Source of the DNA: a phage
Sequence record: PZ445427.1
Strand: one strand, 5' to 3'
Length of the DNA stretch: 64,000 nt
Shown here: positions 1 through 64,000 of the stretch, in pieces
How the letters are laid out: the number at the start of each line of letters is the position of its first letter
How positions within the stretch are numbered: position 1 is the first letter of the stretch
Translations under genes and position numbers: made by a program
The notes under the pieces: model-generated
What the model saw: only the letters and a program-made list of their open reading frames with translations
What the model was told of the DNA's origin: nothing
Database searches by the model: none

Positions 1-63
1 GTAAAATCACCTGTATCTGGATTATACTCGAAAAGTTCTTTGAGCTTATCTTGTGTTATCATT

Positions 64-1410
64 TTATGCCTTAAATACTTCCTGGGCTAATCTAACTGCT
101 TTCTCCGGAGTCATAGTAATAGTTTTCCACGCATTATTGCGATACACGGCCATACGTCCAGAAGCCTGTCTTAAACCAGTACCTCCTTTCATAATTAGAT
201 CTACAACAATCGGATCTAGCTTTCCGTCAACAATACGTTGAACGCGGCCTGCTAACTGTTCTATGAGAGATTCATTATTAATGAGACTTCCCATTATTAA
301 ACAAGACAGCTCGTTAAGAGAAATACCTTCTGAGAAGATACTCTGAGCTGCTGCAAGCACACAGGGTCCGCCCTCCGCTACATCTTTCTGGATTCTCAAT
401 CGGTCATCCAAAGGAGTTGCACCTATAATCTCATAGGTTGTAACACCACGTTGTGCGAGAGCTTCTAATATTGTTTGGATTAGTTCCGTCCTATCACTTA
501 CAAAGAGAACCTTATGCCCCATAGACACATATAAATGTGCTAGGTTTATAATAGTTTCCCGATATTCAGGATGATTATATACATCATTAGCACGTAGTGC
601 CCACGGTACGTTCTGGTTTCCTGATAATTCTACAGGCACGGAGTACCTATGGATTGTGGGTGGAACAGTATTATTAACCGGAGGACTAAAGATCTTATAT
701 CCAAAGAAGTCTTTGAACATAACTTGTAGCCCATCTTTACGTTTTAATGTACCTGATAGACCGATCTTGTAGCGAGCACATGAGATCTCTAGGAAATTAG
801 TGAAAGTTGTAGCTACACAGTGGTGAACTTCATCAACTATAACAGTACCGAATACCTTAGAAAGATTATTCGCATGTTTGTTCACTGTTTGTATATTACT
901 GACCACGATTGGTGGATCAATGTTATACTTTCCAGAACCTATAATACCCGGCTCGAATCCAAACCATTTACGAACTTCTGCAGCCCACATTTCACGAATG
1001 GATGTGTTAGTGCAGATTACCAGAGTTTTCTGGCCAAACTTATATGCAAGAGCTAGAGCTAGGATAGTTTTACCAAATCCAGGCTTACCATTAATAATAC
1101 AGGTATCATCGCACTCTTCATATATAGGAAGCTGATCTTCTTCACGTAGCTTGAACTGAGGTTCTGGTATTTCTACCGGAGCTAATGTGCGTTTATCAAC
1201 TAATTCGTATTTTACTCCCTTAGCATCTAGCAAATCCAGACGCGTAATGGGAATCCACTTAATCTCTTTAGCAACAACACCACTATTCTTATACATAATA
1301 GGGTATTTACTAGTCATTGTCTCGATGTGGTAAGTGGTTTGTTTACTACAATAATCCCAGAGTTCATCATCGGGCTTGAAATAGGCTTTATTAGATATAA
1401 CAACCTTCAT
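64..1410 (-). CDS. SF2 DEAD/DEAH-type DNA helicase (T5 D10-like)
   Basis: 448-aa ORF; Walker A GKPGFGKT and DEVH-type box (IVDEVHH); lies next to the polymerase gene. Confidence 0.8.
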   Translation of the reverse strand: MKVVISNKAYFKPDDELWDYCSKQTTYHIETMTSKYPIMYKNSGVVAKEIKWIPITRLDLLDAKGVKYELVDKRTLAPVEIPEPQFKLREEDQLPIYEECDDTCIINGKPGFGKTILALALAYKFGQKTLVICTNTSIREMWAAEVRKWFGFEPGIIGSGKYNIDPPIVVSNIQTVNKHANNLSKVFGTVIVDEVHHCVATTFTNFLEISCARYKIGLSGTLKRKDGLQVMFKDFFGYKIFSPPVNNTVPPTIHRYSVPVELSGNQNVPWALRANDVYNHPEYRETIINLAHLYVSMGHKVLFVSDRTELIQTILEALAQRGVTTYEIIGATPLDDRLRIQKDVAEGGPCVLAAAQSIFSEGISLNELSCLIMGSLINNESLIEQLAGRVQRIVDGKLDPIVVDLIMKGGTGLRQASGRMAVYRNNAWKTITMTPEKAVRLAQEVFKA

Positions 1411-1904
1411 AATTTTATTCTAAGTCTAGGAATTTCAGGCTCCTCTTGATGGACTTGATAAATAACAGGGCTATTATTTACCAGAATATAGCTTATATAA
1501 GCTGGAACATAGGATAGCACGAATGGATATGGGACTTTAGCCACATAGCATTGATACTTTCCATTATAAATTCTTGCAGAATGCAGAACTTTAGACGTGA
1601 TAACATCGTAGAACGTAGTTTTCTTCCAGTTAATGAGATTTCCATCAGAATCTATGAACTGGCTACGCTTTGACCCAACTAATTGGGACAACATTGATAT
1701 TCTACCACGAATAGGATAGAGCTTATAAGGTAATTCTTTCCGCTTCTCAAATAAGGCTAACCTACGTTGAGAGAATGTGCCAGGCAACTCCCTGTTATCT
1801 AGCACATATTTATTATATCTTGTTGTAATTACGGAATAATCACCTTCCTGCTCAATTGATACAAATGCCCGTAAAGCATATACGGGCAATTTGAAATCAA
1901 GCAC
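1407..1904 (-). CDS. hypothetical protein (165 aa)
   Basis: ORF overlaps both neighbours by a few nt (operon-like coupling); no motif recognised. Confidence 0.45.
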   Translation of the reverse strand: MLDFKLPVYALRAFVSIEQEGDYSVITTRYNKYVLDNRELPGTFSQRRLALFEKRKELPYKLYPIRGRISMLSQLVGSKRSQFIDSDGNLINWKKTTFYDVITSKVLHSARIYNGKYQCYVAKVPYPFVLSYVPAYISYILVNNSPVIYQVHQEEPEIPRLRIKL

Positions 1905-4464
1905 CTAAAATCCTTTTCACATTATCCAGATCTTTACATACAGCAATAAACTTATCATCCTTGTACTTGCTGTGGTCTGGATGCTCTTTATCCATTGCAG
2001 CTAACTTCTTATACTCGAAATCTGCATCGAGTAATACACCCTTAACATAACGAGTATATTCATCATCATCAATACAAGCGATTGATGGGTGCTGTTTCTT
2101 CATCTTACCACAAGAGTAGTCACGAGAACCACCTTTCTCAGAATCAGAATCAATACCGATTGGGCAGCCAGGGATACTAATACCACGATCCTTCTGGATG
2201 TTACGAATCAGAATCTCGTTATACTGATCAATCAGATCTTCACGTACAATAGCAACCACGGAGTCGTGAACCAACATGACAATCTTCATCTCTTTTCCTA
2301 GACCCAGGGACAGGATTTCTTCATCAGCATCAATAGCACCTAACAACAGGCTATCAGAAGATGCAGACTGAATGATTGCGTTAAATCCAGAACGGATTTC
2401 TTCACCCTGAACACCACGATCTTCGGAGTGGATATTGTGCAGACGACGCTTACGACCAAAGTGACTATAGATGAATCCAAAGTTCTTGATCTGATCGTGG
2501 CACTTATCAATCCAACGCTTAAGCTGAGGGAACTGACCGAAGTAAGTTTCGATATAGTCCTTCGCATCTGCAACGGTACATTCAACAAACGGTTCGCCTG
2601 TCTTAGCGGCCTGTTCCAGAAGAGCTTCGTTAACAGAGTGAGCGACTTTAGCTGGGCCAGAACCATACAGAATACCGAAGGTAATTGCCTTAGCAGCCTG
2701 ACGCAGAGCTGGGAACAACTTCTTAACATCACGCGGTTCACAGGTCAGTTTAAATACCATGTGTGCGATGTTTGAGTGGAAGTCAGGGTATTTATCAGGC
2801 TCATTCTTCATGTTGATAAATACTTGTTGCATATTTCTGTCACCAGACAGAACAGCAGCATAATAAACTTCCGCAGTTGTTAAGTCCCATGCGATTACAC
2901 GATATCCAGGAGGAGCTACTACACAACCCTTGATAATAGATTCATCACGTGGTAGCTGTTGCAGGTTCAGCTTACCAGAAGAACTCAGACGACCAGAAGT
3001 AGTCATATGTTCATGGAAACCAGTACGAATGCAACCATCTGCATCAATGCTCAGAAGAATCTTCTCAACATAAGTAGAGATCAGCTTAGTCAGCTTACGA
3101 ATCTCTAGCAGAGTCTTAGCAATTGGATGCTGAGTAGCCAGTTCGTTCAGAGCTTCTGCGTTTGTAGAATCTGCACCTGTATCTGTCAGCTTACCAGTTG
3201 GAGTCAGACCAACATAATCAAATAAAAGAACACGGAGCTGCTTAACAGAGTTAGGGTTAAATGCTTCGTTCTGGTCTTTTTCTAGCTGAACGACTTCTGG
3301 ATAAGTATACAGTTTCTCACGAGCCTTGTTCAGATTGTGAGTTAGCTGATACTGAGCTTCTTTCAAGCGATCAACAGAAATCGGTACACCACGATCTTCC
3401 ACACGTTGCAAGAATACACAACCAGGCATCAGAACGTCATAGTATAGACTGCAAAGCTTTTCATTCTTCTCAATTTTCGGTAAGAAGAAGTTATGCAGAC
3501 GCAGAGTAGCATCGGTATCTTTTGCAGCATAAGGCCACATAATATCAAATGGAATCAGATCATAGCTGAAATCTTCTTTCTTGATCTTATGTGCTTTGCA
3601 ATAATCCTCCTTGAACTTATCCAGTTCAAAGTCATAATCACCCATGTCAGTATACTTCATAGCCAGAGATTTCAGGCCGTGAGTACCACGACGTTCATCA
3701 AGAACATAGTGTTGTAACATGGTATCGTGAAGTCTACGCTCTTTATGTGCTTTCTCAAAGGAAAGTCCTAGATGATAGGAGTAAAAGTGCATATCAAACT
3801 TCAAGTTATGAAAAACGATCTGATGATTCTTGCTATCCAGAATTTTCTGGAGATAATGTACAGCTACTTCGGTGATACTGTCAGAGTCAATATAGACACC
3901 CTGATACTCTTGGTGAGACATAGAAACACCAAGCAGATAACCATCACGAGCATACAGAGCCGAGGTTTCGGAGTCGAATGCGATAGGCCCGATAACCATG
4001 TTATACACCATCTTGATGTATTCTTCAGCTTCATCTGGATCAGTAATAGGACGATAGTCACCGGCTTTTGCAATCTTCTCACGACCATTAATAATGTCGT
4101 GAATACTTTCTACAGTTGCTTCAAAGACCGGTTTCATTTCAGGCTTAAAGTGTAGCTGAGCTGGACTGATACTTGCAATCCAGTTGGCGTAGCCACCATG
4201 CTCTACACGTTTACCAGTATAATCACCGATACCTTTCTTACCTGCGAAATACAGGAAAGGTTCAGCACCAACTAGTACCACAAAATCGTAATCGTTCGGA
4301 TCGAACGGGTTATCTGGAGTTCCGATTGTAATATGCTTTTTCAGCAGACGACCAGATAACTTCTCGTTACACATATGGAATACATCAACTTCCTCACCAT
4401 AGAGTTGGAAGTGTTTATCATAACGAGTGTTATTTAGAGCTTTATCAACTACTGCAATTTTCAA
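1897..4464 (-). CDS. DNA polymerase, family A, with 3'-5' exonuclease domain
   Basis: 855-aa ORF; exo motif FDSETS; pol motif B RQAAKAITFGILYG; motif C LVHDS; length as recalled for T5 DNA polymerase. Confidence 0.95.
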   Translation of the reverse strand: MKIAVVDKALNNTRYDKHFQLYGEEVDVFHMCNEKLSGRLLKKHITIGTPDNPFDPNDYDFVVLVGAEPFLYFAGKKGIGDYTGKRVEHGGYANWIASISPAQLHFKPEMKPVFEATVESIHDIINGREKIAKAGDYRPITDPDEAEEYIKMVYNMVIGPIAFDSETSALYARDGYLLGVSMSHQEYQGVYIDSDSITEVAVHYLQKILDSKNHQIVFHNLKFDMHFYSYHLGLSFEKAHKERRLHDTMLQHYVLDERRGTHGLKSLAMKYTDMGDYDFELDKFKEDYCKAHKIKKEDFSYDLIPFDIMWPYAAKDTDATLRLHNFFLPKIEKNEKLCSLYYDVLMPGCVFLQRVEDRGVPISVDRLKEAQYQLTHNLNKAREKLYTYPEVVQLEKDQNEAFNPNSVKQLRVLLFDYVGLTPTGKLTDTGADSTNAEALNELATQHPIAKTLLEIRKLTKLISTYVEKILLSIDADGCIRTGFHEHMTTSGRLSSSGKLNLQQLPRDESIIKGCVVAPPGYRVIAWDLTTAEVYYAAVLSGDRNMQQVFINMKNEPDKYPDFHSNIAHMVFKLTCEPRDVKKLFPALRQAAKAITFGILYGSGPAKVAHSVNEALLEQAAKTGEPFVECTVADAKDYIETYFGQFPQLKRWIDKCHDQIKNFGFIYSHFGRKRRLHNIHSEDRGVQGEEIRSGFNAIIQSASSDSLLLGAIDADEEILSLGLGKEMKIVMLVHDSVVAIVREDLIDQYNEILIRNIQKDRGISIPGCPIGIDSDSEKGGSRDYSCGKMKKQHPSIACIDDDEYTRYVKGVLLDADFEYKKLAAMDKEHPDHSKYKDDKFIAVCKDLDNVKRILGA

Positions 4465-4526
4465 ATTTAGTCTCCTTTTGGTAAGTAAGTATAACTTCAG
4501 TGTTTCTTCTCTAACTTACCAATATA

Positions 4527-5417
4527 TTATACCAAATCTTTGAGCGATTCGGCAACTAAAATTTCAATACGTTGAGCCAACATATCGATCTCTTCTTTAT
4601 TTAAATCACCCGGGTCTTTACCTTCTGGAAGAAGGAAGTTACCAATTACAGGTGATAAACGTGTTTTTGTACGAATTAGCTTCGCCAATGCTTGCGCAGC
4701 TTTATTACCAGAAGCATCGTTATCTAGCAAGATAACTACTACTCTTACTCCAGCAATAATGTAAGGGCTGAATTTATCAGCAACGTTATCAGGTGTGAAC
4801 TGATGTGTACCAAAACAGCAAGAAGCATAATCCACACCGTTATCTTCTAGGTTTAACATATCAAAGATACCTTCAACTAGAACAAGAACTGGTGTATTAT
4901 ATCGTACGGGGAAAATCGGTGGTGAAACTTGTTTTGGTTTTACTAAGTATTTAGGAGGGGCAGAACTGTTTATAGAACGTCCCAGGAATAGGATATTGCG
5001 TCCAACAGCATCTGTTATTGGGAATACAATTCTGCCTTCCCAGTCTGCTTGATGTTGGAAAGCAAAATATTTCTTCAAGGTCTTAGAACTGATACCTCGG
5101 AAATCACCTTCGAAAAGGTAAGCAGATTCAGGAATTGCAAGATTCGTAGATCCATTCCTAATCTCTGAAATCTTTTTACGTACTTGTGACAATCTTGGTG
5201 ACTGTCTGTACTGAGTCTCATTAAAATAATGGTAAATGCTCGGTATTCCTCTACCGAAGCCACAACTCAAGCAATGCATAATTCCTGATTCAGGATCAAT
5301 ACGCAAACTTGGGTGTTTATCATCATGATCTGGATTGAGACAACAGATGAGGATATCCCCACCTGTGTCTTTGTATTCAATGCCTTTCAGATCAAGTAGT
5401 TCTGTTATTCTACTCAT
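4527..5417 (-). CDS. DNA primase (CHC2 zinc finger + TOPRIM)
   Basis: 296 aa; Cys/His cluster HCLSCGFGRG; TOPRIM-like LVEGIFDMLNL and VILLDNDASG. Confidence 0.8.
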   Translation of the reverse strand: MSRITELLDLKGIEYKDTGGDILICCLNPDHDDKHPSLRIDPESGIMHCLSCGFGRGIPSIYHYFNETQYRQSPRLSQVRKKISEIRNGSTNLAIPESAYLFEGDFRGISSKTLKKYFAFQHQADWEGRIVFPITDAVGRNILFLGRSINSSAPPKYLVKPKQVSPPIFPVRYNTPVLVLVEGIFDMLNLEDNGVDYASCCFGTHQFTPDNVADKFSPYIIAGVRVVVILLDNDASGNKAAQALAKLIRTKTRLSPVIGNFLLPEGKDPGDLNKEEIDMLAQRIEILVAESLKDLV

Positions 5418-6886
5418 ATATCGCTGGCCTGTTCACCTGTTGAATTTTCAGCTTTGTCTTTCTTAGCACGTTTAGGTTGAGCTGGTTTATCCTTTTCAAT
5501 AGGAATAACGAACTCAGCTTCCATTTGCGCAATATCTTCCATTGCTAGGTTGGTAGTGTTATCCATTCGCAGAGTTTCCCAGTTCATCTTAGGCATAAAC
5601 TTCACACTATCAGAGGAACGAGTCTTAACGAAGTCAAACATAATAGCACCTTGACCGTTATCAGCTTTTGCAGCATTAAGATTAGCAGCCATATCTGCGG
5701 AATCAAGAATCCCTTTAGACATACGCGTTCTACCATCTTGGTCAATCTGGTAAGGGGCAACACCAGCCACGTTATGTTTCTGGCAGATAGATTTGAAAGA
5801 TGAACTAACAACCATCTGTTCTTTCCAGTCATACATATCAATGGTCTTTGAATCTGGAAGTCTTGTTTGGTTAATATAGTCTAGAAGAGCTACAGTAACC
5901 TTATCACCATACTTAGCAACTAGTTTATTTAATTCTACATCAACCGTCGTAATAGACAGTTCAGGATCGTAAACGATGATCATAGGAGTGTGAAGCTCAT
6001 AGCCTTCAAGGAGTTTACTTTCCATATCATAGAAGTCACTCATTTTAGCCATAGTGTATTGCTTAACGAAGTTATCGAAAAGCTCTTCACCACCATTAAA
6101 CATCCTAGCCCTAGTTCTGGCTAATCTCAACAGAGCAGCACCTTCAAGAGTGTTATTACGCATTGCTAATGCAGATACTCCAGCTAACATAGCCAGATTA
6201 CGTCTAAACACTTCGTGCTCTTTCATCTCAATTGAGAAATATGGAGCAATGTCTCCATTCAAATATTGCTGAACCTGTATGTTTGAACAGATAATGGATT
6301 TACCAGTACCACGCCAACCACCAAGCAGTAACGTTTCTGTGCGAGCTAAACCAATTTGAGCGTCGAACTCATTACAAATACCAAGAGCGATCAAGTTCAG
6401 TTTGGTATCTTCTTCTCTCTGGAAAATACGCATTGTGTCTGCGTTGAATACCTTTCCAGTATTCGTTACTTTCTCTTCTAATTTTAAGTGAAGGGAGGCA
6501 ACTCGGTTGAGAATTTCTCCCTGATCCAGCATTGTTAAATCTTGAAGCACGTCTGTTTCTAGAAGTTTCAGGAATAGATCCTGCGTATATTCAGCTTCTA
6601 GGACTTCAAGTGCCTGTTCCATGCTCACTTCTGGAATTTGAGTGTTAGCTAAGACGACAAGAGCTTGAGAAAGGCGGGCGTTCCTATTGGCCTCAAGCAT
6701 CAGTGCGTCAATGGACGGCATTGCGTTATATTTCTTATAATAATTCTGGACGGCTTGGTAAATTGAGGAGAAAGCGTCATTAAAATGATCTTTATGCAGT
6801 TTTGAGAATGTTTCCAATGCTACTTGCTTCTGTTCAGAAGCGAGAAGCATCTTCAACACTACAGCTTGCACGTTAAACAAGGTCAT
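5414..6886 (-). CDS. DnaB-like replicative helicase / RecA-fold ATPase
   Basis: Walker A GGWRGTGKS; start placed at internal ATG (6886, SD AAGGAGA) because the upstream ATG at 6937 sits inside a terminator hairpin. Confidence 0.6.
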   Translation of the reverse strand: MTLFNVQAVVLKMLLASEQKQVALETFSKLHKDHFNDAFSSIYQAVQNYYKKYNAMPSIDALMLEANRNARLSQALVVLANTQIPEVSMEQALEVLEAEYTQDLFLKLLETDVLQDLTMLDQGEILNRVASLHLKLEEKVTNTGKVFNADTMRIFQREEDTKLNLIALGICNEFDAQIGLARTETLLLGGWRGTGKSIICSNIQVQQYLNGDIAPYFSIEMKEHEVFRRNLAMLAGVSALAMRNNTLEGAALLRLARTRARMFNGGEELFDNFVKQYTMAKMSDFYDMESKLLEGYELHTPMIIVYDPELSITTVDVELNKLVAKYGDKVTVALLDYINQTRLPDSKTIDMYDWKEQMVVSSSFKSICQKHNVAGVAPYQIDQDGRTRMSKGILDSADMAANLNAAKADNGQGAIMFDFVKTRSSDSVKFMPKMNWETLRMDNTTNLAMEDIAQMEAEFVIPIEKDKPAQPKRAKKDKAENSTGEQASDI

Positions 6887-6918
6887 TCTCCTTTGCACGC
6901 TTTCGTGCCTTCTAAATG

Positions 6919-6950
6919 CAAAAAGGGGAAGGAGCATAGCCCCCTCCCCT
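6919..6950 (-). terminator. rho-independent terminator (minus strand)
   Basis: minus-strand GGGGAGGGGGC-TAT-GCTCCTTCCCC hairpin followed by T-run, just after stop of the 6969..7736 gene. Confidence 0.6.
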
Positions 6951-6968
6951 TAGGTTTAATTTACCAGA

Positions 6969-7736
6969 TTATTCAGCAGCCGCAGCTTTTGCATCCAGTT
7001 TAGCACGCTTAGCGGCACCATCATAGTCCTTAGCAACCAGACCACGACGAGACAGCATAGATTTAACACCGCGCTCAGACTTACCAGTTTTCTCAGCGAT
7101 CTCAGCAACAGTCATGTTAGCCAGATCCAGACCTTCTAACAGATCTTCACGAGTTTTAGCACTTGAAGTTTCCTGTACCGGCATAGCAGCGATACGACCT
7201 TCACGAAGCAGGCTCAGAGCTTTACCACGAATCTGCTTAATATTGCGACCGAAGTGAGCAGCGATAGCTTCAATAGTAGCACCAGCAACAACCTGATTAA
7301 CGAAATCAGTTTCTTCGTCAGGAGTGAAGGAACGAACAGCAGCAGCTTTTTCAGTTGGCTTAACAGAAGCGGTCATTTCCAGACTCAGGATCTTACCCTG
7401 TACCTGCTTAGCACCGAACTGACCACCAGCTACAGCAGCAGCGATTTCAGCGTAAGTATACTGACCAGCATGAGCGTTCAGGAAATCAACTAGTTCAGCT
7501 TCCTGCTCAGGAGTCCACGGGGATTTCTGTACTTCGTTAGCTTTCTGTACTTCGAAACCTTCTTTACGCAGCTTAGAGCCAACAGAGCGAGCGGTAACGT
7601 CTTTGCCAGTCTCGGTAGCCAGTTCAGCAGCGATAGCAGCTACTTGTTCTTGAGAGATTACAGCAACACCCAGAGCAGTGGCTTTTGCTTTCAGAGACTC
7701 GGTTACACCTTCTACGTTCCAGTTCAGTTTAGACAT
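6969..7736 (-). CDS. Ala-rich protein with repeated HTH-like units, putative DNA-binding regulator
   Basis: 255 aa; repeated segments resembling helix-turn-helix (e.g. MTVAEIAEKTGKSERGVKSMLSRRGL). Confidence 0.45.
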   Translation of the reverse strand: MSKLNWNVEGVTESLKAKATALGVAVISQEQVAAIAAELATETGKDVTARSVGSKLRKEGFEVQKANEVQKSPWTPEQEAELVDFLNAHAGQYTYAEIAAAVAGGQFGAKQVQGKILSLEMTASVKPTEKAAAVRSFTPDEETDFVNQVVAGATIEAIAAHFGRNIKQIRGKALSLLREGRIAAMPVQETSSAKTREDLLEGLDLANMTVAEIAEKTGKSERGVKSMLSRRGLVAKDYDGAAKRAKLDAKAAAAE

Positions 7737-8511
7737 TATTATTTTTCTCCAATAGTTCTTTAATCGACAGGATTTCTATCCCATTCGTTTCGGCTTTCTT
7801 ATAAGATGAGGAAGAACGTTTTGATTCATCCTCACAGATTAGGTATTTGACGTCTTTGGTAACGGACTTCTTGACCGTATATCCTAGACTTTCTAAATAG
7901 TTTGTTGCATCCGTTCGATTTGCAAAGTCTTGCAAAGATCCGGTAATACAGACCGTGATTCCATTTGGCTGGGCAACTAAATCATCTGTAATGATGATAT
8001 CAGCTTTAGCACCTCGAATACCAGTTGAGAATTTCCACGGTAGTTCAATAACATCCTTGCCTTGTGGGGAATTTAGCCAGGTTTTGTAATTTTCTCCAGC
8101 CTTGCCGTCAGCCTTCACATCGTGGAAGCTAGTGCAATTTTGGGACAGTTTCTTTGCTGCAACCTCTCCAATAAGAGGAATTCCTAAAGAACCGAGAACT
8201 GAACCAAAGTCAATGTCTCCGCGAACCTTAGTATTTAACTCGCTAATCAACTTAGCGGCAACCTTGCTACCCACAGCTCCTACCAAATCTTCTTCGGTCA
8301 GGTAAAACAGTTCTGAGATCTTAGTCAGCTCCAGCTTCTCAATAGTTTTCGGGCCAAAGCCCTTTAACTTCATTTTTGTGCAGAAGTTCTCGATTAACTT
8401 ACTTGATTGCGCTGGACAGTTGGACTTATTCCTACAGAATAATTGCCCGTTGACAAGATCTAGCTTAGAACCACAAGAGGGACATTGTGTTGGAATTTCG
8501 ATTTTCATCAA
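7729..8511 (-). CDS. NAD-dependent DNA ligase, C-terminal part (Zn finger, HhH, BRCT-like)
   Basis: 260 aa; Cys4 cluster CPSCGSK...CRNKSNC; HhH-like LKGFGPKTIEKL; separate ORF from the adenylation domain. Confidence 0.75.
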   Translation of the reverse strand: MMKIEIPTQCPSCGSKLDLVNGQLFCRNKSNCPAQSSKLIENFCTKMKLKGFGPKTIEKLELTKISELFYLTEEDLVGAVGSKVAAKLISELNTKVRGDIDFGSVLGSLGIPLIGEVAAKKLSQNCTSFHDVKADGKAGENYKTWLNSPQGKDVIELPWKFSTGIRGAKADIIITDDLVAQPNGITVCITGSLQDFANRTDATNYLESLGYTVKKSVTKDVKYLICEDESKRSSSSYKKAETNGIEILSIKELLEKNNNV

Positions 8512-8538
8512 ATTTCTTCCTTATCAATTTATATAAAT

Positions 8539-8567
8539 ATTATAGCAAGTATTTAAGCATTTAGCAA
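8539..8567 (-). promoter_or_regulatory. promoter cassette (minus strand) inside the ligase split
   Basis: minus-strand TTGCTA-N17-TATAAT plus conserved leader ATTTATATAAATTGATAAGGAAG directly upstream of ATG 8511. Confidence 0.6.
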
Positions 8568-8710
8568 CTACAATTTTAACTAACTTTGCTTACCCTCGCC
8601 ATAACTTTCTATCCCTCAACTGAATGATAATAGTATATACCTAAGCGGCGAAAATGTCAATAACCACTTTATAATTCCGACATGGTAAACGGGTAGCAAA
8701 GGGTTACGAA

Positions 8711-9682
8711 TTAGTCGTATACTCGCTCTACTATACAAGGGATTACACCACCAGCACGAATCACTCGAATCTGGCAACCGATCTCTAAATCGAGAGCGTT
8801 AATATAATCAACGTTATTAAGAGTTGCTTTAACGATTGTGGCATCATCAATAATCACCGGTTCGAAATAACCAACTGGAGTTACTTTACCAGAAGCCCCT
8901 ACTTGCCATTCAACTTTAACAAGTGTGGTAATTTCGCCTTCTTCATCCTCTTTAATAGCAAATGCACCACGAGGAAATTTATTAGTCCAACCTTCACGGA
9001 AGAATTTGTTGTTATCATTAATACGAACAACTTTACCATCCGTCGGAATCCACTTAAAGAAGGAACGAACATTAACAACTGTCAAGAAGTTCTCATTCTC
9101 TAGCCAAAGCATATCTTTTAAATAGGCTTCTGTAATACCGACTGTTTCCGCTGAACACTGGATACCATATGCAACGAAGATTAAACCACCTTCACCAATA
9201 CGTTGCATGAAATCATCGCTGTCTTTCAGGTTAATAGCACCCGAAGCGTAGTTACGTTTGTTCTCTACTTCTTTAGTAATGAGAACTTCACCAGTGATTT
9301 GAGTTGGTACTTTTTGGGAAATAGTTTTGGGGATGTTTAGCATTTTAACATTATGCGTTACATCATTCCCTAGAATACCGTTACCACGAGTTAACGCTTG
9401 AACAAATTCACCATTAATATATAACAGAGAAATTGCACAGCCATCTAACTTATCAGTTTCAACCTGACCTAATGGATTGAATGGAGCTTTATCACCACGA
9501 CCGTAATAGACTTTCTGCAAAGAATACATACGATACAAGTGAGGAATATCACCTTTCGGTCCGATTTCTTCCTCTAGTGGGAATCTTTTAATCAGACGAT
9601 CATATTCTTCATCGGAAATAAGACTCATTCCCTGGTAGTACGCTTCTTGACAACGTTTGATAAAGTCTTTTACATTATTCAT
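8711..9682 (-). CDS. NAD-dependent DNA ligase, N-terminal adenylation domain
   Basis: 323 aa; adenylation lysine motif KLDGCA; OB-fold region follows. Confidence 0.8.
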   Translation of the reverse strand: MNNVKDFIKRCQEAYYQGMSLISDEEYDRLIKRFPLEEEIGPKGDIPHLYRMYSLQKVYYGRGDKAPFNPLGQVETDKLDGCAISLLYINGEFVQALTRGNGILGNDVTHNVKMLNIPKTISQKVPTQITGEVLITKEVENKRNYASGAINLKDSDDFMQRIGEGGLIFVAYGIQCSAETVGITEAYLKDMLWLENENFLTVVNVRSFFKWIPTDGKVVRINDNNKFFREGWTNKFPRGAFAIKEDEEGEITTLVKVEWQVGASGKVTPVGYFEPVIIDDATIVKATLNNVDYINALDLEIGCQIRVIRAGGVIPCIVERVYD

Positions 9683-9875
9683 CGTCTGCGATTTCCATTT
9701 TGAGTTCTTTATTATACTGAGCAGCCATACCAGCTAAATCAGCAGCTTCTTTTAACCACGCATCTTTGTACGCTTTCTGGTTTGGAGTGCCAATATTGTC
9801 CTGATAATTGATCTTTGCTATGGAAAGCAAATTAAGTTTTGCTTGAATCTTTGGAAGTGTTATTGTCATTGCCAT
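9675..9875 (-). CDS. hypothetical small protein
   Basis: ORF to 9893; first ATGs lie in the conserved leader, so start placed at ATG after GAGAGG. Confidence 0.4.
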   Translation of the reverse strand: MAMTITLPKIQAKLNLLSIAKINYQDNIGTPNQKAYKDAWLKEAADLAGMAAQYNKELKMEIADDE

Positions 9876-9904
9876 AATTGATCCTCTCATCAATTTATAT
9901 AAAT

Positions 9905-9933
9905 ATTATATATGAAAACTGAGTCGAAAGCAA
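9905..9933 (-). promoter_or_regulatory. promoter cassette (minus strand)
   Basis: minus-strand TTGCTT-N17-TATAAT followed by ATTTATATAAATTGATGAGAGG leader. Confidence 0.6.
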
Positions 9934-9960
9934 GTACATTTATAAAGAAAAAGCCAAGAA

Positions 9961-10269
9961 CTAGGCATTCTTGGCTTTGAGTTCTTCAGCTCGTTTCTGT
10001 ACTTCATGCAAGACCTCGGATTCACTGAGGATTTGCGTAAAAGCGTAGAATAGCTGTGACGTAGTTTCTAGGGTATAAGGAAAAGAGAAGCCGGATTTCG
10101 TTGGAAACCACTCTCCAGTAATATCTTGGAGCCAGTAACGAATTCCCATGTATAGATTCCCACGAAATTCAGATACGGTTAGTCTTACTTGTTCTCCCTC
10201 CTTCTCCCAAAGCATGATGGACTGGTCGTCAACGTGTCCTTCATAGTTTTGATTTACCTGATCGCTCAT
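9961..10269 (-). CDS. hypothetical protein (102 aa)
   Basis: clean ORF in gene-dense minus-strand block. Confidence 0.5.
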   Translation of the reverse strand: MSDQVNQNYEGHVDDQSIMLWEKEGEQVRLTVSEFRGNLYMGIRYWLQDITGEWFPTKSGFSFPYTLETTSQLFYAFTQILSESEVLHEVQKRAEELKAKNA

Positions 10270-10319
10270 TTACATATCCCAAATACACAAAAAGCCCCAT
10301 ATAGGGGCTAATTGGTTTC

Positions 10320-10616
10320 TTATCGGCCTACTGGAGAAGCACGATCTAACTCTGACTGGAGGCTCGTCACACGGCGAACTTTCGCAACAGGAATGAAACG
10401 GAAGCTATCGTTAGTACGAGAGAAAACGAGGATTTCATCTTCTTTCGGCTTACGGATGCGCTCACGTTTAATACGCTCAGCCAGGTATTTATCCTGAGCT
10501 GGATCAAATTCCATCGTACCCTGAAGGTACGTGGTTCCTTTCTGACGAAGTTTTTCGTAATGAAGATAAAACTCACCAAATTTTTCGCATTGAGCAATAA
10601 TTTCAGCTTTATTCAT
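10320..10616 (-). CDS. hypothetical protein (98 aa)
   Basis: clean ORF; basic C-terminus. Confidence 0.5.
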   Translation of the reverse strand: MNKAEIIAQCEKFGEFYLHYEKLRQKGTTYLQGTMEFDPAQDKYLAERIKRERIRKPKEDEILVFSRTNDSFRFIPVAKVRRVTSLQSELDRASPVGR

Positions 10617-10652
10617 AACTGTATTCCTTGTGTTGGTGGATTTATCTAAGAA

Positions 10653-11063
10653 TTACTTAGTGATAGCTCGGATAGCTTCTGCCAGATGAGCAGCTGCTTT
10701 ACCGGTCAGCTTGTCGATGATTGCGTCGTCCAGGAAGTCCGGTGCTAAGCCAGCATCAGAGAATGCAGAGCGAAGATCGGAGTGAGCCTGAGCTTTGGAA
10801 GTACGAGAACCACCAGAAGCTTTTTCTCCAGTAGATGCGTTTGATTTAGAAGTAGAGCCAGCAGCTTTCTTGATATACAGACCTGCTTTGGTCAGCTTCA
10901 TACGGAAACCGTTCGGAGTTACACCATTTTCCTGAGCAATTTCGCTAACAATTTCCATGCTAACGCCCGGACGCTCATCTTCTGGGAATTGCTCCATACG
11001 AGCAACGTAGTCGGAAGACATTTTTTCGAACAGTTCATCAGTCCACTGAGTTGGAGTAGTCAT
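10653..11063 (-). CDS. hypothetical protein (136 aa)
   Basis: ORF with SD AAGGAAA upstream; promoter cassette at 11122-11150. Confidence 0.5.
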   Translation of the reverse strand: MTTPTQWTDELFEKMSSDYVARMEQFPEDERPGVSMEIVSEIAQENGVTPNGFRMKLTKAGLYIKKAAGSTSKSNASTGEKASGGSRTSKAQAHSDLRSAFSDAGLAPDFLDDAIIDKLTGKAAAHLAEAIRAITK

Positions 11064-11121
11064 ATTTTTCGATTTCCTTAATTAAGAATTAAACAGAATA
11101 GTTCTTTCAAACTATGAGAAT

Positions 11122-11150
11122 ATTATATCAAGAATTACAGGATTAAGCAA
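11122..11150 (-). promoter_or_regulatory. promoter cassette (minus strand)
   Basis: minus-strand TTGCTT-N17-TATAAT. Confidence 0.55.
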
Positions 11151-11170
11151 CTGAAATTTTTCAGTAACTG

Positions 11171-11425
11171 CTACACATCTAGTTCAACGATCTCCCAATC
11201 GTCGGCCAGAGCTTCGTCTAGAGTTAGCTCAGTGGTTTTCCACGATGCATCGTCTAGCGTGAGTTTAGTACGCCCATCTTTAGACCACCACCAAGTAAAT
11301 TCTATAATGTCGTTATTATCAACATCTACTTTGATGATAGTGGTAGAATAAGTATTATTTTCCCAGCTATCTCGCTGGAGATATTTTACGTCTCCAGCTT
11401 TTAACAGATCAGTTAGTTTACTCAC
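11171..11425 (-). CDS. hypothetical protein (84 aa)
   Basis: ORF overlapping upstream gene stop (translational coupling). Confidence 0.5.
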   Translation of the reverse strand: MSKLTDLLKAGDVKYLQRDSWENNTYSTTIIKVDVDNNDIIEFTWWWSKDGRTKLTLDDASWKTTELTLDEALADDWEIVELDV

Positions 11426-12122
11426 GGCGTTTTCCTTTCTCTTTATCGAGTTTCAGTGCAGCTTTAACAGCTTCATTAACCAACGTGATAACTTCTTCAC
11501 GGCTCCATTTAAAGCCAAGAGCCTTAACATCAACTCCCAGCTTTTCCAGATGTTTAACAGAAGCTAATTCGTAGTGCATATAGTGAACGTTCTGTTGTTT
11601 ACCTTCTGATAACAACCAAACACGGTAGCAGCCAACTGGGTTAGTCATTGCTTTCTTGATTTCACCAATACACTGATAGCCAGGAACCCAAACAAGTTCA
11701 CCAACTTCAAATTCTTCTGCCATTGCATCATCAGGAATCAACGGAGGATTCAATGGATCAACAATATCGTTTAAACGAAGTAGAGCACCATAACGTTCCA
11801 GAACAGATTTAATCATCGCTACAGAACGATAGTTACGATCAGCAATTTCTTCAAAAGAATCACCAGAAAGATACTGTTCAATTACGTTTGCAAGCTCAAC
11901 CCCCTCAATCAGTGTTCCGCGCTTCTTCTTTTTCATTTCCGCAACTTGAACCTGACGATCTCTCCATTCCTCGATCATTCGTTCCATAGTTGGGTTAGAA
12001 GAAACGCCGAGCATTTCACATGCTGCTTTCTTAGTACCACCATTCTCCAGATGTTCAATAACCTTTTTAAAGGTTTCATCAGGGATTTCATGGATAAGTT
12101 TCTTTCTACGAGAACCAGCCAT
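11418..12122 (-). CDS. putative HTH DNA-binding protein (234 aa)
   Basis: N-terminal HTH-like TKKAACEMLGVSSNPTMERM; promoter cassette immediately upstream. Confidence 0.5.
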   Translation of the reverse strand: MAGSRRKKLIHEIPDETFKKVIEHLENGGTKKAACEMLGVSSNPTMERMIEEWRDRQVQVAEMKKKKRGTLIEGVELANVIEQYLSGDSFEEIADRNYRSVAMIKSVLERYGALLRLNDIVDPLNPPLIPDDAMAEEFEVGELVWVPGYQCIGEIKKAMTNPVGCYRVWLLSEGKQQNVHYMHYELASVKHLEKLGVDVKALGFKWSREEVITLVNEAVKAALKLDKEKGKRRE

Positions 12123-12153
12123 ATTTAAACTCCTCTCTCAAATTTATGAATCT

Positions 12154-12182
12154 ATTATACAGAAAAATTTTCCTAAAAGCAA
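12154..12182 (-). promoter_or_regulatory. promoter cassette (minus strand)
   Basis: minus-strand TTGCTT-N17-TATAAT plus AGATTCATAAATTTGAGAGAGGAG leader ending at ATG 12122. Confidence 0.6.
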
Positions 12183-12190
12183 ATAAATTT

Positions 12191-12424
12191 TTACGATTCT
12201 TTGAGCAAAGAAGCAAGTTCAGCATAGACTTTATCTAACTCAAAGCCAATGCGAAGAGACACACGAGTCTTCCGTTGTTTAAGTAACCATATGGAGACGT
12301 TAGGGATGCCAGCGAGACGAGGTGGTACAACCCTACATAGTTTCTCCGCAGTATCGTAAACAGAAGTTTTACGTTCTTTTACGGGAAACTTCCTTGTTTC
12401 CCACTTTTTATTCTTCGCTGTCAT
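12191..12424 (-). CDS. hypothetical small protein
   Basis: ORF to 12475; start moved to ATG 12424 (MTAKNKK) to limit overlap with upstream gene end. Confidence 0.35.
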   Translation of the reverse strand: MTAKNKKWETRKFPVKERKTSVYDTAEKLCRVVPPRLAGIPNVSIWLLKQRKTRVSLRIGFELDKVYAELASLLKES

Positions 12425-15198
12425 TTCTAGCCCCCAATTCAGCAAGAGCTTCCTCATGCATCTGACGTTCTTCATCTGTCATAAACTTAACTGGAATCGG
12501 CATACATTCGATCTTACAGTAAGTTCTGTACCAGTCCACAATCTTTTCCGTATCCAGATCTTTACCGATACCCATCATGCCAAGATACATACGAGCATAT
12601 TTTGGGTTAGCGCTCTGACCTGTCTTAAGGAAGAAATCCTTCTTCTTATTCTTAAGAGCTTCGATAAACGGTTTGATTGTTACGTTTGAACACTTTTTAA
12701 TATCTTCCCAGAACATGTCGTGCATCTTATGGAAGAATGCAGCTCTATCGTTTGGTTTATCCTTGATATACTGTTCAACGTGTTCCACTGTTACATCTTT
12801 AATAGAATCCAGATGATAATAGCGAACCAGAAGTAACTTGGCTTCATAGGCATCTGCATGACGTGGTGCACAATATTCAGGAGTTGAGTGCAAAATAGCT
12901 TTGATTCGCTCTTCTGTATACTCTTTTCCTGCACCTTCGATAGTTCCCCAGCTTTCGCTGAAAATATCGATAGTTGCACCCTGATCAAGCAGATAATAAC
13001 GCAAAGTACTAGTATAGTTTCTAGATTCCAGCTCACGACGACGTGCGTACAGTTGTTGGGCTAACTCAATCCAACCTTCGTCAATATTATATTGCTCGGA
13101 ACCCGCAGAAAATCCACTCGTAGATTTATCAATAAAATAATAAATGTTCTGAGCACCACGGTCGCGCCTGATTGCTTGAAAACGCATGTTTGGCGCTTGG
13201 TTTGAGGTTCGAGTGATAACAAATACGTTATCAAAATAGTTAAAGTCAACACCACTTGTTACAGATGGACTACATAATAAACAATCAATCTGTTGATCAA
13301 TTAGCTCATTAGTTGTATAATCCAGAATACGACGGATATCTACATCAGACGTAGAGTTTGAGTGAATTTCTTTAACTAACGCACCTGTATTACGACGTAA
13401 TGCCATTCCCTTTTCATTCAGTTCATCCGGTCCACAGTCAGATACTAGGATTGATTTCTCACCCATCTCTAGAGATGTTTGAAGTGCAACCCAAATACTG
13501 GATTCGTCAGGGAATTCATAAGCGTGAGCTTTCGCCAGCATTTTACGGTGGTGATTATAAAATGCGACTGGTTTATCAAAATCAATCAAAGAACCATAGG
13601 CTTCAATCGTTTCTGCACTGATATCACCATCAGATAAGATCACCGTTTTAGCAGTAATAAGAATATCGCGAAGAACCTGTATACATTCACGACGGTTTTT
13701 AACAACCGGAGCGAATAACAGATCATTCATTACTGCGTCACATTCATCAATAAAGATCGTATCAATCTGACCCACAAAGCTCTTGAACTTATGGATAGAG
13801 TGAATAGTTGAAGACATACGATCAATGGCACCACGTTTGAAGTTCAGCATATCAACTGACTTATCATACTGACCAGCACTGAATTTCTTCGCGTTTGAAG
13901 ATACAAGTGCCCTAGTATTCGTGATTGCAATAAAGTTTCCTGGAAGAACACCTGCATCTAGCCACTTAGTTACTGCTGTGGTTTTACCTGTACCAAGACT
14001 TGCCTTAACAAATGTTAAATGTCCTTTTGGTGGTACAATGTTAATTTTCAGGTATGGAACTTCTGGTGGAGAATCTGTATCCAGACGTTTTAATGGTACG
14101 CCTTTTAAGTTGGGCGGAATCTCACGTTTGGAGTTATTTACAAAGGCTTTGAGAGCCTGCTTACGACCGTTATTAAAGTAATCTTGAATATTACGACTAT
14201 TATCTTTAGTTGCAATATATTCAGATAAAGCTGGTTTAATCTCACGTTCTAACCACGTAAAGTCAACACCATCTTCTAACGCTCTGTGATAAAGTTTTGG
14301 GATAATACGCAGGTACACCCCATCCTCAGCTTCTTCTAGTTCGCTGATGGTTTCTTCCACTTTATCAGATGCAGCCTTCTTGCCTTTAATTTGGTCAAGT
14401 AAGGAGTAGAATTCTTCTTTAAACTCACCTCTAGTTGTTTCAAAGTCAACTAGGTTATTGGGTAGATTCACTTTCGAACCCTTAACATACACAAGACGTG
14501 GTTTATTCTCCGCTTTAAACGGATCGACTATACCATCATCAAATAAGGGATCTGCGAAATAGTGAAGCTGAACAGAAGAATAATAAGCTAAGTCAGCAAT
14601 ATCAAAGCCATACTTTTGCTTACTACTGTCATTGATGGATGTAAATAAGAATTTTAATTGCCCCTGCGTTACCTTGACATTAGATTCTAGCATTAAGTGC
14701 ATTCGGATACCTGGTTTTAATCCAGCCGAAGACGATGCATGAGCAATAAACCCTGCATCAAGAGGAAACATATCCTCACTAATACTATTCAACATCTTAA
14801 TAATATGACGTGCCATGCCAACAAGATTAAACTTGTCATAGCCACCAGTATCTACAATACCATCCACGTCCATAGCGATAATATGACTAGGATTGGATAC
14901 GTTAAAGTTTCCTCTGGTACGACGCACATTATCTTTTGGGGCTAGACATTTACCACGAATAGCTACAATATGCGGGTCTTTGGTAAGACGACGCATGATA
15001 GGTAACATTTCAGCAAGGTTTTGCGGGTCAAGTTCTTCAAGTACATCAAATTTGAAGGGCATGGAAGCTGGTTTACCTTCTGGATGCTCTTTAGAGAATC
15101 GCTTTGCAAAGGTGTAATCTTCCACTTTGATCTCTTTCCAGATGCCAGTGGCTTTATCTCTGGAAAATCCTGCGTGACCTTGTAGGATTGAGAACACA
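12408..15198 (-). CDS. large P-loop NTPase, putative replication-origin-binding helicase (T5 D2-like?)
   Basis: Walker A GTGKTTAV and helicase-like motifs; ORF runs to 15320 but GTG 15198 has AGGAG 6 nt upstream and the N-terminal extension looks non-coding. Confidence 0.6.
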
Positions 15199-15693
15199 AC
15201 AATACTCCTATGTTGGTTATTCGGATATCTTTCTTTAGGACTATTCAAAAGAATAGAACAACTATTACTACCATTTACACAAACATTAATCATCATCAAG
15301 CAGTATGAATAAGTTATCATACCTCAGTGCTGCGCTCTCTTAACTCTTATCCAGATCAGAACCTAGGTCATTGGCCGCTAAGCCGATTCTGATTGCCCTC
15401 ACTATCCTATTGGTAGGTGGCTACTGGACGTGTCACCATTCGCTGCTCTTTTCGTTCGCACCCCCATATAAAGCTCTGCCTATATAACGAGCTAAATATG
15501 CACGGTTTGGATTTACCTTTCCGAATTCAGGGTACGCAGATCACTTAATTGATAATTAACTAATGCAGTATAAACACTAGTAATAGTTAAAACAACCCTT
15601 AATGGGGCAGCCTAACTGTTCCGTATTGCGGATTGTAAACAAGAAAAATTAGCAAAATCAATTTTTACTAATGTCTCTCAATTCAATATAAAT

Positions 15694-15722
15694 ATTATAT
15701 CAAGATTTTGAGCATCCTGCAA
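15694..15722 (-). promoter_or_regulatory. promoter (minus strand) about 490 nt upstream of the large NTPase gene
   Basis: minus-strand TTGCAG-N17-TATAAT followed by the conserved ATTTATATTGAATTGAGAG leader but no nearby start codon. Confidence 0.5.
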
Positions 15723-15813
15723 GTAAAATTTTTCCGAAGGTGCTATCAGTGTCTTTGAGCACAGAGAAAACCGAGCCAAAATGACTCGGTAATCAGGATT
15801 GGACTAATGAAAA

Positions 15814-16209
15814 TCAATCATCATTTAGGCCTGGAACATAGATCCCAATGCGATTTAATTGACCTTTAGCTTCTTCGAGAATATCTTCGGTGTACTCCCA
15901 AATATCATCTTCTACTTGCAAAAGATAAGGGGATTCACCAGTTTCGGGGTCACGTGTAATGGCTAAGCCACGTGGATGGAATATAGAGAAGTTGAGGGCA
16001 ACAATCAAGCCCATACTGGACAATTCATTCCAGTCAGCTTCCCAACCATCATCTTCATCTTCGTCCACAAAGACACCTACACTAGGGTCTGTTACAGAAG
16101 TAAACGGAAATGTTACACTAACCTTGTCAACCCCCAACCAACGTGCAAGGAGCCCTTCAGCACGCTCTACCAAACTAGGATCTATCTGACGCCAAAATAC
16201 TTGTTCCAT
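15814..16209 (-). CDS. hypothetical protein, paralog of 16219..16647
   Basis: 131 aa; shared blocks MGLIVALN..F.P and GE.P...V...GW.Y with neighbour. Confidence 0.5.
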   Translation of the reverse strand: MEQVFWRQIDPSLVERAEGLLARWLGVDKVSVTFPFTSVTDPSVGVFVDEDEDDGWEADWNELSSMGLIVALNFSIFHPRGLAITRDPETGESPYLLQVEDDIWEYTEDILEEAKGQLNRIGIYVPGLNDD

Positions 16210-16218
16210 TCTGCCTCC

Positions 16219-16647
16219 TTAAGCAGTTAAACCTGGGATCATATACCCGAAACGACGAAGTTTCTGAATCCCCTCATTTACTTCTTCGGGCGAATATGAC
16301 CAGCCCTCACGTTCATTTACCTGGAAAGCAGGAGCTTCACCAGTGCGATAGTTTACAATAAGACGGTGATTTGCAGGCATAAACAGCTTATGGTTCAAGG
16401 CAAAAACCAGACCCATTTCATCGAGTTCTTTCCAGTCTACAATTTCTTCTACTCCCTCACCTAAATCCACGCTAACTCCAATACATGGAGCTTCCTCTAG
16501 TGGGCCTTTAAAGGATAGGAAGATATCGTTATTCTCACACCAAATCTTAAGCAGATTGATGGTTTCATTATACATACCATTAGGGAGAGAACGCCAGAAG
16601 TTGAGGAGCATAGGGTTTACCTCTTTCATGAAAAGATTATCGAACAT
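16219..16647 (-). CDS. hypothetical protein, paralog of 15814..16209
   Basis: 142 aa; tandem duplicate. Confidence 0.5.
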   Translation of the reverse strand: MFDNLFMKEVNPMLLNFWRSLPNGMYNETINLLKIWCENNDIFLSFKGPLEEAPCIGVSVDLGEGVEEIVDWKELDEMGLVFALNHKLFMPANHRLIVNYRTGEAPAFQVNEREGWSYSPEEVNEGIQKLRRFGYMIPGLTA

Positions 16648-16649
16648 AT

Positions 16650-17165
16650 TTACACCTTAAGTTTCTGAAGAGCCTTACACATTTCAAGATCTGGACTAAA
16701 CTCCAGCATATAGCTGATAGCATTTAAATCTTGAAGGTTTATTCCAGTCCTGCCATTTACAATAACAGTAGGGAATTGGTACATCATAGCACCAGCATCA
16801 TCTAGGACACACCAATGCTTGAGCTTATATTTTTCGACGAAACGTAAAACAGAATTACCCCGAGATAAACCACCTCCAGTAAAATCTGTTGTACCAAGGA
16901 AACGATCGATCAAACCGAGTCCGGTCATAATCTGAACGTTCTCCATTTCATTTCGTACAGAAAACCATGAAGAGACCCCAACAATCATTATTGGGGAGGG
17001 TTTAAGAAAGTTCTGAAAAGCCTGGAGTAATGGCTTATAAACCCAATCACTGCCAAAGAACAGCTTTTCACTGTCTGGAGCATGATGGTGAGAGATGCTC
17101 GAATTGAGCACCCCATCAATATCCAGGAAAATCACAGGAGTATTACTTATTTCCACCAGTAGCAT
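16650..17165 (-). CDS. HAD-superfamily phosphatase-like protein
   Basis: N-terminal motif I IFLDIDGVLN (DxDG[V/T]). Confidence 0.5.
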   Translation of the reverse strand: MLLVEISNTPVIFLDIDGVLNSSISHHHAPDSEKLFFGSDWVYKPLLQAFQNFLKPSPIMIVGVSSWFSVRNEMENVQIMTGLGLIDRFLGTTDFTGGGLSRGNSVLRFVEKYKLKHWCVLDDAGAMMYQFPTVIVNGRTGINLQDLNAISYMLEFSPDLEMCKALQKLKV

Positions 17166-17328
17166 CCCACGTCCAGACTTTAACTTCCTCAGTAAAAGGA
17201 ACCGGAACCTTCAATTCACCTTTACCCCACATAACAGATAGGAACAGAGAATAAATGGTAATCATACCGATTAGGTTGACAAACCATACTAGACCTTTCC
17301 AGATACCCTTAAAAATCTTCTTTATCAT
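17143..17328 (-). CDS. small membrane protein (61 aa)
   Basis: hydrophobic core LVWFVNLIGMITIYSLFLSVMW. Confidence 0.35.
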   Translation of the reverse strand: MIKKIFKGIWKGLVWFVNLIGMITIYSLFLSVMWGKGELKVPVPFTEEVKVWTWDATGGNK

Positions 17329-17540
17329 TCGTTCTCCTCTAGGAACGCTTTATGTTCCGGTGTGTCGATATAGATTACACAGAAATCATCTGACATATAA
17401 TCCATTTCCCACAACTCTTCACGATAGCACCATGTTTTATCTGGCCATACAATTATATCATCAGGGTGTCTTTTAGGCGATTTGTAAAATCGGGGGTCTG
17501 ATCCCATATCTCCCATTTTACCCTTATTAGGATGCGACAT
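17325..17540 (-). CDS. hypothetical protein (71 aa)
   Basis: ORF in frame-coupled operon. Confidence 0.4.
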   Translation of the reverse strand: MSHPNKGKMGDMGSDPRFYKSPKRHPDDIIVWPDKTWCYREELWEMDYMSDDFCVIYIDTPEHKAFLEENE

Positions 17541-18369
17541 AAATAGTTCCTTCCATAAAGGCTTCTACTTGACCAATGAAATGCTTGTTACCAAAAACTT
17601 CGGCAGCTCCAGCCCGCCATACAGTAACACCACGTTTCTCATATTCAAGCTGTTCATCATAGCGAACTTGAGGGTTAACAACCATCATCTTAGTTCCACG
17701 ACATACAGCAGGGAATAGTTCCCAGTTGAAGTCAATCACTTGGTTGCTACAACCTACCACAATAACCATATCATTACTAGTAAGCGTATCAAACAGGTTA
17801 ATCTGACCCATATACCACGGAGCCGTCTCACCAAAGAATGTTACGTTTGGTTTTACCCATTCGTAATCTTCAGGGGCAATCGCAGTATACCCAACATCTT
17901 CGATGATTTGATTGCGACCCTGACGATAGATCACCTCTTTCAAGTACCCGTGAGCGTGAATGATTTCATCACGAGGGATACCAGCACGTTCCAGAAGGTC
18001 ATCAACGTTAGTAGTGAAGTTCTTCACGCTATCCGCATCATAACGCTGGAACCATTCTGCAATTCGCAGATGGGCAATGTTAGGCTCAACAGTCTGTAAT
18101 TCCTGACGACGCATGTTGTAGAACTCATGAGTCTTGAGATACAGATCGTTACCATCTTCATCAATGCCAGGGAAACGAGCACTGAAGTAGTTAGGATCAT
18201 CTTCACCACAGAAGCGACGGAAGCCAGCTTCAAAGTTAGGCAAGCTACATACTTCCTCTAGATCGTACTCATCCCACAAGGATTTCCCACTAGCAGTATC
18301 AGTACGGAAAGCACGAACACCACTATCTACACTCAAACCTGCACCACTAACAACGATTAGTCTACGCAT
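17527..18369 (-). CDS. Sir2-family NAD-dependent deacylase-like protein
   Basis: N-terminal VVSGAGLSVDSGVRAFR resembles Sir2/CobB GAGIS..SGI..FR NAD-binding motif. Confidence 0.65.
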   Translation of the reverse strand: MRRLIVVSGAGLSVDSGVRAFRTDTASGKSLWDEYDLEEVCSLPNFEAGFRRFCGEDDPNYFSARFPGIDEDGNDLYLKTHEFYNMRRQELQTVEPNIAHLRIAEWFQRYDADSVKNFTTNVDDLLERAGIPRDEIIHAHGYLKEVIYRQGRNQIIEDVGYTAIAPEDYEWVKPNVTFFGETAPWYMGQINLFDTLTSNDMVIVVGCSNQVIDFNWELFPAVCRGTKMMVVNPQVRYDEQLEYEKRGVTVWRAGAAEVFGNKHFIGQVEAFMEGTIYVAS

Positions 18370-18563
18370 TATACGATTCCTTGCTTGAATCCTTCGATGA
18401 TATTTTGGAGCAGAATTGCTTCTTCTGGGCGAACCTTCTCTTGCTTAATAAGTATATCCAAACCAGCAATACAGGTAGCTACTCCAGCATTATACCCAGC
18501 ATTCCACTGCTCCATGAGCATATTTTCTAAATTACTTTTTAGATTCTGATTCAAGAAGTCCAT
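18369..18563 (-). CDS. hypothetical small protein
   Basis: internal ATG with GGAGG 7-11 nt upstream; overlaps upstream gene. Confidence 0.4.
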   Translation of the reverse strand: MDFLNQNLKSNLENMLMEQWNAGYNAGVATCIAGLDILIKQEKVRPEEAILLQNIIEGFKQGIV

Positions 18564-18735
18564 AAAGTTTTTCCTCCAATTCCATAATACGATTTTCGTA
18601 AGAAGCACGCAGCTTCTCGATGGACAAAGCACGAACTGTAACTTCATCTGAATTGATCGCTAGCTGAGCTAGATCTTCTGTTTCCATACGTCCGTTGTAA
18701 ATTAAGCGATATTTAAGATGTTTTACGTTTTTCAT
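18532..18735 (-). CDS. hypothetical small protein (67 aa)
   Basis: ORF. Confidence 0.4.
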   Translation of the reverse strand: MKNVKHLKYRLIYNGRMETEDLAQLAINSDEVTVRALSIEKLRASYENRIMELEEKLYGLLESESKK

Positions 18736-18744
18736 TCTTGTTCC

Positions 18745-19026
18745 TTAGTTCTGTACTGTAAATTCATTCTTATCACAGTGAGCATAATAATACCCATACA
18801 TACGATAAATTTTAACAGCCTTAGTAGATCCTTTGGATTCTTCATAATCAATCCAGAGCCACTTGTCTTTACCTACATAATGTACCCGAAACTTCTTAAC
18901 TTTCTTATCATTCCATGTTGCAACAACACGACGATAATCAAATCCGCCTAACCAATCGAGAGCCTTACGTTCATCACTAGGCTCTCCAAGATGTGAAACA
19001 TCTACTTTAGGAAGCAATTCGCTCAT
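18745..19026 (-). CDS. hypothetical protein (93 aa)
   Basis: ORF with promoter cassette upstream. Confidence 0.5.
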   Translation of the reverse strand: MSELLPKVDVSHLGEPSDERKALDWLGGFDYRRVVATWNDKKVKKFRVHYVGKDKWLWIDYEESKGSTKAVKIYRMYGYYYAHCDKNEFTVQN

Positions 19027-19054
19027 AGCTTTCTCCTCTCAAATTTATAAATCA

Positions 19055-19083
19055 ATTATACATAAGTTTTAGCTCGAAAGCAA
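19055..19083 (-). promoter_or_regulatory. promoter cassette (minus strand)
   Basis: minus-strand TTGCTT-N17-TATAAT plus TGATTTATAAATTTGAGAGGAG leader. Confidence 0.6.
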
Positions 19084-19124
19084 ATAAAATAAAAGCCAGG
19101 TCGACTAGCAACCTGGCTGATTCA

Positions 19125-20999
19125 TTATTTAGCGCGAATGTCCTGATGTTTCACTCGACCCATAACCTCATGTTGTTTGCCTGGGTTAAATGGACGAGCA
19201 CCTGGATTTCCAAGATATCCGCAAACTCGACGAGTTACCTCAAGAGTCTCAGGATCATGATTGCCACAAATTGGGCATTTGAAACCATCCTCAGAAGCTA
19301 TAGTTTCACCCAAGAACCCACATTCCCCACAAGAGTCTACTGGAGTATTAATACCGAAGTAATGAACTTTACTTGCAGCATAGTTAATAACCCATTCCAG
19401 TGCATCAGGGAATCGTTTCATATCCGGTAATTCCACATAGGAAATGCACCCACCAGAAGCAATAGGAGTAAAGTTAGACTCATAATCAAACTTCACATTT
19501 GGAGCAACCTTACGTTCTACATCAAGGTGATGGGAATTAGTGTAATATCCTTTAGCCAGAATATCTTCATGCTCTGGGAAATACTCACGGTCTAGGCGAC
19601 AGAAGCGATCACATAGAGATTCAGATGGTGTAGCATACAGACTATACCCTAATTGAGTCTCTTCCTTCTTCTGATCAGCACGATCACGCATGTATTGTAG
19701 CACACGTTGAACGAACTTGATACAAGACTCAGACATTGTATCTACATCTTTACCAAACATGAGTTGCAACATTTCGTGGCAGCCAATATATCCTAGGGAT
19801 ACAGAAGCACGCTTGTAGAAATGATCAAATACATATTCATCTGGCCCCAGACGTAATCCAAAGGCTCCTGACATATAGAGGATGGGCGCAGCTTTAGCTT
19901 GAATGTATTTTAAGCGATCAACCCTCCACTCCAATCCTTTTAACGCGGTATCCACACGCAGCTCAAGCAGATCGAAGAATAGATCAATATTTCCTTCCGC
20001 TTCGATAGCAATTCGAGGAAGGTTCACAGAAACAACACCTAAGTTATTACGGCCAGAAGTTTCACCATCTTCCGCAGCAGCTAGGAATGAACGACAGCCC
20101 ATAGAGACTTTGTAGTCACCAGTAACTTCTACAACCTTATCATAACTGATATAGTCAGGATACATACGTTCAGCAGTACATTTCATAGCTAACTTCTTGA
20201 TATCATAGTTAACATCACCAGGTTTCATGTTAACACCATCACGAAGTACAAATACCAGTTTAGGGAAGATAGCTGTACGTTTATTAATACCCAAACCATC
20301 CATACGCACTTCTAAGATTGCTTTCTGTACAAGACGTGCTTCCCAAGAAGTTCCTAGACCAAAACCAAAGGTAATAAATGGACTCTGACCATTAGAGTTG
20401 AACATCGTATTGATCTCATACTCTAGACCCTGACAGGCATCGTAAACTTCCTTCTCAGTCATTTCCGTAGCCATTACAGATGCTTTAGCTTCATCCTTAG
20501 TCCAACGTTTTGCAAACGCATGATTCTTATCATAAGACTTACGAACATAAGGAGCCAATACTTCATCTAATCGGTCTACAGAAGTACCACCATATTGATG
20601 TGAACTAACCTGAGTGATAATCTGAGCTGTGATAGCAGCCGCAGTAGTAATAGAGTTTGGCGTACTGATTTCAGCATTACCAACCTTCATACCGTTTTTC
20701 AACATATCTTCCAAAGCAACCAGGCAACAGTTAGTCATACCTAACGCAGCGTAATCAGCATCATGGAAGTGAATATCACCAATCATGTGAGCATTTCGAA
20801 TCTGGATTGGCATTTCTTCCAGAATCAGATATTTACTCAATTCCCCTGCAAGCATGTCCCTTTGTGTAGGGAAACGTTCTGAGGGCTTATTGGCATTATT
20901 AAACAGCAGCTCTTCATCTGCTGAACCTTCGATAATTTCTTTGCAGTTTCGAATCAAGGACTGCATTCCTTTATACTTTAGTTCTTCATTGCGATTCAT
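19125..20999 (-). CDS. nrdD: anaerobic ribonucleoside-triphosphate reductase (class III RNR)
   Basis: 624 aa; C-terminal Zn-ribbon CGECG...CPICG and glycyl-radical motif RVCGYLG. Confidence 0.85.
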   Translation of the reverse strand: MNRNEELKYKGMQSLIRNCKEIIEGSADEELLFNNANKPSERFPTQRDMLAGELSKYLILEEMPIQIRNAHMIGDIHFHDADYAALGMTNCCLVALEDMLKNGMKVGNAEISTPNSITTAAAITAQIITQVSSHQYGGTSVDRLDEVLAPYVRKSYDKNHAFAKRWTKDEAKASVMATEMTEKEVYDACQGLEYEINTMFNSNGQSPFITFGFGLGTSWEARLVQKAILEVRMDGLGINKRTAIFPKLVFVLRDGVNMKPGDVNYDIKKLAMKCTAERMYPDYISYDKVVEVTGDYKVSMGCRSFLAAAEDGETSGRNNLGVVSVNLPRIAIEAEGNIDLFFDLLELRVDTALKGLEWRVDRLKYIQAKAAPILYMSGAFGLRLGPDEYVFDHFYKRASVSLGYIGCHEMLQLMFGKDVDTMSESCIKFVQRVLQYMRDRADQKKEETQLGYSLYATPSESLCDRFCRLDREYFPEHEDILAKGYYTNSHHLDVERKVAPNVKFDYESNFTPIASGGCISYVELPDMKRFPDALEWVINYAASKVHYFGINTPVDSCGECGFLGETIASEDGFKCPICGNHDPETLEVTRRVCGYLGNPGARPFNPGKQHEVMGRVKHQDIRAK

Positions 21000-21028
21000 T
21001 ATACCCTCCTTCTCTAACTAAGACTACT

Positions 21029-21057
21029 ATTATAACTCATTCGAAGGCGGATGTCAA
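21029..21057 (-). promoter_or_regulatory. sigma70-consensus promoter for nrdD (minus strand)
   Basis: minus-strand TTGACA-N17-TATAAT; differs from the reiterated TTGCTT-type cassette. Confidence 0.6.
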
Positions 21058-21084
21058 CAATATTTTACTATAACATTCTGTAAA

Positions 21085-21098
21085 TTGATCTGAGTCAA
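21085..21098. promoter_or_regulatory. FNR/CRP-like palindrome TTGAT-N4-GTCAA upstream of nrdD promoter
   Basis: TTGATCTGAGTCAA centred about 70 nt upstream of predicted nrdD start site. Confidence 0.35.
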
Positions 21099-21249
21099 AA
21101 AATTTTATTTGCCAACCTCTATTAAAAATAGTATAATCACGCGCCCGTGTACGCGATATAAAATGATTATCTAGTACCACACATCTCCCAATAAAAGCAA
21201 GCAAATTTTTTATTTAAAAGCAATATCATAGGCTTATTTAAAATTGTAG

Positions 21250-21278
21250 TTGCTTTCTCCCGTATATATTGGTATAAT
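21250..21278 (+). promoter_or_regulatory. promoter cassette (TTGCTT-N17-TATAAT)
   Basis: hexamers at 21250-21255 and 21273-21278 upstream of phoH. Confidence 0.6.
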
Positions 21279-21342
21279 ATATTTGTAAGTTGATAAACAA
21301 GATCTTTTTGTTGATCCTCTGTTAGCGAAGTACACTATAGGA

Positions 21343-22104
21343 GTGTTATTTATGGGAAAAGCACGTCAAAAAAGAGAGAACCGCAATGGTTCAAGAAAGC
21401 GTGGCAACAAGTACGAGAGTAACGTAATTCAAGCAGATTTCTCTGGTGATTACGCCAATCCAGTTGCTAAATCCCTAGTTGGTAAAAACCGTGAGCAAAA
21501 ATCATATATCAATATGATCAAGAACAACACAGTGACTGTGGGTATTGGTGAACCAGGTACTGGTAAAACCTTTATTCCATCCGTTCTTGCAGCTCAGGAA
21601 CTCGTAGACATTCACTCAGATATTGAGCAAGTGATCCTCGTGCGTCCGAACGAACCTCTAGGTAAATCTCTTGGTATGCTCCCAGGTGATCTGGCAGAAA
21701 AGCTAGAGCCTTGGTTGGAACCAATAGCCGATGGCATGAAATGGGCAATCGGTGATCACGCCTACAAAGGATATGTCGAACGTCAGAAAATTAAATTCCT
21801 GGCTATCGAACATGCCCGTGGCCGAACTTTCAACAACTCCTATGTAATTGTCGATGAAGCTCAGAATATCTCCGTTGAAGCAATGATCTGTCTCTTGACT
21901 CGTGTAGGACAAGATTGTCGTTTAATTATCTGTGGGGATATAGCGCAGAAAGACATCAAGGGTGATTCAGGTCTAGCACTTCTTATGGAAGTCTATGAGA
22001 AGTATGAAAACTCTCCTTTCTCTATGATCGAACTGATCGACAACGTTCGCTCACCAGAGTCTAAAGCATTCTACGATATCTTTAAGGATATGGGGAAGGT
22101 GTAA
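21343..22104 (+). CDS. phoH: PhoH-like ATPase
   Basis: 253 aa; Walker A GEPGTGKT; Walker B IVDEAQN. Confidence 0.8.
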   Translation: MLFMGKARQKRENRNGSRKRGNKYESNVIQADFSGDYANPVAKSLVGKNREQKSYINMIKNNTVTVGIGEPGTGKTFIPSVLAAQELVDIHSDIEQVILVRPNEPLGKSLGMLPGDLAEKLEPWLEPIADGMKWAIGDHAYKGYVERQKIKFLAIEHARGRTFNNSYVIVDEAQNISVEAMICLLTRVGQDCRLIICGDIAQKDIKGDSGLALLMEVYEKYENSPFSMIELIDNVRSPESKAFYDIFKDMGKV

Positions 22105-22105
22105 T

Positions 22106-22348
22106 ATGGGAAACGTCGTACATCTGCACCGCAAAACTAAGATCCACCGTACTTCACTGAGTGCTGCTAATATGATTACACGTAAGGAAGGGGAAGAAAG
22201 TCCTAAGACTACCCTAGCGTGGAAAATTGTAGCCTCTAATCCAAATCGGCCTTTTAATTATAATGAACTTTCAACATCAGTAGATATTCTTCTGAGGGCG
22301 AATGCGAAAGCAAAAGTAATTAATCAAGCCGAAAAACTAGACTGGTAA
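22106..22348 (+). CDS. hypothetical protein (80 aa)
   Basis: ORF coupled to phoH stop. Confidence 0.4.
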   Translation: MGNVVHLHRKTKIHRTSLSAANMITRKEGEESPKTTLAWKIVASNPNRPFNYNELSTSVDILLRANAKAKVINQAEKLDW

Positions 22349-22469
22349 TATAGAAGGCCTGGGTATGAAAATACTCGGGCCTTTTCTATCAGAAAATTTT
22401 ATTTGCCAAATGACTGAGAATAAAGTAAACTATTTCCTAAATCCTGATAACTACAAAAAGGAAAGCCAA

Positions 22470-24800
22470 ATGAGCCATCGCATAGAAAAAGTAATCAAAC
22501 GTGACGGTACTGTAGAAGACTTTGCTCCTGAAAAACTCAATGGTTGGGCAGTGTATGGCTGCAAAACAGTTGATGTAAGCTGGTCATCCATCACTATGGC
22601 TGCTCAAAAAACTCTACCTAAAGGTGTTGTAGACTCCGACACCCTAATGGATGCGTTAATTAAAGCCGCTGAAGGTCTTATCAAAGATAACCCAGCATAT
22701 GATGTGCCAGCTAAGGAATTACGTCTTGCGCAGATGCGTAAACGTCTATATGACTCCTTCGAGCCTCCTTCTCTGCGTTTCTTCCACGATCATATGGTTA
22801 GTGTTGGAGCTTGGGAAGACATGAGTGCATGGATTAGCGATGATCAGTTTGATGCTCTGAATCAAGTTATCGATCATGATCGCGATCGTTTATTCACCAG
22901 TGGTGGACTGAAACAGTTCTTCGACAAGTATTCCCGTCGTAATATTGCAACTGGTGAAATTTATGAAACCCCGCAGTTTGCCTACATGGGCATGGCAATG
23001 GCGATGTTATCTCAACCTAACTGGACAATCCTAGATGCAATCGACCTCTACAATGCAATGTCGCTCCACAAAATCAACGTTCCTACTCCACCTCTCGTGG
23101 GTCTTAGGAGCAGCGACCGCGGTTTTGCTTCTTGTTGTCTTGTTGATAGTACTGATACCCTCGATTCAATCGACACAGCCGAGCATATCGTCTTCAAAAT
23201 GGTCGCAGCCAGAGCGGGAATCGGGTATCATCTTGAAAGCCGATCAATTGCTGATCCGGTGCGAAATGGGGCATTCCCGCATTCCGGAAAACTGCCATAT
23301 TATCGACACATTGACCGTTCAGTAAAAGCTAACACTCAGCAAACCCGTGGCGGTTCTGCTACTGTGTCTTATCCATACTTCGATCCTGAAATCATTCAGT
23401 TGATGCAGGTTAAGCAGCAACGTGCTACAGACGAGAATAAAATCGATAAGATGGATTATTCTCTGAGCTTTAACAACCTTCTGTTAAAACGTTACCTGAA
23501 AAACGAAGATATTACGCTAATGTCCTACTTCTACGCACCAGAAGTTCATGAAGCGTTTTATGGTGAAGATGAGGCTAAGTTTGAAGAAATCTACGTGGCA
23601 GCGGAGAAACGTGTGGCATCTCTTACAAAGACCGACCACGAAGGAAAAACAATTCCAGCAGCTCCTAGAATCTCTGCAAAAGAAATCCTAGATACTTGGT
23701 TACGTATCCGTATGGAAACAGGGCGTATGTATGCTCATCACATTGGTGAATCTAACCGTCATGGTAACTTCCTTGACCCGATTCGTATGACCAACCTTTG
23801 TGTTGAAATTACTCAGCCAACCCGTCCATTCCATCACATTACGGAACTGTATAAAACCCAAGATCAGTTAGACGATATGCGTCCAGAAGATATTGGTGAA
23901 GTATCTCTGTGTAACTTAGGTGGTGTTGTACTAGGCCGCATGGAATCTCTGGCTGAATGGGAGAAAACTTGCTACATCCTTCTGAAATTCGTTGATACAA
24001 TCATCGAGATTCAGGATTACCCATTCCCAACTATGGAATACACGGCTAAGAAACGTCGAAACGTTGGTATTGGCCTGATGAACGCAGCAGGTGCAATGGC
24101 AGCAGAAGGTTTGGCTTACGAAGGTGTTGAAGCTCGTAACTGGATTCACCGTGAAGCTGAAAAACTGTCTTACTTCCTGCACAAAGCATCTGTACGTCTG
24201 GCTAAAGAACAAGGTGCATGTGACTGGTTTAATCGTACTAAGCCATCCAAAGGAACTCTGGTAATCGACACGTACAAGAAAACTGTTGATGAACTGGTAA
24301 CCGTAGGTCTAGAAATGGATTGGGAATCTCTGCGTGCAGATATCCTGAAATACGGTATGCGTAACTCTGTTCTGACTGCTCAGATGCCGGGTGAAAGTTC
24401 CTCTGTACTGCTAGGTGTTACTAACTCTATTGAACCACCTCGTAAGATTGTATCTATCAAGGGTAGTGCAGTGAATAAAGTAATTGCAATTGCTCCAGGT
24501 GCAACCGATTGGGATACATTAATGAGCTATAAACTGGCTTATGATGTAGATCGTATCGAGTGGATCAAATGGGTAGCAACCATGCAGAAATTTTTCAGTC
24601 AGTCTATCAGTACGAATATGTACTATGACTACACCAAGTTTGAGAATGAAATCATTCCTGGTCCAGTAGTAGTTCGTGATTTCATGACTGCTGTTAAGTA
24701 CGGTTGGAAAACTTGGTACTACGCTAACTTCAACACTGAAAATGGTGGTGGAGCTGGTGAAGAAGCAGCAGGTTGTGCATCCGGTGGTTGTAACCTATAA
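22470..24800 (+). CDS. nrdA: ribonucleoside-diphosphate reductase alpha subunit (class Ia)
   Basis: ATP-cone KRDGTVEDF at chosen start; catalytic-site region EVSLCNLGG; ORF extends to 22365 but upstream part looks like leader. Confidence 0.85.
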   Translation: MSHRIEKVIKRDGTVEDFAPEKLNGWAVYGCKTVDVSWSSITMAAQKTLPKGVVDSDTLMDALIKAAEGLIKDNPAYDVPAKELRLAQMRKRLYDSFEPPSLRFFHDHMVSVGAWEDMSAWISDDQFDALNQVIDHDRDRLFTSGGLKQFFDKYSRRNIATGEIYETPQFAYMGMAMAMLSQPNWTILDAIDLYNAMSLHKINVPTPPLVGLRSSDRGFASCCLVDSTDTLDSIDTAEHIVFKMVAARAGIGYHLESRSIADPVRNGAFPHSGKLPYYRHIDRSVKANTQQTRGGSATVSYPYFDPEIIQLMQVKQQRATDENKIDKMDYSLSFNNLLLKRYLKNEDITLMSYFYAPEVHEAFYGEDEAKFEEIYVAAEKRVASLTKTDHEGKTIPAAPRISAKEILDTWLRIRMETGRMYAHHIGESNRHGNFLDPIRMTNLCVEITQPTRPFHHITELYKTQDQLDDMRPEDIGEVSLCNLGGVVLGRMESLAEWEKTCYILLKFVDTIIEIQDYPFPTMEYTAKKRRNVGIGLMNAAGAMAAEGLAYEGVEARNWIHREAEKLSYFLHKASVRLAKEQGACDWFNRTKPSKGTLVIDTYKKTVDELVTVGLEMDWESLRADILKYGMRNSVLTAQMPGESSSVLLGVTNSIEPPRKIVSIKGSAVNKVIAIAPGATDWDTLMSYKLAYDVDRIEWIKWVATMQKFFSQSISTNMYYDYTKFENEIIPGPVVVRDFMTAVKYGWKTWYYANFNTENGGGAGEEAAGCASGGCNL

Positions 24801-24809
24801 TAAAAACAA

Positions 24810-24836
24810 GGAGATCTTCGGGTCTCCTTTTTCTTT
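24810..24836 (+). terminator. rho-independent terminator after nrdA
   Basis: GGAGATC-TTCG-GGTCTCC hairpin followed by TTTTTCTTT. Confidence 0.6.
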
Positions 24837-24846
24837 GAAATTTTAC

Positions 24847-24875
24847 TTGCTAATCGCTACCAGATTTGCTATAAT
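24847..24875 (+). promoter_or_regulatory. promoter cassette (TTGCTA-N17-TATAAT)
   Basis: upstream of nrdB. Confidence 0.6.
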
Positions 24876-24906
24876 ATTCCTGAAATAGTGAGAAAGAGGA
24901 AAATCA

Positions 24907-26052
24907 ATGACTACTTTACTAAACCTGAATTGGGATCATACTAACGCTGACCTTTTCCTGGGCGATTCTCTTGGTATCGCAGATTACGTTCGTGTAGCAC
25001 ATCCTGAACTTGAGCGTCTAGCACTTCTGCAACGTTCTCAATTTTGGACTGAAACTGAAATCAGTCTGGAAGCTGATAAGAAACAATGGCCAAACCTCCC
25101 GCGTGATATCCAGGAAATTACTCTCCTGAACTTAGCATGGCAAACTCAAACAGATTCTTTCATTAGTCGTGCTCCTGAGGCAGCTATTATGCCACTTGTA
25201 AGCCGTCCTGAATTGGAAGGTATGCTCAAGCAGTGGAGCTACTTCGAAGATCTACATAGCCGTGCGTATAGTAACATTATTCGTAACGTTCTGACTGACC
25301 CAGCAGAATTTATTGATTCTGTAACTAAAAACCAAGAAGCATTTGCACGTATCGCAGATTCTGTTGAACTGTTTGATGAATTGTATCTGTTAGGTCAGTA
25401 TTTCCTTGCAGTACGTGATCATCAGGGTGATAATACTTATCCAGAAACTGAGTTCCCTGAAGTTAAACGTGAAACTCAGGCTAAGCTGTTAGATGCTTAC
25501 TTTGCAATCTACGGTCTGGAAGCAATGCAGTTCTACGCATCTTTTGCATGTACCTTTGCTCTAGCAGAGAACGATATTCTGCAAGGTATTGCCAAGAACC
25601 TGCAACTAATTGCTAAAGATGAAGCTCTGCACACTCAAATGTCTAAAGCTATCATCCAGATTATGTTTCAGCAGTTTGATAAAGATCTGGTAGATGAAGC
25701 ATTAGCTAAAGCACCAGCACAACTCCTAAAAACTCTGAAAACTGAGATTGAATGGGGTCACTTTATCTTTAAAGGCCGTAGTCTGATTGGTTTGAACGCA
25801 GAACTGCTTGAAGAATATCTTTACTTTGTAGGACGTAACGCATTTATGCATATTGGTGTAGAATGGCCAAGCCACTTACCTGTAATTACTAAGAACCCTA
25901 TTCCGTGGATTATGAACTGGTTGGATACTACGTCTTTACAACCTGCTCCGCAAGAGATTCAGATTGGTGCGGCATACCGCGTAGGTCAGGTCACAGAAAC
26001 CTCTGCTGATACTCTGAAAGATCTTGGCAACGAATTTGAGGGTATGTTCTAA
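24907..26052 (+). CDS. nrdB: ribonucleoside-diphosphate reductase beta subunit
   Basis: 381 aa; di-iron ligand region (EALHT, helix with E/H pairs); follows nrdA. Confidence 0.85.
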   Translation: MTTLLNLNWDHTNADLFLGDSLGIADYVRVAHPELERLALLQRSQFWTETEISLEADKKQWPNLPRDIQEITLLNLAWQTQTDSFISRAPEAAIMPLVSRPELEGMLKQWSYFEDLHSRAYSNIIRNVLTDPAEFIDSVTKNQEAFARIADSVELFDELYLLGQYFLAVRDHQGDNTYPETEFPEVKRETQAKLLDAYFAIYGLEAMQFYASFACTFALAENDILQGIAKNLQLIAKDEALHTQMSKAIIQIMFQQFDKDLVDEALAKAPAQLLKTLKTEIEWGHFIFKGRSLIGLNAELLEEYLYFVGRNAFMHIGVEWPSHLPVITKNPIPWIMNWLDTTSLQPAPQEIQIGAAYRVGQVTETSADTLKDLGNEFEGMF

Positions 26053-26582
26053 TGATAGCAGCAATCTATGCAACTGGGCCGAATGGGGAGTTCGGCCTCA
26101 ACGGTAAACTCCCTTGGGGTTCTTTCAAAGAAGAACTAGATATCTTCTACGCTACTTTGGATTCTCTAGCACCTGATAATATTATTGTAGGAGCAGGAAC
26201 TTGGTTAGCCTTCCCTGAGACTCTGCAAAAAAGAATACTAGGAGATTCTGACCTATTTATTTATGCAAATAGACCACTACCTAACTCTGTAGGATCAGCC
26301 ACACGCATAAGTAACATTGGATACAGTCTACCTGATTTCCTCAAGGAAGAAGTAACTGTAGTATTAGGGGGAGCAACTCTGCTTCTTGAAATGTATGTCA
26401 AAAATCATCTAGATATGGCGTATATCTCTACTATTACTTCAGCTACACCATTATCTGCTGATGTACATCTGCATCATCACATTACTTTAACTAATTCAAT
26501 GGCAACTAGAATGGACTATGTAGCAGGACAGAATGCAGATAAAACACTTTCTTTCTTACAAGAATTGGTGATATTTAAATGA
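26052..26582 (+). CDS. dihydrofolate reductase
   Basis: 176 aa; N-terminal [15 protein letters not shown] pattern; coupled to thymidylate synthase gene. Confidence 0.7.
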
Positions 26583-27433
26583 GGCAATATATTGAAACTG
26601 GAAAACGTATTCTAGAAGAGGGTGTATGGGTAACGAATCCTAGAACAGGGGTTCGTTGCCTAACTATTATTGATGCAGACTTTACCTTTAACGTAGGAGC
26701 AGGAGAACTGCCGCTAGTAACTACTCGTAAAGCATTTGCTAAACAAGCAATAATGGAAATGATCGGATATCTCCGTGGGTACGACTCAGCAGCACAATTC
26801 CGCGCTATTGGTGTTAATACATGGAATGCTAATGCAAATGAAAATATTGCCTGGCTAGGTAATCCATTCCGTAAAGGCGAGGATGATATGGGACGAGTCT
26901 ATGGTGTTCAAGGACGTCATTGGACTAATTCTGATGGTATGGTATTTGATCAGTTAGCCAAAGTCTATCATAATTTGAAAAGAGGGATTGACGATCGTGG
27001 AGAAATTTTAACTTTTTGGAACCCTGGGGAATTTCGTAAAGGATGCCTACGTCCGTGTATGCATACCCATCAATTCTCTATTTTAGGTGATACACTATAC
27101 CTAAACTCTTTCCAGAGGTCTAATGATTTCTTGCTGGGCCAAGTATTTAATATGGTGCAATGTTATGCACTTCTAGCTATTATGGCACAGATTACAGGTC
27201 TTAAGCCAGGTATTGCTCGTCAAAAGATTATCAATCTTCATATCTATGAAGATCAGTATAATGTTCTGATGGAGCACAAGCAATTCGATCGTAAACCTTT
27301 TGCATCTCCTACTTTAGAAATCAATCCAAATATCCAAACTTTGGATGATGTATTAACGTGGGTAAATAAGGATGATTTTACTGTTCGTGGCTATGAACAC
27401 CATCCTGCTATTGCATACCCATTCACAGTCTAA
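26579..27433 (+). CDS. thyA: thymidylate synthase
   Basis: 284 aa; ThyA-like blocks incl. catalytic Cys region [10 protein letters not shown] and [13 protein letters not shown]. Confidence 0.9.
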
Positions 27434-27440
27434 TTCAAAT

Positions 27441-27463
27441 AGCCCTTCGGGGCTATTATATTT
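27441..27463 (+). terminator. UUCG-tetraloop hairpin / terminator
   Basis: AGCCC-TTCG-GGGCT followed by ATTATATTT. Confidence 0.5.
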
Positions 27464-27472
27464 AAATTTCAT

Positions 27473-27501
27473 TTGCTTACTGAGTGAAATTCAAATATAA
27501 T
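27473..27501 (+). promoter_or_regulatory. promoter cassette (TTGCTT-N17-TATAAT)
   Basis: overlaps the 5' end of ORF 27484; real start likely ATG 27526. Confidence 0.6.
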
Positions 27502-27525
27502 ATATTTTATAAATTGGAGACACTT

Positions 27526-27780
27526 ATGGGACTCTTTAAAAAGAAAGTTTATTTAACACAAAGTCAAGAACGCAGGTTCTTAGCTCTGTCTCAGTATTAC
27601 CATTTACCTTTCGATCATTTCATAGAACGGGCGTTAGAACAATTCCTAGAAAAGGAATTAAGGGCAATTAGACCTGAACCGCCAAGAGCACCAAATGATG
27701 CACAGAGAGGTCATCCACGTATCCCACCTATGCCGCCAGTTCCACCAGCGACTAGGGTCATTATAGAAGGTGAAAAATAA
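27526..27780 (+). CDS. hypothetical protein (about 85 aa), Pro-rich C-terminus
   Basis: ATG after GGAGACAC; upstream ATG 27484 lies inside the promoter. Confidence 0.45.
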   Translation: MGLFKKKVYLTQSQERRFLALSQYYHLPFDHFIERALEQFLEKELRAIRPEPPRAPNDAQRGHPRIPPMPPVPPATRVIIEGEK

Positions 27781-28049
27781 TGTCTATTCTTTTATCTGCT
27801 TTAGAAGCAAAACAAAATACTATTGCTAGTATTAAAAAGGAAGTAATTGACTTAGAGTCACTTATTGCCGTAGAGATTGACAAAGCCATCAAAGATAAAG
27901 AATTTAACTGTCACATCCAGGGATTGACTGAATATTCAGAAAATGCTAGAAATAGCGTCATGCAAAAACTTAGCAAACTAGGTTATGTTGTGGAAGCTAA
28001 GTATGAGCAACGTGAAGGTTTTTGGCTTGAAATTGATTGGAGCAAATAA
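27780..28049 (+). CDS. hypothetical protein (89 aa)
   Basis: ORF coupled to neighbours. Confidence 0.45.
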   Translation: MSILLSALEAKQNTIASIKKEVIDLESLIAVEIDKAIKDKEFNCHIQGLTEYSENARNSVMQKLSKLGYVVEAKYEQREGFWLEIDWSK

Positions 28050-28525
28050 TGTCGGTTTTCCACATATATACAGATGGTGCATGTAAGGGCAATCCTGGTT
28101 TAGGTGCGTGGGGATTCGTTGTCTATAATGATAATGATGATCGTATTGGCTCTAAATCTGGCTTCAGCCATAAAACTACTAATAACGAAATGGAACTTAC
28201 TGCAATTGTTGAAGTTCTTCGTTGGTCTACTAAGAAAGATAATCGTCCAGTAATTATCTACACTGATTCTGCTTACTGCAAAAATGGTATGGAAAGCTGG
28301 ATGTGGTCTTGGCAGAAGAAAGGATGGAAGAAAGGAGATGGTGAAACTCCTCTTAATCTAGAACTCTGGCAAGAAGCGTTTAAACTAACTCAACAGTATA
28401 TTAATTTCCATGATACTAACCCAACCTTTGTTAAGGTTAAAGGTCACTCAGGTATTCGTGGTAATGAAGAAGTTGATGCTCTATGCAATACTGTAATTAC
28501 TGAGCAAGAACTTGCTGAGATGTAA
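28037..28525 (+). CDS. ribonuclease H
   Basis: 162 aa; RNase H-like N-terminus IYTDGACKGNPGLGAWGF and downstream acidic/His residues. Confidence 0.8.
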   Translation: MEQIMSVFHIYTDGACKGNPGLGAWGFVVYNDNDDRIGSKSGFSHKTTNNEMELTAIVEVLRWSTKKDNRPVIIYTDSAYCKNGMESWMWSWQKKGWKKGDGETPLNLELWQEAFKLTQQYINFHDTNPTFVKVKGHSGIRGNEEVDALCNTVITEQELAEM

Positions 28526-28545
28526 TAAATAATTTAAAAATTCAC

Positions 28546-28574
28546 TTGCTTAAAGCCCTCGAATTTAGTATAAT
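28546..28574 (+). promoter_or_regulatory. promoter cassette (TTGCTT-N17-TATAAT)
   Basis: followed by leader with GAGGAGGG SD and ATG 28602. Confidence 0.6.
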
Positions 28575-28601
28575 ATTCGTATTGAAAGTGAGGAGGGCTT
28601 T

Positions 28602-28880
28602 ATGCGAATTTACAACTCAAATTCATTAGGATTTAAACCTTTGAGAAAACGCGCACAATCTCCGCGTCAGATCAGAAAGGCAAATATTGGTGAGCCAGAA
28701 ACTAGGCTTCCACCACCTCCGGAGCAGCGTCTAGTTTATCTAGATGAAGAATTAGCCGAAAGGGAACGCAAAGCTCAAGAAGAAATTGAGCGCAAGAAAC
28801 TGTGTACTGCTCCTGCATATAACAAGGGTGGTTATCAGTACGTTTCCAGTGAGGAACAAGCTAAGATGATCGGCAGATAA
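28602..28880 (+). CDS. hypothetical protein (92 aa)
   Basis: ORF after promoter cassette. Confidence 0.45.
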   Translation: MRIYNSNSLGFKPLRKRAQSPRQIRKANIGEPETRLPPPPEQRLVYLDEELAERERKAQEEIERKKLCTAPAYNKGGYQYVSSEEQAKMIGR

Positions 28881-28896
28881 TTTTTAAAAAATTCAT

Positions 28897-28925
28897 TTGC
28901 TAAACGCTTCAAAATTTCGTATAAT
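28897..28925 (+). promoter_or_regulatory. promoter cassette (TTGCTA-N17-TATAAT)
   Basis: upstream of 28964 gene. Confidence 0.6.
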
Positions 28926-28963
28926 ATATCTCATAAATTGATCAACAAAAAGGAAAACAAATA

Positions 28964-29479
28964 ATGGCTAAGCAGAAAAACGCAAAAACTCAGGCAGCTC
29001 CGGCAGTTAAAACTTTCGCTCAGACCGAAGCCAATCGTAAGGCTCGTCTGGAACGTCATCTGCGTAAGCATCCTACTGATGCTCAGGCTCAGACTGCCCT
29101 GAAGTCTGCGGCTCCGGTTCGCCAGAAGCCGAAGGCCAAGAACTCTACTCGCGCAACTGCTAAGCAGATTGTGTTCATCAAGGATGAAGGTCATAAGTCT
29201 GTACCGGTAACTCTGAGCTTTAACGGCGGTGCTGAGATGTTCGCCCGCAACGGTATGGCTCTGAAAGACTACGAAAAAGCAGTCAATCAGAAGCGTAAGC
29301 CAATGGCTGACGTAATGCGTGAATCCCGTGGACAGTTTGGCTCCGTTAAACCGAATATTTTCGGTGTAGAGTATAGCCGTGACAACGTTCGCGCTCTGTG
29401 CTACGGTATCGGTATTAAGTTTACTGGTGCTTCTGATCGTAAATCCGCTAAACCTACTCGTAAGCGTAAAGCGAAGTAA
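28964..29479 (+). CDS. highly basic Lys/Ala-rich protein (171 aa), probably abundant early protein
   Basis: codon usage shifts to CTG/CGT/GCT-rich; antisense ORF 28931..29503 judged spurious. Confidence 0.6.
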   Translation: MAKQKNAKTQAAPAVKTFAQTEANRKARLERHLRKHPTDAQAQTALKSAAPVRQKPKAKNSTRATAKQIVFIKDEGHKSVPVTLSFNGGAEMFARNGMALKDYEKAVNQKRKPMADVMRESRGQFGSVKPNIFGVEYSRDNVRALCYGIGIKFTGASDRKSAKPTRKRKAK

Positions 29480-29487
29480 TGATTGAT

Positions 29488-29501
29488 GGGGCGAAAGCCC
29501 C
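29488..29501 (+). other. GNRA-tetraloop hairpin GGGGC-GAAA-GCCCC
   Basis: perfect 5-bp stem with GAAA loop right after stop codon; no T-run. Confidence 0.5.
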
Positions 29502-29540
29502 ATATACTAACTCTTTCTCTGACTAATTAAGGATATTTTT

Positions 29541-29756
29541 ATGTTCTCTAAGAAACCACGTTCCGTTACTGAAATCGTTGCTTCCTTTACCACTATTACT
29601 GATGAACTTCAAGCTCGTATTGAAGCTGACCAGAAAACTGCTGCTGATATTCAGAAACAGCAGGAAGAACTCGCTCTGAAACTGGCTGAAACCAATAAGA
29701 GTGAAAAATCTGCTCAAACTATTAAGGAAAATATCCTTAAACTGCTGGGCAAGTAA
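29541..29756 (+). CDS. hypothetical protein (71 aa)
   Basis: ORF with host-like codon usage. Confidence 0.5.
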   Translation: MFSKKPRSVTEIVASFTTITDELQARIEADQKTAADIQKQQEELALKLAETNKSEKSAQTIKENILKLLGK

Positions 29757-29765
29757 TTTAAATCA

Positions 29766-29788
29766 GGGGGCGAAAGCCCCTCTTATTT
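29766..29788 (+). terminator. GNRA-hairpin terminator
   Basis: GGGGC-GAAA-GCCCC followed by TCTTATTT. Confidence 0.5.
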
Positions 29789-29797
29789 GGAGAAACT

Positions 29798-30010
29798 ATG
29801 CGTAACTTCGTTGCAAAGAATGATTTTAACCGTGCTAGCACTCACAAGTCTGCTAGAGACTACACTCGTCTTTCTAAACATGAGCTTCTAGAAGAAATCA
29901 TGGAAGAAAACTGGGATGTTAGTGAAAATGGAACAGACCTGTTTGAAGAAGAGGAACTTCCTCTGAAAGACCCCAAACAGTGGGAGTCTATTAAAGAGAC
30001 AGCTCTTTAA
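29798..30010 (+). CDS. hypothetical acidic protein (70 aa)
   Basis: ORF. Confidence 0.5.
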   Translation: MRNFVAKNDFNRASTHKSARDYTRLSKHELLEEIMEENWDVSENGTDLFEEEELPLKDPKQWESIKETAL

Positions 30011-30040
30011 TAGTTTTCTACAACAATAAAGGACATAATT

Positions 30041-30742
30041 ATGAAATTCAAGCCCTTTGGTATGCTGGACATTGAATCTCTAGGTACTCCAGGAAATTGC
30101 GGTACTACTCATATTGCAATGCCTTCTTTCGCTTTTGTAGCGATGCACGGAATTGATAAAGATCCTGATCTGGTATTCGTTACTCTAGACGTTCAAGATC
30201 AGCTTAATGCGGGTGCTAAGGTAACTGCCTCTACTATTGCATTCTGGATGGATCAAGCTAAAAACAGTCCATCTGCGCTCCATATTATGGAGGCTCTAAA
30301 TGGTCGTAATCCTAAACTGATTGCCTTCCGTGATGGTAAGCATCACTGCACTAATGACGTAGGCTCTAATTATGCTGCCTTCTCTATGGCTCAGAACATT
30401 ATGGAATTGTCTCTAGGAGATAATGCTCTGTATTACGGCAATGGCCCAGAGTTTGATATGACAATCTACTCTGCAAATACGTTCCATGCCGGAACCCATG
30501 AAGAAATAGTTCCGTGGAAATTCTGGAACTTAGGTAACGTTCGATCTTTCCGTAATCAGTGGATGCAAGCTGGTTATAGCTATAAAGATCTAGAAGCCGA
30601 AGGTGCTAGCTGGGCAAAAGCTAAAATGGAAAAGATGGACACCATTCGTTATGGAATCTATCCTGTGAAGCATGATCCAGCATTCGATGCTTTAGTTGAA
30701 AGTTATTGTGTAGCCGTCATGATCGAAAAAATCAAAATTTGA
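30041..30742 (+). CDS. hypothetical protein (233 aa)
   Basis: ORF with SD AAAGGA. Confidence 0.6.
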   Translation: MKFKPFGMLDIESLGTPGNCGTTHIAMPSFAFVAMHGIDKDPDLVFVTLDVQDQLNAGAKVTASTIAFWMDQAKNSPSALHIMEALNGRNPKLIAFRDGKHHCTNDVGSNYAAFSMAQNIMELSLGDNALYYGNGPEFDMTIYSANTFHAGTHEEIVPWKFWNLGNVRSFRNQWMQAGYSYKDLEAEGASWAKAKMEKMDTIRYGIYPVKHDPAFDALVESYCVAVMIEKIKI

Positions 30743-30743
30743 T

Positions 30744-30772
30744 TTGCTTTCAGCTCCAAAATTCTGTATAAT
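30744..30772 (+). promoter_or_regulatory. promoter cassette (TTGCTT-N17-TATAAT)
   Basis: -35 begins right after upstream stop. Confidence 0.6.
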
Positions 30773-30812
30773 ATATTCATAAATTTGAGAGAACAACAAA
30801 AGGAAAACAATT

Positions 30813-30995
30813 ATGCCAGTATCTAAAAACGTCCGTAAAAATGGTAAAGTAGCAAAACGTAACCTGGGTCTGCGTCGTATGGCTGAACGTCAGTCCGGCA
30901 TCCAGAAAATCTTTAACGTACTGAATCGCGCCAATCCGAATATTGATAACAGTTCTGATACTGTTCTGCGCACTCTGCTCGCAATCGGTCTGTAA
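30813..30995 (+). CDS. small basic protein (60 aa)
   Basis: ORF after promoter cassette. Confidence 0.5.
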   Translation: MPVSKNVRKNGKVAKRNLGLRRMAERQSGIQKIFNVLNRANPNIDNSSDTVLRTLLAIGL

Positions 30996-31049
30996 TAGAC
31001 CGTTTTTAAAACAAATTCAAATCTCAAACTTCATATAAGGAAGCAAATA

Positions 31050-31688
31050 ATGACTACTCGTATCTCTAAAACTCGTGCTCTGGCAACTATCAAGTCTCTG
31101 GAAGCTAAAATCCGTAAAGCTACTGAACAACAGCTTTTGATTGCTGTTGGTGAAGGTAAAGACAAGAATCAAGTTGTCGTTGGTGCTGCAATCGAAGTAG
31201 ATGCTCTGTCTACTCGTATTAAAACTGATTTCCAGTCTCTGCTGGATATGATGACCCAGCGTGATCATCTGAAAGCAGCGCTGATCAAGAGCAATGCTGA
31301 AACTGTTGTAGAGATCGGTTCCCGCTCTATGACTGTTGCGGAAGCAATCGAAGCTAAGCGTTCTATGGAACTCAAAGCTCAGTTGCTGGCTAACATGCGT
31401 AAGCAGTTCCATGCTGCTACTGTTAAGTTTAACACTCAAAAGGCTCAGTTTGATGCCAAGTATGAGCGTTTGCAGGATACCATGGCTACCCGTGACAAGA
31501 AGACTTCCGAGGATGAAGTTAAGATGCAGCTTAACCTGCTGGAACTCAAGAACACTCCGTTCCTGATCGATCCGCTGGAGCTGGAAAAGCTGATCAAGCA
31601 ACACGACGAAGAGTACCAGGACTTTGCAACCAACGTTGACTTTGTTCTGTCTGAGTCCAACGCCTCTACTTTTATCGAAGTAGAGTAA
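31050..31688 (+). CDS. hypothetical protein (212 aa), predicted helical
   Basis: ORF; three overlapping antisense/alternative ORFs judged spurious. Confidence 0.6.
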   Translation: MTTRISKTRALATIKSLEAKIRKATEQQLLIAVGEGKDKNQVVVGAAIEVDALSTRIKTDFQSLLDMMTQRDHLKAALIKSNAETVVEIGSRSMTVAEAIEAKRSMELKAQLLANMRKQFHAATVKFNTQKAQFDAKYERLQDTMATRDKKTSEDEVKMQLNLLELKNTPFLIDPLELEKLIKQHDEEYQDFATNVDFVLSESNASTFIEVE

Positions 31689-32072
31689 TAATTTAAAAGA
31701 CTAGTAAATCGGTAGACGAAAGCCCAAGCATCTTACCTCGCAGCAGCGGTTGAAATACGAGGTTAAATAAGACCGCTGACCATACTATAAAGTATAATCT
31801 ATTGGAGATTATGTTTATTACATCAGACATTTAATCTGACACGTAAAAACAAAAGGTCGTTGGTAGTACCAACACAACTTCAAAGATCAACGCTCAAGTA
31901 TGAAAGCTGAAAAGTTAAAAGCACTCAAACTTCTAACCTTCTAAAGCTAAAAGATGCAAAGTATTCGTTGATGATTCAAACCCTAGATCAAAGGTACATG
32001 GCTCATAAGATATGGCCTGTGGCGCCTCTAGGCTGTTTATCGGTTTACTAGTCTCTCAATTTAAAAATGTAT

Positions 32073-32101
32073 TTGCTAATTAGTTTAGTTTTCTATATAA
32101 T
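32073..32101 (+). promoter_or_regulatory. promoter cassette (TTGCTA-N17-TATAAT)
   Basis: ends a 440-nt ORF-free segment. Confidence 0.6.
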
Positions 32102-32131
32102 ATATTTTTAAATTGATGAGACGAGGCTATT

Positions 32132-32449
32132 ATGATTTTTCATATTCTGATTGATGATGTGCGTAACCTTCATGGAATGGACATTATCATTCGAACCCCC
32201 GAAGCCGCTGTTGAGTTTCTGAATAAAACCGATACCACAGGTCATTTCGTTTATATGGATAACGATCTGGCTGTAGATGGTATGGAAGGTTATCAAATTC
32301 TTCGTTTACTCCTAGAATTTGGTCAGAGACCCAAGAAAGTGGTACTAGTAACCTCGAACCCAGTAGCTAAAGAGACCATGCGTAATGATCTCTTAGACGA
32401 AGGGTATCAAGAAAGCCCTAATCGTATTGAGTACGATTGGCCGGAGTAA
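32132..32449 (+). CDS. hypothetical protein (105 aa), receiver-domain-like fold suspected
   Basis: ORF; weak pattern only. Confidence 0.45.
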   Translation: MIFHILIDDVRNLHGMDIIIRTPEAAVEFLNKTDTTGHFVYMDNDLAVDGMEGYQILRLLLEFGQRPKKVVLVTSNPVAKETMRNDLLDEGYQESPNRIEYDWPE

Positions 32450-32454
32450 ATAAA

Positions 32455-32904
32455 ATGAAGGCAGCTTTGCTTTTAATAGCTGCCCTAACCTATAGCTTCA
32501 ATAGTCATGCGACCTACGACTCAAAGCAGATTGATTGCATTGCAAAAAATATCTACTTCGAAGCACGAGGTGAGGGCACTAAAGGAATGATCGCAGTTGC
32601 ACAGGTTACTAAAAACCGTGTTAACTCTGGTACTTTTCCTGATTCTTACTGTAAAGTAGTATATCAGTCTAACCAGTTCTCTTGGGTGGCCAAGAGACCA
32701 AAAGTTGATAAAACCGATGAGGCTTGGCAAGTTGCTAAGAATTTAGCTAGAGTGATATACTACGTTGATTTACCACAAGATCCAACACATGGAGCGTTAT
32801 ACTTCCATAGTGGTAAAGATAAACCGTACTGGACAAAGAAGTTTAAGAAAACAACGAAGATTCAAGGCCATACGTTCTACAAGCCTGTGGTTAAGAAAAC
32901 TTAA
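32455..32904 (+). CDS. SleB-like cell-wall hydrolase with signal peptide
   Basis: signal-like MKAALLLIAALTYSFNSHA; block NIYFEARGEG...AVAQVTKNRV typical of Hydrolase_2 family. Confidence 0.55.
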   Translation: MKAALLLIAALTYSFNSHATYDSKQIDCIAKNIYFEARGEGTKGMIAVAQVTKNRVNSGTFPDSYCKVVYQSNQFSWVAKRPKVDKTDEAWQVAKNLARVIYYVDLPQDPTHGALYFHSGKDKPYWTKKFKKTTKIQGHTFYKPVVKKT

Positions 32905-32912
32905 AAATTCGA

Positions 32913-32941
32913 TTGCTTAAAGCCTTAAATTTCTGTATAAT
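32913..32941 (+). promoter_or_regulatory. promoter cassette (TTGCTT-N17-TATAAT)
   Basis: followed by conserved leader and ATG 32973. Confidence 0.6.
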
Positions 32942-32972
32942 ACTTTCATAAATTAATGAGAGGAAGCGAAAT

Positions 32973-33143
32973 ATGAAATCAGTTGTAATTATTGGTGTTA
33001 ATACTCGTGGTATCCGTACTACGAAAACAGTTAAAACTACTAACGTTGCTGAAATTACTACAAACCCTAAGAAGTTTGATTTCGCTAAAGTCTCGGCAGT
33101 TATGACAGAACAATCTTTTAACCAAGCACTGGGAATTAAATAA
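32973..33143 (+). CDS. hypothetical small protein (56 aa)
   Basis: ATG after GAGAGGAAG; stop overlaps next start (TAATG). Confidence 0.4.
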   Translation: MKSVVIIGVNTRGIRTTKTVKTTNVAEITTNPKKFDFAKVSAVMTEQSFNQALGIK

Positions 33144-33586
33144 TGGAAGAGAATATTCTAAATGTTTTGCGTAGGGCTTTGCAGGAATCTAAGGTTGATG
33201 GTTCTGATAAAGAAGTAGCTAAAAGCTACCAGACCATAATCGGAGATCTTCAGCGTGTTGATAAAGACTTCATTACTTCTGAACAGTTTGTATCTTATCT
33301 AAAAGCTCAACTGAAAAGCATTAATCAGACGAAAGCTAAACTTCACGGTCAAGACCTTGATAATTATAGCTTGCAGTCTGCTCAGTATGAGTATATACTG
33401 AACAAATGGCTACAACAGTATCTGCCGCCTCAGTTATCTGATTCTGAGATTCGCAAATACTTTGCAGAATTAGTTAAGTTGAACCCTGGGATTACAAAAG
33501 GTATGCTGATGAAAGCGATTAAGGAAGAGTTTCCTGGTCGTTACGACGGTGGCATTGCTGCTCAGGTTGCTGGCGAATTTAATTAA
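33143..33586 (+). CDS. YqeY/GatB-C-terminal-domain-like protein
   Basis: 147 aa; blocks YLPPQLSDSEIRKYF and C-terminal GxxKGxLMKAIKEE...G resemble YqeY family. Confidence 0.45.
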   Translation: MEENILNVLRRALQESKVDGSDKEVAKSYQTIIGDLQRVDKDFITSEQFVSYLKAQLKSINQTKAKLHGQDLDNYSLQSAQYEYILNKWLQQYLPPQLSDSEIRKYFAELVKLNPGITKGMLMKAIKEEFPGRYDGGIAAQVAGEFN

Positions 33587-33594
33587 AAATTGAT

Positions 33595-33623
33595 TTGCTA
33601 AACGCCTCAAAATTCTGTATAAT
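33595..33623 (+). promoter_or_regulatory. promoter cassette driving an ORF-free region
   Basis: TTGCTA-N17-TATAAT at 33595-33600/33618-33623; no start codon within normal distance. Confidence 0.6.
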
Positions 33624-33629
33624 AGATTC

Positions 33630-34482
33630 ATAAATTAGAGAACAGCGAGCCGATTACGCTGAGTGAGTTTAGTGATTCCTACTAGGATAGCTATTCCACT
33701 GAATAGAGTCGGTGAGTTGGAGACTAGTAAGTACTCTGAGAGAGGCTACGAGCTAACGCTTATTGCTATTGATAGGGAACTGAAAATCTGCGGAAAACTC
33801 GGGAGCTGTCCCGAAATCTCGTAAACTCTTCTCTAGTTTATGTTAGTGGGGTGTCGAACTGACTTATGTGATAACACTGCCGTCCTAGTATAAACGGTAA
33901 TATCAAACCGTAACTGGTGGAAGATGCAGGTTCGAATCCTGCGGTCGGAAAGAATCAGATAACTCGGGCTTATACCGGATAAGCATTCGCTGCTGGAGTA
34001 CATACTATGACGGTTCAGGAGGTACGCCACCTGATCAGTATTAGGTTAGAATCGAAACAGCTAAACCACGAGGAAACCTGACGGCCTCAACCAAACTCGG
34101 AACTCGGGATCACTGCCTAGTGTGTGCCCCGTTTAACCTGAGACTAGGCATCCAGCTTCGCATCGAAAATCGGAGGTGCGATTCTAACAGACCGCGTGAA
34201 TATGAGAGTGGGAAACGCTGACATGAGAGATGTCACTAATGGTGCCCAATAGTACAGGTAATTCGCGATAATTCCTGTTGAGCGGCAGCAGTAGGCTGGG
34301 AGTCATGACCTAAGCCTAACCGAGTTCTTCACATACGGAGAACATAACCACAAAGTCACCCTGACTTAAACTGGAAGATATTGTCTGACGGAAGGGCTGC
34401 AGAGCTTAATCTGAGGGGGCTGACCCTACCTACCGTCGGGTATCTTTAAGAGCTTTTATAAGAGTTCTTAAAAATACCTAAA
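33630..34482 (+). ncRNA. candidate large structured non-coding RNA (about 850 nt), class unknown
   Basis: no plus-strand ORF >=60 aa; balanced composition unlike AT-rich spacers; hairpins (e.g. GCCTAGT...ACTAGGC); three AACTCGGG repeats; internal partial tRNA copy. Confidence 0.45.
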
Positions 34483-34557
34483 CGGGGTGTAGTCTAAGGG
34501 ATAGGCAGGAGTCTTCTAAATTCCTTTATGCAGGTTCGAATCCTGTCACCTCGGCCA
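34483..34557 (+). tRNA. tRNA-Arg (anticodon UCU)
   Basis: acceptor CGGGGTG/CACCTCG; anticodon stem GGAGT/ATTCC with loop CTTCTAA; T-arm GCAGG-TTCGAAT-CCTGT; CCA encoded. Confidence 0.7.
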
Positions 34558-34583
34558 ATTTTATTAACTGCTAGGAAAATAAA

Positions 34584-34784
34584 GTGAAAACACGATATAT
34601 AGTAAAAGTAGTAGGTGAACATTCACAAGTAAATACCACCGATGTTACAGCGCTAGCATTTGAAGTAGTCTCCGGTATAGTCATATTTCATAACGGAGAT
34701 ATCAAAGCTCCTGAATTTGCTGTGGATGCTAGCCTGTTTATTTCTGCAACTAAAGTAACTGTAGTAGCTAACTCTTCTAAATAA
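34584..34784 (+). CDS. hypothetical protein (66 aa)
   Basis: ORF with SD AGGAAAATAAAG. Confidence 0.4.
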   Translation: MKTRYIVKVVGEHSQVNTTDVTALAFEVVSGIVIFHNGDIKAPEFAVDASLFISATKVTVVANSSK

Positions 34785-34795
34785 TAAGGAAATAT

Positions 34796-35740
34796 ATGTT
34801 TACTAAAAACACTAAAGAACTGACTTCCGATCAAAAAGTAATTCGTACTATTAAACGTTGGGGTGTTGGTGCTGTAGTTGGTCTTGGCGCTCTTATTCTG
34901 GCTCTCAATTCCTACACAGTTGTTCAGGATGGTACTGTTAAGACTCAAACCTTCCTGGGTAAAGTTAGCCCGAACCCTGTACTGCCAGGCTTCCATATTG
35001 TTAACCCATTTGCTTCTTTTGATACTTTTAGTACGAAAGATATTTCTATGAAACTGGATAAACTTCAGGTTCCTAGCCAGGATAAGTTTAAGTCTACTGT
35101 TGACATTACCGTTATGTTGCAGTTTGATGGTGCTAAAGCTCCTATGAACCGTGTTAACGCAGGTACTCAGGATCAGGCTCTGAACAAGTACGTTGAAGAG
35201 AAGATGCTATCTACGATTCGTGAGTTTGGTAAGTCTGTACCAAAAGCACAAGATCTGTTCGACGCTAAGATTCAGGCTCAACTGCAAACTGCTATTCAGC
35301 AAGAAGTAGAGGAGTATGCGCGTCCTTATGGTTACACCGTTAAGCAAGTATTCCTTCAGGATATTACTCTGCCACCGGTAATCATGGAACAGGTACAGAA
35401 CACCAAAGTTCGTGAAGAACAAGTTAACGCTGCAAAAGCTGAACTGGCTCGTGTTGAACAAGAAGCACAACAGAAAGTTAAGCAAGCTGAGGCAGATCGT
35501 TCTGCTCGTGAAAACATGGCAGTAGCTAACGAACGTGACGCAGATGCTAAACTGTACGCAGCTAAGAAAGAAGCTGAAGCTAACGCCGCTCTGCAACGTA
35601 CCATTACTCCTGAAATGATTCGTTGGAAGCAGCTGGAAGTTGAAATGCTTCGTGCTGAAAAATACCAAGGTGGTGTACCGCAGACTGTTGTTGGTACTGG
35701 CTATGATGGTCAAATGATCATGGATATGCGTAACAAGTAA
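34796..35740 (+). CDS. SPFH/band-7 (HflK/C-, prohibitin-like) membrane protein
   Basis: 314 aa; N-terminal TM helix, SPFH-like core, long Ala/Glu/Gln-rich coiled-coil tail. Confidence 0.65.
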   Translation: MFTKNTKELTSDQKVIRTIKRWGVGAVVGLGALILALNSYTVVQDGTVKTQTFLGKVSPNPVLPGFHIVNPFASFDTFSTKDISMKLDKLQVPSQDKFKSTVDITVMLQFDGAKAPMNRVNAGTQDQALNKYVEEKMLSTIREFGKSVPKAQDLFDAKIQAQLQTAIQQEVEEYARPYGYTVKQVFLQDITLPPVIMEQVQNTKVREEQVNAAKAELARVEQEAQQKVKQAEADRSARENMAVANERDADAKLYAAKKEAEANAALQRTITPEMIRWKQLEVEMLRAEKYQGGVPQTVVGTGYDGQMIMDMRNK

Positions 35741-35763
35741 TAGTTACACGTAATCTTCGAACC

Positions 35764-35798
35764 AAGCCCGCGTTTCCTCCGAGAGCGCGGGCTTTTCT
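35764..35798 (+). terminator. rho-independent terminator
   Basis: GCCCGCG...CGCGGGC hairpin followed by TTTTCTGT. Confidence 0.6.
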
Positions 35799-35814
35799 GT
35801 ATTTAAGACAAAAG

Positions 35815-35850
35815 AAAAGCCCCTTACCTTTCGGCAGGGGCTTTGTTTTT
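35815..35850. terminator. bidirectional terminator between convergent transcription units
   Basis: GCCCCTT...AGGGGC hairpin flanked by T-runs on both strands. Confidence 0.6.
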
Positions 35851-36057
35851 GGTTTAGAACCATATACTCTTGTTACAGCAACCACCCATACGGGAGACCA
35901 ATCTTGACTGAAAATCTACTCTAGGGGGCAGGATAAGAGTAGGCTTAAAGGCAAACGGATTGAACACCGGTATTTGCGTAAACATTGCTGGAGAGCAACA
36001 ACGTGCTACAGGCATTGGGCAGCATGATGTAGGTTTTCTACAACACATATAAACTCC

Positions 36058-36477
36058 TTAGGATTTCTCCCCATTTTGCGCTTTTGCAACTTGACTTTGA
36101 CAGAAACTATTAAACTTACCCATAAGTGAAACAAGTTGCTTCCCATCCTCTGTTTTAGCGAAGTCTTCGAAAAGGGCTAGAACAGCCTGTCCTTCCGCAG
36201 ATACCTGCGGTTGTTGGGTTTGTTGAGTCATCTGCTGCTGTGGTTGCATTTGCTGAGGCATCATCTGCTGAGGCACCATTTGTTGCATTTGCATTTGCGG
36301 CTGCATTTGCATCTGGTTGATGTTTCCCTGCGGGTTTTGCAGGGAATTTTGCATTTGCTGTGCTTCTGCCAATCTCTGTTGCAACTGTTGTAAGTAGGGG
36401 TTATCCAGCCCCGGAACGGGCTGCTGGGAGCCCATACTTTGATTAAATCCGTTGTTCACAAAACCATATTTACTCAT
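36058..36477 (-). CDS. Gln/Met-rich low-complexity protein (139 aa)
   Basis: about 40% Q in central region (QMQPQMQMQQMVPQQMMPQQMQPQQQ); structured C-terminus. Confidence 0.55.
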   Translation of the reverse strand: MSKYGFVNNGFNQSMGSQQPVPGLDNPYLQQLQQRLAEAQQMQNSLQNPQGNINQMQMQPQMQMQQMVPQQMMPQQMQPQQQMTQQTQQPQVSAEGQAVLALFEDFAKTEDGKQLVSLMGKFNSFCQSQVAKAQNGEKS

Positions 36478-36499
36478 GATGGGCTCCTCCCCTTAATTA

Positions 36500-37495
36500 T
36501 TAAGCCGGCAGTTTAGCCTGCAGACCAGCCAGAGTCTGAGTGATAGCACCAAGACTTACAGCGATTTGGTTGATTACCTGACCGTTAGCACCGCTACCCT
36601 GAGCGATAGCTTCACGCAGACGGCATTCGTTCAGTTCGTCCTGAATACGCGCAGTAGTTACACCAGCGATTGCAGACTGAAGTTCACAGCAGCATTCAGC
36701 GATCTGACGTTCCAGAGCGTTCTGGTTAGCACAAGCCTGAGCAGCTACAGCAGCGAACTGGTTGTTAGTCTGGATAGACTGAGCAAACATGATCTGAGCG
36801 GTATCGAACTTGTCTTGAGCACGTGCGATCTGGTTAGCAGCGAAAGCTTGATCCATTTGACGAGAAAGATCGAACTGACCCTGAATAACATTACGAGTTT
36901 CCTGACAGATCTGGTTGGACAGGTTAGCACCAGTACCGTAGATCGTAGTCAGAAGCTGTTGAGTACTAGCAGCTTGAGCAGCTCCTACACCATTTACTGC
37001 ACTCAGAACAGCACCAGTACCCTGATTAGCTTCAGTACGAGTAGTGTTGATTGCAGCTAGAATACTTGCAGTATCCTGGTTAGAAAGGATCGCATCCACA
37101 GCAGTTCCCTCAGCGGCAACACCAGCACCGCGGCCAAAACCACCGAAACCACCGAATCCGCCTGTTAATAGAGCACCGATTAGGATAGCTCCGAATAGAC
37201 CCATACCTTCACCACCGAAAGCACCATTAGCAACTGCTGGGTAACCACCCATTAGGCCAGGGAAGCCACTAGTGAATACGTTTACTGGTTCTTGCATTTT
37301 ATGTTTTCCATGTTTATGACAATGTTCATCATCGTCATCTTCTTCATCATTTTCATCGTGTTCACGATGTTCTTTTTCGTAGGCCTTGACCTTCTCCCAC
37401 TTTTTCTTGTCTGATTCTTCGTGACGACGCAGTTCTGCTGCTACGCCAGCGACCGTATCAGGACTCTTAGCTACTTCTTCTGTCATTTTTGACAC
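36500..37495 (-). CDS. membrane protein with His/acidic N-terminus and glycine-zipper segment (331 aa)
   Basis: HREHDENDEEDDDDEHCHKHGKH; Gly-zipper GGFGGFGGFGRG with hydrophobic stretch; Ala/Gln-rich C-terminal half with CCCELQ. Confidence 0.55.
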   Translation of the reverse strand: MSKMTEEVAKSPDTVAGVAAELRRHEESDKKKWEKVKAYEKEHREHDENDEEDDDDEHCHKHGKHKMQEPVNVFTSGFPGLMGGYPAVANGAFGGEGMGLFGAILIGALLTGGFGGFGGFGRGAGVAAEGTAVDAILSNQDTASILAAINTTRTEANQGTGAVLSAVNGVGAAQAASTQQLLTTIYGTGANLSNQICQETRNVIQGQFDLSRQMDQAFAANQIARAQDKFDTAQIMFAQSIQTNNQFAAVAAQACANQNALERQIAECCCELQSAIAGVTTARIQDELNECRLREAIAQGSGANGQVINQIAVSLGAITQTLAGLQAKLPA

Positions 37496-37547
37496 CTCCT
37501 AGTATATAGAAAATGTGTGTCTCTTTGATCACTCATCCATATCATAT

Positions 37548-37576
37548 ACTTTACATTACCCCAGCGAAAATGTCAA
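37548..37576 (-). promoter_or_regulatory. sigma70-like promoter for the 37495..36058 operon (minus strand)
   Basis: minus-strand TTGACA-N17-TAAAGT, then AGGAGGTG SD and ATG 37495. Confidence 0.5.
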
Positions 37577-37692
37577 GGGGTCTTTAAAAATTGCCCCCGG
37601 ATTTTTAGTGGGGTAACAATTTCTGGACTTCACCACTCACCTGCTACCCTTAAGTGCCCTGCGATTTTCCACTAAAAAGTTTAAAAATTCGA

Positions 37693-37721
37693 TTGCTTGA
37701 ATGCTAAATTCTCTGTATAAT
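37693..37721 (+). promoter_or_regulatory. promoter cassette (TTGCTT-N17-TATAAT)
   Basis: leader AAATTTGAGAGAGGAATCAAAT then ATG 37752. Confidence 0.6.
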
Positions 37722-37751
37722 ATATTTATAAATTTGAGAGAGGAATCAAAT

Positions 37752-38807
37752 ATGATTAAGACTGGTCTAGTAATTGGTAAGTTCGCACCATTAACGCGTG
37801 GTCATATTAACCTAATAAACACAGCAGCAACTATGTGTGAACGAGTTATTGTTGTAGTTAGTCATGATAATCGTTGGCTGGATAAGCAGAACACACGTGA
37901 TCAGGAAGTATTACAGTTAAAGAATCGACTTCGTTGGTTAGAACAAACTTACGCGGATATTGAGCACATTTCGGTAGAGTACATTATTGAAGATGATATT
38001 CCTGAATATCCGAATGGTTGGCCGGAATATGCTAGAATCCTTAATGAAAATTACGGACATTTGCCTGAGATCACCATTTTCTCTAGCGAACTAGACTATG
38101 ATGCAGAATATAAGAAATATCTGCCGAAGTTTGGTCATTATATTGTAGATTCTGATCGGACTCGTGTTCCAATCTCAGCTACAATGATTCGTAATGATCT
38201 TATGAAGTATTGGGAGTTTCTTCCTAGCGTAGTTCGTAAAGATTACGTGCGTAAGGTTGTAATCATTGGGACTGAAAGCTCGGGAAAGACTACTTTAACA
38301 AAATACCTTGCGAAGCTATACAACACTTCGTGGGTAGAAGAATATGGCCGAACGTATTGTGAAGTTGATCTAGTTGGTAACGAAAATCTACTTACCAGTG
38401 AAGATTATAGTAAAATTGCGTTCAGACACAAAGAGCTAGAGTTTGAAGCAGAACGTACTGCAAATAAGATCATGTTTGTGGATACAAATGCTTTTATTAC
38501 TGAGTTCTACCACAGACTTTATGAACATCGTAAGAATCCTGTGGTTACAGCAATTGCAAAAGAAGAACATTACGATTTAGTAATTGTTCTAGCGCCTACT
38601 GTTAAGTGGGTAGATGATGGTTTACGTATTAACTCCGATCGTTCAATTACTTCTGAACTGTTCGAGCAGATGAAGAAAGAATTTCCAAATCAGTTCCCTG
38701 AAGGGCGTACTGTTTACATCGACTCCCCGGACTACAAAGTTCGTATGGACGAAGCAGTAAACGCAGTAGACTGGCTGATTCATCACTTTAACGTTGGAGA
38801 GTTTTAA
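37752..38807 (+). CDS. NadR-like bifunctional NMN adenylyltransferase / ribosylnicotinamide kinase
   Basis: nucleotidyltransferase motif GKFAPLTRGH; Walker A IIGTESSGKTTL (compare NadR GGESSGKS); start at internal ATG after SD. Confidence 0.7.
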   Translation: MIKTGLVIGKFAPLTRGHINLINTAATMCERVIVVVSHDNRWLDKQNTRDQEVLQLKNRLRWLEQTYADIEHISVEYIIEDDIPEYPNGWPEYARILNENYGHLPEITIFSSELDYDAEYKKYLPKFGHYIVDSDRTRVPISATMIRNDLMKYWEFLPSVVRKDYVRKVVIIGTESSGKTTLTKYLAKLYNTSWVEEYGRTYCEVDLVGNENLLTSEDYSKIAFRHKELEFEAERTANKIMFVDTNAFITEFYHRLYEHRKNPVVTAIAKEEHYDLVIVLAPTVKWVDDGLRINSDRSITSELFEQMKKEFPNQFPEGRTVYIDSPDYKVRMDEAVNAVDWLIHHFNVGEF

Positions 38808-38808
38808 T

Positions 38809-39486
38809 ATGACTAACTATCTTGTAAATGACTTTAAAAACTGGAAACCTTTGGAATATCTGTGGCTGTTTATAGCAGTCGCCTTTATTAGTTTAGCAAA
38901 CTATAATGGTACAGCTCTAGATTGGGCTACTGCAATAACCAATGTGGTTTGTGTTATTCTGGTTGCAAAAGGACGTGTTTCCAACTATATTTGGGGCTTA
39001 GTGGGTGTTCTTACATATGGTATTACAGCTTTAAACGCAGATCTTTATGGTAACGCTGCACTAAACCTGCTATACTACGTTCCTATGCAGTTTTATGGAA
39101 TGTACTTATGGCATAAAAATAAGCCAAGTAATCTGCCAGATGTTCCAACTAAGGTTCTGACTAAAGCCCAAGCTCTGCTGACTCTAGGGATTCTAGCAGT
39201 AGCCACGTTAGGGTATGGTAGTTTCTTAGCTACTACGGCTGATCCATTCCCAATGTTGGATGCATTTACTGCGGTAGGTAGTGTGATCGCTATGTGGCTT
39301 ATGGTTAAGCAGTATGCCGAGCAGTGGCTGATCTGGATTGCTATTAACATTGGTACTGTGTACATTTGGCTTGTAACTGCTCAATCTACAGGTGCATCTT
39401 ATGCAATCCTAGCAATGTGGCTAGTATTCTTAGGTAACTCTATTATGGGAGCCTATAAAGGATACTTTGTACGCGTTAACAAATAA
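38809..39486 (+). CDS. PnuC-like nicotinamide riboside transporter
   Basis: about 225 aa polytopic membrane protein with W-rich helices; immediately follows NadR-like gene. Confidence 0.6.
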   Translation: MTNYLVNDFKNWKPLEYLWLFIAVAFISLANYNGTALDWATAITNVVCVILVAKGRVSNYIWGLVGVLTYGITALNADLYGNAALNLLYYVPMQFYGMYLWHKNKPSNLPDVPTKVLTKAQALLTLGILAVATLGYGSFLATTADPFPMLDAFTAVGSVIAMWLMVKQYAEQWLIWIAINIGTVYIWLVTAQSTGASYAILAMWLVFLGNSIMGAYKGYFVRVNK

Positions 39487-39494
39487 AGTAGTTA

Positions 39495-39520
39495 TAGCCC
39501 TCGCTTAGAGGGCTATTATA
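39495..39520 (+). terminator. rho-independent terminator
   Basis: TAGCCCTC-GCTTA-GAGGGCTA hairpin followed by TTATAC. Confidence 0.5.
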
Positions 39521-39533
39521 CAGAAATTTTCAC

Positions 39534-39562
39534 TTGCTTTATATAGAAAATTTCTGTATAAT
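39534..39562 (+). promoter_or_regulatory. promoter cassette (TTGCTT-N17-TATAAT)
   Basis: upstream of 39593 gene. Confidence 0.6.
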
Positions 39563-39592
39563 ATATTTATAAATTTGAGAGAGGAATCAAAC

Positions 39593-39889
39593 ATGAAACG
39601 CATTGTACTTGCATTGACTCTAGTATCTACTTCTGTATTTGCTGTTCCACAACAGGAACTTTGTCAAGTTCAGGTTTGTAATAAGTTAGAACGATTTACT
39701 TTGGATATTTGGTCACACATTAAAGATAATATGGGTGAACAGTGTTTTGATATTGTTCTGCCAAAAGAGCAGGCTGTTCCTGGTGCTGTTCTTAGCTCAG
39801 AGTCACGTTGGTGGCAGGGTTCTTCTATCAACCCAACTAAGAAGTCAGTGACACGTATCAAACAGGTATATCAGTGCAATGTTCAGTAA
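39593..39889 (+). CDS. secreted small protein with signal peptide (98 aa)
   Basis: MKRIVLALTLVSTSVFA signal-like N-terminus; 4 Cys. Confidence 0.5.
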   Translation: MKRIVLALTLVSTSVFAVPQQELCQVQVCNKLERFTLDIWSHIKDNMGEQCFDIVLPKEQAVPGAVLSSESRWWQGSSINPTKKSVTRIKQVYQCNVQ

Positions 39890-39897
39890 AATTTCAC

Positions 39898-39926
39898 TTG
39901 CTTAATGCCGAAATTTTCTGTATAAT
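39898..39926 (+). promoter_or_regulatory. promoter cassette driving tRNA operon
   Basis: TTGCTT-N17-TATAAT; first tRNA starts about 15 nt after predicted TSS. Confidence 0.6.
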
Positions 39927-39940
39927 ATATTCATAAATTT

Positions 39941-40034
39941 GGAAGATTAACCCTAAAGGTAAGGGAGCTGTTTGCTAAACAGCCAGTAACTGTGGAGACA
40001 CGGTGTGCCAGTTCGAATCTGGCATCTTCCTCCA
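39941..40034 (+). tRNA. tRNA-Ser (anticodon GCU), class II
   Basis: acceptor GGAAGAT/ATCTTCC; anticodon stem GCTGT/ACAGC loop TTGCTAA; long variable arm; T-arm GCCAG-TTCGAAT-CTGGC; CCA encoded. Confidence 0.75.
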
Positions 40035-40039
40035 AATTT

Positions 40040-40117
40040 GGTTCTCAAGCTCATTTGGTATGAGCCGTCGCCTCATAAGCGAAAGGTAGGTAGGTTCGAA
40101 TCCTCCGGGAGCCACCA
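40040..40117 (+). tRNA. tRNA with anticodon CAU (Met or Ile-lysidine type)
   Basis: acceptor GGTTCTC/GGGAGCC (2 G-U); anticodon loop CTCATAA; T-loop TTCGAAT; CCA encoded. Confidence 0.6.
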
Positions 40118-40134
40118 ATTAATTAGGAGACTAT

Positions 40135-40320
40135 ATGTCTAGATTCTACGAAATGAAGAAAGCATTAGAAGAATGTCGGTGTAAGGACTGTCATGGTGGT
40201 GGTAGGCAGGATGATGCAGAACCTGGGGATATTTTCTGTAGAGAATGGGAATGTCCTACATGTAAAGGTACTGGTATCAACCCTGAATATGCAATTTGTC
40301 TAGACATTGAGCGAGGCTAA
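40135..40320 (+). CDS. small Zn-ribbon protein (61 aa)
   Basis: CxxC...CxxC (CRCKDC / CPTCKG). Confidence 0.5.
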   Translation: MSRFYEMKKALEECRCKDCHGGGRQDDAEPGDIFCREWECPTCKGTGINPEYAICLDIERG

Positions 40321-40660
40321 GATGGATATTTTTACTACTCCGGCAATAAACCTTTTAGGTGTTGGCTTGTTCCAAGCTACGGTGTATCGTACCGATGATT
40401 CTACTGATGTGGTAACGTTCATCGTACCTGAGTTCTTCCTAGAAAAGTTCTTTGAAGAGTTTGAGCAGTTCCGTGAAGAACACAATGCTCATTCCGATAT
40501 GGAAGATCTAGCAGCTATGTTCCCTGCGGTTTACGGCTATATCTTTGAAGGTAATGGCCTAGATCTTAATAAATCTGAACTCGTTGAACTTAATTGGGGC
40601 ATCAATTTTGAGGTTGGCTCTCCATTCCCTCGATATTTCCAGGGTTTAGAGATTCGCTAA
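40307..40660 (+). CDS. hypothetical protein (117 aa)
   Basis: ORF. Confidence 0.5.
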   Translation: MSEAKMDIFTTPAINLLGVGLFQATVYRTDDSTDVVTFIVPEFFLEKFFEEFEQFREEHNAHSDMEDLAAMFPAVYGYIFEGNGLDLNKSELVELNWGINFEVGSPFPRYFQGLEIR

Positions 40661-40668
40661 GATTACAT

Positions 40669-40745
40669 GGGGGTGTAATCGAATTGGCATAGGTACTGGA
40701 CTTAAAATTCAGGTTTTGTGGGTTCGAATCCCACCACCCCTACCA
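40669..40745 (+). tRNA. tRNA, anticodon UAA (Leu-type anticodon but class I length)
   Basis: acceptor GGGGGTG/CACCCCT; anticodon stem CTGGA/TTCAG loop CTTAAAA; T-arm GTGGG-TTCGAAT-CCCAC; D-arm not resolved. Confidence 0.5.
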
Positions 40746-40896
40746 AATTAAGGAAATAAAATGAAAGCTATTAAGAAAGCACTACGTAAATTTATGTACT
40801 GTCGTTTCCATAGTATTAAGGCTTCAACTAATGGTACGACTTACGATCGCTATGATCCTAAGTTTGGCTTACATTCTAAATAACTGGAGATAATAA

Positions 40897-41103
40897 ATGG
40901 CTAATCCTGAAATTACTGCACAGCGCTTTATGCTGAAAGGTATTATTGCTGAAGCAGGCATGACAGAAGAAGTTGCAGATTTTCAAAAGCAGTTCCTAAA
41001 TATTCTCACTCAAGCCAAAGAGCTAGGAGAGAAAGAACATGGCGCGGCTATTATGGCAATCACATTGGTTGGGCTTGATCTGGCAGAAGAATCAGGAGTT
41101 TAA
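40897..41103 (+). CDS. hypothetical protein (68 aa)
   Basis: ORF. Confidence 0.45.
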   Translation: MANPEITAQRFMLKGIIAEAGMTEEVADFQKQFLNILTQAKELGEKEHGAAIMAITLVGLDLAEESGV

Positions 41104-41133
41104 CTCCTCCAAGCAGAAATTTTAAAAATGTAC

Positions 41134-41163
41134 TTGCTTTTTACTTAAGATTTCTGCTATAAT
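41134..41163 (+). promoter_or_regulatory. promoter cassette (TTGCTT-N18-TATAAT)
   Basis: upstream of 41194 gene. Confidence 0.55.
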
Positions 41164-41193
41164 AGTTATATAAATTGATGAAGGAGTTAACGA

Positions 41194-41469
41194 ATGTCAA
41201 AACGTGTTACTTCAACTGGTGTTGAAAGTGCTGTTTGTAAATCCTGGGGTGGCTGGGAAGGTGAGATTGAATGGCTTTATTTCTACGATGTAGAACTTCT
41301 GCCGGAAGTCAAAGCTAAATGTGTGGAAGCTGGTATGGCTCCTGATGCAAAGGCTGATATCGAAATCACCATGACTAAGCTAGAAGGTCGTGTAATTACG
41401 CTCAATGATGATTATGAAGAAGTGTTCGAGCTTCCATTCAAACTGAGTGTCACTCCTAGCTTCGAGTAA
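41194..41469 (+). CDS. hypothetical protein (91 aa)
   Basis: ORF after promoter. Confidence 0.5.
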   Translation: MSKRVTSTGVESAVCKSWGGWEGEIEWLYFYDVELLPEVKAKCVEAGMAPDAKADIEITMTKLEGRVITLNDDYEEVFELPFKLSVTPSFE

Positions 41470-41505
41470 CTGATATAGCACTGAGCAAGTTCTTTAAAAT
41501 TTGAC

Positions 41506-41534
41506 TTGCTCAGTCCTTCAAAACTTGATATAAT
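41506..41534 (+). promoter_or_regulatory. promoter cassette (TTGCTC-N17-TATAAT) driving tRNA-Tyr
   Basis: hexamers 41506-41511 / 41529-41534. Confidence 0.55.
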
Positions 41535-41599
41535 ATTTATCTAATTTGGAAACATATTTAAAAGTGTTTAAATGAGAATTTTTGAATACTTCTAAATAT

Positions 41600-41687
41600 G
41601 GGCGTTTATTCCGTAAGTGGTAGCGGAGGGGATTGTAAATCCCTGGTCATTGCGACTCGAGTGGTTCGACTCCATTAACGCCCACCA
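41600..41687 (+). tRNA. tRNA-Tyr (anticodon GUA), class II
   Basis: perfect acceptor GGGCGTT/AACGCCC; D-stem TCCG/CGGA; anticodon loop TTGTAAA; long variable arm; T-loop TTCGACT; CCA encoded. Confidence 0.75.
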
Positions 41688-41704
41688 AATTAAAGGTAAA
41701 GGAT

Positions 41705-42196
41705 ATGTATATTGATCGGATAATTCAAGAAGCTGCAAATAGGGGTATTATACAGTTGGGTTCACCCGCTGATATAAATAAAGATCTAATATTAGAAAGC
41801 CTCACATTTGGTACAGCTAACTTTGGTCGCGATAGTAATCGTCGATATAGCTTGAAGTTATCTGCACTATCTTTTATCAAGTATAACAAAAGTATTGGAG
41901 AAAAATCCAGCTGTGGTTTTATTTACGCAATAACTAACCCAGCTTGGGATAACTATGTAAAAATTGGTATGTCTTCTGATCCTAAAACAAGATTAAGAAA
42001 TTACCAAACCTATTCTCCTTTACGTGATTATAAGTTAATACATTGGTCATTCTGGTTTAATGCTAGAGAAGCGGAGAAAATGCTTCATAATAGCTTTCCT
42101 GAACGGCTTAACGAATGGGTAGTGTTAGACAGAGGTGTAGACGAAATACTTTCCGAGTTTAACAATTTATCCAATAAGCAATTTAAGTCCTGTTAG
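41705..42196 (+). CDS. T5orf172/GIY-YIG-like domain protein (putative homing-endonuclease-type)
   Basis: 163 aa; block GFIYAITNPAWDNYVKIGMS...RL..Y resembles GIY-YIG/T5orf172 core; 3' end overlaps tRNA-Glu by about 10 nt. Confidence 0.55.
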   Translation: MYIDRIIQEAANRGIIQLGSPADINKDLILESLTFGTANFGRDSNRRYSLKLSALSFIKYNKSIGEKSSCGFIYAITNPAWDNYVKIGMSSDPKTRLRNYQTYSPLRDYKLIHWSFWFNAREAEKMLHNSFPERLNEWVVLDRGVDEILSEFNNLSNKQFKSC

Positions 42197-42263
42197 ACAA
42201 ACTGGTAAAGTCACTACCCTTTCAAGGTAGGATTTGCGGGTTCGATCCCCGCACAGGACGCCA
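42187..42263 (+). tRNA. tRNA-Glu (anticodon UUC)
   Basis: acceptor GTCCTGT/ACAGGAC; anticodon stem CTACC/GGTAG loop CTTTCAA; T-arm GCGGG-TTCGATC-CCCGC; CCA encoded. Confidence 0.7.
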
Positions 42264-42272
42264 ATTTCTGCA

Positions 42273-42348
42273 TTCCTAGAGTGTTACTGGACAGCATGTC
42301 GGTCTCCAAAACCGTACGGTCTAGGTTCGAGTCCTAGTAGGTTTGCCA
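42273..42348 (+). other. tRNA-like element with Trp-type anticodon arm (CCA); possible degenerate tRNA
   Basis: anticodon arm CGGT-CTCCAAA-ACCG and T-arm CTAGG-TTCGAGT-CCTAG are canonical, but acceptor pairing is only 5/7. Confidence 0.35.
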
Positions 42349-42354
42349 ATATTT

Positions 42355-42429
42355 GCACCTTTAGCTGAGATGGATTAGCGCTTGCCTGAAGAGCTTGAGA
42401 GGTTCGTTCAATTCGAACAGGGTGCACCA
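42355..42429 (+). tRNA. tRNA, anticodon probably GAA (Phe); CUG not excluded
   Basis: acceptor GCACCTT/AGGGTGC; D-stem GCTG/TAGC; anticodon loop CTGAAGA with weak stem; T-arm GTTCG-TTCAATT-CGAAC; CCA encoded. Confidence 0.55.
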
Positions 42430-42448
42430 ATTAATCAATATAAGGCTT

Positions 42449-42829
42449 ATGGAAACAAAAACGTGTAATAAGTGTGGAAATACATTTCCCTTGAGTACGG
42501 ACTACTTCTTTAAAAGTGGTAAGCAAGTCTCAGGAAAACAAAAATGGAAACCTATGTGCAAACAATGCGAAAGTATATCTCGTATTGAATACTATAATAA
42601 TACAATTGCCGAGGTTTTTCCTGACTTACATTGTGCTATTTGTGGGTATAACAAGTGTCCACAGGCGATTGATTTCCATCATTTAGAGCAGGATGATAAA
42701 GAGTTTAATATTAGTGAAGCTAGACGGGGTACGTTTAACAAAGAAAAACTAATAGAAGAGCTTGAGAAATGTGTACCTTTATGCTGTAGGTGTCACAGAG
42801 AATATCATGCTGGAGTTATTGAGCTTTAA
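42449..42829 (+). CDS. HNH homing endonuclease
   Basis: HNH motif DFHHLEQDDKEFN...CCRCHREYH with Zn-binding Cys pairs; start placed after upstream tRNA. Confidence 0.75.
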   Translation: METKTCNKCGNTFPLSTDYFFKSGKQVSGKQKWKPMCKQCESISRIEYYNNTIAEVFPDLHCAICGYNKCPQAIDFHHLEQDDKEFNISEARRGTFNKEKLIEELEKCVPLCCRCHREYHAGVIEL

Positions 42830-42843
42830 ACTGAAAAATGTAG

Positions 42844-42872
42844 TTGCTTAAATCCTTAAAGTTCTGTATAAT
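42844..42872 (+). promoter_or_regulatory. promoter cassette (TTGCTT-N17-TATAAT)
   Basis: upstream of 42901 gene. Confidence 0.6.
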
Positions 42873-42900
42873 TATTATATAAATTGAACTGGAGAACTAG

Positions 42901-43089
42901 ATGAAAGCACCTAAACCGAAATTAGTTAAGTTCGACTGCTGTGACACTGAAATCTTATTTACTAAGTTTGGTGAATTTAAGATGTGTGAATGTGGAACAT
43001 GTGGTTATGATCATGGTGATGGATATTATTGCAGAACCCTCGGGCCTTCTGAACTAATCCACTTCTCATGGCCGGAAAGTAAAGAATAA
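42901..43089 (+). CDS. small Cys-rich protein (62 aa)
   Basis: CC...CEC..C...C pattern. Confidence 0.45.
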   Translation: MKAPKPKLVKFDCCDTEILFTKFGEFKMCECGTCGYDHGDGYYCRTLGPSELIHFSWPESKE

Positions 43090-43091
43090 TA

Positions 43092-43167
43092 CGACCGTTG
43101 GCTGAATGGCTTAGGCGGAGGCCTGCAAAACCTCCTTATGTGAGTTCGAATCTCATGCGGTCGTCCA
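43092..43167 (+). tRNA. tRNA-Cys (anticodon GCA)
   Basis: acceptor CGACCGT/GCGGTCG; anticodon loop CTGCAAA (stem GAGGC/ACCTC with one mismatch); T-arm GTGAG-TTCGAAT-CTCAT; CCA encoded. Confidence 0.6.
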
Positions 43168-43174
43168 AATTTTA

Positions 43175-43257
43175 GGGTCGTTAGCCAAGCGGTTTGGCGG
43201 TGGACTGTTAATCCATGTCGAAAGACAACGTAGGTTCGAATCCTACACGGCCCGCCA
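43175..43257 (+). tRNA. tRNA, anticodon GUU (Asn-type) with unusually long variable arm
   Basis: acceptor GGGTCGT/ACGGCCC; anticodon stem GTGGA/TCCAT loop CTGTTAA; 13-nt variable hairpin; T-arm GTAGG-TTCGAAT-CCTAC; CCA encoded. Confidence 0.55.
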
Positions 43258-43360
43258 TATTCTGTGTAGAGTTAAGTAAACCGGTAGCCAACCAGCTATC
43301 ATTGCTGATATCGAATTCAGTCACAGATACCATTTTTCATTAACAACTGAGGAAATAGAT

Positions 43361-43546
43361 ATGACAACTCGTGCAATTGCTCGACTAGAAGCTGATCGTG
43401 ATAGTCTGATTAATAATATTAAGGTTTGGGATCAAGAAATTGAAAACCAAAAACTGACATTAATTCAAGATATGCAACAACAGAATGCCCGTCGTGAAGC
43501 TCTAAAAGAGGTTGAGGAAGCTATCGAAAAACTCAAAACTGAGTAA
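43361..43546 (+). CDS. hypothetical coiled-coil protein (61 aa)
   Basis: ORF with SD GAGGAAATAG. Confidence 0.45.
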   Translation: MTTRAIARLEADRDSLINNIKVWDQEIENQKLTLIQDMQQQNARREALKEVEEAIEKLKTE

Positions 43547-43554
43547 ATAAATTA

Positions 43555-43632
43555 TGCGATCGGGGCTGGCTTGGTAATGGTACTCCCCTGTCACGGGAGA
43601 GAATGTGGGTTCGAATCCCATCGGTCGCGCCA
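43555..43632 (+). tRNA. tRNA-Asp (anticodon GUC)
   Basis: acceptor GCGATCC/CGGTCGC (6/7); anticodon stem CTCCC/GGGAG loop CTGTCAC; T-arm GTGGG-TTCGAAT-CCCAT; CCA encoded. Confidence 0.65.
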
Positions 43633-43638
43633 AATAAT

Positions 43639-43714
43639 ACATCCATAGCTCAATGGTTAGAGCTACCGCCTCTTAAGCGGAGGGTTCTAGGTTCAAGTCC
43701 TAGTGGGTGTACCA
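43639..43714 (+). tRNA. tRNA-Lys (anticodon CUU)
   Basis: acceptor ACATCCA/TGGGTGT; D-stem GCTC/GAGC; anticodon loop CTCTTAA; T-arm CTAGG-TTCAAGT-CCTAG; CCA encoded. Confidence 0.65.
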
Positions 43715-43794
43715 AACATCAGAGCAGCGTGATGTACTGCAAAGACCCAAAGTCCGGGGTGGACTTCTTGATTCAAAGGAGCAGGCATTAATTA

Positions 43795-43905
43795 TCATTC
43801 TAGCGTGGTGGAGAGGGGACACCAGCTTGCCGAGGGTAGAAGCTCGTTCGATTCGAGTGAAAGAATGGTTCTCGTAAATCCGCACAAGTGATAGTAGGTT
43901 CAAGT
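43795..43905 (+). other. unresolved tRNA-like structured segment
   Basis: contains T-arm-like GCTCG-TTCGATT-CGAGT and GTAGG-TTCAAGT-CCTAC but no acceptor pairing at tRNA spacing. Confidence 0.3.
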
Positions 43906-43927
43906 CCTACCTAGATTGACTCATTAT

Positions 43928-44001
43928 GCGTTCGTAGTTAAAAGGTATAATTTTTGGTTGCCAACCAGAAGTTGAGGGTTCGATTCCCTCCGACCGCACC
44001 A
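43928..44001 (+). tRNA. tRNA-Gly (anticodon GCC)
   Basis: acceptor GCGTTCG/CGACCGC (6/7); D-stem GTTA/TAAT; anticodon stem TTTGG/CCAGA loop TTGCCAA; T-arm GAGGG-TTCGATT-CCCTC; CCA encoded. Confidence 0.65.
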
Positions 44002-44249
44002 AATTTAGGTTTCTGCTTCCTAGAGAACTGACTCCTAGATAAACAAGGCGATGAGTTTCCGGCCGGTTCTAGTCGCTGAAAATCCTCCCGACCAGGTAGG
44101 TGTAAGTAAACGAAAGTTTACTTATTAAGTAAGTCCGACACATCGGCGGGTGTGTTCTAGTACTTAAAGAAGGTCTCGCAAACTTTCTCGCTAGCATGAG
44201 TTGATAGCTCGGTGACTTACCTAATAAGTAAATTTATTAAAAAATGTAG

Positions 44250-44278
44250 TTGCTATTTAGCTTAATTCTCTGTATAAT
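44250..44278 (+). promoter_or_regulatory. promoter cassette driving tRNA-Pro/CAU operon
   Basis: TTGCTA-N17-TATAAT. Confidence 0.6.
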
Positions 44279-44310
44279 ATATTTTATAAAGTGAGTTAAC
44301 AAAGAATATT

Positions 44311-44388
44311 CTCCGTGTAGCTCAGTTTGGCCAGAGCGTTTCGTTTGGGGCGATAGGGTCGGGGGTTCAAATCCTCCCACGGAGACCA
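44311..44388 (+). tRNA. tRNA-Pro (anticodon UGG)
   Basis: perfect acceptor CTCCGTG/CACGGAG; D-stem GCTC/GAGC; anticodon loop TTTGGGG; T-arm GGGGG-TTCAAAT-CCTCC; CCA encoded. Confidence 0.7.
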
Positions 44389-44394
44389 AACAAT

Positions 44395-44472
44395 TGCGGG
44401 TTAGATCTCTGGTAGAGATCGCTAGTCTCATAAGCTAGAAAGAGGTAGGTTCGATTCCTACACCCGCTTCCA
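44395..44472 (+). tRNA. tRNA with anticodon CAU (second copy; Met/fMet/Ile2 type)
   Basis: acceptor TGCGGGT/ACCCGCT (1:72 mismatch, as in initiator tRNAs); D-stem GATC/GATC; anticodon stem CTAGT/GCTAG loop CTCATAA; CCA encoded. Confidence 0.65.
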
Positions 44473-44493
44473 ATTTAATAGAAGGATTTCGAA

Positions 44494-44658
44494 ATGAAAT
44501 TATTTCGTTTAAAAGTAAGTGATCTACGTTCTAGCAAAGATCGTAAGAAGTATCCACTAGCCCATTACGGTAAAGATGAAAATGAAGTGATGGCGGAATT
44601 TGGTATTAATCATCCTTACTTGAAAGTTCACTCTATTAAAGAAGTATACATGTATTAA
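44494..44658 (+). CDS. hypothetical small protein (54 aa)
   Basis: ATG after AAGGATTTCGAA; below 60-aa threshold of ORF track. Confidence 0.35.
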   Translation: MKLFRLKVSDLRSSKDRKKYPLAHYGKDENEVMAEFGINHPYLKVHSIKEVYMY

Positions 44659-44660
44659 AT

Positions 44661-44738
44661 TGACCGTTAACTCAACTGGATAAGAGTACCGAGCTTTTAC
44701 CTCGTAGGTTCTGGGTTCGAATCCCAGACGGTCAACCA
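44661..44738 (+). tRNA. tRNA-Lys (anticodon UUU)
   Basis: perfect acceptor TGACCGT/ACGGTCA; D-stem ACTC/GAGT; anticodon loop CTTTTAC; T-arm CTGGG-TTCGAAT-CCCAG; CCA encoded. Confidence 0.65.
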
Positions 44739-44755
44739 ATTTAAAGGAATTTGTT

Positions 44756-45073
44756 ATGAATATTAACAAAGTTCTAGGAACAATATCAGAAATGTCTGGT
44801 AGAGCTGGAAAACGCTTTACTGAATTATGTATTAAAAATCAAAAAGTACCAGAACATCAATGTCATTATTGTCGAGACTGTGAACAATACCATGAAATGT
44901 GTGTGGTTGAAGATTGGGTCTGGGATCAGATAAGAAAAGAACAATCCAAAGATATTGTTCTATGTTTTACTTGTATGGAACGACGTTTAGGACGTAAAAT
45001 TACTCTTAAAGATCTTAAACATGTTCCCTGTAACGCTCCTTACTTCATTGGTTTTAGAATGGAGAGATTTTGA
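44756..45073 (+). CDS. Cys-rich protein (105 aa)
   Basis: CHYCRDC and CFTC clusters (Zn-binding likely). Confidence 0.5.
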   Translation: MNINKVLGTISEMSGRAGKRFTELCIKNQKVPEHQCHYCRDCEQYHEMCVVEDWVWDQIRKEQSKDIVLCFTCMERRLGRKITLKDLKHVPCNAPYFIGFRMERF

Positions 45074-45206
45074 TGATAATCTGGTTTTACTTAATGAAAC
45101 AAAAAGTCAAGCAGTACAACGTATTTTCTGCTGATTTTACTATTGGAATGTTCTTAGCGGGATTATGTGAGTTTCTGTTTGAAGCCTACATCATAGGAAG
45201 TCTTTT

Positions 45207-45280
45207 GCTCGGTTAGTTTAATGGGAGAACCCCGTCTTTACACGGCGGTTGCGATAGTTCGATTCTATCACCGAGTACCA
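45207..45280 (+). tRNA. tRNA-Val (anticodon UAC)
   Basis: acceptor GCTCGGT/ACCGAGT; anticodon stem CCGTC/GGCGG loop TTTACAC; T-arm GATAG-TTCGATT-CTATC; CCA encoded. Confidence 0.65.
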
Positions 45281-45299
45281 ATTAACTCAAAATAAGGAA

Positions 45300-45659
45300 T
45301 TGCAAATGCAATTATCAAGCAAGGTTCAAGGCTATTTCGGGCATGTAACAATGGAGTTCGCTATCTCTAAAGGTTGGGACTTCGAACAAGATCTAGCTGA
45401 ATTCTACAAAGATATTGATCTGAATGTACCGTACATAGGACTCTCTACTGGTCAAGAGATCACAGAAGGCGATGTGTTCAAGGCAAGTCAAGGTGAGGTA
45501 ACACCTAGTTTTGCCGAGTTCTGGTTAGGTATTACTTTGAAAGAAGATGCACCGGATGGTGGTGTGGTTATGCAGAGTATGCACTCTGGAAGCTCTGACT
45601 ACCTTTTCGTTAGTGACGTTAAGGAAATACAAGAAATCTGCAAAAATGTACTTGCTTGA
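45300..45659 (+). CDS. hypothetical protein (119 aa)
   Basis: ORF. Confidence 0.5.
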   Translation: MQMQLSSKVQGYFGHVTMEFAISKGWDFEQDLAEFYKDIDLNVPYIGLSTGQEITEGDVFKASQGEVTPSFAEFWLGITLKEDAPDGGVVMQSMHSGSSDYLFVSDVKEIQEICKNVLA

Positions 45660-45680
45660 TGCTTAATTTCTTGTTATAAT
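45652..45680 (+). promoter_or_regulatory. promoter cassette followed by about 245-nt leader
   Basis: TTGCTT-N17-TATAAT; next ATG only at 45924. Confidence 0.55.
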
Positions 45681-45923
45681 ATTTATATAAATTGATGGGG
45701 AGAAATCCTCATCAAAGTTCACTAAGGTATTAGCTCGACCTAGGACTGGCTGCCAAAAAGCACGATCCCTACGACTTGGGAGAAGTTCTAGATTAGTCCA
45801 CTAGATTCAGTGGCAACTGAATAGTGTATCGGGTTTGTGAAGAGCGGTTATCCTCTACTGGCTAATGTCTGAGGGTAATACGCACACCGAGCTAATAGCC
45901 TTAGTAAACTAGAAGGAATATCT

Positions 45924-46187
45924 ATGTTTGATCTTAAAGATATGGCTAAGAAACTAATGTCGCAACGTTATCAACAAAGAACCCTCCATAAACGAGTTTC
46001 CGATATGAAGAAACGTTGCAATAATGCTAAGTATTATAATAGTCTTAATAAACTATCTGATGTAGATCTTGCTAAAACTGAAGCAATATATAATCACTTA
46101 GTAGTAGAATCTGATATAGTGAATAAAGATATTGCTAGGCTAGAAGCTCAGATTGTAGCAACTGTTCTCGATATGTATAGAGAATAA
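45924..46187 (+). CDS. hypothetical protein (87 aa)
   Basis: ORF with SD AGAAGGAATATC. Confidence 0.5.
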   Translation: MFDLKDMAKKLMSQRYQQRTLHKRVSDMKKRCNNAKYYNSLNKLSDVDLAKTEAIYNHLVVESDIVNKDIARLEAQIVATVLDMYRE

Positions 46188-46196
46188 ATAAATTTT

Positions 46197-46275
46197 GGGG
46201 AATGGGTCTGCATGGAGTGGACACCTCGCTTGCACCGAGGACATCAGAACGGTTCGATTCCGTTATTCTCCACCA
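46197..46275 (+). tRNA. tRNA-Ala (anticodon UGC), copy 1
   Basis: acceptor GGGGAAT/ATTCTCC with G3-U70; anticodon stem CCTCG/CGAGG loop CTTGCAC; T-arm AACGG-TTCGATT-CCGTT; CCA encoded. Confidence 0.55.
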
Positions 46276-46281
46276 AAATTC

Positions 46282-46357
46282 GGGGTCATAGGTTATTTGG
46301 TTAAACTTACTGCCTTGCAAGCAGTGGAACTCAGTTCAATTCTGAGTGACTCCACCA
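46282..46357 (+). tRNA. tRNA-Ala (anticodon UGC), copy 2
   Basis: acceptor GGGGTCA/TGACTCC with G3-U70; anticodon stem ACTGC/GCAGT loop CTTGCAA; T-arm CTCAG-TTCAATT-CTGAG; CCA encoded. Confidence 0.7.
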
Positions 46358-46376
46358 AACAAATTAAGGAAATAAT

Positions 46377-46595
46377 ATGGTATTCTTAGCAGCCTCTGTA
46401 GTTCTTGCAGCTTTAGCACTAGCTATCTATTTTAGAACTATTAAAGATTTAGCTAAAGAAAAGAAAACTTTCTTTACTGATTATTCTTGGGGCGCTCCAT
46501 ATACCGTCCGCTTTATCAGCTTAGAAGCTATGCTGATAATGGTATTCAGTGGTATAGGTTCCGTTGTTACAGGGTTACTATTTATTTCTAACTAA
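46377..46595 (+). CDS. small membrane protein (72 aa)
   Basis: two hydrophobic helices. Confidence 0.5.
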   Translation: MVFLAASVVLAALALAIYFRTIKDLAKEKKTFFTDYSWGAPYTVRFISLEAMLIMVFSGIGSVVTGLLFISN

Positions 46596-46602
46596 ATAAA
46601 AT

Positions 46603-46683
46603 GGGGATGTGGCGAAATTGGCAGACGCGCTAGATTTAGGCTCTAGTCTTCGGGTGTGGGTTCGAGTCCCTCCATCCCTACCA
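46603..46683 (+). tRNA. tRNA-Leu (anticodon UAG), class II
   Basis: acceptor GGGGATG/CATCCCT; Leu-type D-arm GGCGAAATTGGCAGACGCGC; anticodon stem CTAGA/TCTAG loop TTTAGGC; CCA encoded. Confidence 0.65.
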
Positions 46684-46857
46684 AACATTGGATTAACTCA
46701 TGATGAAAACTCCTATAACTGATATCTGGTTAGCTGTTAATACATTAACTAAAGAGTATGTGTTTATAGAGTATGGTCAGAGGTATGACCAAAAGATGTA
46801 TAATCTCATACTTCCAGTATCCGCTAATGAAGTTTATGATTTAATCCTGAGATCTAC

Positions 46858-46948
46858 GGAAGAGCAAATCGATTAGGTGACGAAAACCGCTTGGAAAGTG
46901 GCTGACTGGTAAAACGGCTTGAGAGTTCGAATCTCTCTTCTTCCGCCA
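46858..46948 (+). tRNA. tRNA-Ser (anticodon GGA), class II
   Basis: acceptor GGAAGAG/TTCTTCC; anticodon loop TTGGAAA; long variable arm; T-arm GAGAG-TTCGAAT-CTCTC; CCA encoded. Confidence 0.55.
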
Positions 46949-46970
46949 AACAACTTACTAGGAAACTAAT

Positions 46971-47327
46971 ATGTCAGAAGTGACAATCTATAATGAAATG
47001 CTTGGCAAAATTTTTACTAGTGTATGCCAAGACCAAGATACTCTTATCTTCATTTGTACTGATGGTAAGAACTATAAGTTTTATCATGAGCAGGACTGCT
47101 GTGAAGATGTTCATATAGATGATATTATTGGTGATTTACATGACCTTTTAGGTTATCCAATCATAGAAGCAGAGGAAGTAATCACACACGCTACAGAAGA
47201 TTGGGATTCAGTAACCCATACATGGTATAAGTTTGCCACAGCTAAAGGCTGTGTAACCGTTAAATGGCATGGTTCTAGTAATGGTTATTACTCTGAATCT
47301 GTAAACTTTGTAATATACGAACAATAG
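46971..47327 (+). CDS. hypothetical protein (118 aa)
   Basis: ORF; stop overlaps start of next tRNA by 2 nt. Confidence 0.5.
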   Translation: MSEVTIYNEMLGKIFTSVCQDQDTLIFICTDGKNYKFYHEQDCCEDVHIDDIIGDLHDLLGYPIIEAEEVITHATEDWDSVTHTWYKFATAKGCVTVKWHGSSNGYYSESVNFVIYEQ

Positions 47328-47415
47328 AAGATAGGACGTAGTGGTACGTAACCGGTCTTGAAAACCGGCCCGCTGTAGTGATATGGTGATGGTTCGACTC
47401 CATTATCTTCTGCCA
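47326..47415 (+). tRNA. tRNA-Ser (anticodon UGA), class II
   Basis: perfect acceptor AGAAGAT/ATCTTCT; anticodon stem CCGGT/ACCGG loop CTTGAAA; long variable arm; T-arm GATGG-TTCGACT-CCATT; CCA encoded. Confidence 0.7.
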
Positions 47416-47560
47416 AATCTTGAAGTATGCCGGAATCGGTAGACGGGGCTTCCTAAAGGGCGTAAGGGGAACATCCACTCCTCATAAGATACCCGAAAAC
47501 GAGGCTGAGATAAATGGTCTATCTCGTGAAGGTTCAAGTCCTTCTGCTTCTTGATATTCA
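47416..47560 (+). other. unresolved tRNA-like structured segment
   Basis: Leu-type D-arm-like CCGGAATCGGTAGACGGGG and T-arm GAAGG-TTCAAGT-CCTTC, but no acceptor or anticodon arm at tRNA spacing. Confidence 0.3.
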
Positions 47561-47773
47561 ATGGCTCAAAGAGTAACGGTGCACCTTTCTAGAGAATTTC
47601 CTGGGCGAGAATCCAGGTGTAATCAACTAGTTGTTAGTGTGATGAGTTTCGGAGAGCCGCCACAATTGAAAATTCGTACTCGTCTTGAGCTTCGTGCAAT
47701 AGAAGATAACTTGATTAGTATTCTAGAAAATGCTATTTGAGGATGGTTTCGCTAACCCTGCGAGTTTTCAATT

Positions 47774-47850
47774 GTGGCTATATCATAATTGGTTAATGAT
47801 CCTGATTGTGAATCAGGCCTATGTGGATTCGAGTTCCACTAGCCACCCCA
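47774..47850 (+). tRNA. tRNA-His (anticodon GUG)
   Basis: perfect acceptor GTGGCTA/TAGCCAC; D-stem TCAT/ATGA; anticodon stem CCTGA/TCAGG loop TTGTGAA; CCA encoded. Confidence 0.75.
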
Positions 47851-47856
47851 AATATT

Positions 47857-47931
47857 GCGTCCTTATTTCAACGGAAAGAATGTAAAGCTACGAACTTTAC
47901 GATCGGGGTTCGATTCCCTGAGGATGCACCA
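47857..47931 (+). tRNA. tRNA-Arg (anticodon ACG)
   Basis: acceptor GCGTCCT/AGGATGC; anticodon stem GTAAAG/CTTTAC loop CTACGAA; T-arm CGGGG-TTCGATT-CCCTG; CCA encoded. Confidence 0.65.
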
Positions 47932-47954
47932 ATTAACTTAAACAGGAAAATAAT

Positions 47955-48156
47955 AATGGCTGATTTCTGTAAAGAATGCTCTATCGATATGTGGGGCAAA
48001 GATACACAAGATCTTTCTGGTCTTATCACTGAAGCCGAGGTTAAAGAGGGCTACGGTGCTGTAGTAATCTGCGAAGGTTGTGGTATTATCCGTGTTGATC
48101 ATGAAGGCAAACGCCTTGAAGAACCTGAGCCAATCGCAACGGTTCCTGTAGAGTAA
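47955..48156 (+). CDS. small Cys-rich protein (67 aa)
   Basis: start placed after tRNAs (ORF 47821 otherwise overlaps two tRNAs); CxxC...CxxC. Confidence 0.45.
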
Positions 48157-48164
48157 AGAATTAT

Positions 48165-48240
48165 TGGGATGTAGATCAATTGGCAGATCGTCGGCCTCTG
48201 ACTCCGAAGGTTCCACGTTCGATCCGTGGCATCCCAGCCA
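48165..48240 (+). tRNA. tRNA-Gln (anticodon CUG)
   Basis: perfect acceptor TGGGATG/CATCCCA with U1-A72 and G73 (Gln-like); D-stem GATC/GATC; anticodon loop CTCTGAC; CCA encoded. Confidence 0.7.
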
Positions 48241-48246
48241 AACAAT

Positions 48247-48322
48247 TGGAGAGTAGTGTAACGGTTAGCACAACGGCCTTTGACTCCGTTAATGGTAGGT
48301 TCGATTCCTCCTTCTCCAGCCA
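48247..48322 (+). tRNA. tRNA-Gln (anticodon UUG)
   Basis: acceptor TGGAGAG/TTCTCCA, G73; anticodon loop CTTTGAC; T-loop TTCGATT; CCA encoded. Confidence 0.65.
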
Positions 48323-48328
48323 ATTTAT

Positions 48329-48403
48329 GCGTGATTAGTTCAGTGGCTAGAATAACTGGCTTCCAACCAGTAGACACGAGTTCGACTCTCGTATCCCGCA
48401 CCA
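48329..48403 (+). tRNA. tRNA-Gly (anticodon UCC)
   Basis: acceptor GCGTGAT/ATCCCGC (6/7); D-stem GTTC/GAAT; anticodon stem ACTGG/CCAGT loop CTTCCAA; CCA encoded. Confidence 0.65.
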
Positions 48404-48419
48404 AATATAAGGAAACGTT

Positions 48420-48662
48420 ATGGACGTTTTTGAGTTTCGTAATAAAAGCCCCAATAGGCGCGTTTTGATTATTGGTGAAACATATCGAGCTTATGAGCAA
48501 GAAGATGGTTCGGTTTTACTAAACGATGAAAAGCAAGGTTATAGCTTTTATCCAGAAGAAACGTATGAAGAATTTCGTACCAAGTTTCTCTTACCAGACT
48601 GGCTAGCAGTAGCCGAGCAACGAGAATCCGAAGATGGCAGAAAACCTAAAATTAAAGGTTGA
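48420..48662 (+). CDS. hypothetical protein (80 aa)
   Basis: ORF with SD AAGGAAACG. Confidence 0.5.
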   Translation: MDVFEFRNKSPNRRVLIIGETYRAYEQEDGSVLLNDEKQGYSFYPEETYEEFRTKFLLPDWLAVAEQRESEDGRKPKIKG

Positions 48663-48785
48663 CAAACAAAAGAAATACGTTGAGGTTGAATTAGGCGAAG
48701 AACGCTTAAAGCTATCCTTCGAGTTTCTTCAGCAGTTGGCGATGACAGTAATGTCTGATAAGTCTCCTGTATTTGAGAAAGAAAT

Positions 48786-48808
48786 CCCGTTGAAATGACG
48801 GGTTTATT
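48786..48808 (+). terminator. hairpin CCCGT-TGAAATGA-ACGGG followed by TTTATT
   Basis: directly upstream of tRNA-Thr; may be terminator or processing signal. Confidence 0.35.
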
Positions 48809-48883
48809 GCTCCTAAAGCATTGCTGGCGATGCAGTTGCCTTGTAAGCATCTGAACCGGGTTCGATTCCTGGTGGGAGCACCA
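48809..48883 (+). tRNA. tRNA-Thr (anticodon UGU)
   Basis: acceptor GCTCCTA/TGGGAGC; D-stem GCAT/ATGC; anticodon loop CTTGTAA; T-arm CCGGG-TTCGATT-CCTGG; CCA encoded. Confidence 0.65.
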
Positions 48884-48898
48884 AATTTAAAAATTCAT

Positions 48899-48927
48899 TT
48901 GCCTTCTCTCTTATTTCTTGTTATAAT
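48899..48927 (+). promoter_or_regulatory. promoter cassette (TTGCCT-N17-TATAAT)
   Basis: followed by AATTAATGAGAGGGAAACC leader and ATG 48958. Confidence 0.55.
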
Positions 48928-48957
48928 ATTTATATAAATTAATGAGAGGGAAACCAA

Positions 48958-49251
48958 ATGAAACGTTATCTTTCTGTCGTATTCCAAACGGGTGGTCAAC
49001 GCTACACTTACGAATTTCCTGAGTCTTGGAAAATCAAAGAGGGTGATCAAGTTGTTGTGTTAACACCTCGTGAAGGCTTCAAAGTAGTAACGGTTAAACA
49101 AGTATTTCCAAAAGATCACGAACCATCTAAGTCTCTTAACTATAAGATGATTCATGGTCTGGTACGAAAAGTACCTAGAACAGAAGTCGAAGTAGATAAA
49201 ACTGGAGAAGCTAAATACCAGTATACCTCTTACTTAGACGAAATGATGTAA
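48958..49251 (+). CDS. hypothetical protein (97 aa)
   Basis: ORF after promoter. Confidence 0.5.
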   Translation: MKRYLSVVFQTGGQRYTYEFPESWKIKEGDQVVVLTPREGFKVVTVKQVFPKDHEPSKSLNYKMIHGLVRKVPRTEVEVDKTGEAKYQYTSYLDEMM

Positions 49252-49252
49252 T

Positions 49253-49328
49253 GCTCCGATAGTTCAAACGGTTAGAACAGGCGACCGATAATCGTCAAAT
49301 CTTGGTTCGATCCCAAGTCGGAGTACCA
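49253..49328 (+). tRNA. tRNA-Ile (anticodon GAU)
   Basis: acceptor GCTCCGA/TCGGAGT; D-stem GTTC/GAAC; anticodon stem GGCGA/TCGTC loop CCGATAA; T-arm CTTGG-TTCGATC-CCAAG; CCA encoded. Confidence 0.7.
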
Positions 49329-49334
49329 AATTAT

Positions 49335-49407
49335 AGTTAGTTGGCAGAGTGGTTATGCACCTCCTTCATACGGAGTGACTACAGTGGTTCAAATCCACTA
49401 CTAACTA
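49335..49407 (+). tRNA. tRNA with anticodon CAU (third copy); CCA not encoded
   Basis: perfect acceptor AGTTAGT/ACTAACT; anticodon loop TTCATAC; T-arm AGTGG-TTCAAAT-CCACT; 3' end followed by CTA. Confidence 0.55.
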
Positions 49408-49779
49408 CTAAACAGAGGATCAGGTCATTGTACCAGATCCTGCTGAGAAGAGAGTCCACATTCTATAAATGGCCGGGCGTGACAGCAGGAAGTAGACTGC
49501 AACTCCATGCTATCCAGGAGTATAAATGTAGAAGCTAGGACTTTAGATAGCCATTGTCTTAGCGTGAGCAATCACGTAGTTGCAACAGACCTGGAAGATC
49601 GCAACGTTAAAATCAAAGTTCCAGTGCTTATTTATCTAATCGAGACCATCAATCTCACCGGAATGCTAGCACCCCAACAGTAGCTAGTGATTAGATAATA
49701 AGCAAGCCTGCCTTCCAGTTTTTATCTTGCTTCTGGGTTAACAAAAAGCTGAGCCAAATTCTAACATCAGGGAGATCTA

Positions 49780-50148
49780 ATGAAAGCATATCAAAGTCTT
49801 AAGTCTGGCGTAATTAACATTGTTCATAACAATCAGATCATTCAACTATATTCTAAAGATGGTGAACTTAAACAGAAAGTTCTAGTCGAAGATCTAGAAG
49901 GTATCACACCTCACTTTGACCCTGAGGCCTTTCGCATTGTAGATGTGGAAGTGGTTCCTCAAGTCGAGGGTGGTCAGCACCTAAATGTCAATGTGTTAAG
50001 CCGTGATCAGCTTTTGGATGCACAGAAACATCCTGAAAAATATCCTCAGTTGACCATCCGTGTCTCTGGCTATGCTGTTCGATTTAACGCATTGACGCGT
50101 GAACAACAGAACGACGTTATTAGTCGTACATTTACTCAGGCGATATAA
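49780..50148 (+). CDS. autonomous glycyl-radical cofactor (GrcA/YfiD-like)
   Basis: 122 aa; C-terminal glycyl-radical signature [25 protein letters not shown]. Confidence 0.7.
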
Positions 50149-50229
50149 TGGGGTTTGGATACGATTTCTCCCAGCTACGCAAGGTAGTCGAGCAAACTCC
50201 ATTTATCTCCCAAGTTTTAGGAGAAATGT

Positions 50230-50529
50230 GTGGATCGAGCATTAAGACGCCATCACCGGCAACGTGTGAAAAACAACCGAAAGAAGTATTGGACAGTATT
50301 CCCTCATGAAGAAAGTCCTAAGCGGTTAGGCATTATTACTACCACGCCTTGCATCTGTTCTTGTTGGATGTGTGGGAATCCTCGCAAATACTATAAGAAT
50401 AGTAAAGCAGGTATGAAAATCTCGGAGATTAAAAAGATGGATGCAATGATTATGGGCACCACCTTTACAGGTGGTATCTCTGATGAATTCGACGGTTTTG
50501 TAACTCAAGATATTGTTGAAATTATCTAA
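50230..50529 (+). CDS. short radical-SAM-like protein, possible glycyl-radical activase (NrdG/PflA-like core)
   Basis: 99 aa; CxxxCxxC (CICSCWMC) preceded by Gly/Thr-rich strand and followed by GGISDE (compare GGEP of activases). Confidence 0.4.
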   Translation: MDRALRRHHRQRVKNNRKKYWTVFPHEESPKRLGIITTTPCICSCWMCGNPRKYYKNSKAGMKISEIKKMDAMIMGTTFTGGISDEFDGFVTQDIVEII

Positions 50530-50537
50530 TTAATAAT

Positions 50538-50575
50538 AAACCCCAGCTATTGAATAAGTAGTCTGGGGTTTTCTT
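50538..50575 (+). terminator. rho-independent terminator
   Basis: AACCCCAG...CTGGGGTT hairpin followed by TTCTTG. Confidence 0.55.
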
Positions 50576-50593
50576 GTATGTAGGATTTTCGAA

Positions 50594-50779
50594 ATGAAAA
50601 TTTTTAAAGTGAACTATAGAGGCCTGTGGTTAGGTGGTACAGCTATTGTTGTTGCGGAAACTGCGGAAGAAGCAATCGAACTGGCTAGAAACCATAGAAG
50701 TTCTATAGAGTTCGAAGATGCGAGGGTAGAAGAACTCCCAAGCAGTGGGGTAGTATACAACGACAACGGAGATTACTAA
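50594..50779 (+). CDS. hypothetical protein (61 aa)
   Basis: ORF. Confidence 0.45.
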   Translation: MKIFKVNYRGLWLGGTAIVVAETAEEAIELARNHRSSIEFEDARVEELPSSGVVYNDNGDY

Positions 50780-50837
50780 TGTTATATTTTGAAGTTCGTC
50801 CACATTAAGTTAATTCAAAAGACTTAATGGAGGTAAT

Positions 50838-51185
50838 ATGAGCCGTACTTATCGTAAACAATCTGGTGATCAGTGGTGGAAATCAAAAGCTAAGTATACT
50901 CAGGAGTACACTCTCCTCAAAGGTAGTGGCTACTGGATTCGAGTTACTTACGCTAAATCCTGGGATGAAGTAGAGCAGGAAATGAAGGAAGCAACTATCC
51001 GCAACGAGAAAAAGGATGGTTACAACTGGGATTCTGTTAGCAAGAATGTTAAGTGGCATTCTAACAAAATGGTTCGTCAAGGGAATCGTCAAGAACTCCA
51101 CCGTGTAATGAGAGATCCAGAAAATTACGACTATAATCGCGACCATGACATGCGTAAGCGTGGTTTATGGTGGTGCTACGACTAA
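50838..51185 (+). CDS. hypothetical protein (115 aa)
   Basis: ORF with SD GGAGGTAATATG. Confidence 0.5.
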   Translation: MSRTYRKQSGDQWWKSKAKYTQEYTLLKGSGYWIRVTYAKSWDEVEQEMKEATIRNEKKDGYNWDSVSKNVKWHSNKMVRQGNRQELHRVMRDPENYDYNRDHDMRKRGLWWCYD

Positions 51186-51191
51186 GGAAAT

Positions 51192-51689
51192 ATGGAAACC
51201 TGGAAAGACATAACAGGTTTTGAGGGTAAATACCAGATATCTAATAAGGGGAATGTCTCTAGTTATTTATCTGGTAAAATTCTCAAACCCCAAGTAAATA
51301 GACAAGGGTATCTTGTCATCAACCTATATTATGAAGTAGGTAAAGCTAGAAAATTTAGGATACACAGACTTGTAGCTGAGCACTTTATACCTAATCCAGA
51401 TAATAAACCCTTCGTTAATCATCTGGATGGTGATAAGTCAAATAATGACGAGGATAACCTAGAATGGAGCACCTCGGAAGAGAATAATAGACATGCCCGT
51501 GAAAATGGTTTAGCTAATTGGGCGAAAGGGGAACAGCATGGTAGGTGTAAACTATCTGATGCAGATATCTTTTGGATAAGAAGTCATTATCAGCCAAGAA
51601 ACCGAGAATTTGGTCAAGCTGCTTTAGCTAGGATGTTCGGTGTAAGTCAACCTCACATATCGTATATAATTAACGGGCATAAAAGGTAA
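51192..51689 (+). CDS. HNH homing endonuclease (NUMOD4-HNH type)
   Basis: N-terminal FEGKYQISNKGNV; HNH region HRLVAEHF...NHLDGDKSNNDEDNLEW. Confidence 0.7.
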   Translation: METWKDITGFEGKYQISNKGNVSSYLSGKILKPQVNRQGYLVINLYYEVGKARKFRIHRLVAEHFIPNPDNKPFVNHLDGDKSNNDEDNLEWSTSEENNRHARENGLANWAKGEQHGRCKLSDADIFWIRSHYQPRNREFGQAALARMFGVSQPHISYIINGHKR

Positions 51690-51705
51690 AAATGAAATAA
51701 TTCAT

Positions 51706-51734
51706 TTGCTAAAGAACCTCTTTATTGATATAAT
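51706..51734 (+). promoter_or_regulatory. promoter cassette (TTGCTA-N17-TATAAT)
   Basis: leader AATTGATAGAGAGGGCTTTGAA then ATG 51766. Confidence 0.6.
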
Positions 51735-51765
51735 ATTTATATAAATTGATAGAGAGGGCTTTGAA

Positions 51766-52047
51766 ATGAAAACTCGCCTAGACTGTGCTGTTCATGTACT
51801 TGAGCATGATATTGTTGGGACTTGTATGTCTTATCATGAAGCAGGTAAAATGATTGTTAAACGTGTTGCTGATGTTTGTAGTTTGAAAATCACCGAAGAT
51901 GAAGCAGACGAACTGCTTGGACAGGCAATAGAGAAAACAGAAATTTTCTTGTGCGATTCTTGTTCTTGGTGGTGTGAAGCTCACGAACATTCTTTCAATG
52001 ATTATGATGTATGCCGTGACTGTAAAGAGGACGATGAAGATGAATAA
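51766..52047 (+). CDS. Cys-rich acidic protein (93 aa)
   Basis: CDSCSWWC...CRDC clusters. Confidence 0.5.
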   Translation: MKTRLDCAVHVLEHDIVGTCMSYHEAGKMIVKRVADVCSLKITEDEADELLGQAIEKTEIFLCDSCSWWCEAHEHSFNDYDVCRDCKEDDEDE

Positions 52048-52339
52048 GTTTATTATTGCTCTGGTAATTTCAGCAGTCAGTTTCGGTTCTCTGGCATCTA
52101 CCAAAGTTTCTATGAAAAATGGTAATGTTAAAGTTCAGCAGAATGGCATTACCACCGAATATGGTAAAGTACGTGATGTAAAAGAACGTAATGGCAAAGT
52201 AGAAATATATACTAATAAAAACTTCTCTACTCCGGCTGTTACTGTTAGTAAACGTGGTGAAATCACTACTCAACGTACTAATAGTTCTGATTCTTTTACT
52301 TGCCGTTATGACTGCGGCTTTGAAGGTGAAGATGAGTAA
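52040..52339 (+). CDS. secreted protein with signal peptide (99 aa)
   Basis: start at MNKFIIALVISAVSFGSLAS; upstream in-frame extension overlaps previous gene. Confidence 0.5.
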   Translation: MNKFIIALVISAVSFGSLASTKVSMKNGNVKVQQNGITTEYGKVRDVKERNGKVEIYTNKNFSTPAVTVSKRGEITTQRTNSSDSFTCRYDCGFEGEDE

Positions 52340-52751
52340 TTTAGACCCTAGAATTAAACATGCAGTTGAAGAAATCCAAGATCAAATCGATGAGGATTTC
52401 ACTGTTTGGTCAAGATTTGGTAATGGTGAAGGTTGTCAGCTTTATAGCATGAAAATGGGTATCTCGATTGAACTTAGTATCAATCCCGAGGGTAACGTAG
52501 AAGCCCAACCCATGTTCAGTGTTCCAGGCTTCTCTGGATTTGTTATGGGCATGAAACTATGTCTACCAAATAAACATCTTTACCGTGTTATCTGTCAGCT
52601 AGAAACAATTAAACATTTCTTGCCAGAAGATAACATTAATGACTACTATCATGAAGTTGTAGCAGCTTACATGATGAAAGAACGCAAACGTCGGAGAGCA
52701 GAACGTGAAAGAGCTAAATCTCAACAGTCTAGTACAGATTCCAGCAACTGA
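52332..52751 (+). CDS. hypothetical protein (139 aa)
   Basis: start at ATG overlapping previous stop (ATGAGTAA). Confidence 0.5.
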   Translation: MSNLDPRIKHAVEEIQDQIDEDFTVWSRFGNGEGCQLYSMKMGISIELSINPEGNVEAQPMFSVPGFSGFVMGMKLCLPNKHLYRVICQLETIKHFLPEDNINDYYHEVVAAYMMKERKRRRAERERAKSQQSSTDSSN

Positions 52752-53001
52752 TGCTGTACTAGACTTCCTCAAGCAGGAACATATTAAGTTCTGGACTAAC
52801 TATGCAGAACAGTACGAAGAAACTTCTAGTGCAATAACATTCGCGGATAAACGAATAGCTGAGTATACAGATCCTAGAGTTAAAAATGGTATGATTACCT
52901 TACCACTTTGGGATGTAATGGAAAAGTTTGGTAAAGATTTGTGCCCAGGTTGTATACCATTGTTTGTTACTATTCTAATTGACGAAAAGGATCTTAAATG
53001 A
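52705..53001 (+). CDS. hypothetical protein (98 aa)
   Basis: ORF; overlaps previous gene by 47 nt in another frame. Confidence 0.4.
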   Translation: MKELNLNSLVQIPATDAVLDFLKQEHIKFWTNYAEQYEETSSAITFADKRIAEYTDPRVKNGMITLPLWDVMEKFGKDLCPGCIPLFVTILIDEKDLK

Positions 53002-53282
53002 TTATCTCTCCATTTGCTTTGTGGTTTGTTATTGGTGCAGTTGTCGCGATTTACAGTCTGATTGATGATCTGTATATCTCTAAAAATAAAGATGTTATTC
53101 TTTATGTTATAAACAAATATCGTCCGCCAGAATTAGCAGAATTTGACGATGAAAAGATGTTCAAATTCATTATGTCAGGTATGCTTATTATGGACACCTT
53201 GTTCGGGCCAGTAGCTACTTATTTCTTCTTCCGTAAAACTCGTAAGATGAAAAAGTTCCGTGCTGAAATGCAGAGCAAGTAA
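52998..53282 (+). CDS. small membrane protein (94 aa)
   Basis: N-terminal TM helix; basic C-terminus. Confidence 0.5.
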   Translation: MIISPFALWFVIGAVVAIYSLIDDLYISKNKDVILYVINKYRPPELAEFDDEKMFKFIMSGMLIMDTLFGPVATYFFFRKTRKMKKFRAEMQSK

Positions 53283-53398
53283 AGAACTCGCGTAGGACCG
53301 AGTTGCGTCACCTGCAACTGTTACGGATAAGGGAGTCGTGCCCCTTAGTGCGGTAAGTGGTGAGTTGGTCGCTGACCTCAACTTTAACTGGAGATATC

Positions 53399-53746
53399 AT
53401 GAGCTTTATTTTATTTATTGTAGCAGCATGGTTTATTATTGGTTTAGGCTATGCTATTGCAGTTATTCGTCATCTGGATGAATATTCTGCTGAATGGTTT
53501 ATTAAGTACCTACGTTTAGACGATCAAGAACACGAGTTCGACAGTGCTGAGGAAAGACAGGCTGTCCAGTCAATGACTCCCAAAGAATGCTTGCTTTACA
53601 TGCGTGTAATTGGTTTCTTTGGACTGTTGGTAGCGGGGCCGCTAGGTCTTACTATTGCTCCCTACAAAGAAGTTGTTGACGACATTAAACTATGGAGAAC
53701 CGCTGGATCGCTACGTCGTGCTAGAGAATTAAGTAAACAAGAGTGA
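53399..53746 (+). CDS. membrane protein (115 aa)
   Basis: start at ATG after GGAGATATC; two TM helices. Confidence 0.5.
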   Translation: MSFILFIVAAWFIIGLGYAIAVIRHLDEYSAEWFIKYLRLDDQEHEFDSAEERQAVQSMTPKECLLYMRVIGFFGLLVAGPLGLTIAPYKEVVDDIKLWRTAGSLRRARELSKQE

Positions 53747-53781
53747 TGATAATCACCTCCTAGCAAGAATAATAATGACAA

Positions 53782-53817
53782 AGCCCAGCCTGCAATTTTG
53801 CGACTGGGCTATTTTTG
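53782..53817 (+). terminator. rho-independent terminator
   Basis: AGCCCAG...CTGGGCT hairpin followed by ATTTTTG. Confidence 0.6.
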
Positions 53818-53831
53818 TAATAAAATTTCAG

Positions 53832-53860
53832 TTGCTCAGATGCCACAAGTATTGTATAAT
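53832..53860 (+). promoter_or_regulatory. promoter cassette (TTGCTC-N17-TATAAT)
   Basis: upstream of 53892 gene. Confidence 0.6.
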
Positions 53861-53891
53861 ATGTTTATAGATTGAGGCAAAAGGATAATTT

Positions 53892-54590
53892 ATGAGAATC
53901 ATTTCAAAGTTCAATGATGTATACGATTTGCAGAATAGTTTATTTGATCCAGATCGTGTCTGGGAGCGTAAAACTGAAGAGCTGCTAGTAAAAGTAACTG
54001 ACGATGTAGAAAAGAATATCGTTCATAATCGTCAGGTGTTTCGTGAGGGTTCCTTATCCTTCCGTGGTGACTTCGAATACTCAGTAAATCCACTGTTTAT
54101 TGCAGGCGAAGTTTACTGGTTACATGAACTGTCCTGCTGGCATCCAGCATTCAGTTTCAAAACGTTCAACATCGATGCTGTGTTCGATAAAATGGAAGAA
54201 ATGGGATTACATGCCCGTTCTTACTTACTAGATAAGAATCGTGGTGATGTTCGTGAAACCATGCGAGATATGTTGGTTGAAGCAAAACCTAAAGCAGAAC
54301 GTATCTTATCTGAACTGCGCGTACCAATTGCATATGTGAAAGGTATTAAGAAGAACGATAACGATGATGTTCGTAACTTCGTAATTCAGACAAACATTCG
54401 TTTCCATCAGTCAGGTATTCCGTGGCAGGAAATTGAAAGTAACTTATACCGTTTACACCAAGTTCTCGAACAGTATATCTTCGGTGTACTAGGAACTGGT
54501 GAGCCTGATATGATTACCGTATCAGATAAAGACAGGTTAGCAGCACATGGATTTGATACAAAAACTTCTTTCAGGAATATGGCAAGGTAA
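53892..54590 (+). CDS. hypothetical protein (232 aa)
   Basis: ORF with SD AAAAGGATAA. Confidence 0.55.
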   Translation: MRIISKFNDVYDLQNSLFDPDRVWERKTEELLVKVTDDVEKNIVHNRQVFREGSLSFRGDFEYSVNPLFIAGEVYWLHELSCWHPAFSFKTFNIDAVFDKMEEMGLHARSYLLDKNRGDVRETMRDMLVEAKPKAERILSELRVPIAYVKGIKKNDNDDVRNFVIQTNIRFHQSGIPWQEIESNLYRLHQVLEQYIFGVLGTGEPDMITVSDKDRLAAHGFDTKTSFRNMAR

Positions 54591-54996
54591 GTGGTATATC
54601 CTGGGAGCTGGTCTTGCGATAGGTATCGGATTCGGTGCTTATCACTTAGTAAATAAGGTTGAAACCCTAGCTGGGGATCTTGCAATTGCGACTAAAAAGA
54701 TCTCCACTCTAGAGACTTCCCTTAATAAGGTGAAAACTGAGAGTGAACTTCGTGAGACTCGAATGAACCAGTATTTCACAATGAATAATATTTCGCAAGC
54801 AGATCTAGACAAAAAGATTAAGCAGTTAGATAAAGCTCTTAGTCGTCAAGATGTTATCGCTGCAAAGCCTGGATTGGTAACATTAATTGCTAAAAAGCAG
54901 AATAAAGAGTTCGAGGAAAGATTAGCATGTTTAACTGGAAACTTGGAGTACTGCTCGCAGCCGCAATCACAATCACAGGCTGTGCAGAAGAAATAA
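54547..54996 (+). CDS. membrane-anchored coiled-coil protein, candidate i-spanin
   Basis: N-terminal TM helix WYILGAGLAIGIGFGAY then long helical periplasmic part; next gene starts inside it. Confidence 0.4.
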   Translation: MDLIQKLLSGIWQGKWYILGAGLAIGIGFGAYHLVNKVETLAGDLAIATKKISTLETSLNKVKTESELRETRMNQYFTMNNISQADLDKKIKQLDKALSRQDVIAAKPGLVTLIAKKQNKEFEERLACLTGNLEYCSQPQSQSQAVQKK

Positions 54997-55280
54997 AACC
55001 AGAGCCATCTCATGAGTTAAAGCAAGCTCATGTTGACTGGCCTAAAGGACTTCAGCCGTGTAGCTTTGATTTCAAATTCGAAAAGAAATTAGCTACAAAT
55101 GGTGAAGATGGCGTAGTAGTTGTTGTACCTTACAAAGATTGGAATGCAAAAGCAAAATGCGAGGAAGCAGTTTACTCTTACATTTCACGACTGACCGGTA
55201 TGGTTTGCTTCTATCGTCAAGATTTACAAGAAAAACGTTGCTTAGTTTACTATCCACCCATTACAAATAGGAAAGATTAA
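54927..55280 (+). CDS. lipoprotein, candidate o-spanin
   Basis: lipobox LAAAITITGC after signal helix; embedded start within previous gene (Rz/Rz1-like architecture). Confidence 0.4.
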   Translation: MFNWKLGVLLAAAITITGCAEEIKPEPSHELKQAHVDWPKGLQPCSFDFKFEKKLATNGEDGVVVVVPYKDWNAKAKCEEAVYSYISRLTGMVCFYRQDLQEKRCLVYYPPITNRKD

Positions 55281-56032
55281 TGTCAGTATTAGTCGGTTTA
55301 CATGGTGAGGCTGGTGCGGGAAAAGATACCGTTGCAGAATTAATGATTGACTGGTGTAATGACACGTTCCCAACGTGTTTATCCCGTCGTTATAGTTTTG
55401 CTAAACCCGTTTACGAACTTGCATCCGTAATCCTCGGGGTAACCCCAGAGTTTCTGGGAGAGCGCAGGGGAAAAGAGATTGACCAATGGTTTACAGTCAC
55501 ACAATCTCAATTGGAGCGAGCTAGAGACGTATGGTTTAAGTATGGTATCGATAAGTTTGAGGACTTCTCGTACGTTTGGCCGATATTTGAAGGAAAATAC
55601 CTTGATCCTCAGCAGTTAATTGGGCAAGCTGATGATGCGCTGTATAGCGTATTTATCTCCCCAAGAAAAATGCTACAGCTTGTAGGTACTGAGTTAGGAA
55701 GGCAGCTGGTGCATGAACGCATTTGGCTCATAATTCTGGAGCAATCCATCGATAAAGACGACCCAGACGTCGCAATCGTTACCGATGTGCGTTTCCCCAA
55801 TGAGGGAGAGCTAATCATGGAAACCAATACTCTAGATATGGATTCCATGCTTATTAAGGTTGAATCTGGTATTACTAATAAGTATCGCATCGAGACAGAT
55901 CATCCGTCTGAAAGCGGTATTCCTGAAAAATACATTTCTCATAAATTTGAGAATACCTTCAACGGACTTGATGCACTTCGTACCGATGTGTACCACTTCT
56001 GTGACTTAGAGCTAGAACCACTAGTTGGATAA
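55280..56032 (+). CDS. deoxynucleoside monophosphate kinase-like P-loop kinase
   Basis: 250 aa; P-loop GLHGEAGAGKDT (compare T4 gp1 GxxRSGKDT). Confidence 0.6.
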   Translation: MSVLVGLHGEAGAGKDTVAELMIDWCNDTFPTCLSRRYSFAKPVYELASVILGVTPEFLGERRGKEIDQWFTVTQSQLERARDVWFKYGIDKFEDFSYVWPIFEGKYLDPQQLIGQADDALYSVFISPRKMLQLVGTELGRQLVHERIWLIILEQSIDKDDPDVAIVTDVRFPNEGELIMETNTLDMDSMLIKVESGITNKYRIETDHPSESGIPEKYISHKFENTFNGLDALRTDVYHFCDLELEPLVG

Positions 56033-56044
56033 TTAAGGATCACT

Positions 56045-56644
56045 ATGACTAATAAGAAAGAAGAAAAGACTAACCTGTTTCACACTGTTCGCCAATCTAA
56101 CGAATATACCTTTTTCTTTGATGAAGAATTAGGCTCACCGGATGAGTATCGTGATCTATCAATGATACTGATGCAGGCTGGTGAAGATGATGAAATTAAT
56201 CTGATGATTAATGGGCCTGGTGGTTACGTTGATACTGCTGCACAACTATCTAACCTAATCGCTAACTGTCGTGGAACGGTTATTGGACACCTGCTCGGTC
56301 CTAGTGCTTCTGCTTACTGCACAATCTTCCTGTCTTGCCATGGTTGGGTTGTACATCCACATGCTACGCTTATGGGACATACGTTCTCTGGCGGATTCTG
56401 TGAGAAAGGTCAAGAAATCAAGAAAGCCTATGAATCTTACAACCAGTTTGTAGAAGATATGATGCTCGATGTTTACTTCCCGTTCTTCTCTATTGACGAG
56501 ATCGAGGACATGGTAAAAGAGAATAAGAATATCTACCTCAACAGCAAAGAAATCAATAAGCGTATTGAAATTTTGGCGAATTATCGCAAAGAGCAATATA
56601 GTAAAGCTCAAGCTCCACATCCAGAAGAACATGGAGAAGTGTAA
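56045..56644 (+). CDS. ClpP/S49-like serine protease fold protein (tentative)
   Basis: 199 aa; LMINGPGGYVD and GPSASA segments resemble ClpP-family cores. Confidence 0.4.
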   Translation: MTNKKEEKTNLFHTVRQSNEYTFFFDEELGSPDEYRDLSMILMQAGEDDEINLMINGPGGYVDTAAQLSNLIANCRGTVIGHLLGPSASAYCTIFLSCHGWVVHPHATLMGHTFSGGFCEKGQEIKKAYESYNQFVEDMMLDVYFPFFSIDEIEDMVKENKNIYLNSKEINKRIEILANYRKEQYSKAQAPHPEEHGEV

Positions 56645-56800
56645 GTAGTTTTAAGCCAGAGTTTAACGACTCTGGCTTTTCTTTTGCCTAAAATTCTTCT
56701 TGACAACGACAAAAAATTATGCTCCAGAAGTGATCTTTAAAAACACGTTGTAATTTTCCTCTAGAATTAGTATAATGGTAATGGTTAGAGGAGGTTACAA

Positions 56801-57457
56801 GTGGAAAAGTTTCTACAACTATTAACGGTACTGCTCCAAGAAGCGAAAGATCCAGCTTCGCTACTAAAACGTCTGCTAACTATCTTAGTTGCTGTCATTA
56901 TTTTCTTGTTTGTAAGTAACACTAGCGAGGTGATGTCATTTTTAAAGACTTTCTCCACGTCTGCGGTTTTACAGGATGTTCAAACCCAAAGGATAGATAA
57001 CTTTCCTAATGTAGCACGAGAAAAGAGCATGGTTCTTTTCTCTCAGACGGGTGCGGATGCTGTTTTTGTAGTCAAGTATAAACCCGATGCTATAAACGAT
57101 TATTCGAACATTATTGCATGGGAAAGCAATGCGCAATTGGATAGGGCTGACTTGGCCGATAAAGCAGTAAACAAGACGTCTGAACTTTATAGACGTCACC
57201 TGGAAGGCTTTAACTACGCTTCGGATTTAAGTGTAAAAGTAAATAAATATATGGGGTCAAATATACCCGCGTTTAAGAACGTTACTTTTAATTACGTCTA
57301 TACTTGTCCGTATTTCAACCTAAATAATATCTATGCTGGATACATAGGTATTGCCTGGAAGGATAAACCCGTAGATACAGCTGACTCGGAACAATTTAAG
57401 GAGTACTTAACAAAGCTTTGCTCACCGCAGCAAAGATCATTAGGTAGATCTATATGA
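56801..57457 (+). CDS. holin-like membrane protein (218 aa)
   Basis: GTG start after GAGGAGG; single N-terminal TM helix LLTILVAVIIFLFV; immediately upstream of and overlapping endolysin. Confidence 0.55.
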   Translation: MEKFLQLLTVLLQEAKDPASLLKRLLTILVAVIIFLFVSNTSEVMSFLKTFSTSAVLQDVQTQRIDNFPNVAREKSMVLFSQTGADAVFVVKYKPDAINDYSNIIAWESNAQLDRADLADKAVNKTSELYRRHLEGFNYASDLSVKVNKYMGSNIPAFKNVTFNYVYTCPYFNLNNIYAGYIGIAWKDKPVDTADSEQFKEYLTKLCSPQQRSLGRSI

Positions 57458-57867
57458 GTTTTAAATTTGGTAAAAATAGCGAAAAACAATTAGCAACTGT
57501 TAAGCCCGAGCTACAAAAGGTAGCTCGTAGGGCTTTAGAACTATCCCCATATGATTTCACAATCGTACAAGGTATTCGTACAGTAGCACAAAGTGCCCAA
57601 AACATTGCTAATGGTACTTCATTTTTGAAAGACCCTAGCAAAAGTAAGCATGTAACTGGAGACGCTATCGATTTTGCACCATATATTAATGGTAAGATTG
57701 ATTGGAAAGATCTGGAAGCATTTTGGGCTGTTAAGAAGGCTTTTGAACAAGCTGGTAAGGAACTTGGTGTCAAACTTCGTTTTGGTGCCGACTGGAATAG
57801 TTCTGGTGATTATCATGATGAGATCGATCGTGGTACTTACGACGGTGGTCACGTAGAATTAGTCTGA
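57454..57867 (+). CDS. endolysin, M15-family L-alanyl-D-glutamate peptidase
   Basis: 137 aa; Zn-ligand motifs H..GDAIDF and DGGHVE; N-terminus MSFKFGKNSEKQL as recalled for T5 endolysin. Confidence 0.85.
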   Translation: MSFKFGKNSEKQLATVKPELQKVARRALELSPYDFTIVQGIRTVAQSAQNIANGTSFLKDPSKSKHVTGDAIDFAPYINGKIDWKDLEAFWAVKKAFEQAGKELGVKLRFGADWNSSGDYHDEIDRGTYDGGHVELV

Positions 57868-57876
57868 TAATAAATC

Positions 57877-57901
57877 AAGGCGGGGTAATTCCCGCCTTTT
57901 A
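57877..57901 (+). terminator. rho-independent terminator after endolysin
   Basis: GGCGGG-GTAATT-CCCGCC followed by TTTT. Confidence 0.65.
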
Positions 57902-57942
57902 AAGCAAAGGGGGCTTTAAAAACTTAATGATAGGAGAAAGCC

Positions 57943-58359
57943 ATGTTTGCAGAACTATTCACCATGATATTACTAGGAATATGGAAAATAAGCCTAGTAG
58001 TTTTCATCTTAATGATAATTCTCACTGTTGTCGCACTAGTTACCCAAAATGATACATTAAAGAAAGTCGTTCATGGGCTAGAGTATATAATTATGGGCAC
58101 ATTCGGCGTTTGCAAATGCAACTGCCAGAGGAATACGAAATATTGTTGGCTTTGGATGGAGTTAGAGAACTGCATCACAGTAGCCCTGGCTGTCTCATTC
58201 GGTATGATTCTTATGGCCCTTACTCTAGCATTGATACCACTGATGTTAGCTGGGGGAGTCACGGCTTATTTCACCCTTTTCTCCCCTATACTTATGTATT
58301 CAATATATCCAATAACTATGTACTTAGTTAGGAAGAGATTCCCACATCAAGCACACTAA
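57943..58359 (+). CDS. polytopic membrane protein (138 aa)
   Basis: several hydrophobic helices; Cys cluster CKCNCQ. Confidence 0.5.
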   Translation: MFAELFTMILLGIWKISLVVFILMIILTVVALVTQNDTLKKVVHGLEYIIMGTFGVCKCNCQRNTKYCWLWMELENCITVALAVSFGMILMALTLALIPLMLAGGVTAYFTLFSPILMYSIYPITMYLVRKRFPHQAH

Positions 58360-58372
58360 TATAAAAAAGTAG

Positions 58373-58401
58373 TTGACTTTCCGCTGAAATTTTTATATAA
58401 T
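58373..58401 (+). promoter_or_regulatory. promoter cassette (TTGACT-N17-TATAAT)
   Basis: upstream of 58435 gene. Confidence 0.6.
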
Positions 58402-58434
58402 ATTTGTATAAATTGAATCAGAGGAGTTTCACAA

Positions 58435-58845
58435 ATGTCAGATCGTTACTATACTCAGATGGCTAACCATTACAATATGGCTCCGTATGAATTGAACATC
58501 GCATTACGTGACCTCGATTCACCAGAGCGTGCAAAACTTGAGAAAAAGGCGGGAATTCGTATGTCTAGCAATGGCAAGAAACTTACTCGTATTGACTTAA
58601 ATACCATGCTAATGGAAGAGCTTGGCGTGAATATTGAAGGTCAGAAGTTGCCTCTCAATGTTCTTGAAACGATGCTGGATATAGTCAAAAAGAAAACCTA
58701 TAAGAAAGTACAAGTACCGGAAGGCAGGCTAAAAGCCCCTTATCAGGCTGCTGTATCTGAGTGCTTAGGTGCTACCTTAGATCTTAGCACTGCAACTGTT
58801 AAAGTGATGAAGGCATTTTTGGAGGCCATTAATAAACATGAGTAA
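58435..58845 (+). CDS. hypothetical protein (136 aa)
   Basis: ORF. Confidence 0.5.
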   Translation: MSDRYYTQMANHYNMAPYELNIALRDLDSPERAKLEKKAGIRMSSNGKKLTRIDLNTMLMEELGVNIEGQKLPLNVLETMLDIVKKKTYKKVQVPEGRLKAPYQAAVSECLGATLDLSTATVKVMKAFLEAINKHE

Positions 58846-59128
58846 ATTAGTATATCTATTAAAGGGATCTACCTGCAATCCGTGCAAAATGTTCGAGCCT
58901 GTATTTGATAAAGTAGTACAGGACTACAGTCTAGAAGTTCATAAAGAGACTGATAACACAGAACTTATGCAGAAATTTGGCGTTCGTCAGGTTCCTGTAG
59001 TAGTTTTAGCAGATCGTCTCCCGAATGGTCGTGTGGAAGCCAACCACATTCTGATTGGTCGTCAGCTTCGTAAAGAAACTATGCACGATGCAATCAAAAA
59101 CTTCCTGGAAGATAATCCAGAAGATTAA
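58838..59128 (+). CDS. thioredoxin-fold protein
   Basis: 96 aa; CxxC active-site-like CNPC near N-terminus. Confidence 0.5.
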   Translation: MSKLVYLLKGSTCNPCKMFEPVFDKVVQDYSLEVHKETDNTELMQKFGVRQVPVVVLADRLPNGRVEANHILIGRQLRKETMHDAIKNFLEDNPED

Positions 59129-59136
59129 TAAATCCA

Positions 59137-59168
59137 ACCCAGATCTTAGCTGATCTGGGTTTTTTATT
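59137..59168 (+). terminator. rho-independent terminator
   Basis: ACCCAGATC-TTAGCT-GATCTGGGT followed by TTTTTATT. Confidence 0.65.
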
Positions 59169-59170
59169 AC

Positions 59171-59199
59171 TTGCTTTCTGCTAAAAATTTTGATATAAT
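59171..59199 (+). promoter_or_regulatory. promoter cassette (TTGCTT-N17-TATAAT)
   Basis: leader AAATTGATGAGAGGAGTATCACA then TTG start 59231. Confidence 0.6.
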
Positions 59200-59230
59200 A
59201 TATGTATAAATTGATGAGAGGAGTATCACA

Positions 59231-59611
59231 TTGAATTACGCATATCTTATAATACATAACAACGTGGTCTGTGGTACTCGTGCTGTAGAGATGGGAATCA
59301 CAGAAGAAAAGTATAAGTCACTGCCTGAAAAGGAGCAAGAATATTATGTTGAGCAAGCTGCTTGGGAATATGCTGAAGTTTATCCCGAAGAACGTGAAGG
59401 CCGTGTTACTATTGTTGTTGCTCTGGGGCTGGTGGGCTGTGATACCGAAGTTGATACAGATCTAGAAACACTTGAAGAATGGGAAGAGCTGGATATTGCA
59501 GAGCAAAATGCTATTATCCGTGAATCTTTCTGGGAAGCAGTAGACTGTCACGTTGTATTTGAGCCAAACGATACAGAAGCTGAAAAACACACTAATTGGA
59601 TGACTCGATAA
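59231..59611 (+). CDS. hypothetical acidic protein (126 aa)
   Basis: TTG start after GAGAGGAG. Confidence 0.45.
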   Translation: MNYAYLIIHNNVVCGTRAVEMGITEEKYKSLPEKEQEYYVEQAAWEYAEVYPEEREGRVTIVVALGLVGCDTEVDTDLETLEEWEELDIAEQNAIIRESFWEAVDCHVVFEPNDTEAEKHTNWMTR

Positions 59612-60474
59612 TGAAAAAAGAATTTAACCTGCATGAAATGTTAGTAGTACCAGATGATGTTAACCTGTTCTTCGTAGGAGATATTCACGGCTGTAATGAT
59701 ATGCTGGAAGATGCTCTTAAACTAGCAGGGTATAAAGAGAAGCGTGATTATGTTGTCTGTGTTGGCGACCTAATTGACCGTGGCCCGCAGAACTTACAGG
59801 TTCTAGCCAAATTCTTATATAACCCACGCTTCCGTAGCGTTCGTGGCAACCATGATCAGTTTATGATTGCTGGTGACTATGCCAACTGGATGTATAATGG
59901 TGGAATGTGGGCAATGAATGATCTGGATACCGATACAATTAAAGGTATCGCAGAAGATATGGCAGTTAAAATGCCAGTATTCATGACTGTACTCCATCGT
60001 GGCAAGAAATACGGTGTTGTTCATGGTGGAATACCATTCCAATATAAAGATGCGGGATTCGATGTACATACACCTAATTGGGACGATATTATTGATCATA
60101 TCGCTGCAAGTGAAAATGATCCTAATGATCATCCTAGTTATTACATTGAGCCATATCTATGGGATCGTGATGTAATTCAGGAAATTGGTTTTCATCTGTC
60201 TAAGCAAGGTGCAGAGCACCCCTATTTCCAGCGTTATACAGGATTTAAAGATGAACTGACTGTGGAAGTGCCAGAAGTTGAAAGTGTAGATTTCGTATTC
60301 CATGGTCACACTGGTGTTCCTTACCCAATTCTGTACAAGAACCGTGTTTATCTCGATACTGGCGGTGTTTTCAACGGGCAGTTGACGGTTGCGCAAGTTA
60401 ATGATGAAGCTGGTAAGATTATGACATTTACCACTGACAAAGATGATAGCTGTGGTGTACAGAGGATTCTATAA
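59596..60474 (+). CDS. Ser/Thr protein phosphatase (PPP-family metallophosphoesterase)
   Basis: motifs GDIHG, GDLIDRG, GNHD characteristic of lambda-PP-like phosphatases. Confidence 0.8.
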   Translation: MDDSIMKKEFNLHEMLVVPDDVNLFFVGDIHGCNDMLEDALKLAGYKEKRDYVVCVGDLIDRGPQNLQVLAKFLYNPRFRSVRGNHDQFMIAGDYANWMYNGGMWAMNDLDTDTIKGIAEDMAVKMPVFMTVLHRGKKYGVVHGGIPFQYKDAGFDVHTPNWDDIIDHIAASENDPNDHPSYYIEPYLWDRDVIQEIGFHLSKQGAEHPYFQRYTGFKDELTVEVPEVESVDFVFHGHTGVPYPILYKNRVYLDTGGVFNGQLTVAQVNDEAGKIMTFTTDKDDSCGVQRIL

Positions 60475-60842
60475 TGGAACGTGAAGAACGTTATGTAGTT
60501 ATAAAGCTGTCTGATATTGAGAAAGCCCTAGAATTAGGGCATATCACTCAGAGTAACTTTACCACTTTGGAACATATCTTGTCCAAACTATGGTATAGTC
60601 GAGCACAACGTGGTAAAGAAGATCTCAAAACCGTCGTGGTAGAGCATGATTGGCCAGAGTACGAAGAAGTCTGGAAAATGCTAGAGAATCGTGTTGGTTT
60701 TGAGCAAGCACGACAGGAAGAACTTGACAAAGGATATCAAGAAGCGAAAGAGCACCATGAGGTTTATGATGAAATATTCAAACTTCGTGGTATTAGTAGT
60801 TATTGTCAGGGTTGGAATAAATATGCGGAGGAAGTTCTGTAA
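60474..60842 (+). CDS. hypothetical protein (122 aa)
   Basis: ORF coupled to neighbours. Confidence 0.5.
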   Translation: MEREERYVVIKLSDIEKALELGHITQSNFTTLEHILSKLWYSRAQRGKEDLKTVVVEHDWPEYEEVWKMLENRVGFEQARQEELDKGYQEAKEHHEVYDEIFKLRGISSYCQGWNKYAEEVL

Positions 60843-61048
60843 TGAAGAGATTACTACTAGTATCAGTACTAATACTAGCTGGATGTGATCCTTATGATAA
60901 TAGTATGAGATTCACCGCAGAAGATACTAGACACTTGTGTGATGTAGCTGGAGGTGAGCTGGATAATTCCAGCATCCAAATTGGACTCACAAAAGGTATA
61001 TTCTACGATAGTTATACTATTACCTCAACTTGTGTAAGGAATAAGTAA
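60842..61048 (+). CDS. small lipoprotein (68 aa)
   Basis: signal + lipobox VLILAGC. Confidence 0.5.
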   Translation: MKRLLLVSVLILAGCDPYDNSMRFTAEDTRHLCDVAGGELDNSSIQIGLTKGIFYDSYTITSTCVRNK

Positions 61049-61638
61049 TGAAAGTTAAATTCTGGTCGGATTTGCACCTAGACCATCCTGGAACTCTTCG
61101 CTTCCGTCCGTGGTTTAAGAACATGAAAGAGCACGATGAATATATCCTAGATACTTTGTCCAAGCACATTGGCAAGCGTACAAAACTTGTATTGCTAGGA
61201 GATATTGCCGTGGGGCGTGAAGGGTTGGCTAAATTGAAGTCGGTTATCCACAATGTGCCTAACCAATTAATCATGGGCAACCACGATGCTGAACGTCAGG
61301 GTCTGCGTATTAAAGATCTTGTAGACGTTTATGATGATATTCAGGCTCTAGGTAAGCAAACAGGTGGTGGCAAGAAGTTTTGGCTGTCACACTGTCCATT
61401 GCACGAAGCAGAACTTCGTGGTAAGCTAAACATTCACGGACATGTGCACACCAATTCTGTGCGTGACCCACGTTATATCAACGTCTCTTTTGAGATGAGC
61501 AAGACTCCTATTCCTCTAGAGGATATTGTGTCTGGCAAGTTCACAAGCTATGATAAAGTGGTTAACTGCACTACTGGTGAAATACTCCAAATCGATGAAG
61601 ATGTGGCGGCGGTATTGAGAGGAGATATCAATGTTTGA
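61048..61638 (+). CDS. calcineurin-like metallophosphoesterase
   Basis: 196 aa; GDIAVG, GNHDAE, GHVH metal-ligand motifs. Confidence 0.6.
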   Translation: MKVKFWSDLHLDHPGTLRFRPWFKNMKEHDEYILDTLSKHIGKRTKLVLLGDIAVGREGLAKLKSVIHNVPNQLIMGNHDAERQGLRIKDLVDVYDDIQALGKQTGGGKKFWLSHCPLHEAELRGKLNIHGHVHTNSVRDPRYINVSFEMSKTPIPLEDIVSGKFTSYDKVVNCTTGEILQIDEDVAAVLRGDINV

Positions 61639-61740
61639 TTTTGATGGCATGGCTCGTGAGATATTTATAGCAATAGGTATAGTAGTTCTTATCTCTTTCT
61701 TTACGGGCCTAGGCTTAGGCCTTTTATTTTAAAACTTCAT

Positions 61741-61769
61741 TTGCTAAAATGCTTAGTTTTCTGTATAAT
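61741..61769 (+). promoter_or_regulatory. promoter cassette (TTGCTA-N17-TATAAT)
   Basis: upstream of 61800 gene. Confidence 0.6.
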
Positions 61770-61799
61770 TACTTTATAAATTGATGAGAAGGAATCAAA

Positions 61800-62231
61800 A
61801 TGCAAAAGATTGATAAAGCACTCTTAATCGCAACAGCAGATAAGTTTGAGCAAGTTAAAGCTACTTTTAAGGCAGTCTTTCAGTCCTATGTTCAAGACAA
61901 ATCGAACCCGATTTCTGAGCGTTTGATGATGTGGGAATGTTTTGCTTGCAATGCTCTGCTAATTTCCGATTATAAGGGAGAAGTATCTGAGGAATTGCAT
62001 GAGATCTTTATTAATGAGGATACTCCACGCTATCAGTTAGTGAACTTCCAAGATCTAGCTGAGCAAGTTATTCCTGATGATCTTTGGGACAAGTATTACG
62101 GTGATCCTGAAGAAGATGGTATGGAACCTGAGAAGTGCATCGAACTGATCTGTAAGGATCACCCTGAAATTGCTGAGAAATTTGAGCTAGTATTTGCTTC
62201 TGAGTTCTCAGGTTTCGTTAACGATTGGTAA
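61800..62231 (+). CDS. hypothetical protein (143 aa)
   Basis: ORF after promoter. Confidence 0.5.
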   Translation: MQKIDKALLIATADKFEQVKATFKAVFQSYVQDKSNPISERLMMWECFACNALLISDYKGEVSEELHEIFINEDTPRYQLVNFQDLAEQVIPDDLWDKYYGDPEEDGMEPEKCIELICKDHPEIAEKFELVFASEFSGFVNDW

Positions 62232-62248
62232 GTAAATAAAAAATTCAG

Positions 62249-62277
62249 TTGCTTTTAGCTTTAAAATTCTGTATAAT
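62249..62277 (+). promoter_or_regulatory. promoter cassette (TTGCTT-N17-TATAAT)
   Basis: leader ATAAATTAATGAGAGAGGAAATTCTA then ATG 62310. Confidence 0.6.
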
Positions 62278-62309
62278 AAGTTCATAAATTAATGAGAGAG
62301 GAAATTCTA

Positions 62310-62561
62310 ATGGAAAACATGACTAAAACTGAAATGGCTAACGTTCTGGCAATTCTCCTCGATATGCAGGGTTTTGAAGGTCAGCTCATGAAGATGTCTA
62401 TTCCGGCAATGAAAAAGATGTATGATTCTCTGAACAAGAATGCTATGGCATTCAACCTTGCAAAACAAGAAGCACGTTTTGCAAAAGAGCATCAGGCAAC
62501 TGCGGAACGTCGTGCAGCATCTTTTGAGCGTGAAGTTAAGCAACTGAAAGGTAAAAAATAA
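62310..62561 (+). CDS. hypothetical protein (83 aa)
   Basis: start after GAGAGAGG; upstream in-frame ATG lies in the leader. Confidence 0.5.
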   Translation: MENMTKTEMANVLAILLDMQGFEGQLMKMSIPAMKKMYDSLNKNAMAFNLAKQEARFAKEHQATAERRAASFEREVKQLKGKK

Positions 62562-62974
62562 TGACTTACGGCCAATTCTTCTATACACTAGGGCTTGGTG
62601 CCCTAGTTTCACTCTGTATTTCGATGGGCACGACGGGCTATATGCTTAGTCAAAGAGATGCAGATCTACCAAAACCAGTAACTAAAGAAGTATACGTTTA
62701 CTCCAGTCCTGAAGTACAAGCAATAGCGGAACGTAATAAAATGCTCGCAGAAGCAAACGTTGCACTTAAACAAACAGAATTAGATGAAGCGTTATCGAAA
62801 TATTCTGGGGTTGAAGTAGTAGATGCCTACAAAATGGAAGACTCAATTGAAGTCAAGCTTCAAATTGAAGAGGGTAAAAGATTCTGTAAAATGAATGATT
62901 CCTCCTTAGTAAAAATTAAGTTTTATGAAACTATAAGCCCCTACATTAAATGTAGTAATGGAGTAACGGATTAA
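62561..62974 (+). CDS. hypothetical membrane-anchored protein (137 aa)
   Basis: N-terminal hydrophobic helix. Confidence 0.5.
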   Translation: MTYGQFFYTLGLGALVSLCISMGTTGYMLSQRDADLPKPVTKEVYVYSSPEVQAIAERNKMLAEANVALKQTELDEALSKYSGVEVVDAYKMEDSIEVKLQIEEGKRFCKMNDSSLVKIKFYETISPYIKCSNGVTD

Positions 62975-63255
62975 TGATTACAGAAATTTTAATTGGATTG
63001 CTGGTTCTCACGACTTTAGCAGCAATTGGTGGAATCATTGGCATTCTTAATGCTAATAAAAATATGGAAGCAATGAAGGCCACCAATAATGCGCTTTGGG
63101 AAAAATATATAGCTGCTGAAAAAGATATCGAAGACACGCAAAGACGTTCAGATCTTCTTAAAGAAAAGCTAAAGAATGTTGAAGCTCTTGTTGGTAACAC
63201 TAAACTTCCTATTAAAGTCCTGCGCGCTCAGGTAATCACGGAGATTAAGAAATGA
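62974..63255 (+). CDS. small membrane-anchored coiled-coil protein (93 aa)
   Basis: N-terminal TM helix then helical segment. Confidence 0.5.
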   Translation: MITEILIGLLVLTTLAAIGGIIGILNANKNMEAMKATNNALWEKYIAAEKDIEDTQRRSDLLKEKLKNVEALVGNTKLPIKVLRAQVITEIKK

Positions 63256-63497
63256 TGTTAATTATCTTAGCTTTTTATCTGGTTATTGTTGGTGTTCTGG
63301 TTACTAAGTATCACACCTGGACTCCAAAGAACGTTGGTAAAGTAGCGCTGTTTGTTCTGCCAGTTCCTATCATCATTGTTGCTATGTTGTTCACGATGTT
63401 GGCAGGTAAAGTGACAAAAACTGATGTAAAACGCATTGTAGACGAACTACAGCAATCTTCTGACCTGATCGAGGATATTCTGAAAGATGAAGCTTAA
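63252..63497 (+). CDS. small membrane protein (81 aa)
   Basis: two TM helices. Confidence 0.5.
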   Translation: MMLIILAFYLVIVGVLVTKYHTWTPKNVGKVALFVLPVPIIIVAMLFTMLAGKVTKTDVKRIVDELQQSSDLIEDILKDEA

Positions 63498-63819
63498 TTT
63501 TAGTGAATTAACCCTGCTGGACGAGTTTCTAGGTTTTGTTACTGAACGTGGGTTTATTAACGTAGACCCCCAGACACTAGAAGTCCTTCAATCTATCCAG
63601 AATAAAACTAAAACAGATCTGGAAGACTTATGGCGACCGCTTTCTGAGTTAACTCCTCTTAATATGAAAGTGATTGTTAAAAATATTGAAACTGGTGAAG
63701 AACGTGAGATGGTTCGTAAAGAACTAGCTAATAGTTATTCTCCAGAGTCCTTAGTGATGCATCATGACGATGAACCAGAAACACTTTGGACAGCCCATTA
63801 CGTTTGGCGTCTACCTTGA
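63487..63819 (+). CDS. hypothetical protein (110 aa)
   Basis: ORF. Confidence 0.5.
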   Translation: MKLNFSELTLLDEFLGFVTERGFINVDPQTLEVLQSIQNKTKTDLEDLWRPLSELTPLNMKVIVKNIETGEEREMVRKELANSYSPESLVMHHDDEPETLWTAHYVWRLP

Positions 63820-64000
63820 TTGATTTAACAACTGTTACGGCAATCTTAATCTTCGGTTTAGTGGTTGCCGTTTTCATAATCATTGAGCAGGCCAAAGTAA
63901 TACGGAGACTTAAAAACAATGCTAAGACTTCTTAGTTCCAAGCTCTCCCAATCCATTTGGGAGTATTTTATAATTCTACCAGCTTTTATGTTAAGTTGTG

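What the first reader, a model, noticed from the sequence alone, without database searches (positions are those of the whole stretch)
43715..47560. tRNA-like segments that do not fold as tRNAs
Seen in sequence: 42273-42348 (Trp-type anticodon arm, poor acceptor), 43795-43905 (two T-arm-like hairpins, no acceptor at tRNA spacing), 47416-47560 (Leu-type D-arm-like segment plus T-arm with about 90 nt between them) and 44002-44240 (240 nt ORF-free) look like tRNA fragments or other structured RNAs. Inference: tRNA pseudogenes, small stable RNAs, or processing and recombination scars.
Basis: partly seen in the sequence, partly recalled or inferred. Interest (0 to 1): 0.4.

Follow-up and report, generated by a model that had tools for sequence, protein, structure and literature searches.

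The report
Phage T5-type tRNA-like stable RNAs
The odd "almost-tRNA" stretches are real, conserved genes for small non-coding RNAs that phage T5 and its relatives are already annotated as carrying (RNA1, RNA2, RNA IV), built like tRNAs whose anticodon loop has been replaced by a conserved extra domain, and whose function is still unknown.

Summary
The window is a T5-like phage (Epseptimavirus, about 95% identical to Stitch/Seabear) with a 29-30 gene tRNA array. The flagged segments are not scars. They are orthologues of RNAs annotated in the T5 and phage 5 GenBank records:
- 43796-43918 = RNA2 ("tRNA-like RNA with unknown functions")
- 47418-47554 = RNA1 (same label)
- 44113-44235 = RNA IV ("stable RNA") with its precursor stem, followed by the P13a-type promoter at 44250-44278

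None matches any Rfam family. 42272-42348 is a called tRNA-Trp with two U·U mismatches in its acceptor stem.

Covariation supports tRNA-derived folds. RNA2 has 92.8% of cells paired and 22 of 32 pairs compensatory. RNA1 has 99.6% paired and 14 of 36 compensatory. Register-shifted controls give 34-49%. Both keep the acceptor stem, D-arm and T-arm. In place of the anticodon loop they carry a conserved 48-55 nt structured insertion, so they cannot decode. RNA1 derives from tRNA-Leu. RNA2 also occurs in Klebsiella and Serratia T5-likes and in T4-like Acinetobacter phages.

Most likely they are stable RNAs processed by the tRNA machinery, with the tRNA body as scaffold and the insertion as effector. 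The partner is unknown, and the genes are dispensable in lab hosts. The feature is already known; its function is an old open question.

The parts
43796..43918 (+). RNA2 orthologue, a tRNA-like RNA. Acceptor 43796-43803 / 43911-43918. D-arm 43806-43824. H1 (anticodon-stem analogue) 43825-43829 / 43885-43889. H2 43831-43834 / 43871-43874. Inner T-loop hairpin 43842-43858. Invariant single strand GAAAGAATGGTT 43859-43870. Conserved bulge TAAATCCGCA 43875-43884. T-arm 43894-43910. No CCA encoded.
   Evidence: 88% identical to T5 'rna2'. Covariation: 92.8% of cells paired and 22 of 32 pairs compensatory, against 34-41% paired in register-shifted controls. Covariance model R1 scores it 139.5 bits. 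Coordinates.
47418..47554 (+). RNA1 orthologue, a tRNA-Leu-derived tRNA-like RNA. Outer pairs 47418-19 / 47553-54. Acceptor 47422-47427 / 47545-47550. Leu-type D-arm 47430-47446. Extended anticodon-arm analogue: H1 47447-52 / 47501-06, H1b 47458-60 / 47492-94, apical hairpin 47466-47483 with invariant loop ACATCCAC. Variable-arm hairpin 47507-47525 with loop AATGGTC. T-arm 47528-47544. No CCA encoded.
   Evidence: 82% identical to T5 'rna1' and annotated as RNA1 in AJ604531. Covariation: 99.6% paired and 14 of 36 pairs compensatory, against 40-49% in shifted controls. Model R2 scores it 169.8 bits; the next best hits are tRNA-Leu genes at 26-36 bits.
44113..44235 (+). RNA IV orthologue with its precursor stem. 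Invariant 13-bp outer stem 44114-44126 / 44223-44235. Inferred mature RNA about 44127-44222: closing stem GTAAGT / ACTTAC plus three internal hairpins.
   Evidence: Matches 'rnaIV: RNAIV' of AY692264 and AJ604531. The consensus fold has 49 pairs, 9 of them with compensatory changes, mostly contributed by the window's divergent copy. MFE z-score for 44002-44240 is -2.6.
44002..44112 (+). Spacer module of unknown role between tRNA-Gly and RNA IV. It has an invariant core hairpin (GGCGAT..AGTCGCT, 44047-44077) flanked by variable hairpins. It is absent from T5 itself.
   Evidence: Present in Stitch/Seabear-type and phage 5-type genomes and absent in T5. The core is invariant and shows no covariation, so the structure is not proven.
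44250..44278 (+). Sigma-70 promoter TTGCTA-17-TATAAT, the homologue of T5 promoter P13a. It starts the next tRNA transcription unit (tRNA-Pro and onward).
   Evidence: Best promoter match in 42800-48300, 10 of 12. It aligns with the feature annotated 'promoter P13a' in T5 and phage 5.
43715..43795 (+). 81-nt module between tRNA-Lys(CTT) and RNA2. It is a separate unit from RNA2 and its role is unknown.
   Evidence: 96-97.5% identical in Klebsiella T5-like phages, where it sits before tRNA-Phe and without RNA2 next to it. Predicted structure is weak, z = -0.4.
42272..42348 (+). tRNA-Trp(CCA) gene with a weak acceptor stem (U·U at pairs 2-71 and 3-70). CCA is encoded.
   Evidence: ARAGORN. Rfam tRNA 36.3 bits against a gathering score of 29. 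Sequence.

Best explanation
The flagged segments are genes for small non-coding RNAs of the T5-family set: RNA2 (43796-43918), RNA IV with its precursor stem (44113-44235) and RNA1 (47418-47554).

RNA1 and RNA2 are tRNA-derived. They keep the acceptor stem, D-arm and T-arm. Those are the parts that RNase P, the 3' trimming nucleases, the CCA-adding enzyme and the T-loop modification enzymes recognise. Where a 7-nt anticodon loop should be, they carry a conserved structured insertion on top of the anticodon stem. In RNA1 it is 48 nt: an irregular rod ending in the invariant loop ACAUCCAC. In RNA2 it is 55 nt: a second T-loop hairpin, the invariant GAAAGAAUGGUU strand and a UAAAUCCGCA bulge. Because of this they cannot read codons.

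Proposed mechanism:
1. They are transcribed with the neighbouring tRNAs as long early transcripts. No strong terminators lie between them, and the P13a-type promoter follows RNA IV.
2. The host tRNA-processing machinery cuts them out. RNA IV is released from a long double-stranded stem, most likely by RNase III.
3. The tRNA body serves as a processing and stability scaffold.
4. The insertion is the working part and binds a partner that is still unknown.

What is shown: orthology, conservation, the secondary structures, the tRNA-Leu origin of RNA1, absence of coding potential, and no match in Rfam. What is inferred: the processing route, stability in this phage, the scaffold-plus-effector division of labour, and the existence of a partner. 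Confidence is about 0.9 that these are the T5 RNA1/RNA2/RNA IV genes and encode structured RNAs, and about 0.5 for the scaffold-plus-effector mechanism.
For: Identity of the phage:
- The 4.3-kb region is about 95% identical to Epseptimavirus phages Stitch and Seabear.

Orthology to annotated RNAs:
- AJ604531 annotates the RNA1 homologue as 'RNA1, tRNA-like RNA with unknown functions'.
- AY692264 and AY543070 annotate 'rna2' and 'RNAIV' at the homologous sites.
- BLAST of the T5 features onto the window gives 43796-43920, 47419-47562 and 44134-44185.

Conservation:
- 491, 502 and 445 phage records match the three segments.

Structure:
- RNA2: 92.8% of cells paired, 22 of 32 pairs compensatory, 0 of 500 shuffles as high, shifted controls 34-41%.
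- RNA1: 99.6% paired, 14 of 36 compensatory, shifted controls 40-49%.
- RNA IV: 49 pairs, 9 compensatory.

tRNA body plus insertion:
- The RNA2 model scores ordinary tRNAs at 15-35 bits end to end with the insertion skipped, and true members at 79-148 bits.
- The RNA1 model's best non-self hits are the phage tRNA-Leu genes. H1 aligns to their anticodon stem, and 45 model positions sit opposite the middle of the tRNA's anticodon loop.

The insertion is the conserved part:
- All invariant columns of the 21-sequence RNA2 alignment lie between the H1 strands or in the T-arm.
- Acceptor and D-arm sequences are completely replaced in the Klebsiella, Serratia and metagenomic T4-like copies while still pairing.

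Not coding:
- Overlapping ORFs are 59/22/10 aa, 44/25/10 aa and 57/24/26 aa in different phages.

Not tied to one neighbour:
- RNA2 is followed by tRNA-Gly, RNA IV, a tRNA-Met-like gene, tRNA-Pro or an ORF in different genomes.

Not a described family:
- No Rfam match.
Against: - No expression, end-mapping or stability data exist for this phage. For RNA1 and RNA2 the GenBank label says only 'tRNA-like', whereas RNA I, III, IV and 2H are labelled 'stable RNA', so even in T5 they may never have been observed as RNA.
- Neither RNA1 nor RNA2 encodes CCA, unlike the window's true tRNAs whose 3' ends were read, which end in an encoded CCA. Position 1-72 of RNA1 is a U·U mismatch. Efficient RNase P and CCA processing is therefore assumed, not shown.
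- In the Acinetobacter T4-like copies the acceptor and D-arm module is degenerate. This weakens the idea that a tRNA body is always needed.
- No target was found. The conserved loops have only chance-level (8-10 nt) complements in the window.
- The genes are dispensable in the laboratory. Viable T5 deletion mutants reported in PMC11464382 together span all of these genes, by my mapping of coordinates.
Confidence: 0.6

Rival explanations
1. They are cis-acting processing punctuation. On this view the tRNA-like folds, like mitochondrial or plant 't-elements', exist only so that RNase P and RNase Z/E cut the long tRNA-plus-ORF transcripts at the right places. The excised pieces would be by-products with no function in trans.
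For: The elements lie inside polycistronic tRNA/ORF units with no strong terminators. RNA1 directly abuts tRNA-Ser on one side and RNA I on the other. The tRNA-like body is the minimal substrate of the processing enzymes (own knowledge). The genes are dispensable in the lab.
Against: The most conserved parts are the insertion loops (ACAUCCAC, AAUGGUC, GAAAGAAUGGUU, UAAAUCCGCA), which processing does not need. The acceptor and D-arm sequences drift freely. RNA2 keeps its core next to quite different neighbours, and in T4-like phages it appears as a solitary element before an ORF. True tRNAs already supply processing sites every few hundred bases.
Confidence: 0.15
2. They are decaying tRNA pseudogenes or recombination scars left by shuffling of the tRNA array, with no function.
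For: The array is clearly recombinogenic. The window lacks a 110-nt tRNA-like element present in Seabear, and the junction falls in the repeated tRNA 3' end CACCAAAT. Modules such as 43715-43795 and 44002-44112 come and go between genomes. RNA1 is visibly tRNA-Leu-derived.
Against: All helices are maintained by compensatory substitutions. The elements are conserved in about 500 genomes, across genera and across two phage families. Invariant single-stranded motifs are not expected of neutral sequence.
Confidence: 0.04
3. They are intron-containing tRNA genes, with the insertion in the anticodon loop spliced out to give a functional tRNA (tRNA-Leu for RNA1).
For: The insertion sits on top of the anticodon stem. 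In RNA1 the residues that follow the 5' strand (CUAAA) resemble a tRNA-Leu(UAA) loop remnant.
Against: There is no group I intron match in Rfam, and the 48-55 nt insertions are much shorter than the group I introns known to interrupt bacterial tRNA genes (intron size from own knowledge). The would-be U33 is G in T5 (CGAAUA), and the remnant is not conserved. The insertion is more conserved than the tRNA body, the opposite of an intron. CCA is not encoded, although the true tRNAs read here encode it.
Confidence: 0.03
4. The segments encode small proteins: ORFs 43707-43877, 47420-47554 and 47561-47740.
For: ORFs of 44-59 aa overlap them in the window. Several GenBank records annotate 'hypothetical protein' there.
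Against: The ORFs are cut to 10-26 aa in T5, phage 5, phiR2-01, Klebsiella and other relatives by frameshifting indels and stops, although the DNA is conserved. The substitutions follow base-pairing rules. Seabear's own annotators wrote 'not a real gene?'.
Confidence: 0.02

Closest known systems
Bacteriophage T5 / phage 5 'RNA1', 'RNA2' (tRNA-like RNAs) and 'RNA IV' (stable RNA), as annotated in GenBank AY692264, AY543070 and AJ604531
   Same: Orthologous sequence (82-89% identity) at the same places in the tRNA region, with the same flanking features: the tRNA-Ser ... RNA1-RNA I-RNA III-tRNA-His run, and RNA IV followed by promoter P13a.
   Different: The window's RNA IV is a divergent allele that keeps its helices through compensatory changes. 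The window has tRNA-Gly and a 110-nt module between RNA2 and RNA IV, which abut in T5. It has no ORF between tRNA-Ser and RNA1. The function is unknown in T5 as well.
Bacteriophage T4 RNA C (species 1) and RNA D (species 2)
   Same: Small RNAs encoded at the end of a phage tRNA cluster, with function still unknown (PMC3014915, PMC9697503). RNA C folds with an acceptor-like stem interrupted by U·U pairs, a long extra arm, a variable-arm-like hairpin and a canonical T-arm (MFE z = -4.6). That is the same overall design as RNA1.
   Different: No detectable sequence or profile homology. The RNA2 model gives RNA C only 20 bits, the level of an ordinary tRNA, and the RNA1 model gives no hit at E<=1. 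RNA D shows no tRNA-like fold. This is a functional and architectural analogue, not a family member.
Canonical tRNA (Rfam RF00005), especially class II tRNA-Leu
   Same: Acceptor stem, D-arm with GG, T-arm GGTTCRAnTCC and, in RNA1, a variable-arm hairpin. RNA1's D-arm (CCG-GAAUCGGUAGA-CGG) aligns with that of the phage tRNA-Leu.
   Different: No 7-nt anticodon loop, no anticodon, no encoded CCA, and length 123-137 nt. Not detected by ARAGORN or by Rfam even at E<=10.
Engineered 'tRNA scaffolds' for expressing recombinant RNAs, and natural tRNA-like processed RNAs such as mascRNA and t-elements (own knowledge)
   Same: A foreign structured RNA is grafted onto the anticodon stem of a tRNA body, so that cellular tRNA enzymes process and stabilise it.
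   Different: Those are artificial or eukaryotic/organellar. Here the design is natural and phage-encoded, and its cargo is unknown. Processing has not been demonstrated.
tmRNA and bacterial Y-RNA-like YrlA
   Same: RNAs with a tRNA-like module joined to a long extra domain.
   Different: ARAGORN finds no tmRNA in the window. No Rfam tmRNA or YrlA match reaches anything beyond a 17-nt T-arm fragment. No tag reading frame was identified.

Membership tests
T5-family RNA1 / RNA2 / RNA IV (GenBank-annotated) | Sequence homology to the annotated T5 / phage 5 features | tested here: met
   RNA2 88% over 125 nt, RNA1 82% over 145 nt, RNA IV 81% over 53 nt plus a full-length structural alignment. BLAST hits land on features named rna1, rna2 and rnaIV.
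T5-family RNA1 / RNA2 / RNA IV (GenBank-annotated) | Same position in the tRNA region (synteny) | tested here: met
   tRNA-Ser(TGA), RNA1, RNA I, RNA III, tRNA-His in order; RNA2 ... RNA IV, promoter P13a, tRNA-Pro, tRNA-fMet.
T5-family RNA1 / RNA2 / RNA IV (GenBank-annotated) | Accumulates as a discrete stable RNA in infected cells | not testable with these tools
   There are no transcript data. The GenBank notes say 'stable RNA' for RNA IV but only 'tRNA-like RNA' for RNA1 and RNA2.
Canonical tRNA (RF00005) | Acceptor stem, D-arm and T-arm | tested here: met
   Present and covarying in RNA1 and RNA2.
Canonical tRNA (RF00005) | 5-bp anticodon stem closed by a 7-nt loop with U33 and an anticodon | tested here: not met
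   The stem analogue (H1) encloses 48 nt in RNA1 and 55 nt in RNA2. The U33-equivalent is not conserved.
Canonical tRNA (RF00005) | Detected by tRNA finders, or reaches the Rfam gathering score of 29 bits | tested here: not met
   No ARAGORN call. No RF00005 hit even at E<=10 on the short stretches.
T4 RNA C / RNA D | Sequence or profile homology to T4 rnaC or rnaD | tested here: not met
   R1 gives 20.2 bits on rnaC, the same as generic tRNAs. R2 gives no hit at E<=1. The MAFFT alignment shows no convincing identity.
T4 RNA C / RNA D | tRNA-cluster-encoded small RNA with a tRNA-like acceptor and T-arm plus extra arms | tested here: met
   rnaC fold compared with the RNA1 fold. This is resemblance of design only.
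Group I intron-containing tRNA gene | Group I intron core within the anticodon loop | tested here: not met
   No Intron_gpI hit. The insertions are only 48-55 nt.
tmRNA | tRNA-Ala-like domain plus a tag reading frame, detected by ARAGORN or Rfam | tested here: not met
   ARAGORN reports no tmRNA. The only Rfam hit is a 17-nt T-arm fragment to tmRNA_permuted at E=7.
YrlA / bacterial Y RNA | Match to the Rfam YrlA / Y RNA models | tested here: not met
   No such hit at E<=10. Association with an Rsr/Ro gene was not examined.

The most novel reading that the evidence does not exclude
RNA1 and RNA2 are natural 'tRNA-scaffolded' effector RNAs that phages use against tRNA-directed host functions. 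The tRNA body would give them access to tRNA-binding proteins, for example anticodon nucleases, CCA-end-modifying toxins of abortive-infection systems, RNase P, synthetases or EF-Tu. The conserved insertion would either block such a protein, acting as a decoy or sponge, or dock another tRNA. The invariant AAUGGU motif shared by both RNAs is complementary to a tRNA 3' ACCA end, and RNA2 carries a second T-loop 'elbow'. The presence of the RNA2 core in both T5-like and T4-like phages of different hosts would then reflect horizontal spread of an anti-defence RNA module.
Probability: 0.15. Interest if true: 0.8.

Novelty: already known. Interest (0 to 1): 0.4.

Why it matters
Phage tRNA clusters have recently been recast as counter-defence arsenals; T5 tRNA-Lys against PARIS is one example (PMC11464382). 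The non-tRNA RNAs embedded in those clusters (T4 RNA C/D, T5 RNA1-3, I, III, IV, 2H) remain without a known function, as the T4 reviews and the GenBank notes state. They are missing from Rfam, and automated annotation either ignores them or mislabels them as hypothetical proteins or spurious tRNAs.

This analysis supplies several things for experiments:
- covariation-backed secondary structures for RNA1, RNA2 and RNA IV
- evidence that the conserved, and presumably functional, part is the domain replacing the anticodon loop
- the derivation of RNA1 from tRNA-Leu
- the extension of the RNA2 family to Klebsiella and Serratia T5-likes and to T4-like Acinetobacter phages

These give concrete handles: loop mutants, pull-downs, and complementation of existing T5 deletion mutants on defence libraries. 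For the genome scan itself the verdict is that this is an ordinary, already annotated feature of T5-like genomes.

Tried and rejected
- **Rfam.** Searched at gathering score and at E<=10, on 10 kb and on the short stretches. Only the true tRNAs and chance-level hits came up.
- **Single-sequence MFE folding of RNA1 and RNA2.** Not distinguishable from shuffles (z = -0.4 and -0.95). Single-sequence thermodynamics would have wrongly dismissed them; only the comparative analysis is decisive.
- **The 'tRNA-Arg(ccg)' reading of the 5' 70 nt of RNA2**, as annotated in phage KKP_3711. Rejected because the 5' strand covaries with the 3'-terminal strand (43911-43918), not with the internal GAAAGAATG.
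- **First structure string for RNA2.** It was off by one column and gave 47% pairing, with the -1 shift scoring better. Corrected.
- **Homology of RNA1 or RNA2 to T4 rnaC/rnaD.** Not detectable.
- **Bacterial chromosomal copies of the RNA2 core.** Eighteen exact 20-mer pattern hits in 596 Gb. That is about the number I estimate by chance, and the six contexts examined lack any T-arm.
- **Antisense targets of the conserved loops within the window.** Only 8-10 nt matches, at chance level.
- **Gene-neighbourhood clues in T4-like phages.** An RF-1-domain ORF lies downstream in W16 and a YqeY-domain ORF upstream in a metagenomic contig. These are not shared between genomes, so I treat them as coincidence.
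- **Literature searches for the T5 RNAs.** No open-access description was found. Only the GenBank annotation and statements that T4 RNA C/D are of unknown function turned up.
- **A remembered resemblance of the RNA2 insertion to the 23S GTPase-associated centre.** Not pursued. The UAGAAGC part is not conserved in the Klebsiella or Acinetobacter copies.

Full report
**What the window is.** ARAGORN finds 29 tRNA genes on the + strand between 34.4 and 49.4 kb, and Rfam confirms them. The 4.3-kb stretch around the finding is about 95% identical to Salmonella phages Stitch and Seabear and matches 576 phage records, nearly all T5-like (Demerecviridae, Epseptimavirus/Tequintavirus). The finding therefore sits in the tRNA region of a T5-like phage.

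**Checking the observation.**
- None of the three main segments is called by ARAGORN.
- None matches any of the 4227 Rfam families, even at E<=10 with the permissive filters used for short inputs.
- 42272-42348, in contrast, is called tRNA-Trp(CCA) by both programs (36.3 bits). Its acceptor stem has two U·U mismatches, so 'poor acceptor' is accurate, but it is a tRNA gene.

**What the segments are.** BLAST of each segment against the phage collection finds 502, 491 and 445 records. Most records annotate nothing, or a 'hypothetical protein'. Three records carry detailed hand annotation of the tRNA region:
- AJ604531 (phage 5) labels the homologue of 47416-47560 'RNA1, tRNA-like RNA with unknown functions'.
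- AY692264 and AY543070 (T5) label the homologue of 43796-43920 'rna2'.
- The same T5 records label the homologue of the second half of 44002-44240 'RNAIV', followed by 'promoter P13a'.

Mapping all the T5 features onto the window gives:

| T5 feature | Window coordinates |
|---|---|
| RNA3 | 43260-43332 |
| RNA2 | 43796-43918 |
| RNA IV | 44127-44222, inside a stem formed by 44114-44126 and 44223-44235 |
| P13a-like promoter | 44250-44278, the best sigma-70 match in the region |
| RNA 2H | 45728-45900 |
| RNA1 | 47418-47554 |
| RNA I | 47563-47662 |
| RNA III | 47667-47772, abutting tRNA-His |

**Are they structured RNAs rather than conserved spacer or ORFs?** Single-sequence folding is uninformative for RNA1 and RNA2 (z = -0.4 and -0.95). 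Comparative analysis is decisive.

*RNA2.* I aligned 21 distinct sequences with MAFFT, blind to structure. They came from Epseptimavirus, Tequintavirus, Yersinia phiR2-01, Klebsiella Sugarlandvirus, Serratia Slocum, three T4-like Acinetobacter phages and a 164-kb metagenomic T4-like contig. I then counted pairs for this model:
- an 8-bp acceptor stem
- a 5-bp D-arm
- a 5-bp H1 helix in the anticodon-stem position
- a 4-bp H2 helix
- an inner T-loop hairpin
- the T-arm

The result was 92.8% of cells paired and 22 of 32 pairs with changes on both sides. No shuffle out of 500 reached this, and all six register shifts gave 34-41% paired. The acceptor (7 of 8 pairs), D-arm (4 of 5) and H1 (5 of 5) are the best supported. 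H2 is weak (1 of 4).

*RNA1.* With 21 distinct sequences, the model comprises:
- the acceptor stem
- a Leu-type D-arm
- a long irregular arm made of H1, H1b and an apical hairpin with the invariant loop ACAUCCAC
- a variable-arm hairpin with the loop AAUGGUC
- the T-arm

It gives 99.6% paired and 14 of 36 pairs compensatory, with shifts at 40-49%.

*RNA IV.* It folds into a closing stem with three hairpins inside an invariant 13-bp outer stem. The window's divergent allele supplies most of the 9 compensatory pairs.

*Coding potential.* The ORFs that overlap these RNAs are not conserved: 59/22/10 aa over RNA I, 44/25/10 aa over RNA1, and 57/24/26 aa over RNA2 in different phages.

**Anatomy.** Covariance models built from these alignments make the design explicit.
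- The RNA2 model scores true members at 79-148 bits. It scores ordinary tRNAs at 15-35 bits across the whole model with the insertion skipped.
- The RNA1 model scores members at 137-170 bits. Its next six hits are the phage tRNA-Leu genes (26-36 bits). H1 aligns to the tRNA-Leu anticodon stem, 45 model positions sit opposite the middle of the anticodon loop, and the AAUGGUC hairpin aligns to the variable arm.

So RNA1 is a tRNA-Leu derivative, and both RNAs are tRNA bodies whose anticodon loop is replaced by a structured domain of 48 nt (RNA1) or 55 nt (RNA2).

The conserved part is that domain. In the RNA2 alignment every invariant column lies between the H1 strands or in the T-arm. The acceptor and D-arm sequences are entirely different in the Klebsiella, Serratia and metagenomic T4-like copies, yet they still pair. 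In the Acinetobacter phages the acceptor/D module is degenerate, but the core is intact.

Neither RNA encodes CCA. The true tRNAs read here do, and so do RNA I and RNA3.

**How it most likely works.** Established enzymology, from my own knowledge, says that the acceptor/T-arm stack with a D/T elbow is what RNase P, the 3' trimming exonucleases, the CCA-adding enzyme and TrmA/TruB recognise. The region has no convincing terminators, and its one strong promoter is downstream of RNA IV.

From this I infer the following:
1. RNA1 and RNA2 are co-transcribed with the tRNAs.
2. The tRNA machinery excises and stabilises them.
3. The tRNA body is a scaffold and the insertion is the effector.
4. RNA IV is released from its long duplex, most likely by RNase III.

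This design is the same as that of laboratory 'tRNA scaffolds' and is close to that of T4 RNA C. RNA C folds with an interrupted acceptor, a long extra arm, a variable-arm-like hairpin and a T-arm. It is not detectably homologous, however.

The partner of the insertion is unknown. I found no target within the window, no chromosomal homologue and no consistent neighbouring gene. One lead is that the motif AAUGGU is invariant in both RNAs. It is complementary to a tRNA 3' ACCA end, but this is untested.

Viable T5 deletion mutants (Δ30661-38625 and Δ29191-32442, PMC11464382) together cover all these genes in T5 coordinates. The RNAs are therefore accessory in laboratory hosts, as the tRNAs themselves are.

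**Rivals.**
- *Pure processing punctuation* is the strongest rival. It does not explain the invariant insertion loops, or why RNA2 persists next to unrelated neighbours.
- *Pseudogenes or scars* are contradicted by the covariation and by conservation across families. The array is clearly recombinogenic, though: Seabear has an extra tRNA-like element that is missing from the window at a CACCAAAT junction.
- *Intron-containing tRNAs* are contradicted by the absence of a group I core, the non-conserved U33 position and the insertion being better conserved than the body.
- *Small proteins* are contradicted.

**Comparison with what is known, and novelty.** The elements are orthologues of features already annotated in T5-family GenBank records, so as genomic features they are already known. 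Three things may not have been described in accessible literature: covariation-supported structures, the tRNA-Leu origin of RNA1, and the presence of the RNA2 core in Klebsiella and Serratia T5-likes and in T4-like Acinetobacter phages. I found nothing on these, and none of these RNAs is in Rfam 15. Their function remains an open question alongside that of T4 RNA C/D (PMC3014915, PMC9697503).

**Verdict.** A real, conserved, already annotated class of phage small RNAs. Interest is moderate (0.4) because the function is unknown and now more testable.

Noticed in passing
window 46858-46948: A probable 30th tRNA, tRNA-Ser(GGA), that ARAGORN misses in the window. It is identical to the gene ARAGORN calls and Seabear annotates, except for one extra T in the D-loop. 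It is orthologous to T5 tRNAS2. Rfam gives only a 22.5-bit tRNA-Sec hit here.
   Followed up: yes
window 47563-47662 and 47667-47772: Orthologues of T5 'RNA I' (GGCTC...GAGCC+GCCA, with CCA encoded; the middle diverges and has a 7-nt indel against T5) and 'RNA III' (96% identical; long terminal stem; abuts tRNA-His). They lie under the 59-aa ORF 47561-47740, which shrinks to 22 aa in T5 and 10 aa in a Klebsiella phage.
   Followed up: partly
window 45728-45900: Orthologue of T5 'RNA 2H' (172-nt stable RNA), closed by a 10-bp terminal stem TATTAGCTCG / CGAGCTAATA. Its 3' domain is a different allele from T5's, and Seabear has a 22-nt insertion in the 5' domain.
   Followed up: partly
window 43260-43332: Orthologue of phage 5 'RNA3', a 73-nt tRNA-like RNA ending in ACCA. 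It has a 6-bp 'anticodon' stem and a 6-nt loop CAACCA. ARAGORN and Rfam do not call it. One relative (L133) shows compensatory changes in that stem.
   Followed up: partly
L001 (Seabear) 1078-1179, compared with window 43998-44005: Seabear has an extra, roughly 100-nt tRNA-like element ending in CCA between tRNA-Gly and the 44002-type module. ARAGORN does not call it, and model R1 gives it 20 bits. The window lacks it, and the junction falls in the repeated tRNA 3' end CACCAAAT, which suggests deletion by recombination between tRNA 3' ends.
   Followed up: partly
L148 (Acinetobacter phage vB_AbaSt_W16) 2457-2580; L128 3708-3831: In T4-like phages the RNA2-type element stands alone rather than in a tRNA cluster. 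In W16 it is about 15-25 nt upstream of a 76-aa RF-1-domain (GGQ-type) ORF (Pfam E = 3e-10). In a 164-kb metagenomic contig it lies downstream of a YqeY-domain ORF. The neighbours differ, so no functional link is claimed.
   Followed up: partly
L128 8967-9097 and 9118-9232: Two long (131 and 115 nt) tRNA-like hits of model R1 (22.7 and 17.1 bits) in a T4-like metagenomic contig stretch where ARAGORN finds no tRNA at all. These may be further tRNA-like RNAs of the RNA C type.
   Followed up: no
L150 (Enterobacter phage KKP_3711) 384-453: The public annotation 'tRNA-Arg(ccg)' covers the 5' 70 nt of the RNA2 homologue. It is a spurious call that uses the inner T-loop hairpin as the T-arm. Covariation supports the outer acceptor and T-arm instead.
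   Followed up: yes
window 43715-43795: An 81-nt module 96-97.5% identical to sequence in Klebsiella Sugarlandvirus phages, where it precedes tRNA-Phe and is not next to RNA2. T5 has a diverged version with a 32-nt insertion. Its role is unknown and its predicted structure is weak.
   Followed up: partly
L147 (Serratia phage Slocum) about 7885-7960: An unannotated, degenerate tRNA-Phe-like sequence ending in GCACCA lies immediately upstream of the RNA2 homologue. Both are overlapped by a minus-strand 'hypothetical novel protein' CDS (7942-8121) that is probably not real.
   Followed up: no
window 33879-33950: A borderline Rfam tRNA hit (29.3 bits against a gathering score of 29) that ARAGORN does not call, about 530 nt upstream of tRNA-Arg(TCT). 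Model R1 also scores it at tRNA level (18.6 bits).
   Followed up: no

What the first reader, a model, noticed from the sequence alone, without database searches (positions are those of the whole stretch)
45652..45923. Promoter cassette followed by about 245-nt untranslated leader
Seen in sequence: the conserved promoter at 45652-45680 is followed by a leader ending ...ATTGATGGGGAGAAATCCTCATC (the usual SD is replaced by a small hairpin), and the next plausible start codon is at 45924. Inference: the leader may encode a small RNA or cis-regulatory structure; the same reasoning applies to the ORF-free stretch 31690-32070 that ends in a promoter.
Basis: partly seen in the sequence, partly recalled or inferred. 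Interest (0 to 1): 0.4.

Follow-up and report, generated by a model that had tools for sequence, protein, structure and literature searches.

The report
T5 RNA2H stable RNA gene ortholog
The "untranslated leader" is a separate, strongly conserved, pseudoknotted non-coding RNA gene in the tRNA cluster of a T5-like phage, the counterpart of the RNA annotated in phage T5 as "RNA2H, stable RNA with unknown functions"; its existence is already on record, but its fold and wider distribution were not, and its function is still unknown.

Summary
A T5-type sigma-70 promoter (45652-45680) is followed by 243 nt with no ORF of 20 aa or more on either strand, then an 87-aa ORF at 45924.

The stretch is not the leader of that ORF. 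It is the ortholog of T5 promoter P13b plus misc_RNA rna2H (AY543070 31808..31979). In T5, oselot and Sugarland the same RNA is followed directly by tRNA-Ala, so the ORF is a later insertion.

The element spans 45716-45910. It has:
- a 21-bp closing helix P1 with an invariant bulged G;
- a 5-bp long-range helix that crosses a 5-bp hairpin (a pseudoknot or a switch);
- hairpins P3, P4 and P5;
- invariant single strands CAAAA.RCAC and AGUGUA.

On 42 distinct sequences, 96% of cells pair and 35 of 49 pairs show compensatory changes. G.U outnumbers A.C 174 to 15, which places the structure on the + strand.

A covariance model finds the family in four lineages: Markadamsvirinae, Sugarlandvirus, Pectobacterium phage My1, and one further IMG/VR genome. 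There is no Rfam match and no E. coli genome match.

T5's annotated ends fall on P1 with a two-base-pair stagger, which suggests RNase III-type excision. T5 deletion mutants lacking the RNA are viable. Function is unknown.

The parts
45652..45680 (+). T5-type early sigma-70 promoter (-35 TTGCTT 45652-57, 17-nt spacer, -10 TATAAT 45675-80). The inferred +1 is near 45687-88. It is the homolog of T5 'promoter P13b'.
   Evidence: Conserved in T5-like, Sugarland and My1 copies.
45692..45715 (+). 5'-terminal hairpin UUGAUGGGGA-GAAA-UCCUCAUCAA (10 bp). It sequesters the SD-like GGGGAG/GAGGAG of the standard promoter-leader cassette and lies about 4 nt from the inferred 5' end.
   Evidence: fold. Variants keep the stem: G.U, loop inversion GAAA to UUUC, and a 110-nt insertion in bombadil. 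Analogous SD-containing hairpins occur in My1 (GUUAAGGAGA/UCUCCUUAAC) and L088 (GGGGAG/CUCCCC). Absent in Sugarland.
45716..45910 (+). The whole RNA2H-family element, from the 5' strand to the 3' strand of closing helix P1 (195 nt).
   Evidence: Covariance model R1: 228.6 bits, E 1.6e-61, the only copy in the window. Alignments A2 and A4.
45728..45900 (+). Predicted mature stable RNA (173 nt), obtained by transferring the T5 rna2H annotation: 5' UAUUAGCUCG...CGAGCUAAUAGCC 3'.
   Evidence: 96.5% identity to T5 rna2H over its first 113 nt. The ends are inferred from the T5 record and were not measured here.
45716..45737 (+). P1 5' strand: AGUU-C-ACUAAGG-UAUUAGCUCG.
   Evidence: P1 is 99.9% paired, and 11 of its 21 pairs show compensatory changes. 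Pairing checked in 8 representatives.
45888..45910 (+). P1 3' strand: CGAGCUAAUA-G-CCUUAGU-A-AACU. It carries an invariant bulged G (45898) and invariant GCCU.
45743..45747 (+). X (GGACU), the 5' strand of the long-range helix X:Z.
   Evidence: 100% paired, 4 of 5 pairs compensatory. GGACU:AGUCC (T5-like), GAGCC:GGCUC and GAGUC:GACUC (Sugarland type), GAGUC:GGCUC (My1), GAACC:GGUUC (L088).
45753..45763 (+). Conserved A-rich single strand CCAAAAAGCAC (family consensus CAAAA.RCAC).
45766..45781 (+). P3 hairpin (UCCC/GGGA). Variable in length, and replaced by longer branched stems in 26175I, bombadil and Sugarland.
   Evidence: 100% paired, 3 of 4 pairs compensatory.
45787..45805 (+). Hairpin ii (UCUAG 45787-91 / CUAGA 45801-05). 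Its 9-nt loop contains Z (AGUCC 45795-99), which pairs with X, giving a crossing (pseudoknot) topology.
   Evidence: Four different stem sequences at the same place: UCUAG:CUAGA, CGG(AG):(CU)CCG, CUGGA:UCCAG, UUCCG:CGGAA. T5-like against Sugarland counted.
45806..45821 (+). P4 hairpin UUCAG-UGGCAA-CUGAA. The loop ends in GYAA in all four lineages.
45823..45828 (+). Invariant single-stranded AGUGUA.
45837..45887 (+). P5, a long irregular hairpin closed by GNG/CNC flush with P1. It comes in two unrelated sequence versions (EPS7/Sugarland type here, T5 type elsewhere).
   Evidence: the base pair is C-G, U-A or A-U; 10 of 11 inner pairs are compensatory.
45924..46187 (+). Context, not part of the RNA. 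This is an 87-aa ORF with its own SD (AAGGA 45913-17), inserted between the RNA and tRNA-Ala (46197-46275) in only a subset of Epseptimaviruses.
   Evidence: No PHROG family.

Best explanation
The stretch is an RNA gene, the Epseptimavirus ortholog of phage T5 RNA2H.

Shown:
- Host-type sigma-70 promoter signals sit 36 nt upstream of the element.
- The element folds into a conserved multi-helix structure: P1, the crossing helices X:Z and hairpin ii, P3, P4 and P5, plus invariant single strands.
- The structure is maintained by compensatory substitutions in four Demerecviridae lineages.
- It always lies inside the tRNA cluster, on the tRNA strand. A tRNA (Ala or Leu-UAG) follows immediately unless a small ORF has been inserted.

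Inferred:
- It is transcribed early as the first unit of a polycistronic precursor: hairpin, RNA2H, (ORF), tRNA-Ala, tRNA-Ala and so on.
- The 5' hairpin hides the SD-like sequence of the promoter cassette and caps the 5' end.
- The RNA is cut out within the roughly 21-bp P1 helix at the invariant GG^U / A-G-CC^U site. Transferring the T5 annotation gives a 173-nt RNA with a 10-bp terminal stem and a GCC 3' tail. That two-base-pair stagger is what RNase III leaves. RNase P with 3' trimming of a tRNA-like NCC end is the alternative.
- The excised, compact, pseudoknotted RNA then acts in trans, most likely by binding a specific host or phage protein linked to tRNA or RNA metabolism or to host defence. 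It is an accessory function, not an essential one.
For: - Identity: 86-99.6% blastn matches in 505 phage records, and the T5 match lies under 'rna2H: RNA2H | promoter'. T5 features are P13b and misc_RNA rna2H 'stable RNA with unknown functions'.
- Not the ORF's leader: in oselot, T5 and Sugarland, tRNA-Ala follows directly.
- Structure: z = -5.2. On A2, 89.8% of cells pair and 20 pairs are compensatory, against at most 6 when partners are slid. On A4, 96.2% pair and 35 of 49 pairs are compensatory, against at most 12 when slid and 0 of 500 shuffles. Helices verified base by base in 8 representatives of 4 lineages.
- Strand: 174 G.U against 15 A.C cells.
- Selection: the core is 97-99.7% identical among 34 distinct Markadamsvirinae sequences, while P3 and P5 are 66-73%.
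- Wider family: My1 56 bits, E 1e-13; L088 95.8 bits. Each is followed by tRNA-Leu(UAG).
- Non-coding: no ORF of 20 aa or more. Indels of 22-27 nt are hairpin swaps.
- Processing: T5's annotated ends map to U13 and to the CC after the bulged G.
- Dispensable: T5Mos (deletion 30661-38625) and T5-123 (deletion 29191-32442) both span 31808-31979 and are described as non-essential deletions (PMC11464382). FFH1 has lost the core by a GCUCGA microhomology deletion.
Against: - No transcript data for this phage were available. The mature ends are transferred from a GenBank annotation whose experimental basis I could not check.
- RNase III cleavage is inferred from geometry alone. The same ends fit an RNase P / NCC(A) tRNA-like model.
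- X:Z and hairpin ii cross, so they may alternate rather than coexist.
- Covariation comes from few independent events: four lineages plus a few within-lineage changes. A4 was also fitted to the model.
- Nothing indicates which partner the RNA binds. Loss of the RNA has no reported phenotype.
- FFH1 keeps only P1 and the P5 tip, and pVp-1 has a long hairpin upstream of tRNA-Leu(UAG). Both would also fit a mainly cis-acting processing role.
Confidence: 0.8

Rival explanations
1. The element acts mainly in cis, as a processing and stability module of the tRNA operon. On this reading the long P1 helix is an RNase III site that releases the downstream tRNA or mRNA with a short leader and caps the transcript's 5' end. 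The structured core would be a passenger or folding aid, and the excised RNA would have no trans function.
For: - A tRNA starts 2-20 nt after P1 in T5, Sugarland, My1 and L088.
- P1 carries invariant nucleotides at the presumed cut site.
- FFH1 retains a perfect P1 hairpin after losing the core.
- Vibrio phage pVp-1 has only a long hairpin, a weak model hit with E 0.028, directly upstream of tRNA-Leu(UAG).
- T5 mutants lacking the RNA are viable.
Against: - A passenger would not keep 97-99.7% identity in its core, or invariant single strands across four lineages, while P3 and P5 drift.
- The pseudoknot helices covary.
- T5 annotates the product as a stable RNA.
- In the window and its relatives an ORF separates the RNA from the tRNA, yet the RNA's conservation is not relaxed.
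Confidence: 0.2
2. The stretch is a cis-regulatory leader, such as a riboswitch, attenuator or thermometer, controlling the ORF at 45924.
For: The ORF lies 13 nt after P1, and the fold is compact and pseudoknotted like an aptamer.
Against: - The ORF is missing in most relatives, and bombadil has a different one.
- The SD AAGGA (45913-17) lies outside every conserved helix.
- No terminator-like site lies between 45681 and 45923.
- No Rfam riboswitch family matches, even at E up to 10.
Confidence: 0.04
3. The stretch is a degenerate tRNA or a tRNA-like pseudogene, or the remnant of a mobile element such as an intron or a homing-endonuclease cassette, left in the tRNA cluster.
For: It sits in a tRNA cluster that also holds HNH endonuclease genes in T5. 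The terminal stem plus GCC tail looks like an acceptor end. P3, hairpin ii and P4 can be drawn as a cloverleaf-like three-hairpin junction.
Against: - ARAGORN and the Rfam tRNA, tmRNA and group I/II intron models give nothing here. In contrast, T5 rna1 scores 24 bits on the tRNA model.
- There is no similarity to the other T5 stable RNAs.
- Strong purifying selection and covariation argue against a decaying remnant.
Confidence: 0.04
4. The stretch encodes a small protein, or it is a DNA-level element such as an origin, a nick site or a protein-binding array, rather than an RNA.
For: Some Sugarlandvirus records annotate minus-strand 'hypothetical protein' or 'putative tail protein' CDSs across the homolog.
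Against: - No ORF of 20 aa or more in the window copy.
- Those CDSs are not conserved outside one lineage.
- Substitutions are compensatory within helices, and G.U greatly exceeds A.C. That is a strand-specific RNA signature which a DNA element or a coding frame would not produce.
Confidence: 0.02

Closest known systems
Phage T5 RNA2H (misc_RNA rna2H, AY543070 31808..31979, downstream of promoter P13b)
   Same: Direct ortholog. It has the same promoter, 5' hairpin and P1, and 96.5% identity over the first 113 nt. The position is the same: after tRNA-Val and before tRNA-Ala and tRNA-Leu.
   Different: The P5 hairpin is a different sequence version (EPS7/Sugarland type). An 87-aa ORF is inserted between the RNA and tRNA-Ala. 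The T5 record gives no structure or function.
Other stable RNAs of the T5 tRNA region (RNA1, RNA2, RNA3, RNAI, RNAIII, RNAIV) and, from my own memory and not checked here, the T4 'species 1 and 2' RNAs of the T4 tRNA cluster
   Same: They are small stable RNAs of unknown function, encoded among phage tRNA genes, co-transcribed with them, and closed by pairing of the 5' and 3' ends. Most have homologs in this window.
   Different: There is no sequence similarity to RNA2H. RNA1, RNA2 and RNA3 are called tRNA-like, and rna1 scores on the tRNA model; RNA2H does not. RNA2H is larger and pseudoknotted.
RNase III processing hairpins of phage early transcripts (such as T7 R1.1 to R6.5) and of rRNA operons. 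This comparison rests on general knowledge.
   Same: A helix of about 20 bp formed by flanking sequences of a polycistronic early transcript. The inferred cuts are staggered by two base pairs.
   Different: Here the helix encloses a 150-nt conserved structured RNA instead of a small loop. Cleavage was not tested.
Large ornate phage-associated RNAs found next to tRNA genes (GOLLD, ROOL) and bacterial Y-RNA-like YrlA. This comparison rests on general knowledge.
   Same: They are structured non-coding RNAs of unknown or recently emerging function that sit beside tRNA genes in phage genomes. Y RNAs also have a long terminal stem with a conserved bulge.
   Different: They differ greatly in size (GOLLD and ROOL are 500-800 nt). 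No Rfam family scores on any of four lineages at E up to 10. No Ro/Rsr link was tested.

Membership tests
T5 RNA2H stable-RNA family | Sequence homology to T5 rna2H | tested here: met
   blastn gives 86% over 231 nt to AY543070 under rna2H and 96.5% over nt 1-113. The covariance model scores the window copy at 228.6 bits and T5 at 228.7 bits.
T5 RNA2H stable-RNA family | Same genomic context: P13b-type promoter upstream, within the tRNA cluster, on the tRNA strand | tested here: met
   The only difference is an inserted 87-aa ORF before tRNA-Ala.
T5 RNA2H stable-RNA family | Accumulates as a discrete stable RNA of about 172 nt in infected cells | not testable with these tools
   Known only from the GenBank feature note. 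No paper on RNA2H was found in the library.
tRNA / tRNA-like RNA | Cloverleaf recognised by tRNA models | tested here: not met
   ARAGORN finds 29 tRNAs, none in 45681-45923. The Rfam tRNA clan has no match there at E up to 10 in four lineages.
tRNA / tRNA-like RNA | Acceptor-like end (paired termini plus N-CC(A) tail) that is processed by RNase P and can receive CCA | tested here: inconclusive
   A 10-bp terminal stem followed by G-CC exists and is invariant. However, the CC is paired with GG in the precursor, no A is encoded, and no enzymology was possible.
Riboswitch / cis-regulatory 5' leader | Conserved linkage to the regulated downstream gene, with an expression platform (terminator or SD sequestration) | tested here: not met
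   The downstream ORF is absent or different in relatives. There is no terminator-like site in the stretch. The SD at 45913-17 lies outside the fold.
RNase III substrate | About two turns (20 bp or more) of mostly regular dsRNA | tested here: met
   P1 has 4+7+10 bp with one bulge and one 1x1 mismatch. It reaches 24 bp in Sugarland and covaries.
RNase III substrate | Cleavage by RNase III leaving 2-nt 3' overhangs | not testable with these tools
   The only indication is that T5's annotated ends are staggered by two base pairs on P1.
Any curated Rfam family (6S, Y RNA/YrlA, tmRNA, RNase P, ribozymes, riboswitches, GOLLD, ROOL and others) | Score against the family covariance model | tested here: not met
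   There are no matches at gathering score. At E up to 10 only two chance snoRNA hits appear over the promoter and hairpin. Nothing is found over the homologs in T5, Sugarland, KpnLmqsRe28-2 and L088.
H-type (permuted) pseudoknot | Two crossing helices, each supported by covariation | tested here: met
   X:Z is 100% paired with 4 of 5 pairs compensatory. Hairpin ii has four different stem sequences in four lineages. Whether the two form at the same time cannot be tested here.

The most novel reading that the evidence does not exclude
RNA2H would define a distinct, so far uncurated class of phage RNA. It would be a compact pseudoknotted fold, conserved across at least four Demerecviridae lineages, cut out of tRNA-operon precursors at a sequence-specific site. 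It would have a specific molecular activity. Possibilities are a decoy or inhibitor for a host RNA-targeting defence or a tRNA-processing enzyme, a small-molecule- or protein-sensing switch (X can pair with alternative partners), or an acceptor-like NCC(A) RNA that enters tRNA pathways.
Probability: 0.3. Interest if true: 0.7.

Novelty: already known. Interest (0 to 1): 0.38.

Why it matters
The small stable RNAs of T5-like phages have been in the T5 sequence record since at least 2005 without any assigned function. This one is present in more than 400 sequenced phages of E. coli, Salmonella and Klebsiella, many of them candidates for phage therapy. In nearly all of those records it is unannotated or overwritten by spurious CDSs.

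The work here gives it a testable consensus structure, a probable processing site, a covariance model, and a distribution that reaches Pectobacterium phage My1. That is the material needed for an Rfam family and for targeted experiments. For the scan itself, the finding is a correct detection of a known but obscure RNA gene, not a new kind of element.

Tried and rejected
1. Rfam at gathering score and at E up to 10, on the window and on four lineages: no family.
2. ARAGORN: no tRNA or tmRNA in the stretch.
3. Paralogy with the other T5 stable RNAs: only 7-20-nt chance matches.
4. Host origin: no blastn match in 5,426 complete E. coli genomes. The model rejected all 80 loci that were returned (best 11.7 bits, E about 1); the rest were not screened.
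5. More distant relatives by motif scans of IMG/VR and JGI metagenomes: only T5-like and Sugarland-like sequences, My1 and one new lineage, L088.
6. Vibrio phage pVp-1: no convincing homolog, even with filters off. There is only a long hairpin upstream of tRNA-Leu(UAG), at 10.6 bits.
7. The minimum-free-energy helix 'P2' (X:Y, 45740-47 with 45784-91): rejected as the conserved pairing, because 5 of its 8 pairs break in Sugarland while X:Z is kept everywhere.
8. Single-sequence folding to assign the strand: uninformative, with z = -4.4 on both strands. The G.U to A.C ratio settled it.
9. Literature: no paper mentioning RNA2H or the function of T5 stable RNAs in the searchable library. Only the PARIS paper gave deletion-mutant information.
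10. PHROGs for the downstream ORF: no family.

Full report
**What the window is.** The window carries 29 tRNA genes on the + strand between 34.5 and 49.4 kb. It is 94-99.6% identical to Epseptimavirus genomes such as EPS7 and GEC_vB_N7, which are T5-like phages of the family Demerecviridae.

**The observation.**
- TTGCTT-17 nt-TATAAT lies at 45652-45680.
This exact 29-mer is unique.
- Downstream there is no ORF of 20 aa or more in any frame until ATG 45924.
It starts about 4 nt after the inferred +1.
- The 245-nt transcript folds with z = -5.2.

**What it is.** A blastn search with 45681-45923 finds 505 phage records. The T5 hit lies under 'rna2H: RNA2H | promoter'. The T5 record AY543070 annotates promoter P13b, then misc_RNA rna2H (31808..31979, 172 nt, 'stable RNA with unknown functions'), then tRNA-Ala and tRNA-Leu. 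The alignment places the window homolog of the annotated RNA at 45728-45900.

In T5, oselot and Sugarland the RNA is followed directly by tRNA-Ala. The 87-aa ORF at 45924 is present in only a subset of relatives: 32 of 728 records cover at least 80% of the 1.1-kb query. Bombadil has a different ORF there. So the stretch is an RNA gene of the tRNA operon, not the leader of that ORF.

**Anatomy.** This was worked out from 33, then 46, homologs (alignments A2 and A4) and checked base by base in eight representatives.
- **P1.** Pairs 45716-37 with 45888-45910: 4+7+10 bp with a 1x1 mismatch and a bulged G (45898).
- **X:Z.** X (GGACU, 45743-47) pairs with Z (AGUCC, 45795-99).
- **Hairpin ii.** Z lies in the 9-nt loop of hairpin ii (UCUAG 45787-91 / CUAGA 45801-05), so the two helices cross.
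- **P3.** 45766-81, a variable hairpin. In 26175I, bombadil and Sugarland it is replaced by longer branched stems.
- **P4.** 45806-21, with a loop ending in GYAA in every lineage.
- **P5.** 45837-87, a 50-nt irregular hairpin. Its base pair is C-G, U-A or A-U in different phages, and its body exists in two unrelated sequence versions.
- **Invariant single strands.** CAAAA.RCAC (45754-63) and AGUGUA (45823-28).

**Support for the fold.**
- On A2 (MAFFT, not fitted to any structure), 89.8% of cells pair and 20 pairs show changes on both sides. Slid controls give at most 6, and 0 of 500 shuffles reach the observed value.
- On A4 (aligned to the model, so biased towards it), 96.2% of cells pair and 35 of 49 pairs are compensatory, against at most 12 when slid.
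- X:Z is 100% paired, with four of five pairs compensatory.
- Hairpin ii has four different stem sequences in four lineages.
- The helix chosen by single-sequence folding (X with 45784-91) breaks in Sugarland and is therefore not the conserved partner.
- In Markadamsvirinae, Y and Z look like a tandem duplicate (AGUUCUAGAUU | AGUCCACUAGAUU). This leaves open an alternative conformer.
- The connecting loops are 2-4 nt between hairpin ii's 5' strand and Z, and 0-1 nt between Z and its 3' strand. That fits a circularly permuted H-type pseudoknot with the two helices stacked. This last point is my geometric reasoning, not a computed result.
- Helices contain 174 G.U cells against 15 A.C cells, so the structure belongs to the + strand RNA. 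Single-sequence z-scores could not tell the strands apart.

**Selection.** Among 34 distinct Markadamsvirinae sequences the core segments are 97-99.7% identical, while P3 and P5 are 66-73%. Several nucleotides inside P1 are invariant in all lineages although their neighbours covary: AGUU..U.AGG..U and GCCU.A..AAA.U. This points to sequence-specific recognition.

**Distribution.**
- Model R1 finds one copy in the window.
- It finds a full-length, unannotated copy in Pectobacterium phage My1, subfamily Mccorquodalevirinae (56 bits, E 1e-13).
- It finds a copy in a 106-kb IMG/VR genome, L088 (95.8 bits).
- In both of those the RNA is followed by tRNA-Leu(UAG) and preceded by a hairpin that pairs an SD-like GGAG.
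- My1 also has a TTGCTT-17 nt-TATAAT promoter.
- Motif scans of IMG/VR, JGI metagenomes and 185,579 prokaryotic genomes add no other lineage.
- E. coli genomes have no match.
- Vibrio phage pVp-1 has only a long hairpin upstream of tRNA-Leu(UAG).
- No Rfam family matches any lineage.

**How it probably works.**
- **Shown:** the promoter signals, the fold, the strand, the tRNA-operon context, and the absence of coding capacity.
- **Inferred, transcription:** early transcription from the P13b-type promoter as the first unit of a polycistronic precursor.
- **Inferred, the 5' hairpin:** other promoters of the family are followed by AAATTGA..GAGG and a start codon, for example 32073-32134. Here the same purine tract is paired with CCUC. 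I read the 5' hairpin as SD sequestration plus 5'-end protection.
- **Inferred, excision:** T5's annotated 5' end is the U that opens the 10-bp inner part of P1. Its 3' end is the CC that follows the bulged G and pairs with the GG just upstream of that U. Cuts staggered by two base pairs on a helix of 21-24 bp are what RNase III produces. I could not check how those ends were determined. A G-CC tail on a paired terminus also fits RNase P processing of a tRNA-like end.
- **Function:** what the excised RNA does is unknown. The conserved compact fold and invariant loops favour specific binding of a protein or ligand.
- **Dispensability:** two viable T5 deletion mutants (deletions 30661-38625 and 29191-32442) lack the gene. 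The cloned fragments other than the tRNA-Lys fragment did not rescue PARIS sensitivity. Fragment 1 (31885-32870) carried only the 5' half of RNA2H (PMC11464382). FFH1 has lost the core through a GCUCGA microhomology deletion while keeping P1. The function is therefore accessory.

**Rivals.**
- A purely cis-acting processing module is the main rival. It is supported by the FFH1 and pVp-1 hairpins and by the tRNA that always follows. The extreme conservation of the core and the covarying pseudoknot argue against it.
- A riboswitch or leader of the ORF is contradicted by the variable downstream gene and the lack of any expression platform.
- A degenerate tRNA, a small protein and a DNA element are each contradicted.

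It folds with z = -5.5 and has a closing helix of about 20 bp. It is 95% identical to an unannotated T5 gap, 43142-43504, and is conserved in about 440 records. It looks like another structured-RNA candidate, but I did not test covariation.

**Verdict.** This is a correct detection of a real RNA gene that is already annotated in T5, so it is not new in kind. The consensus fold, the probable processing site, the wider distribution and the absence from Rfam are new details. The function remains an open, testable question.

Noticed in passing
It folds at -100 kcal/mol with z = -5.5, and a closing helix of about 20 bp (31698-31717 with about 32037-32054) encloses about 320 nt. It is 95% identical to an unannotated T5 gap (AY543070 43142-43504) and is conserved in about 440 T5-like phages. 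It is a candidate structured RNA or other conserved non-coding element.
   Followed up: partly
window 43260-43332, 43796-43920, 44134-44185, 47419-47562, 47667-47772: These are homologs of the other T5 'stable RNAs of unknown function': rna3 (97%), rna2 (88%), rnaIV (partial, 81%), rna1 (81%) and rnaIII (96%). They fill ORF-free gaps between tRNA genes. rnaI gave no blastn hit.
   Followed up: partly
window 33879-33950 (+): Rfam's tRNA model scores 29.3 bits here, just above gathering, but ARAGORN calls nothing. The T5 record annotates a 719-nt 'RNAX stable RNA' (40848-41566), whose equivalent should lie around here.
   Followed up: no
L078 (Pectobacterium phage My1, NC_018837) 14366-14555 and about 14279-14363, minus strand: There is an unannotated RNA2H-family RNA here. 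Directly after it is an unannotated tRNA-Leu(UAG), which ARAGORN finds in the IMG/VR copy L087 at 936-1020. Both lie in a gap between My1_054 and My1_055.
   Followed up: yes
L004 1349-1537, L060 317-466, L061 367-465 (Sugarlandvirus records): CDSs annotated on the opposite strand ('hypothetical protein', 'putative tail protein') lie across the RNA2H homolog. They are not conserved outside this lineage and are probably spurious calls.
   Followed up: partly
L059 (Klebsiella phage vB_Kpn_3, MZ079855) about 295-520: This is a chimeric copy: the 5' half and core are Sugarland type, while P5 and the P1 3' strand are EPS7 type. The two P1 strands can no longer pair. It is either a natural recombinant with a broken RNA or an assembly chimera.
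   Followed up: partly
L006 (phage FFH1, NC_024139) about 1025-1095: The core of the RNA is deleted between two GCTCGA repeats, one at the end of P1 and one in the P5 loop. This leaves an 80-nt perfect hairpin made of P1 plus the P5 tip, upstream of tRNA-Ala.
   Followed up: yes
L005 (bombadil) 890-1010; also L010, L022, L075: About 110 nt of unrelated, structured-looking sequence is inserted into the top of the 5' hairpin, whose stem is kept and lengthened (AAAUUGAUG/CAUCAAUUU). I did not examine what the insert is.
   Followed up: no
L079 (Vibrio phage pVp-1) 29141-29220 (+): A long hairpin (AGUUAUCUUUUG.../...CAAAAGAUAAUU) lies directly upstream of tRNA-Leu(UAG). It is a weak hit of the RNA2H model (10.6 bits, E 0.028). 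It may be a minimal relative of P1 or may be coincidence.
   Followed up: partly
window 8539-19083 (- strand) and 21250-62277 (+ strand): The 26 TTGCT-N18-TATAAT promoter-like sites switch strand between about 19 and 21 kb: 5 lie on the - strand and 21 on the + strand. This marks a divergent transcription boundary.
   Followed up: no
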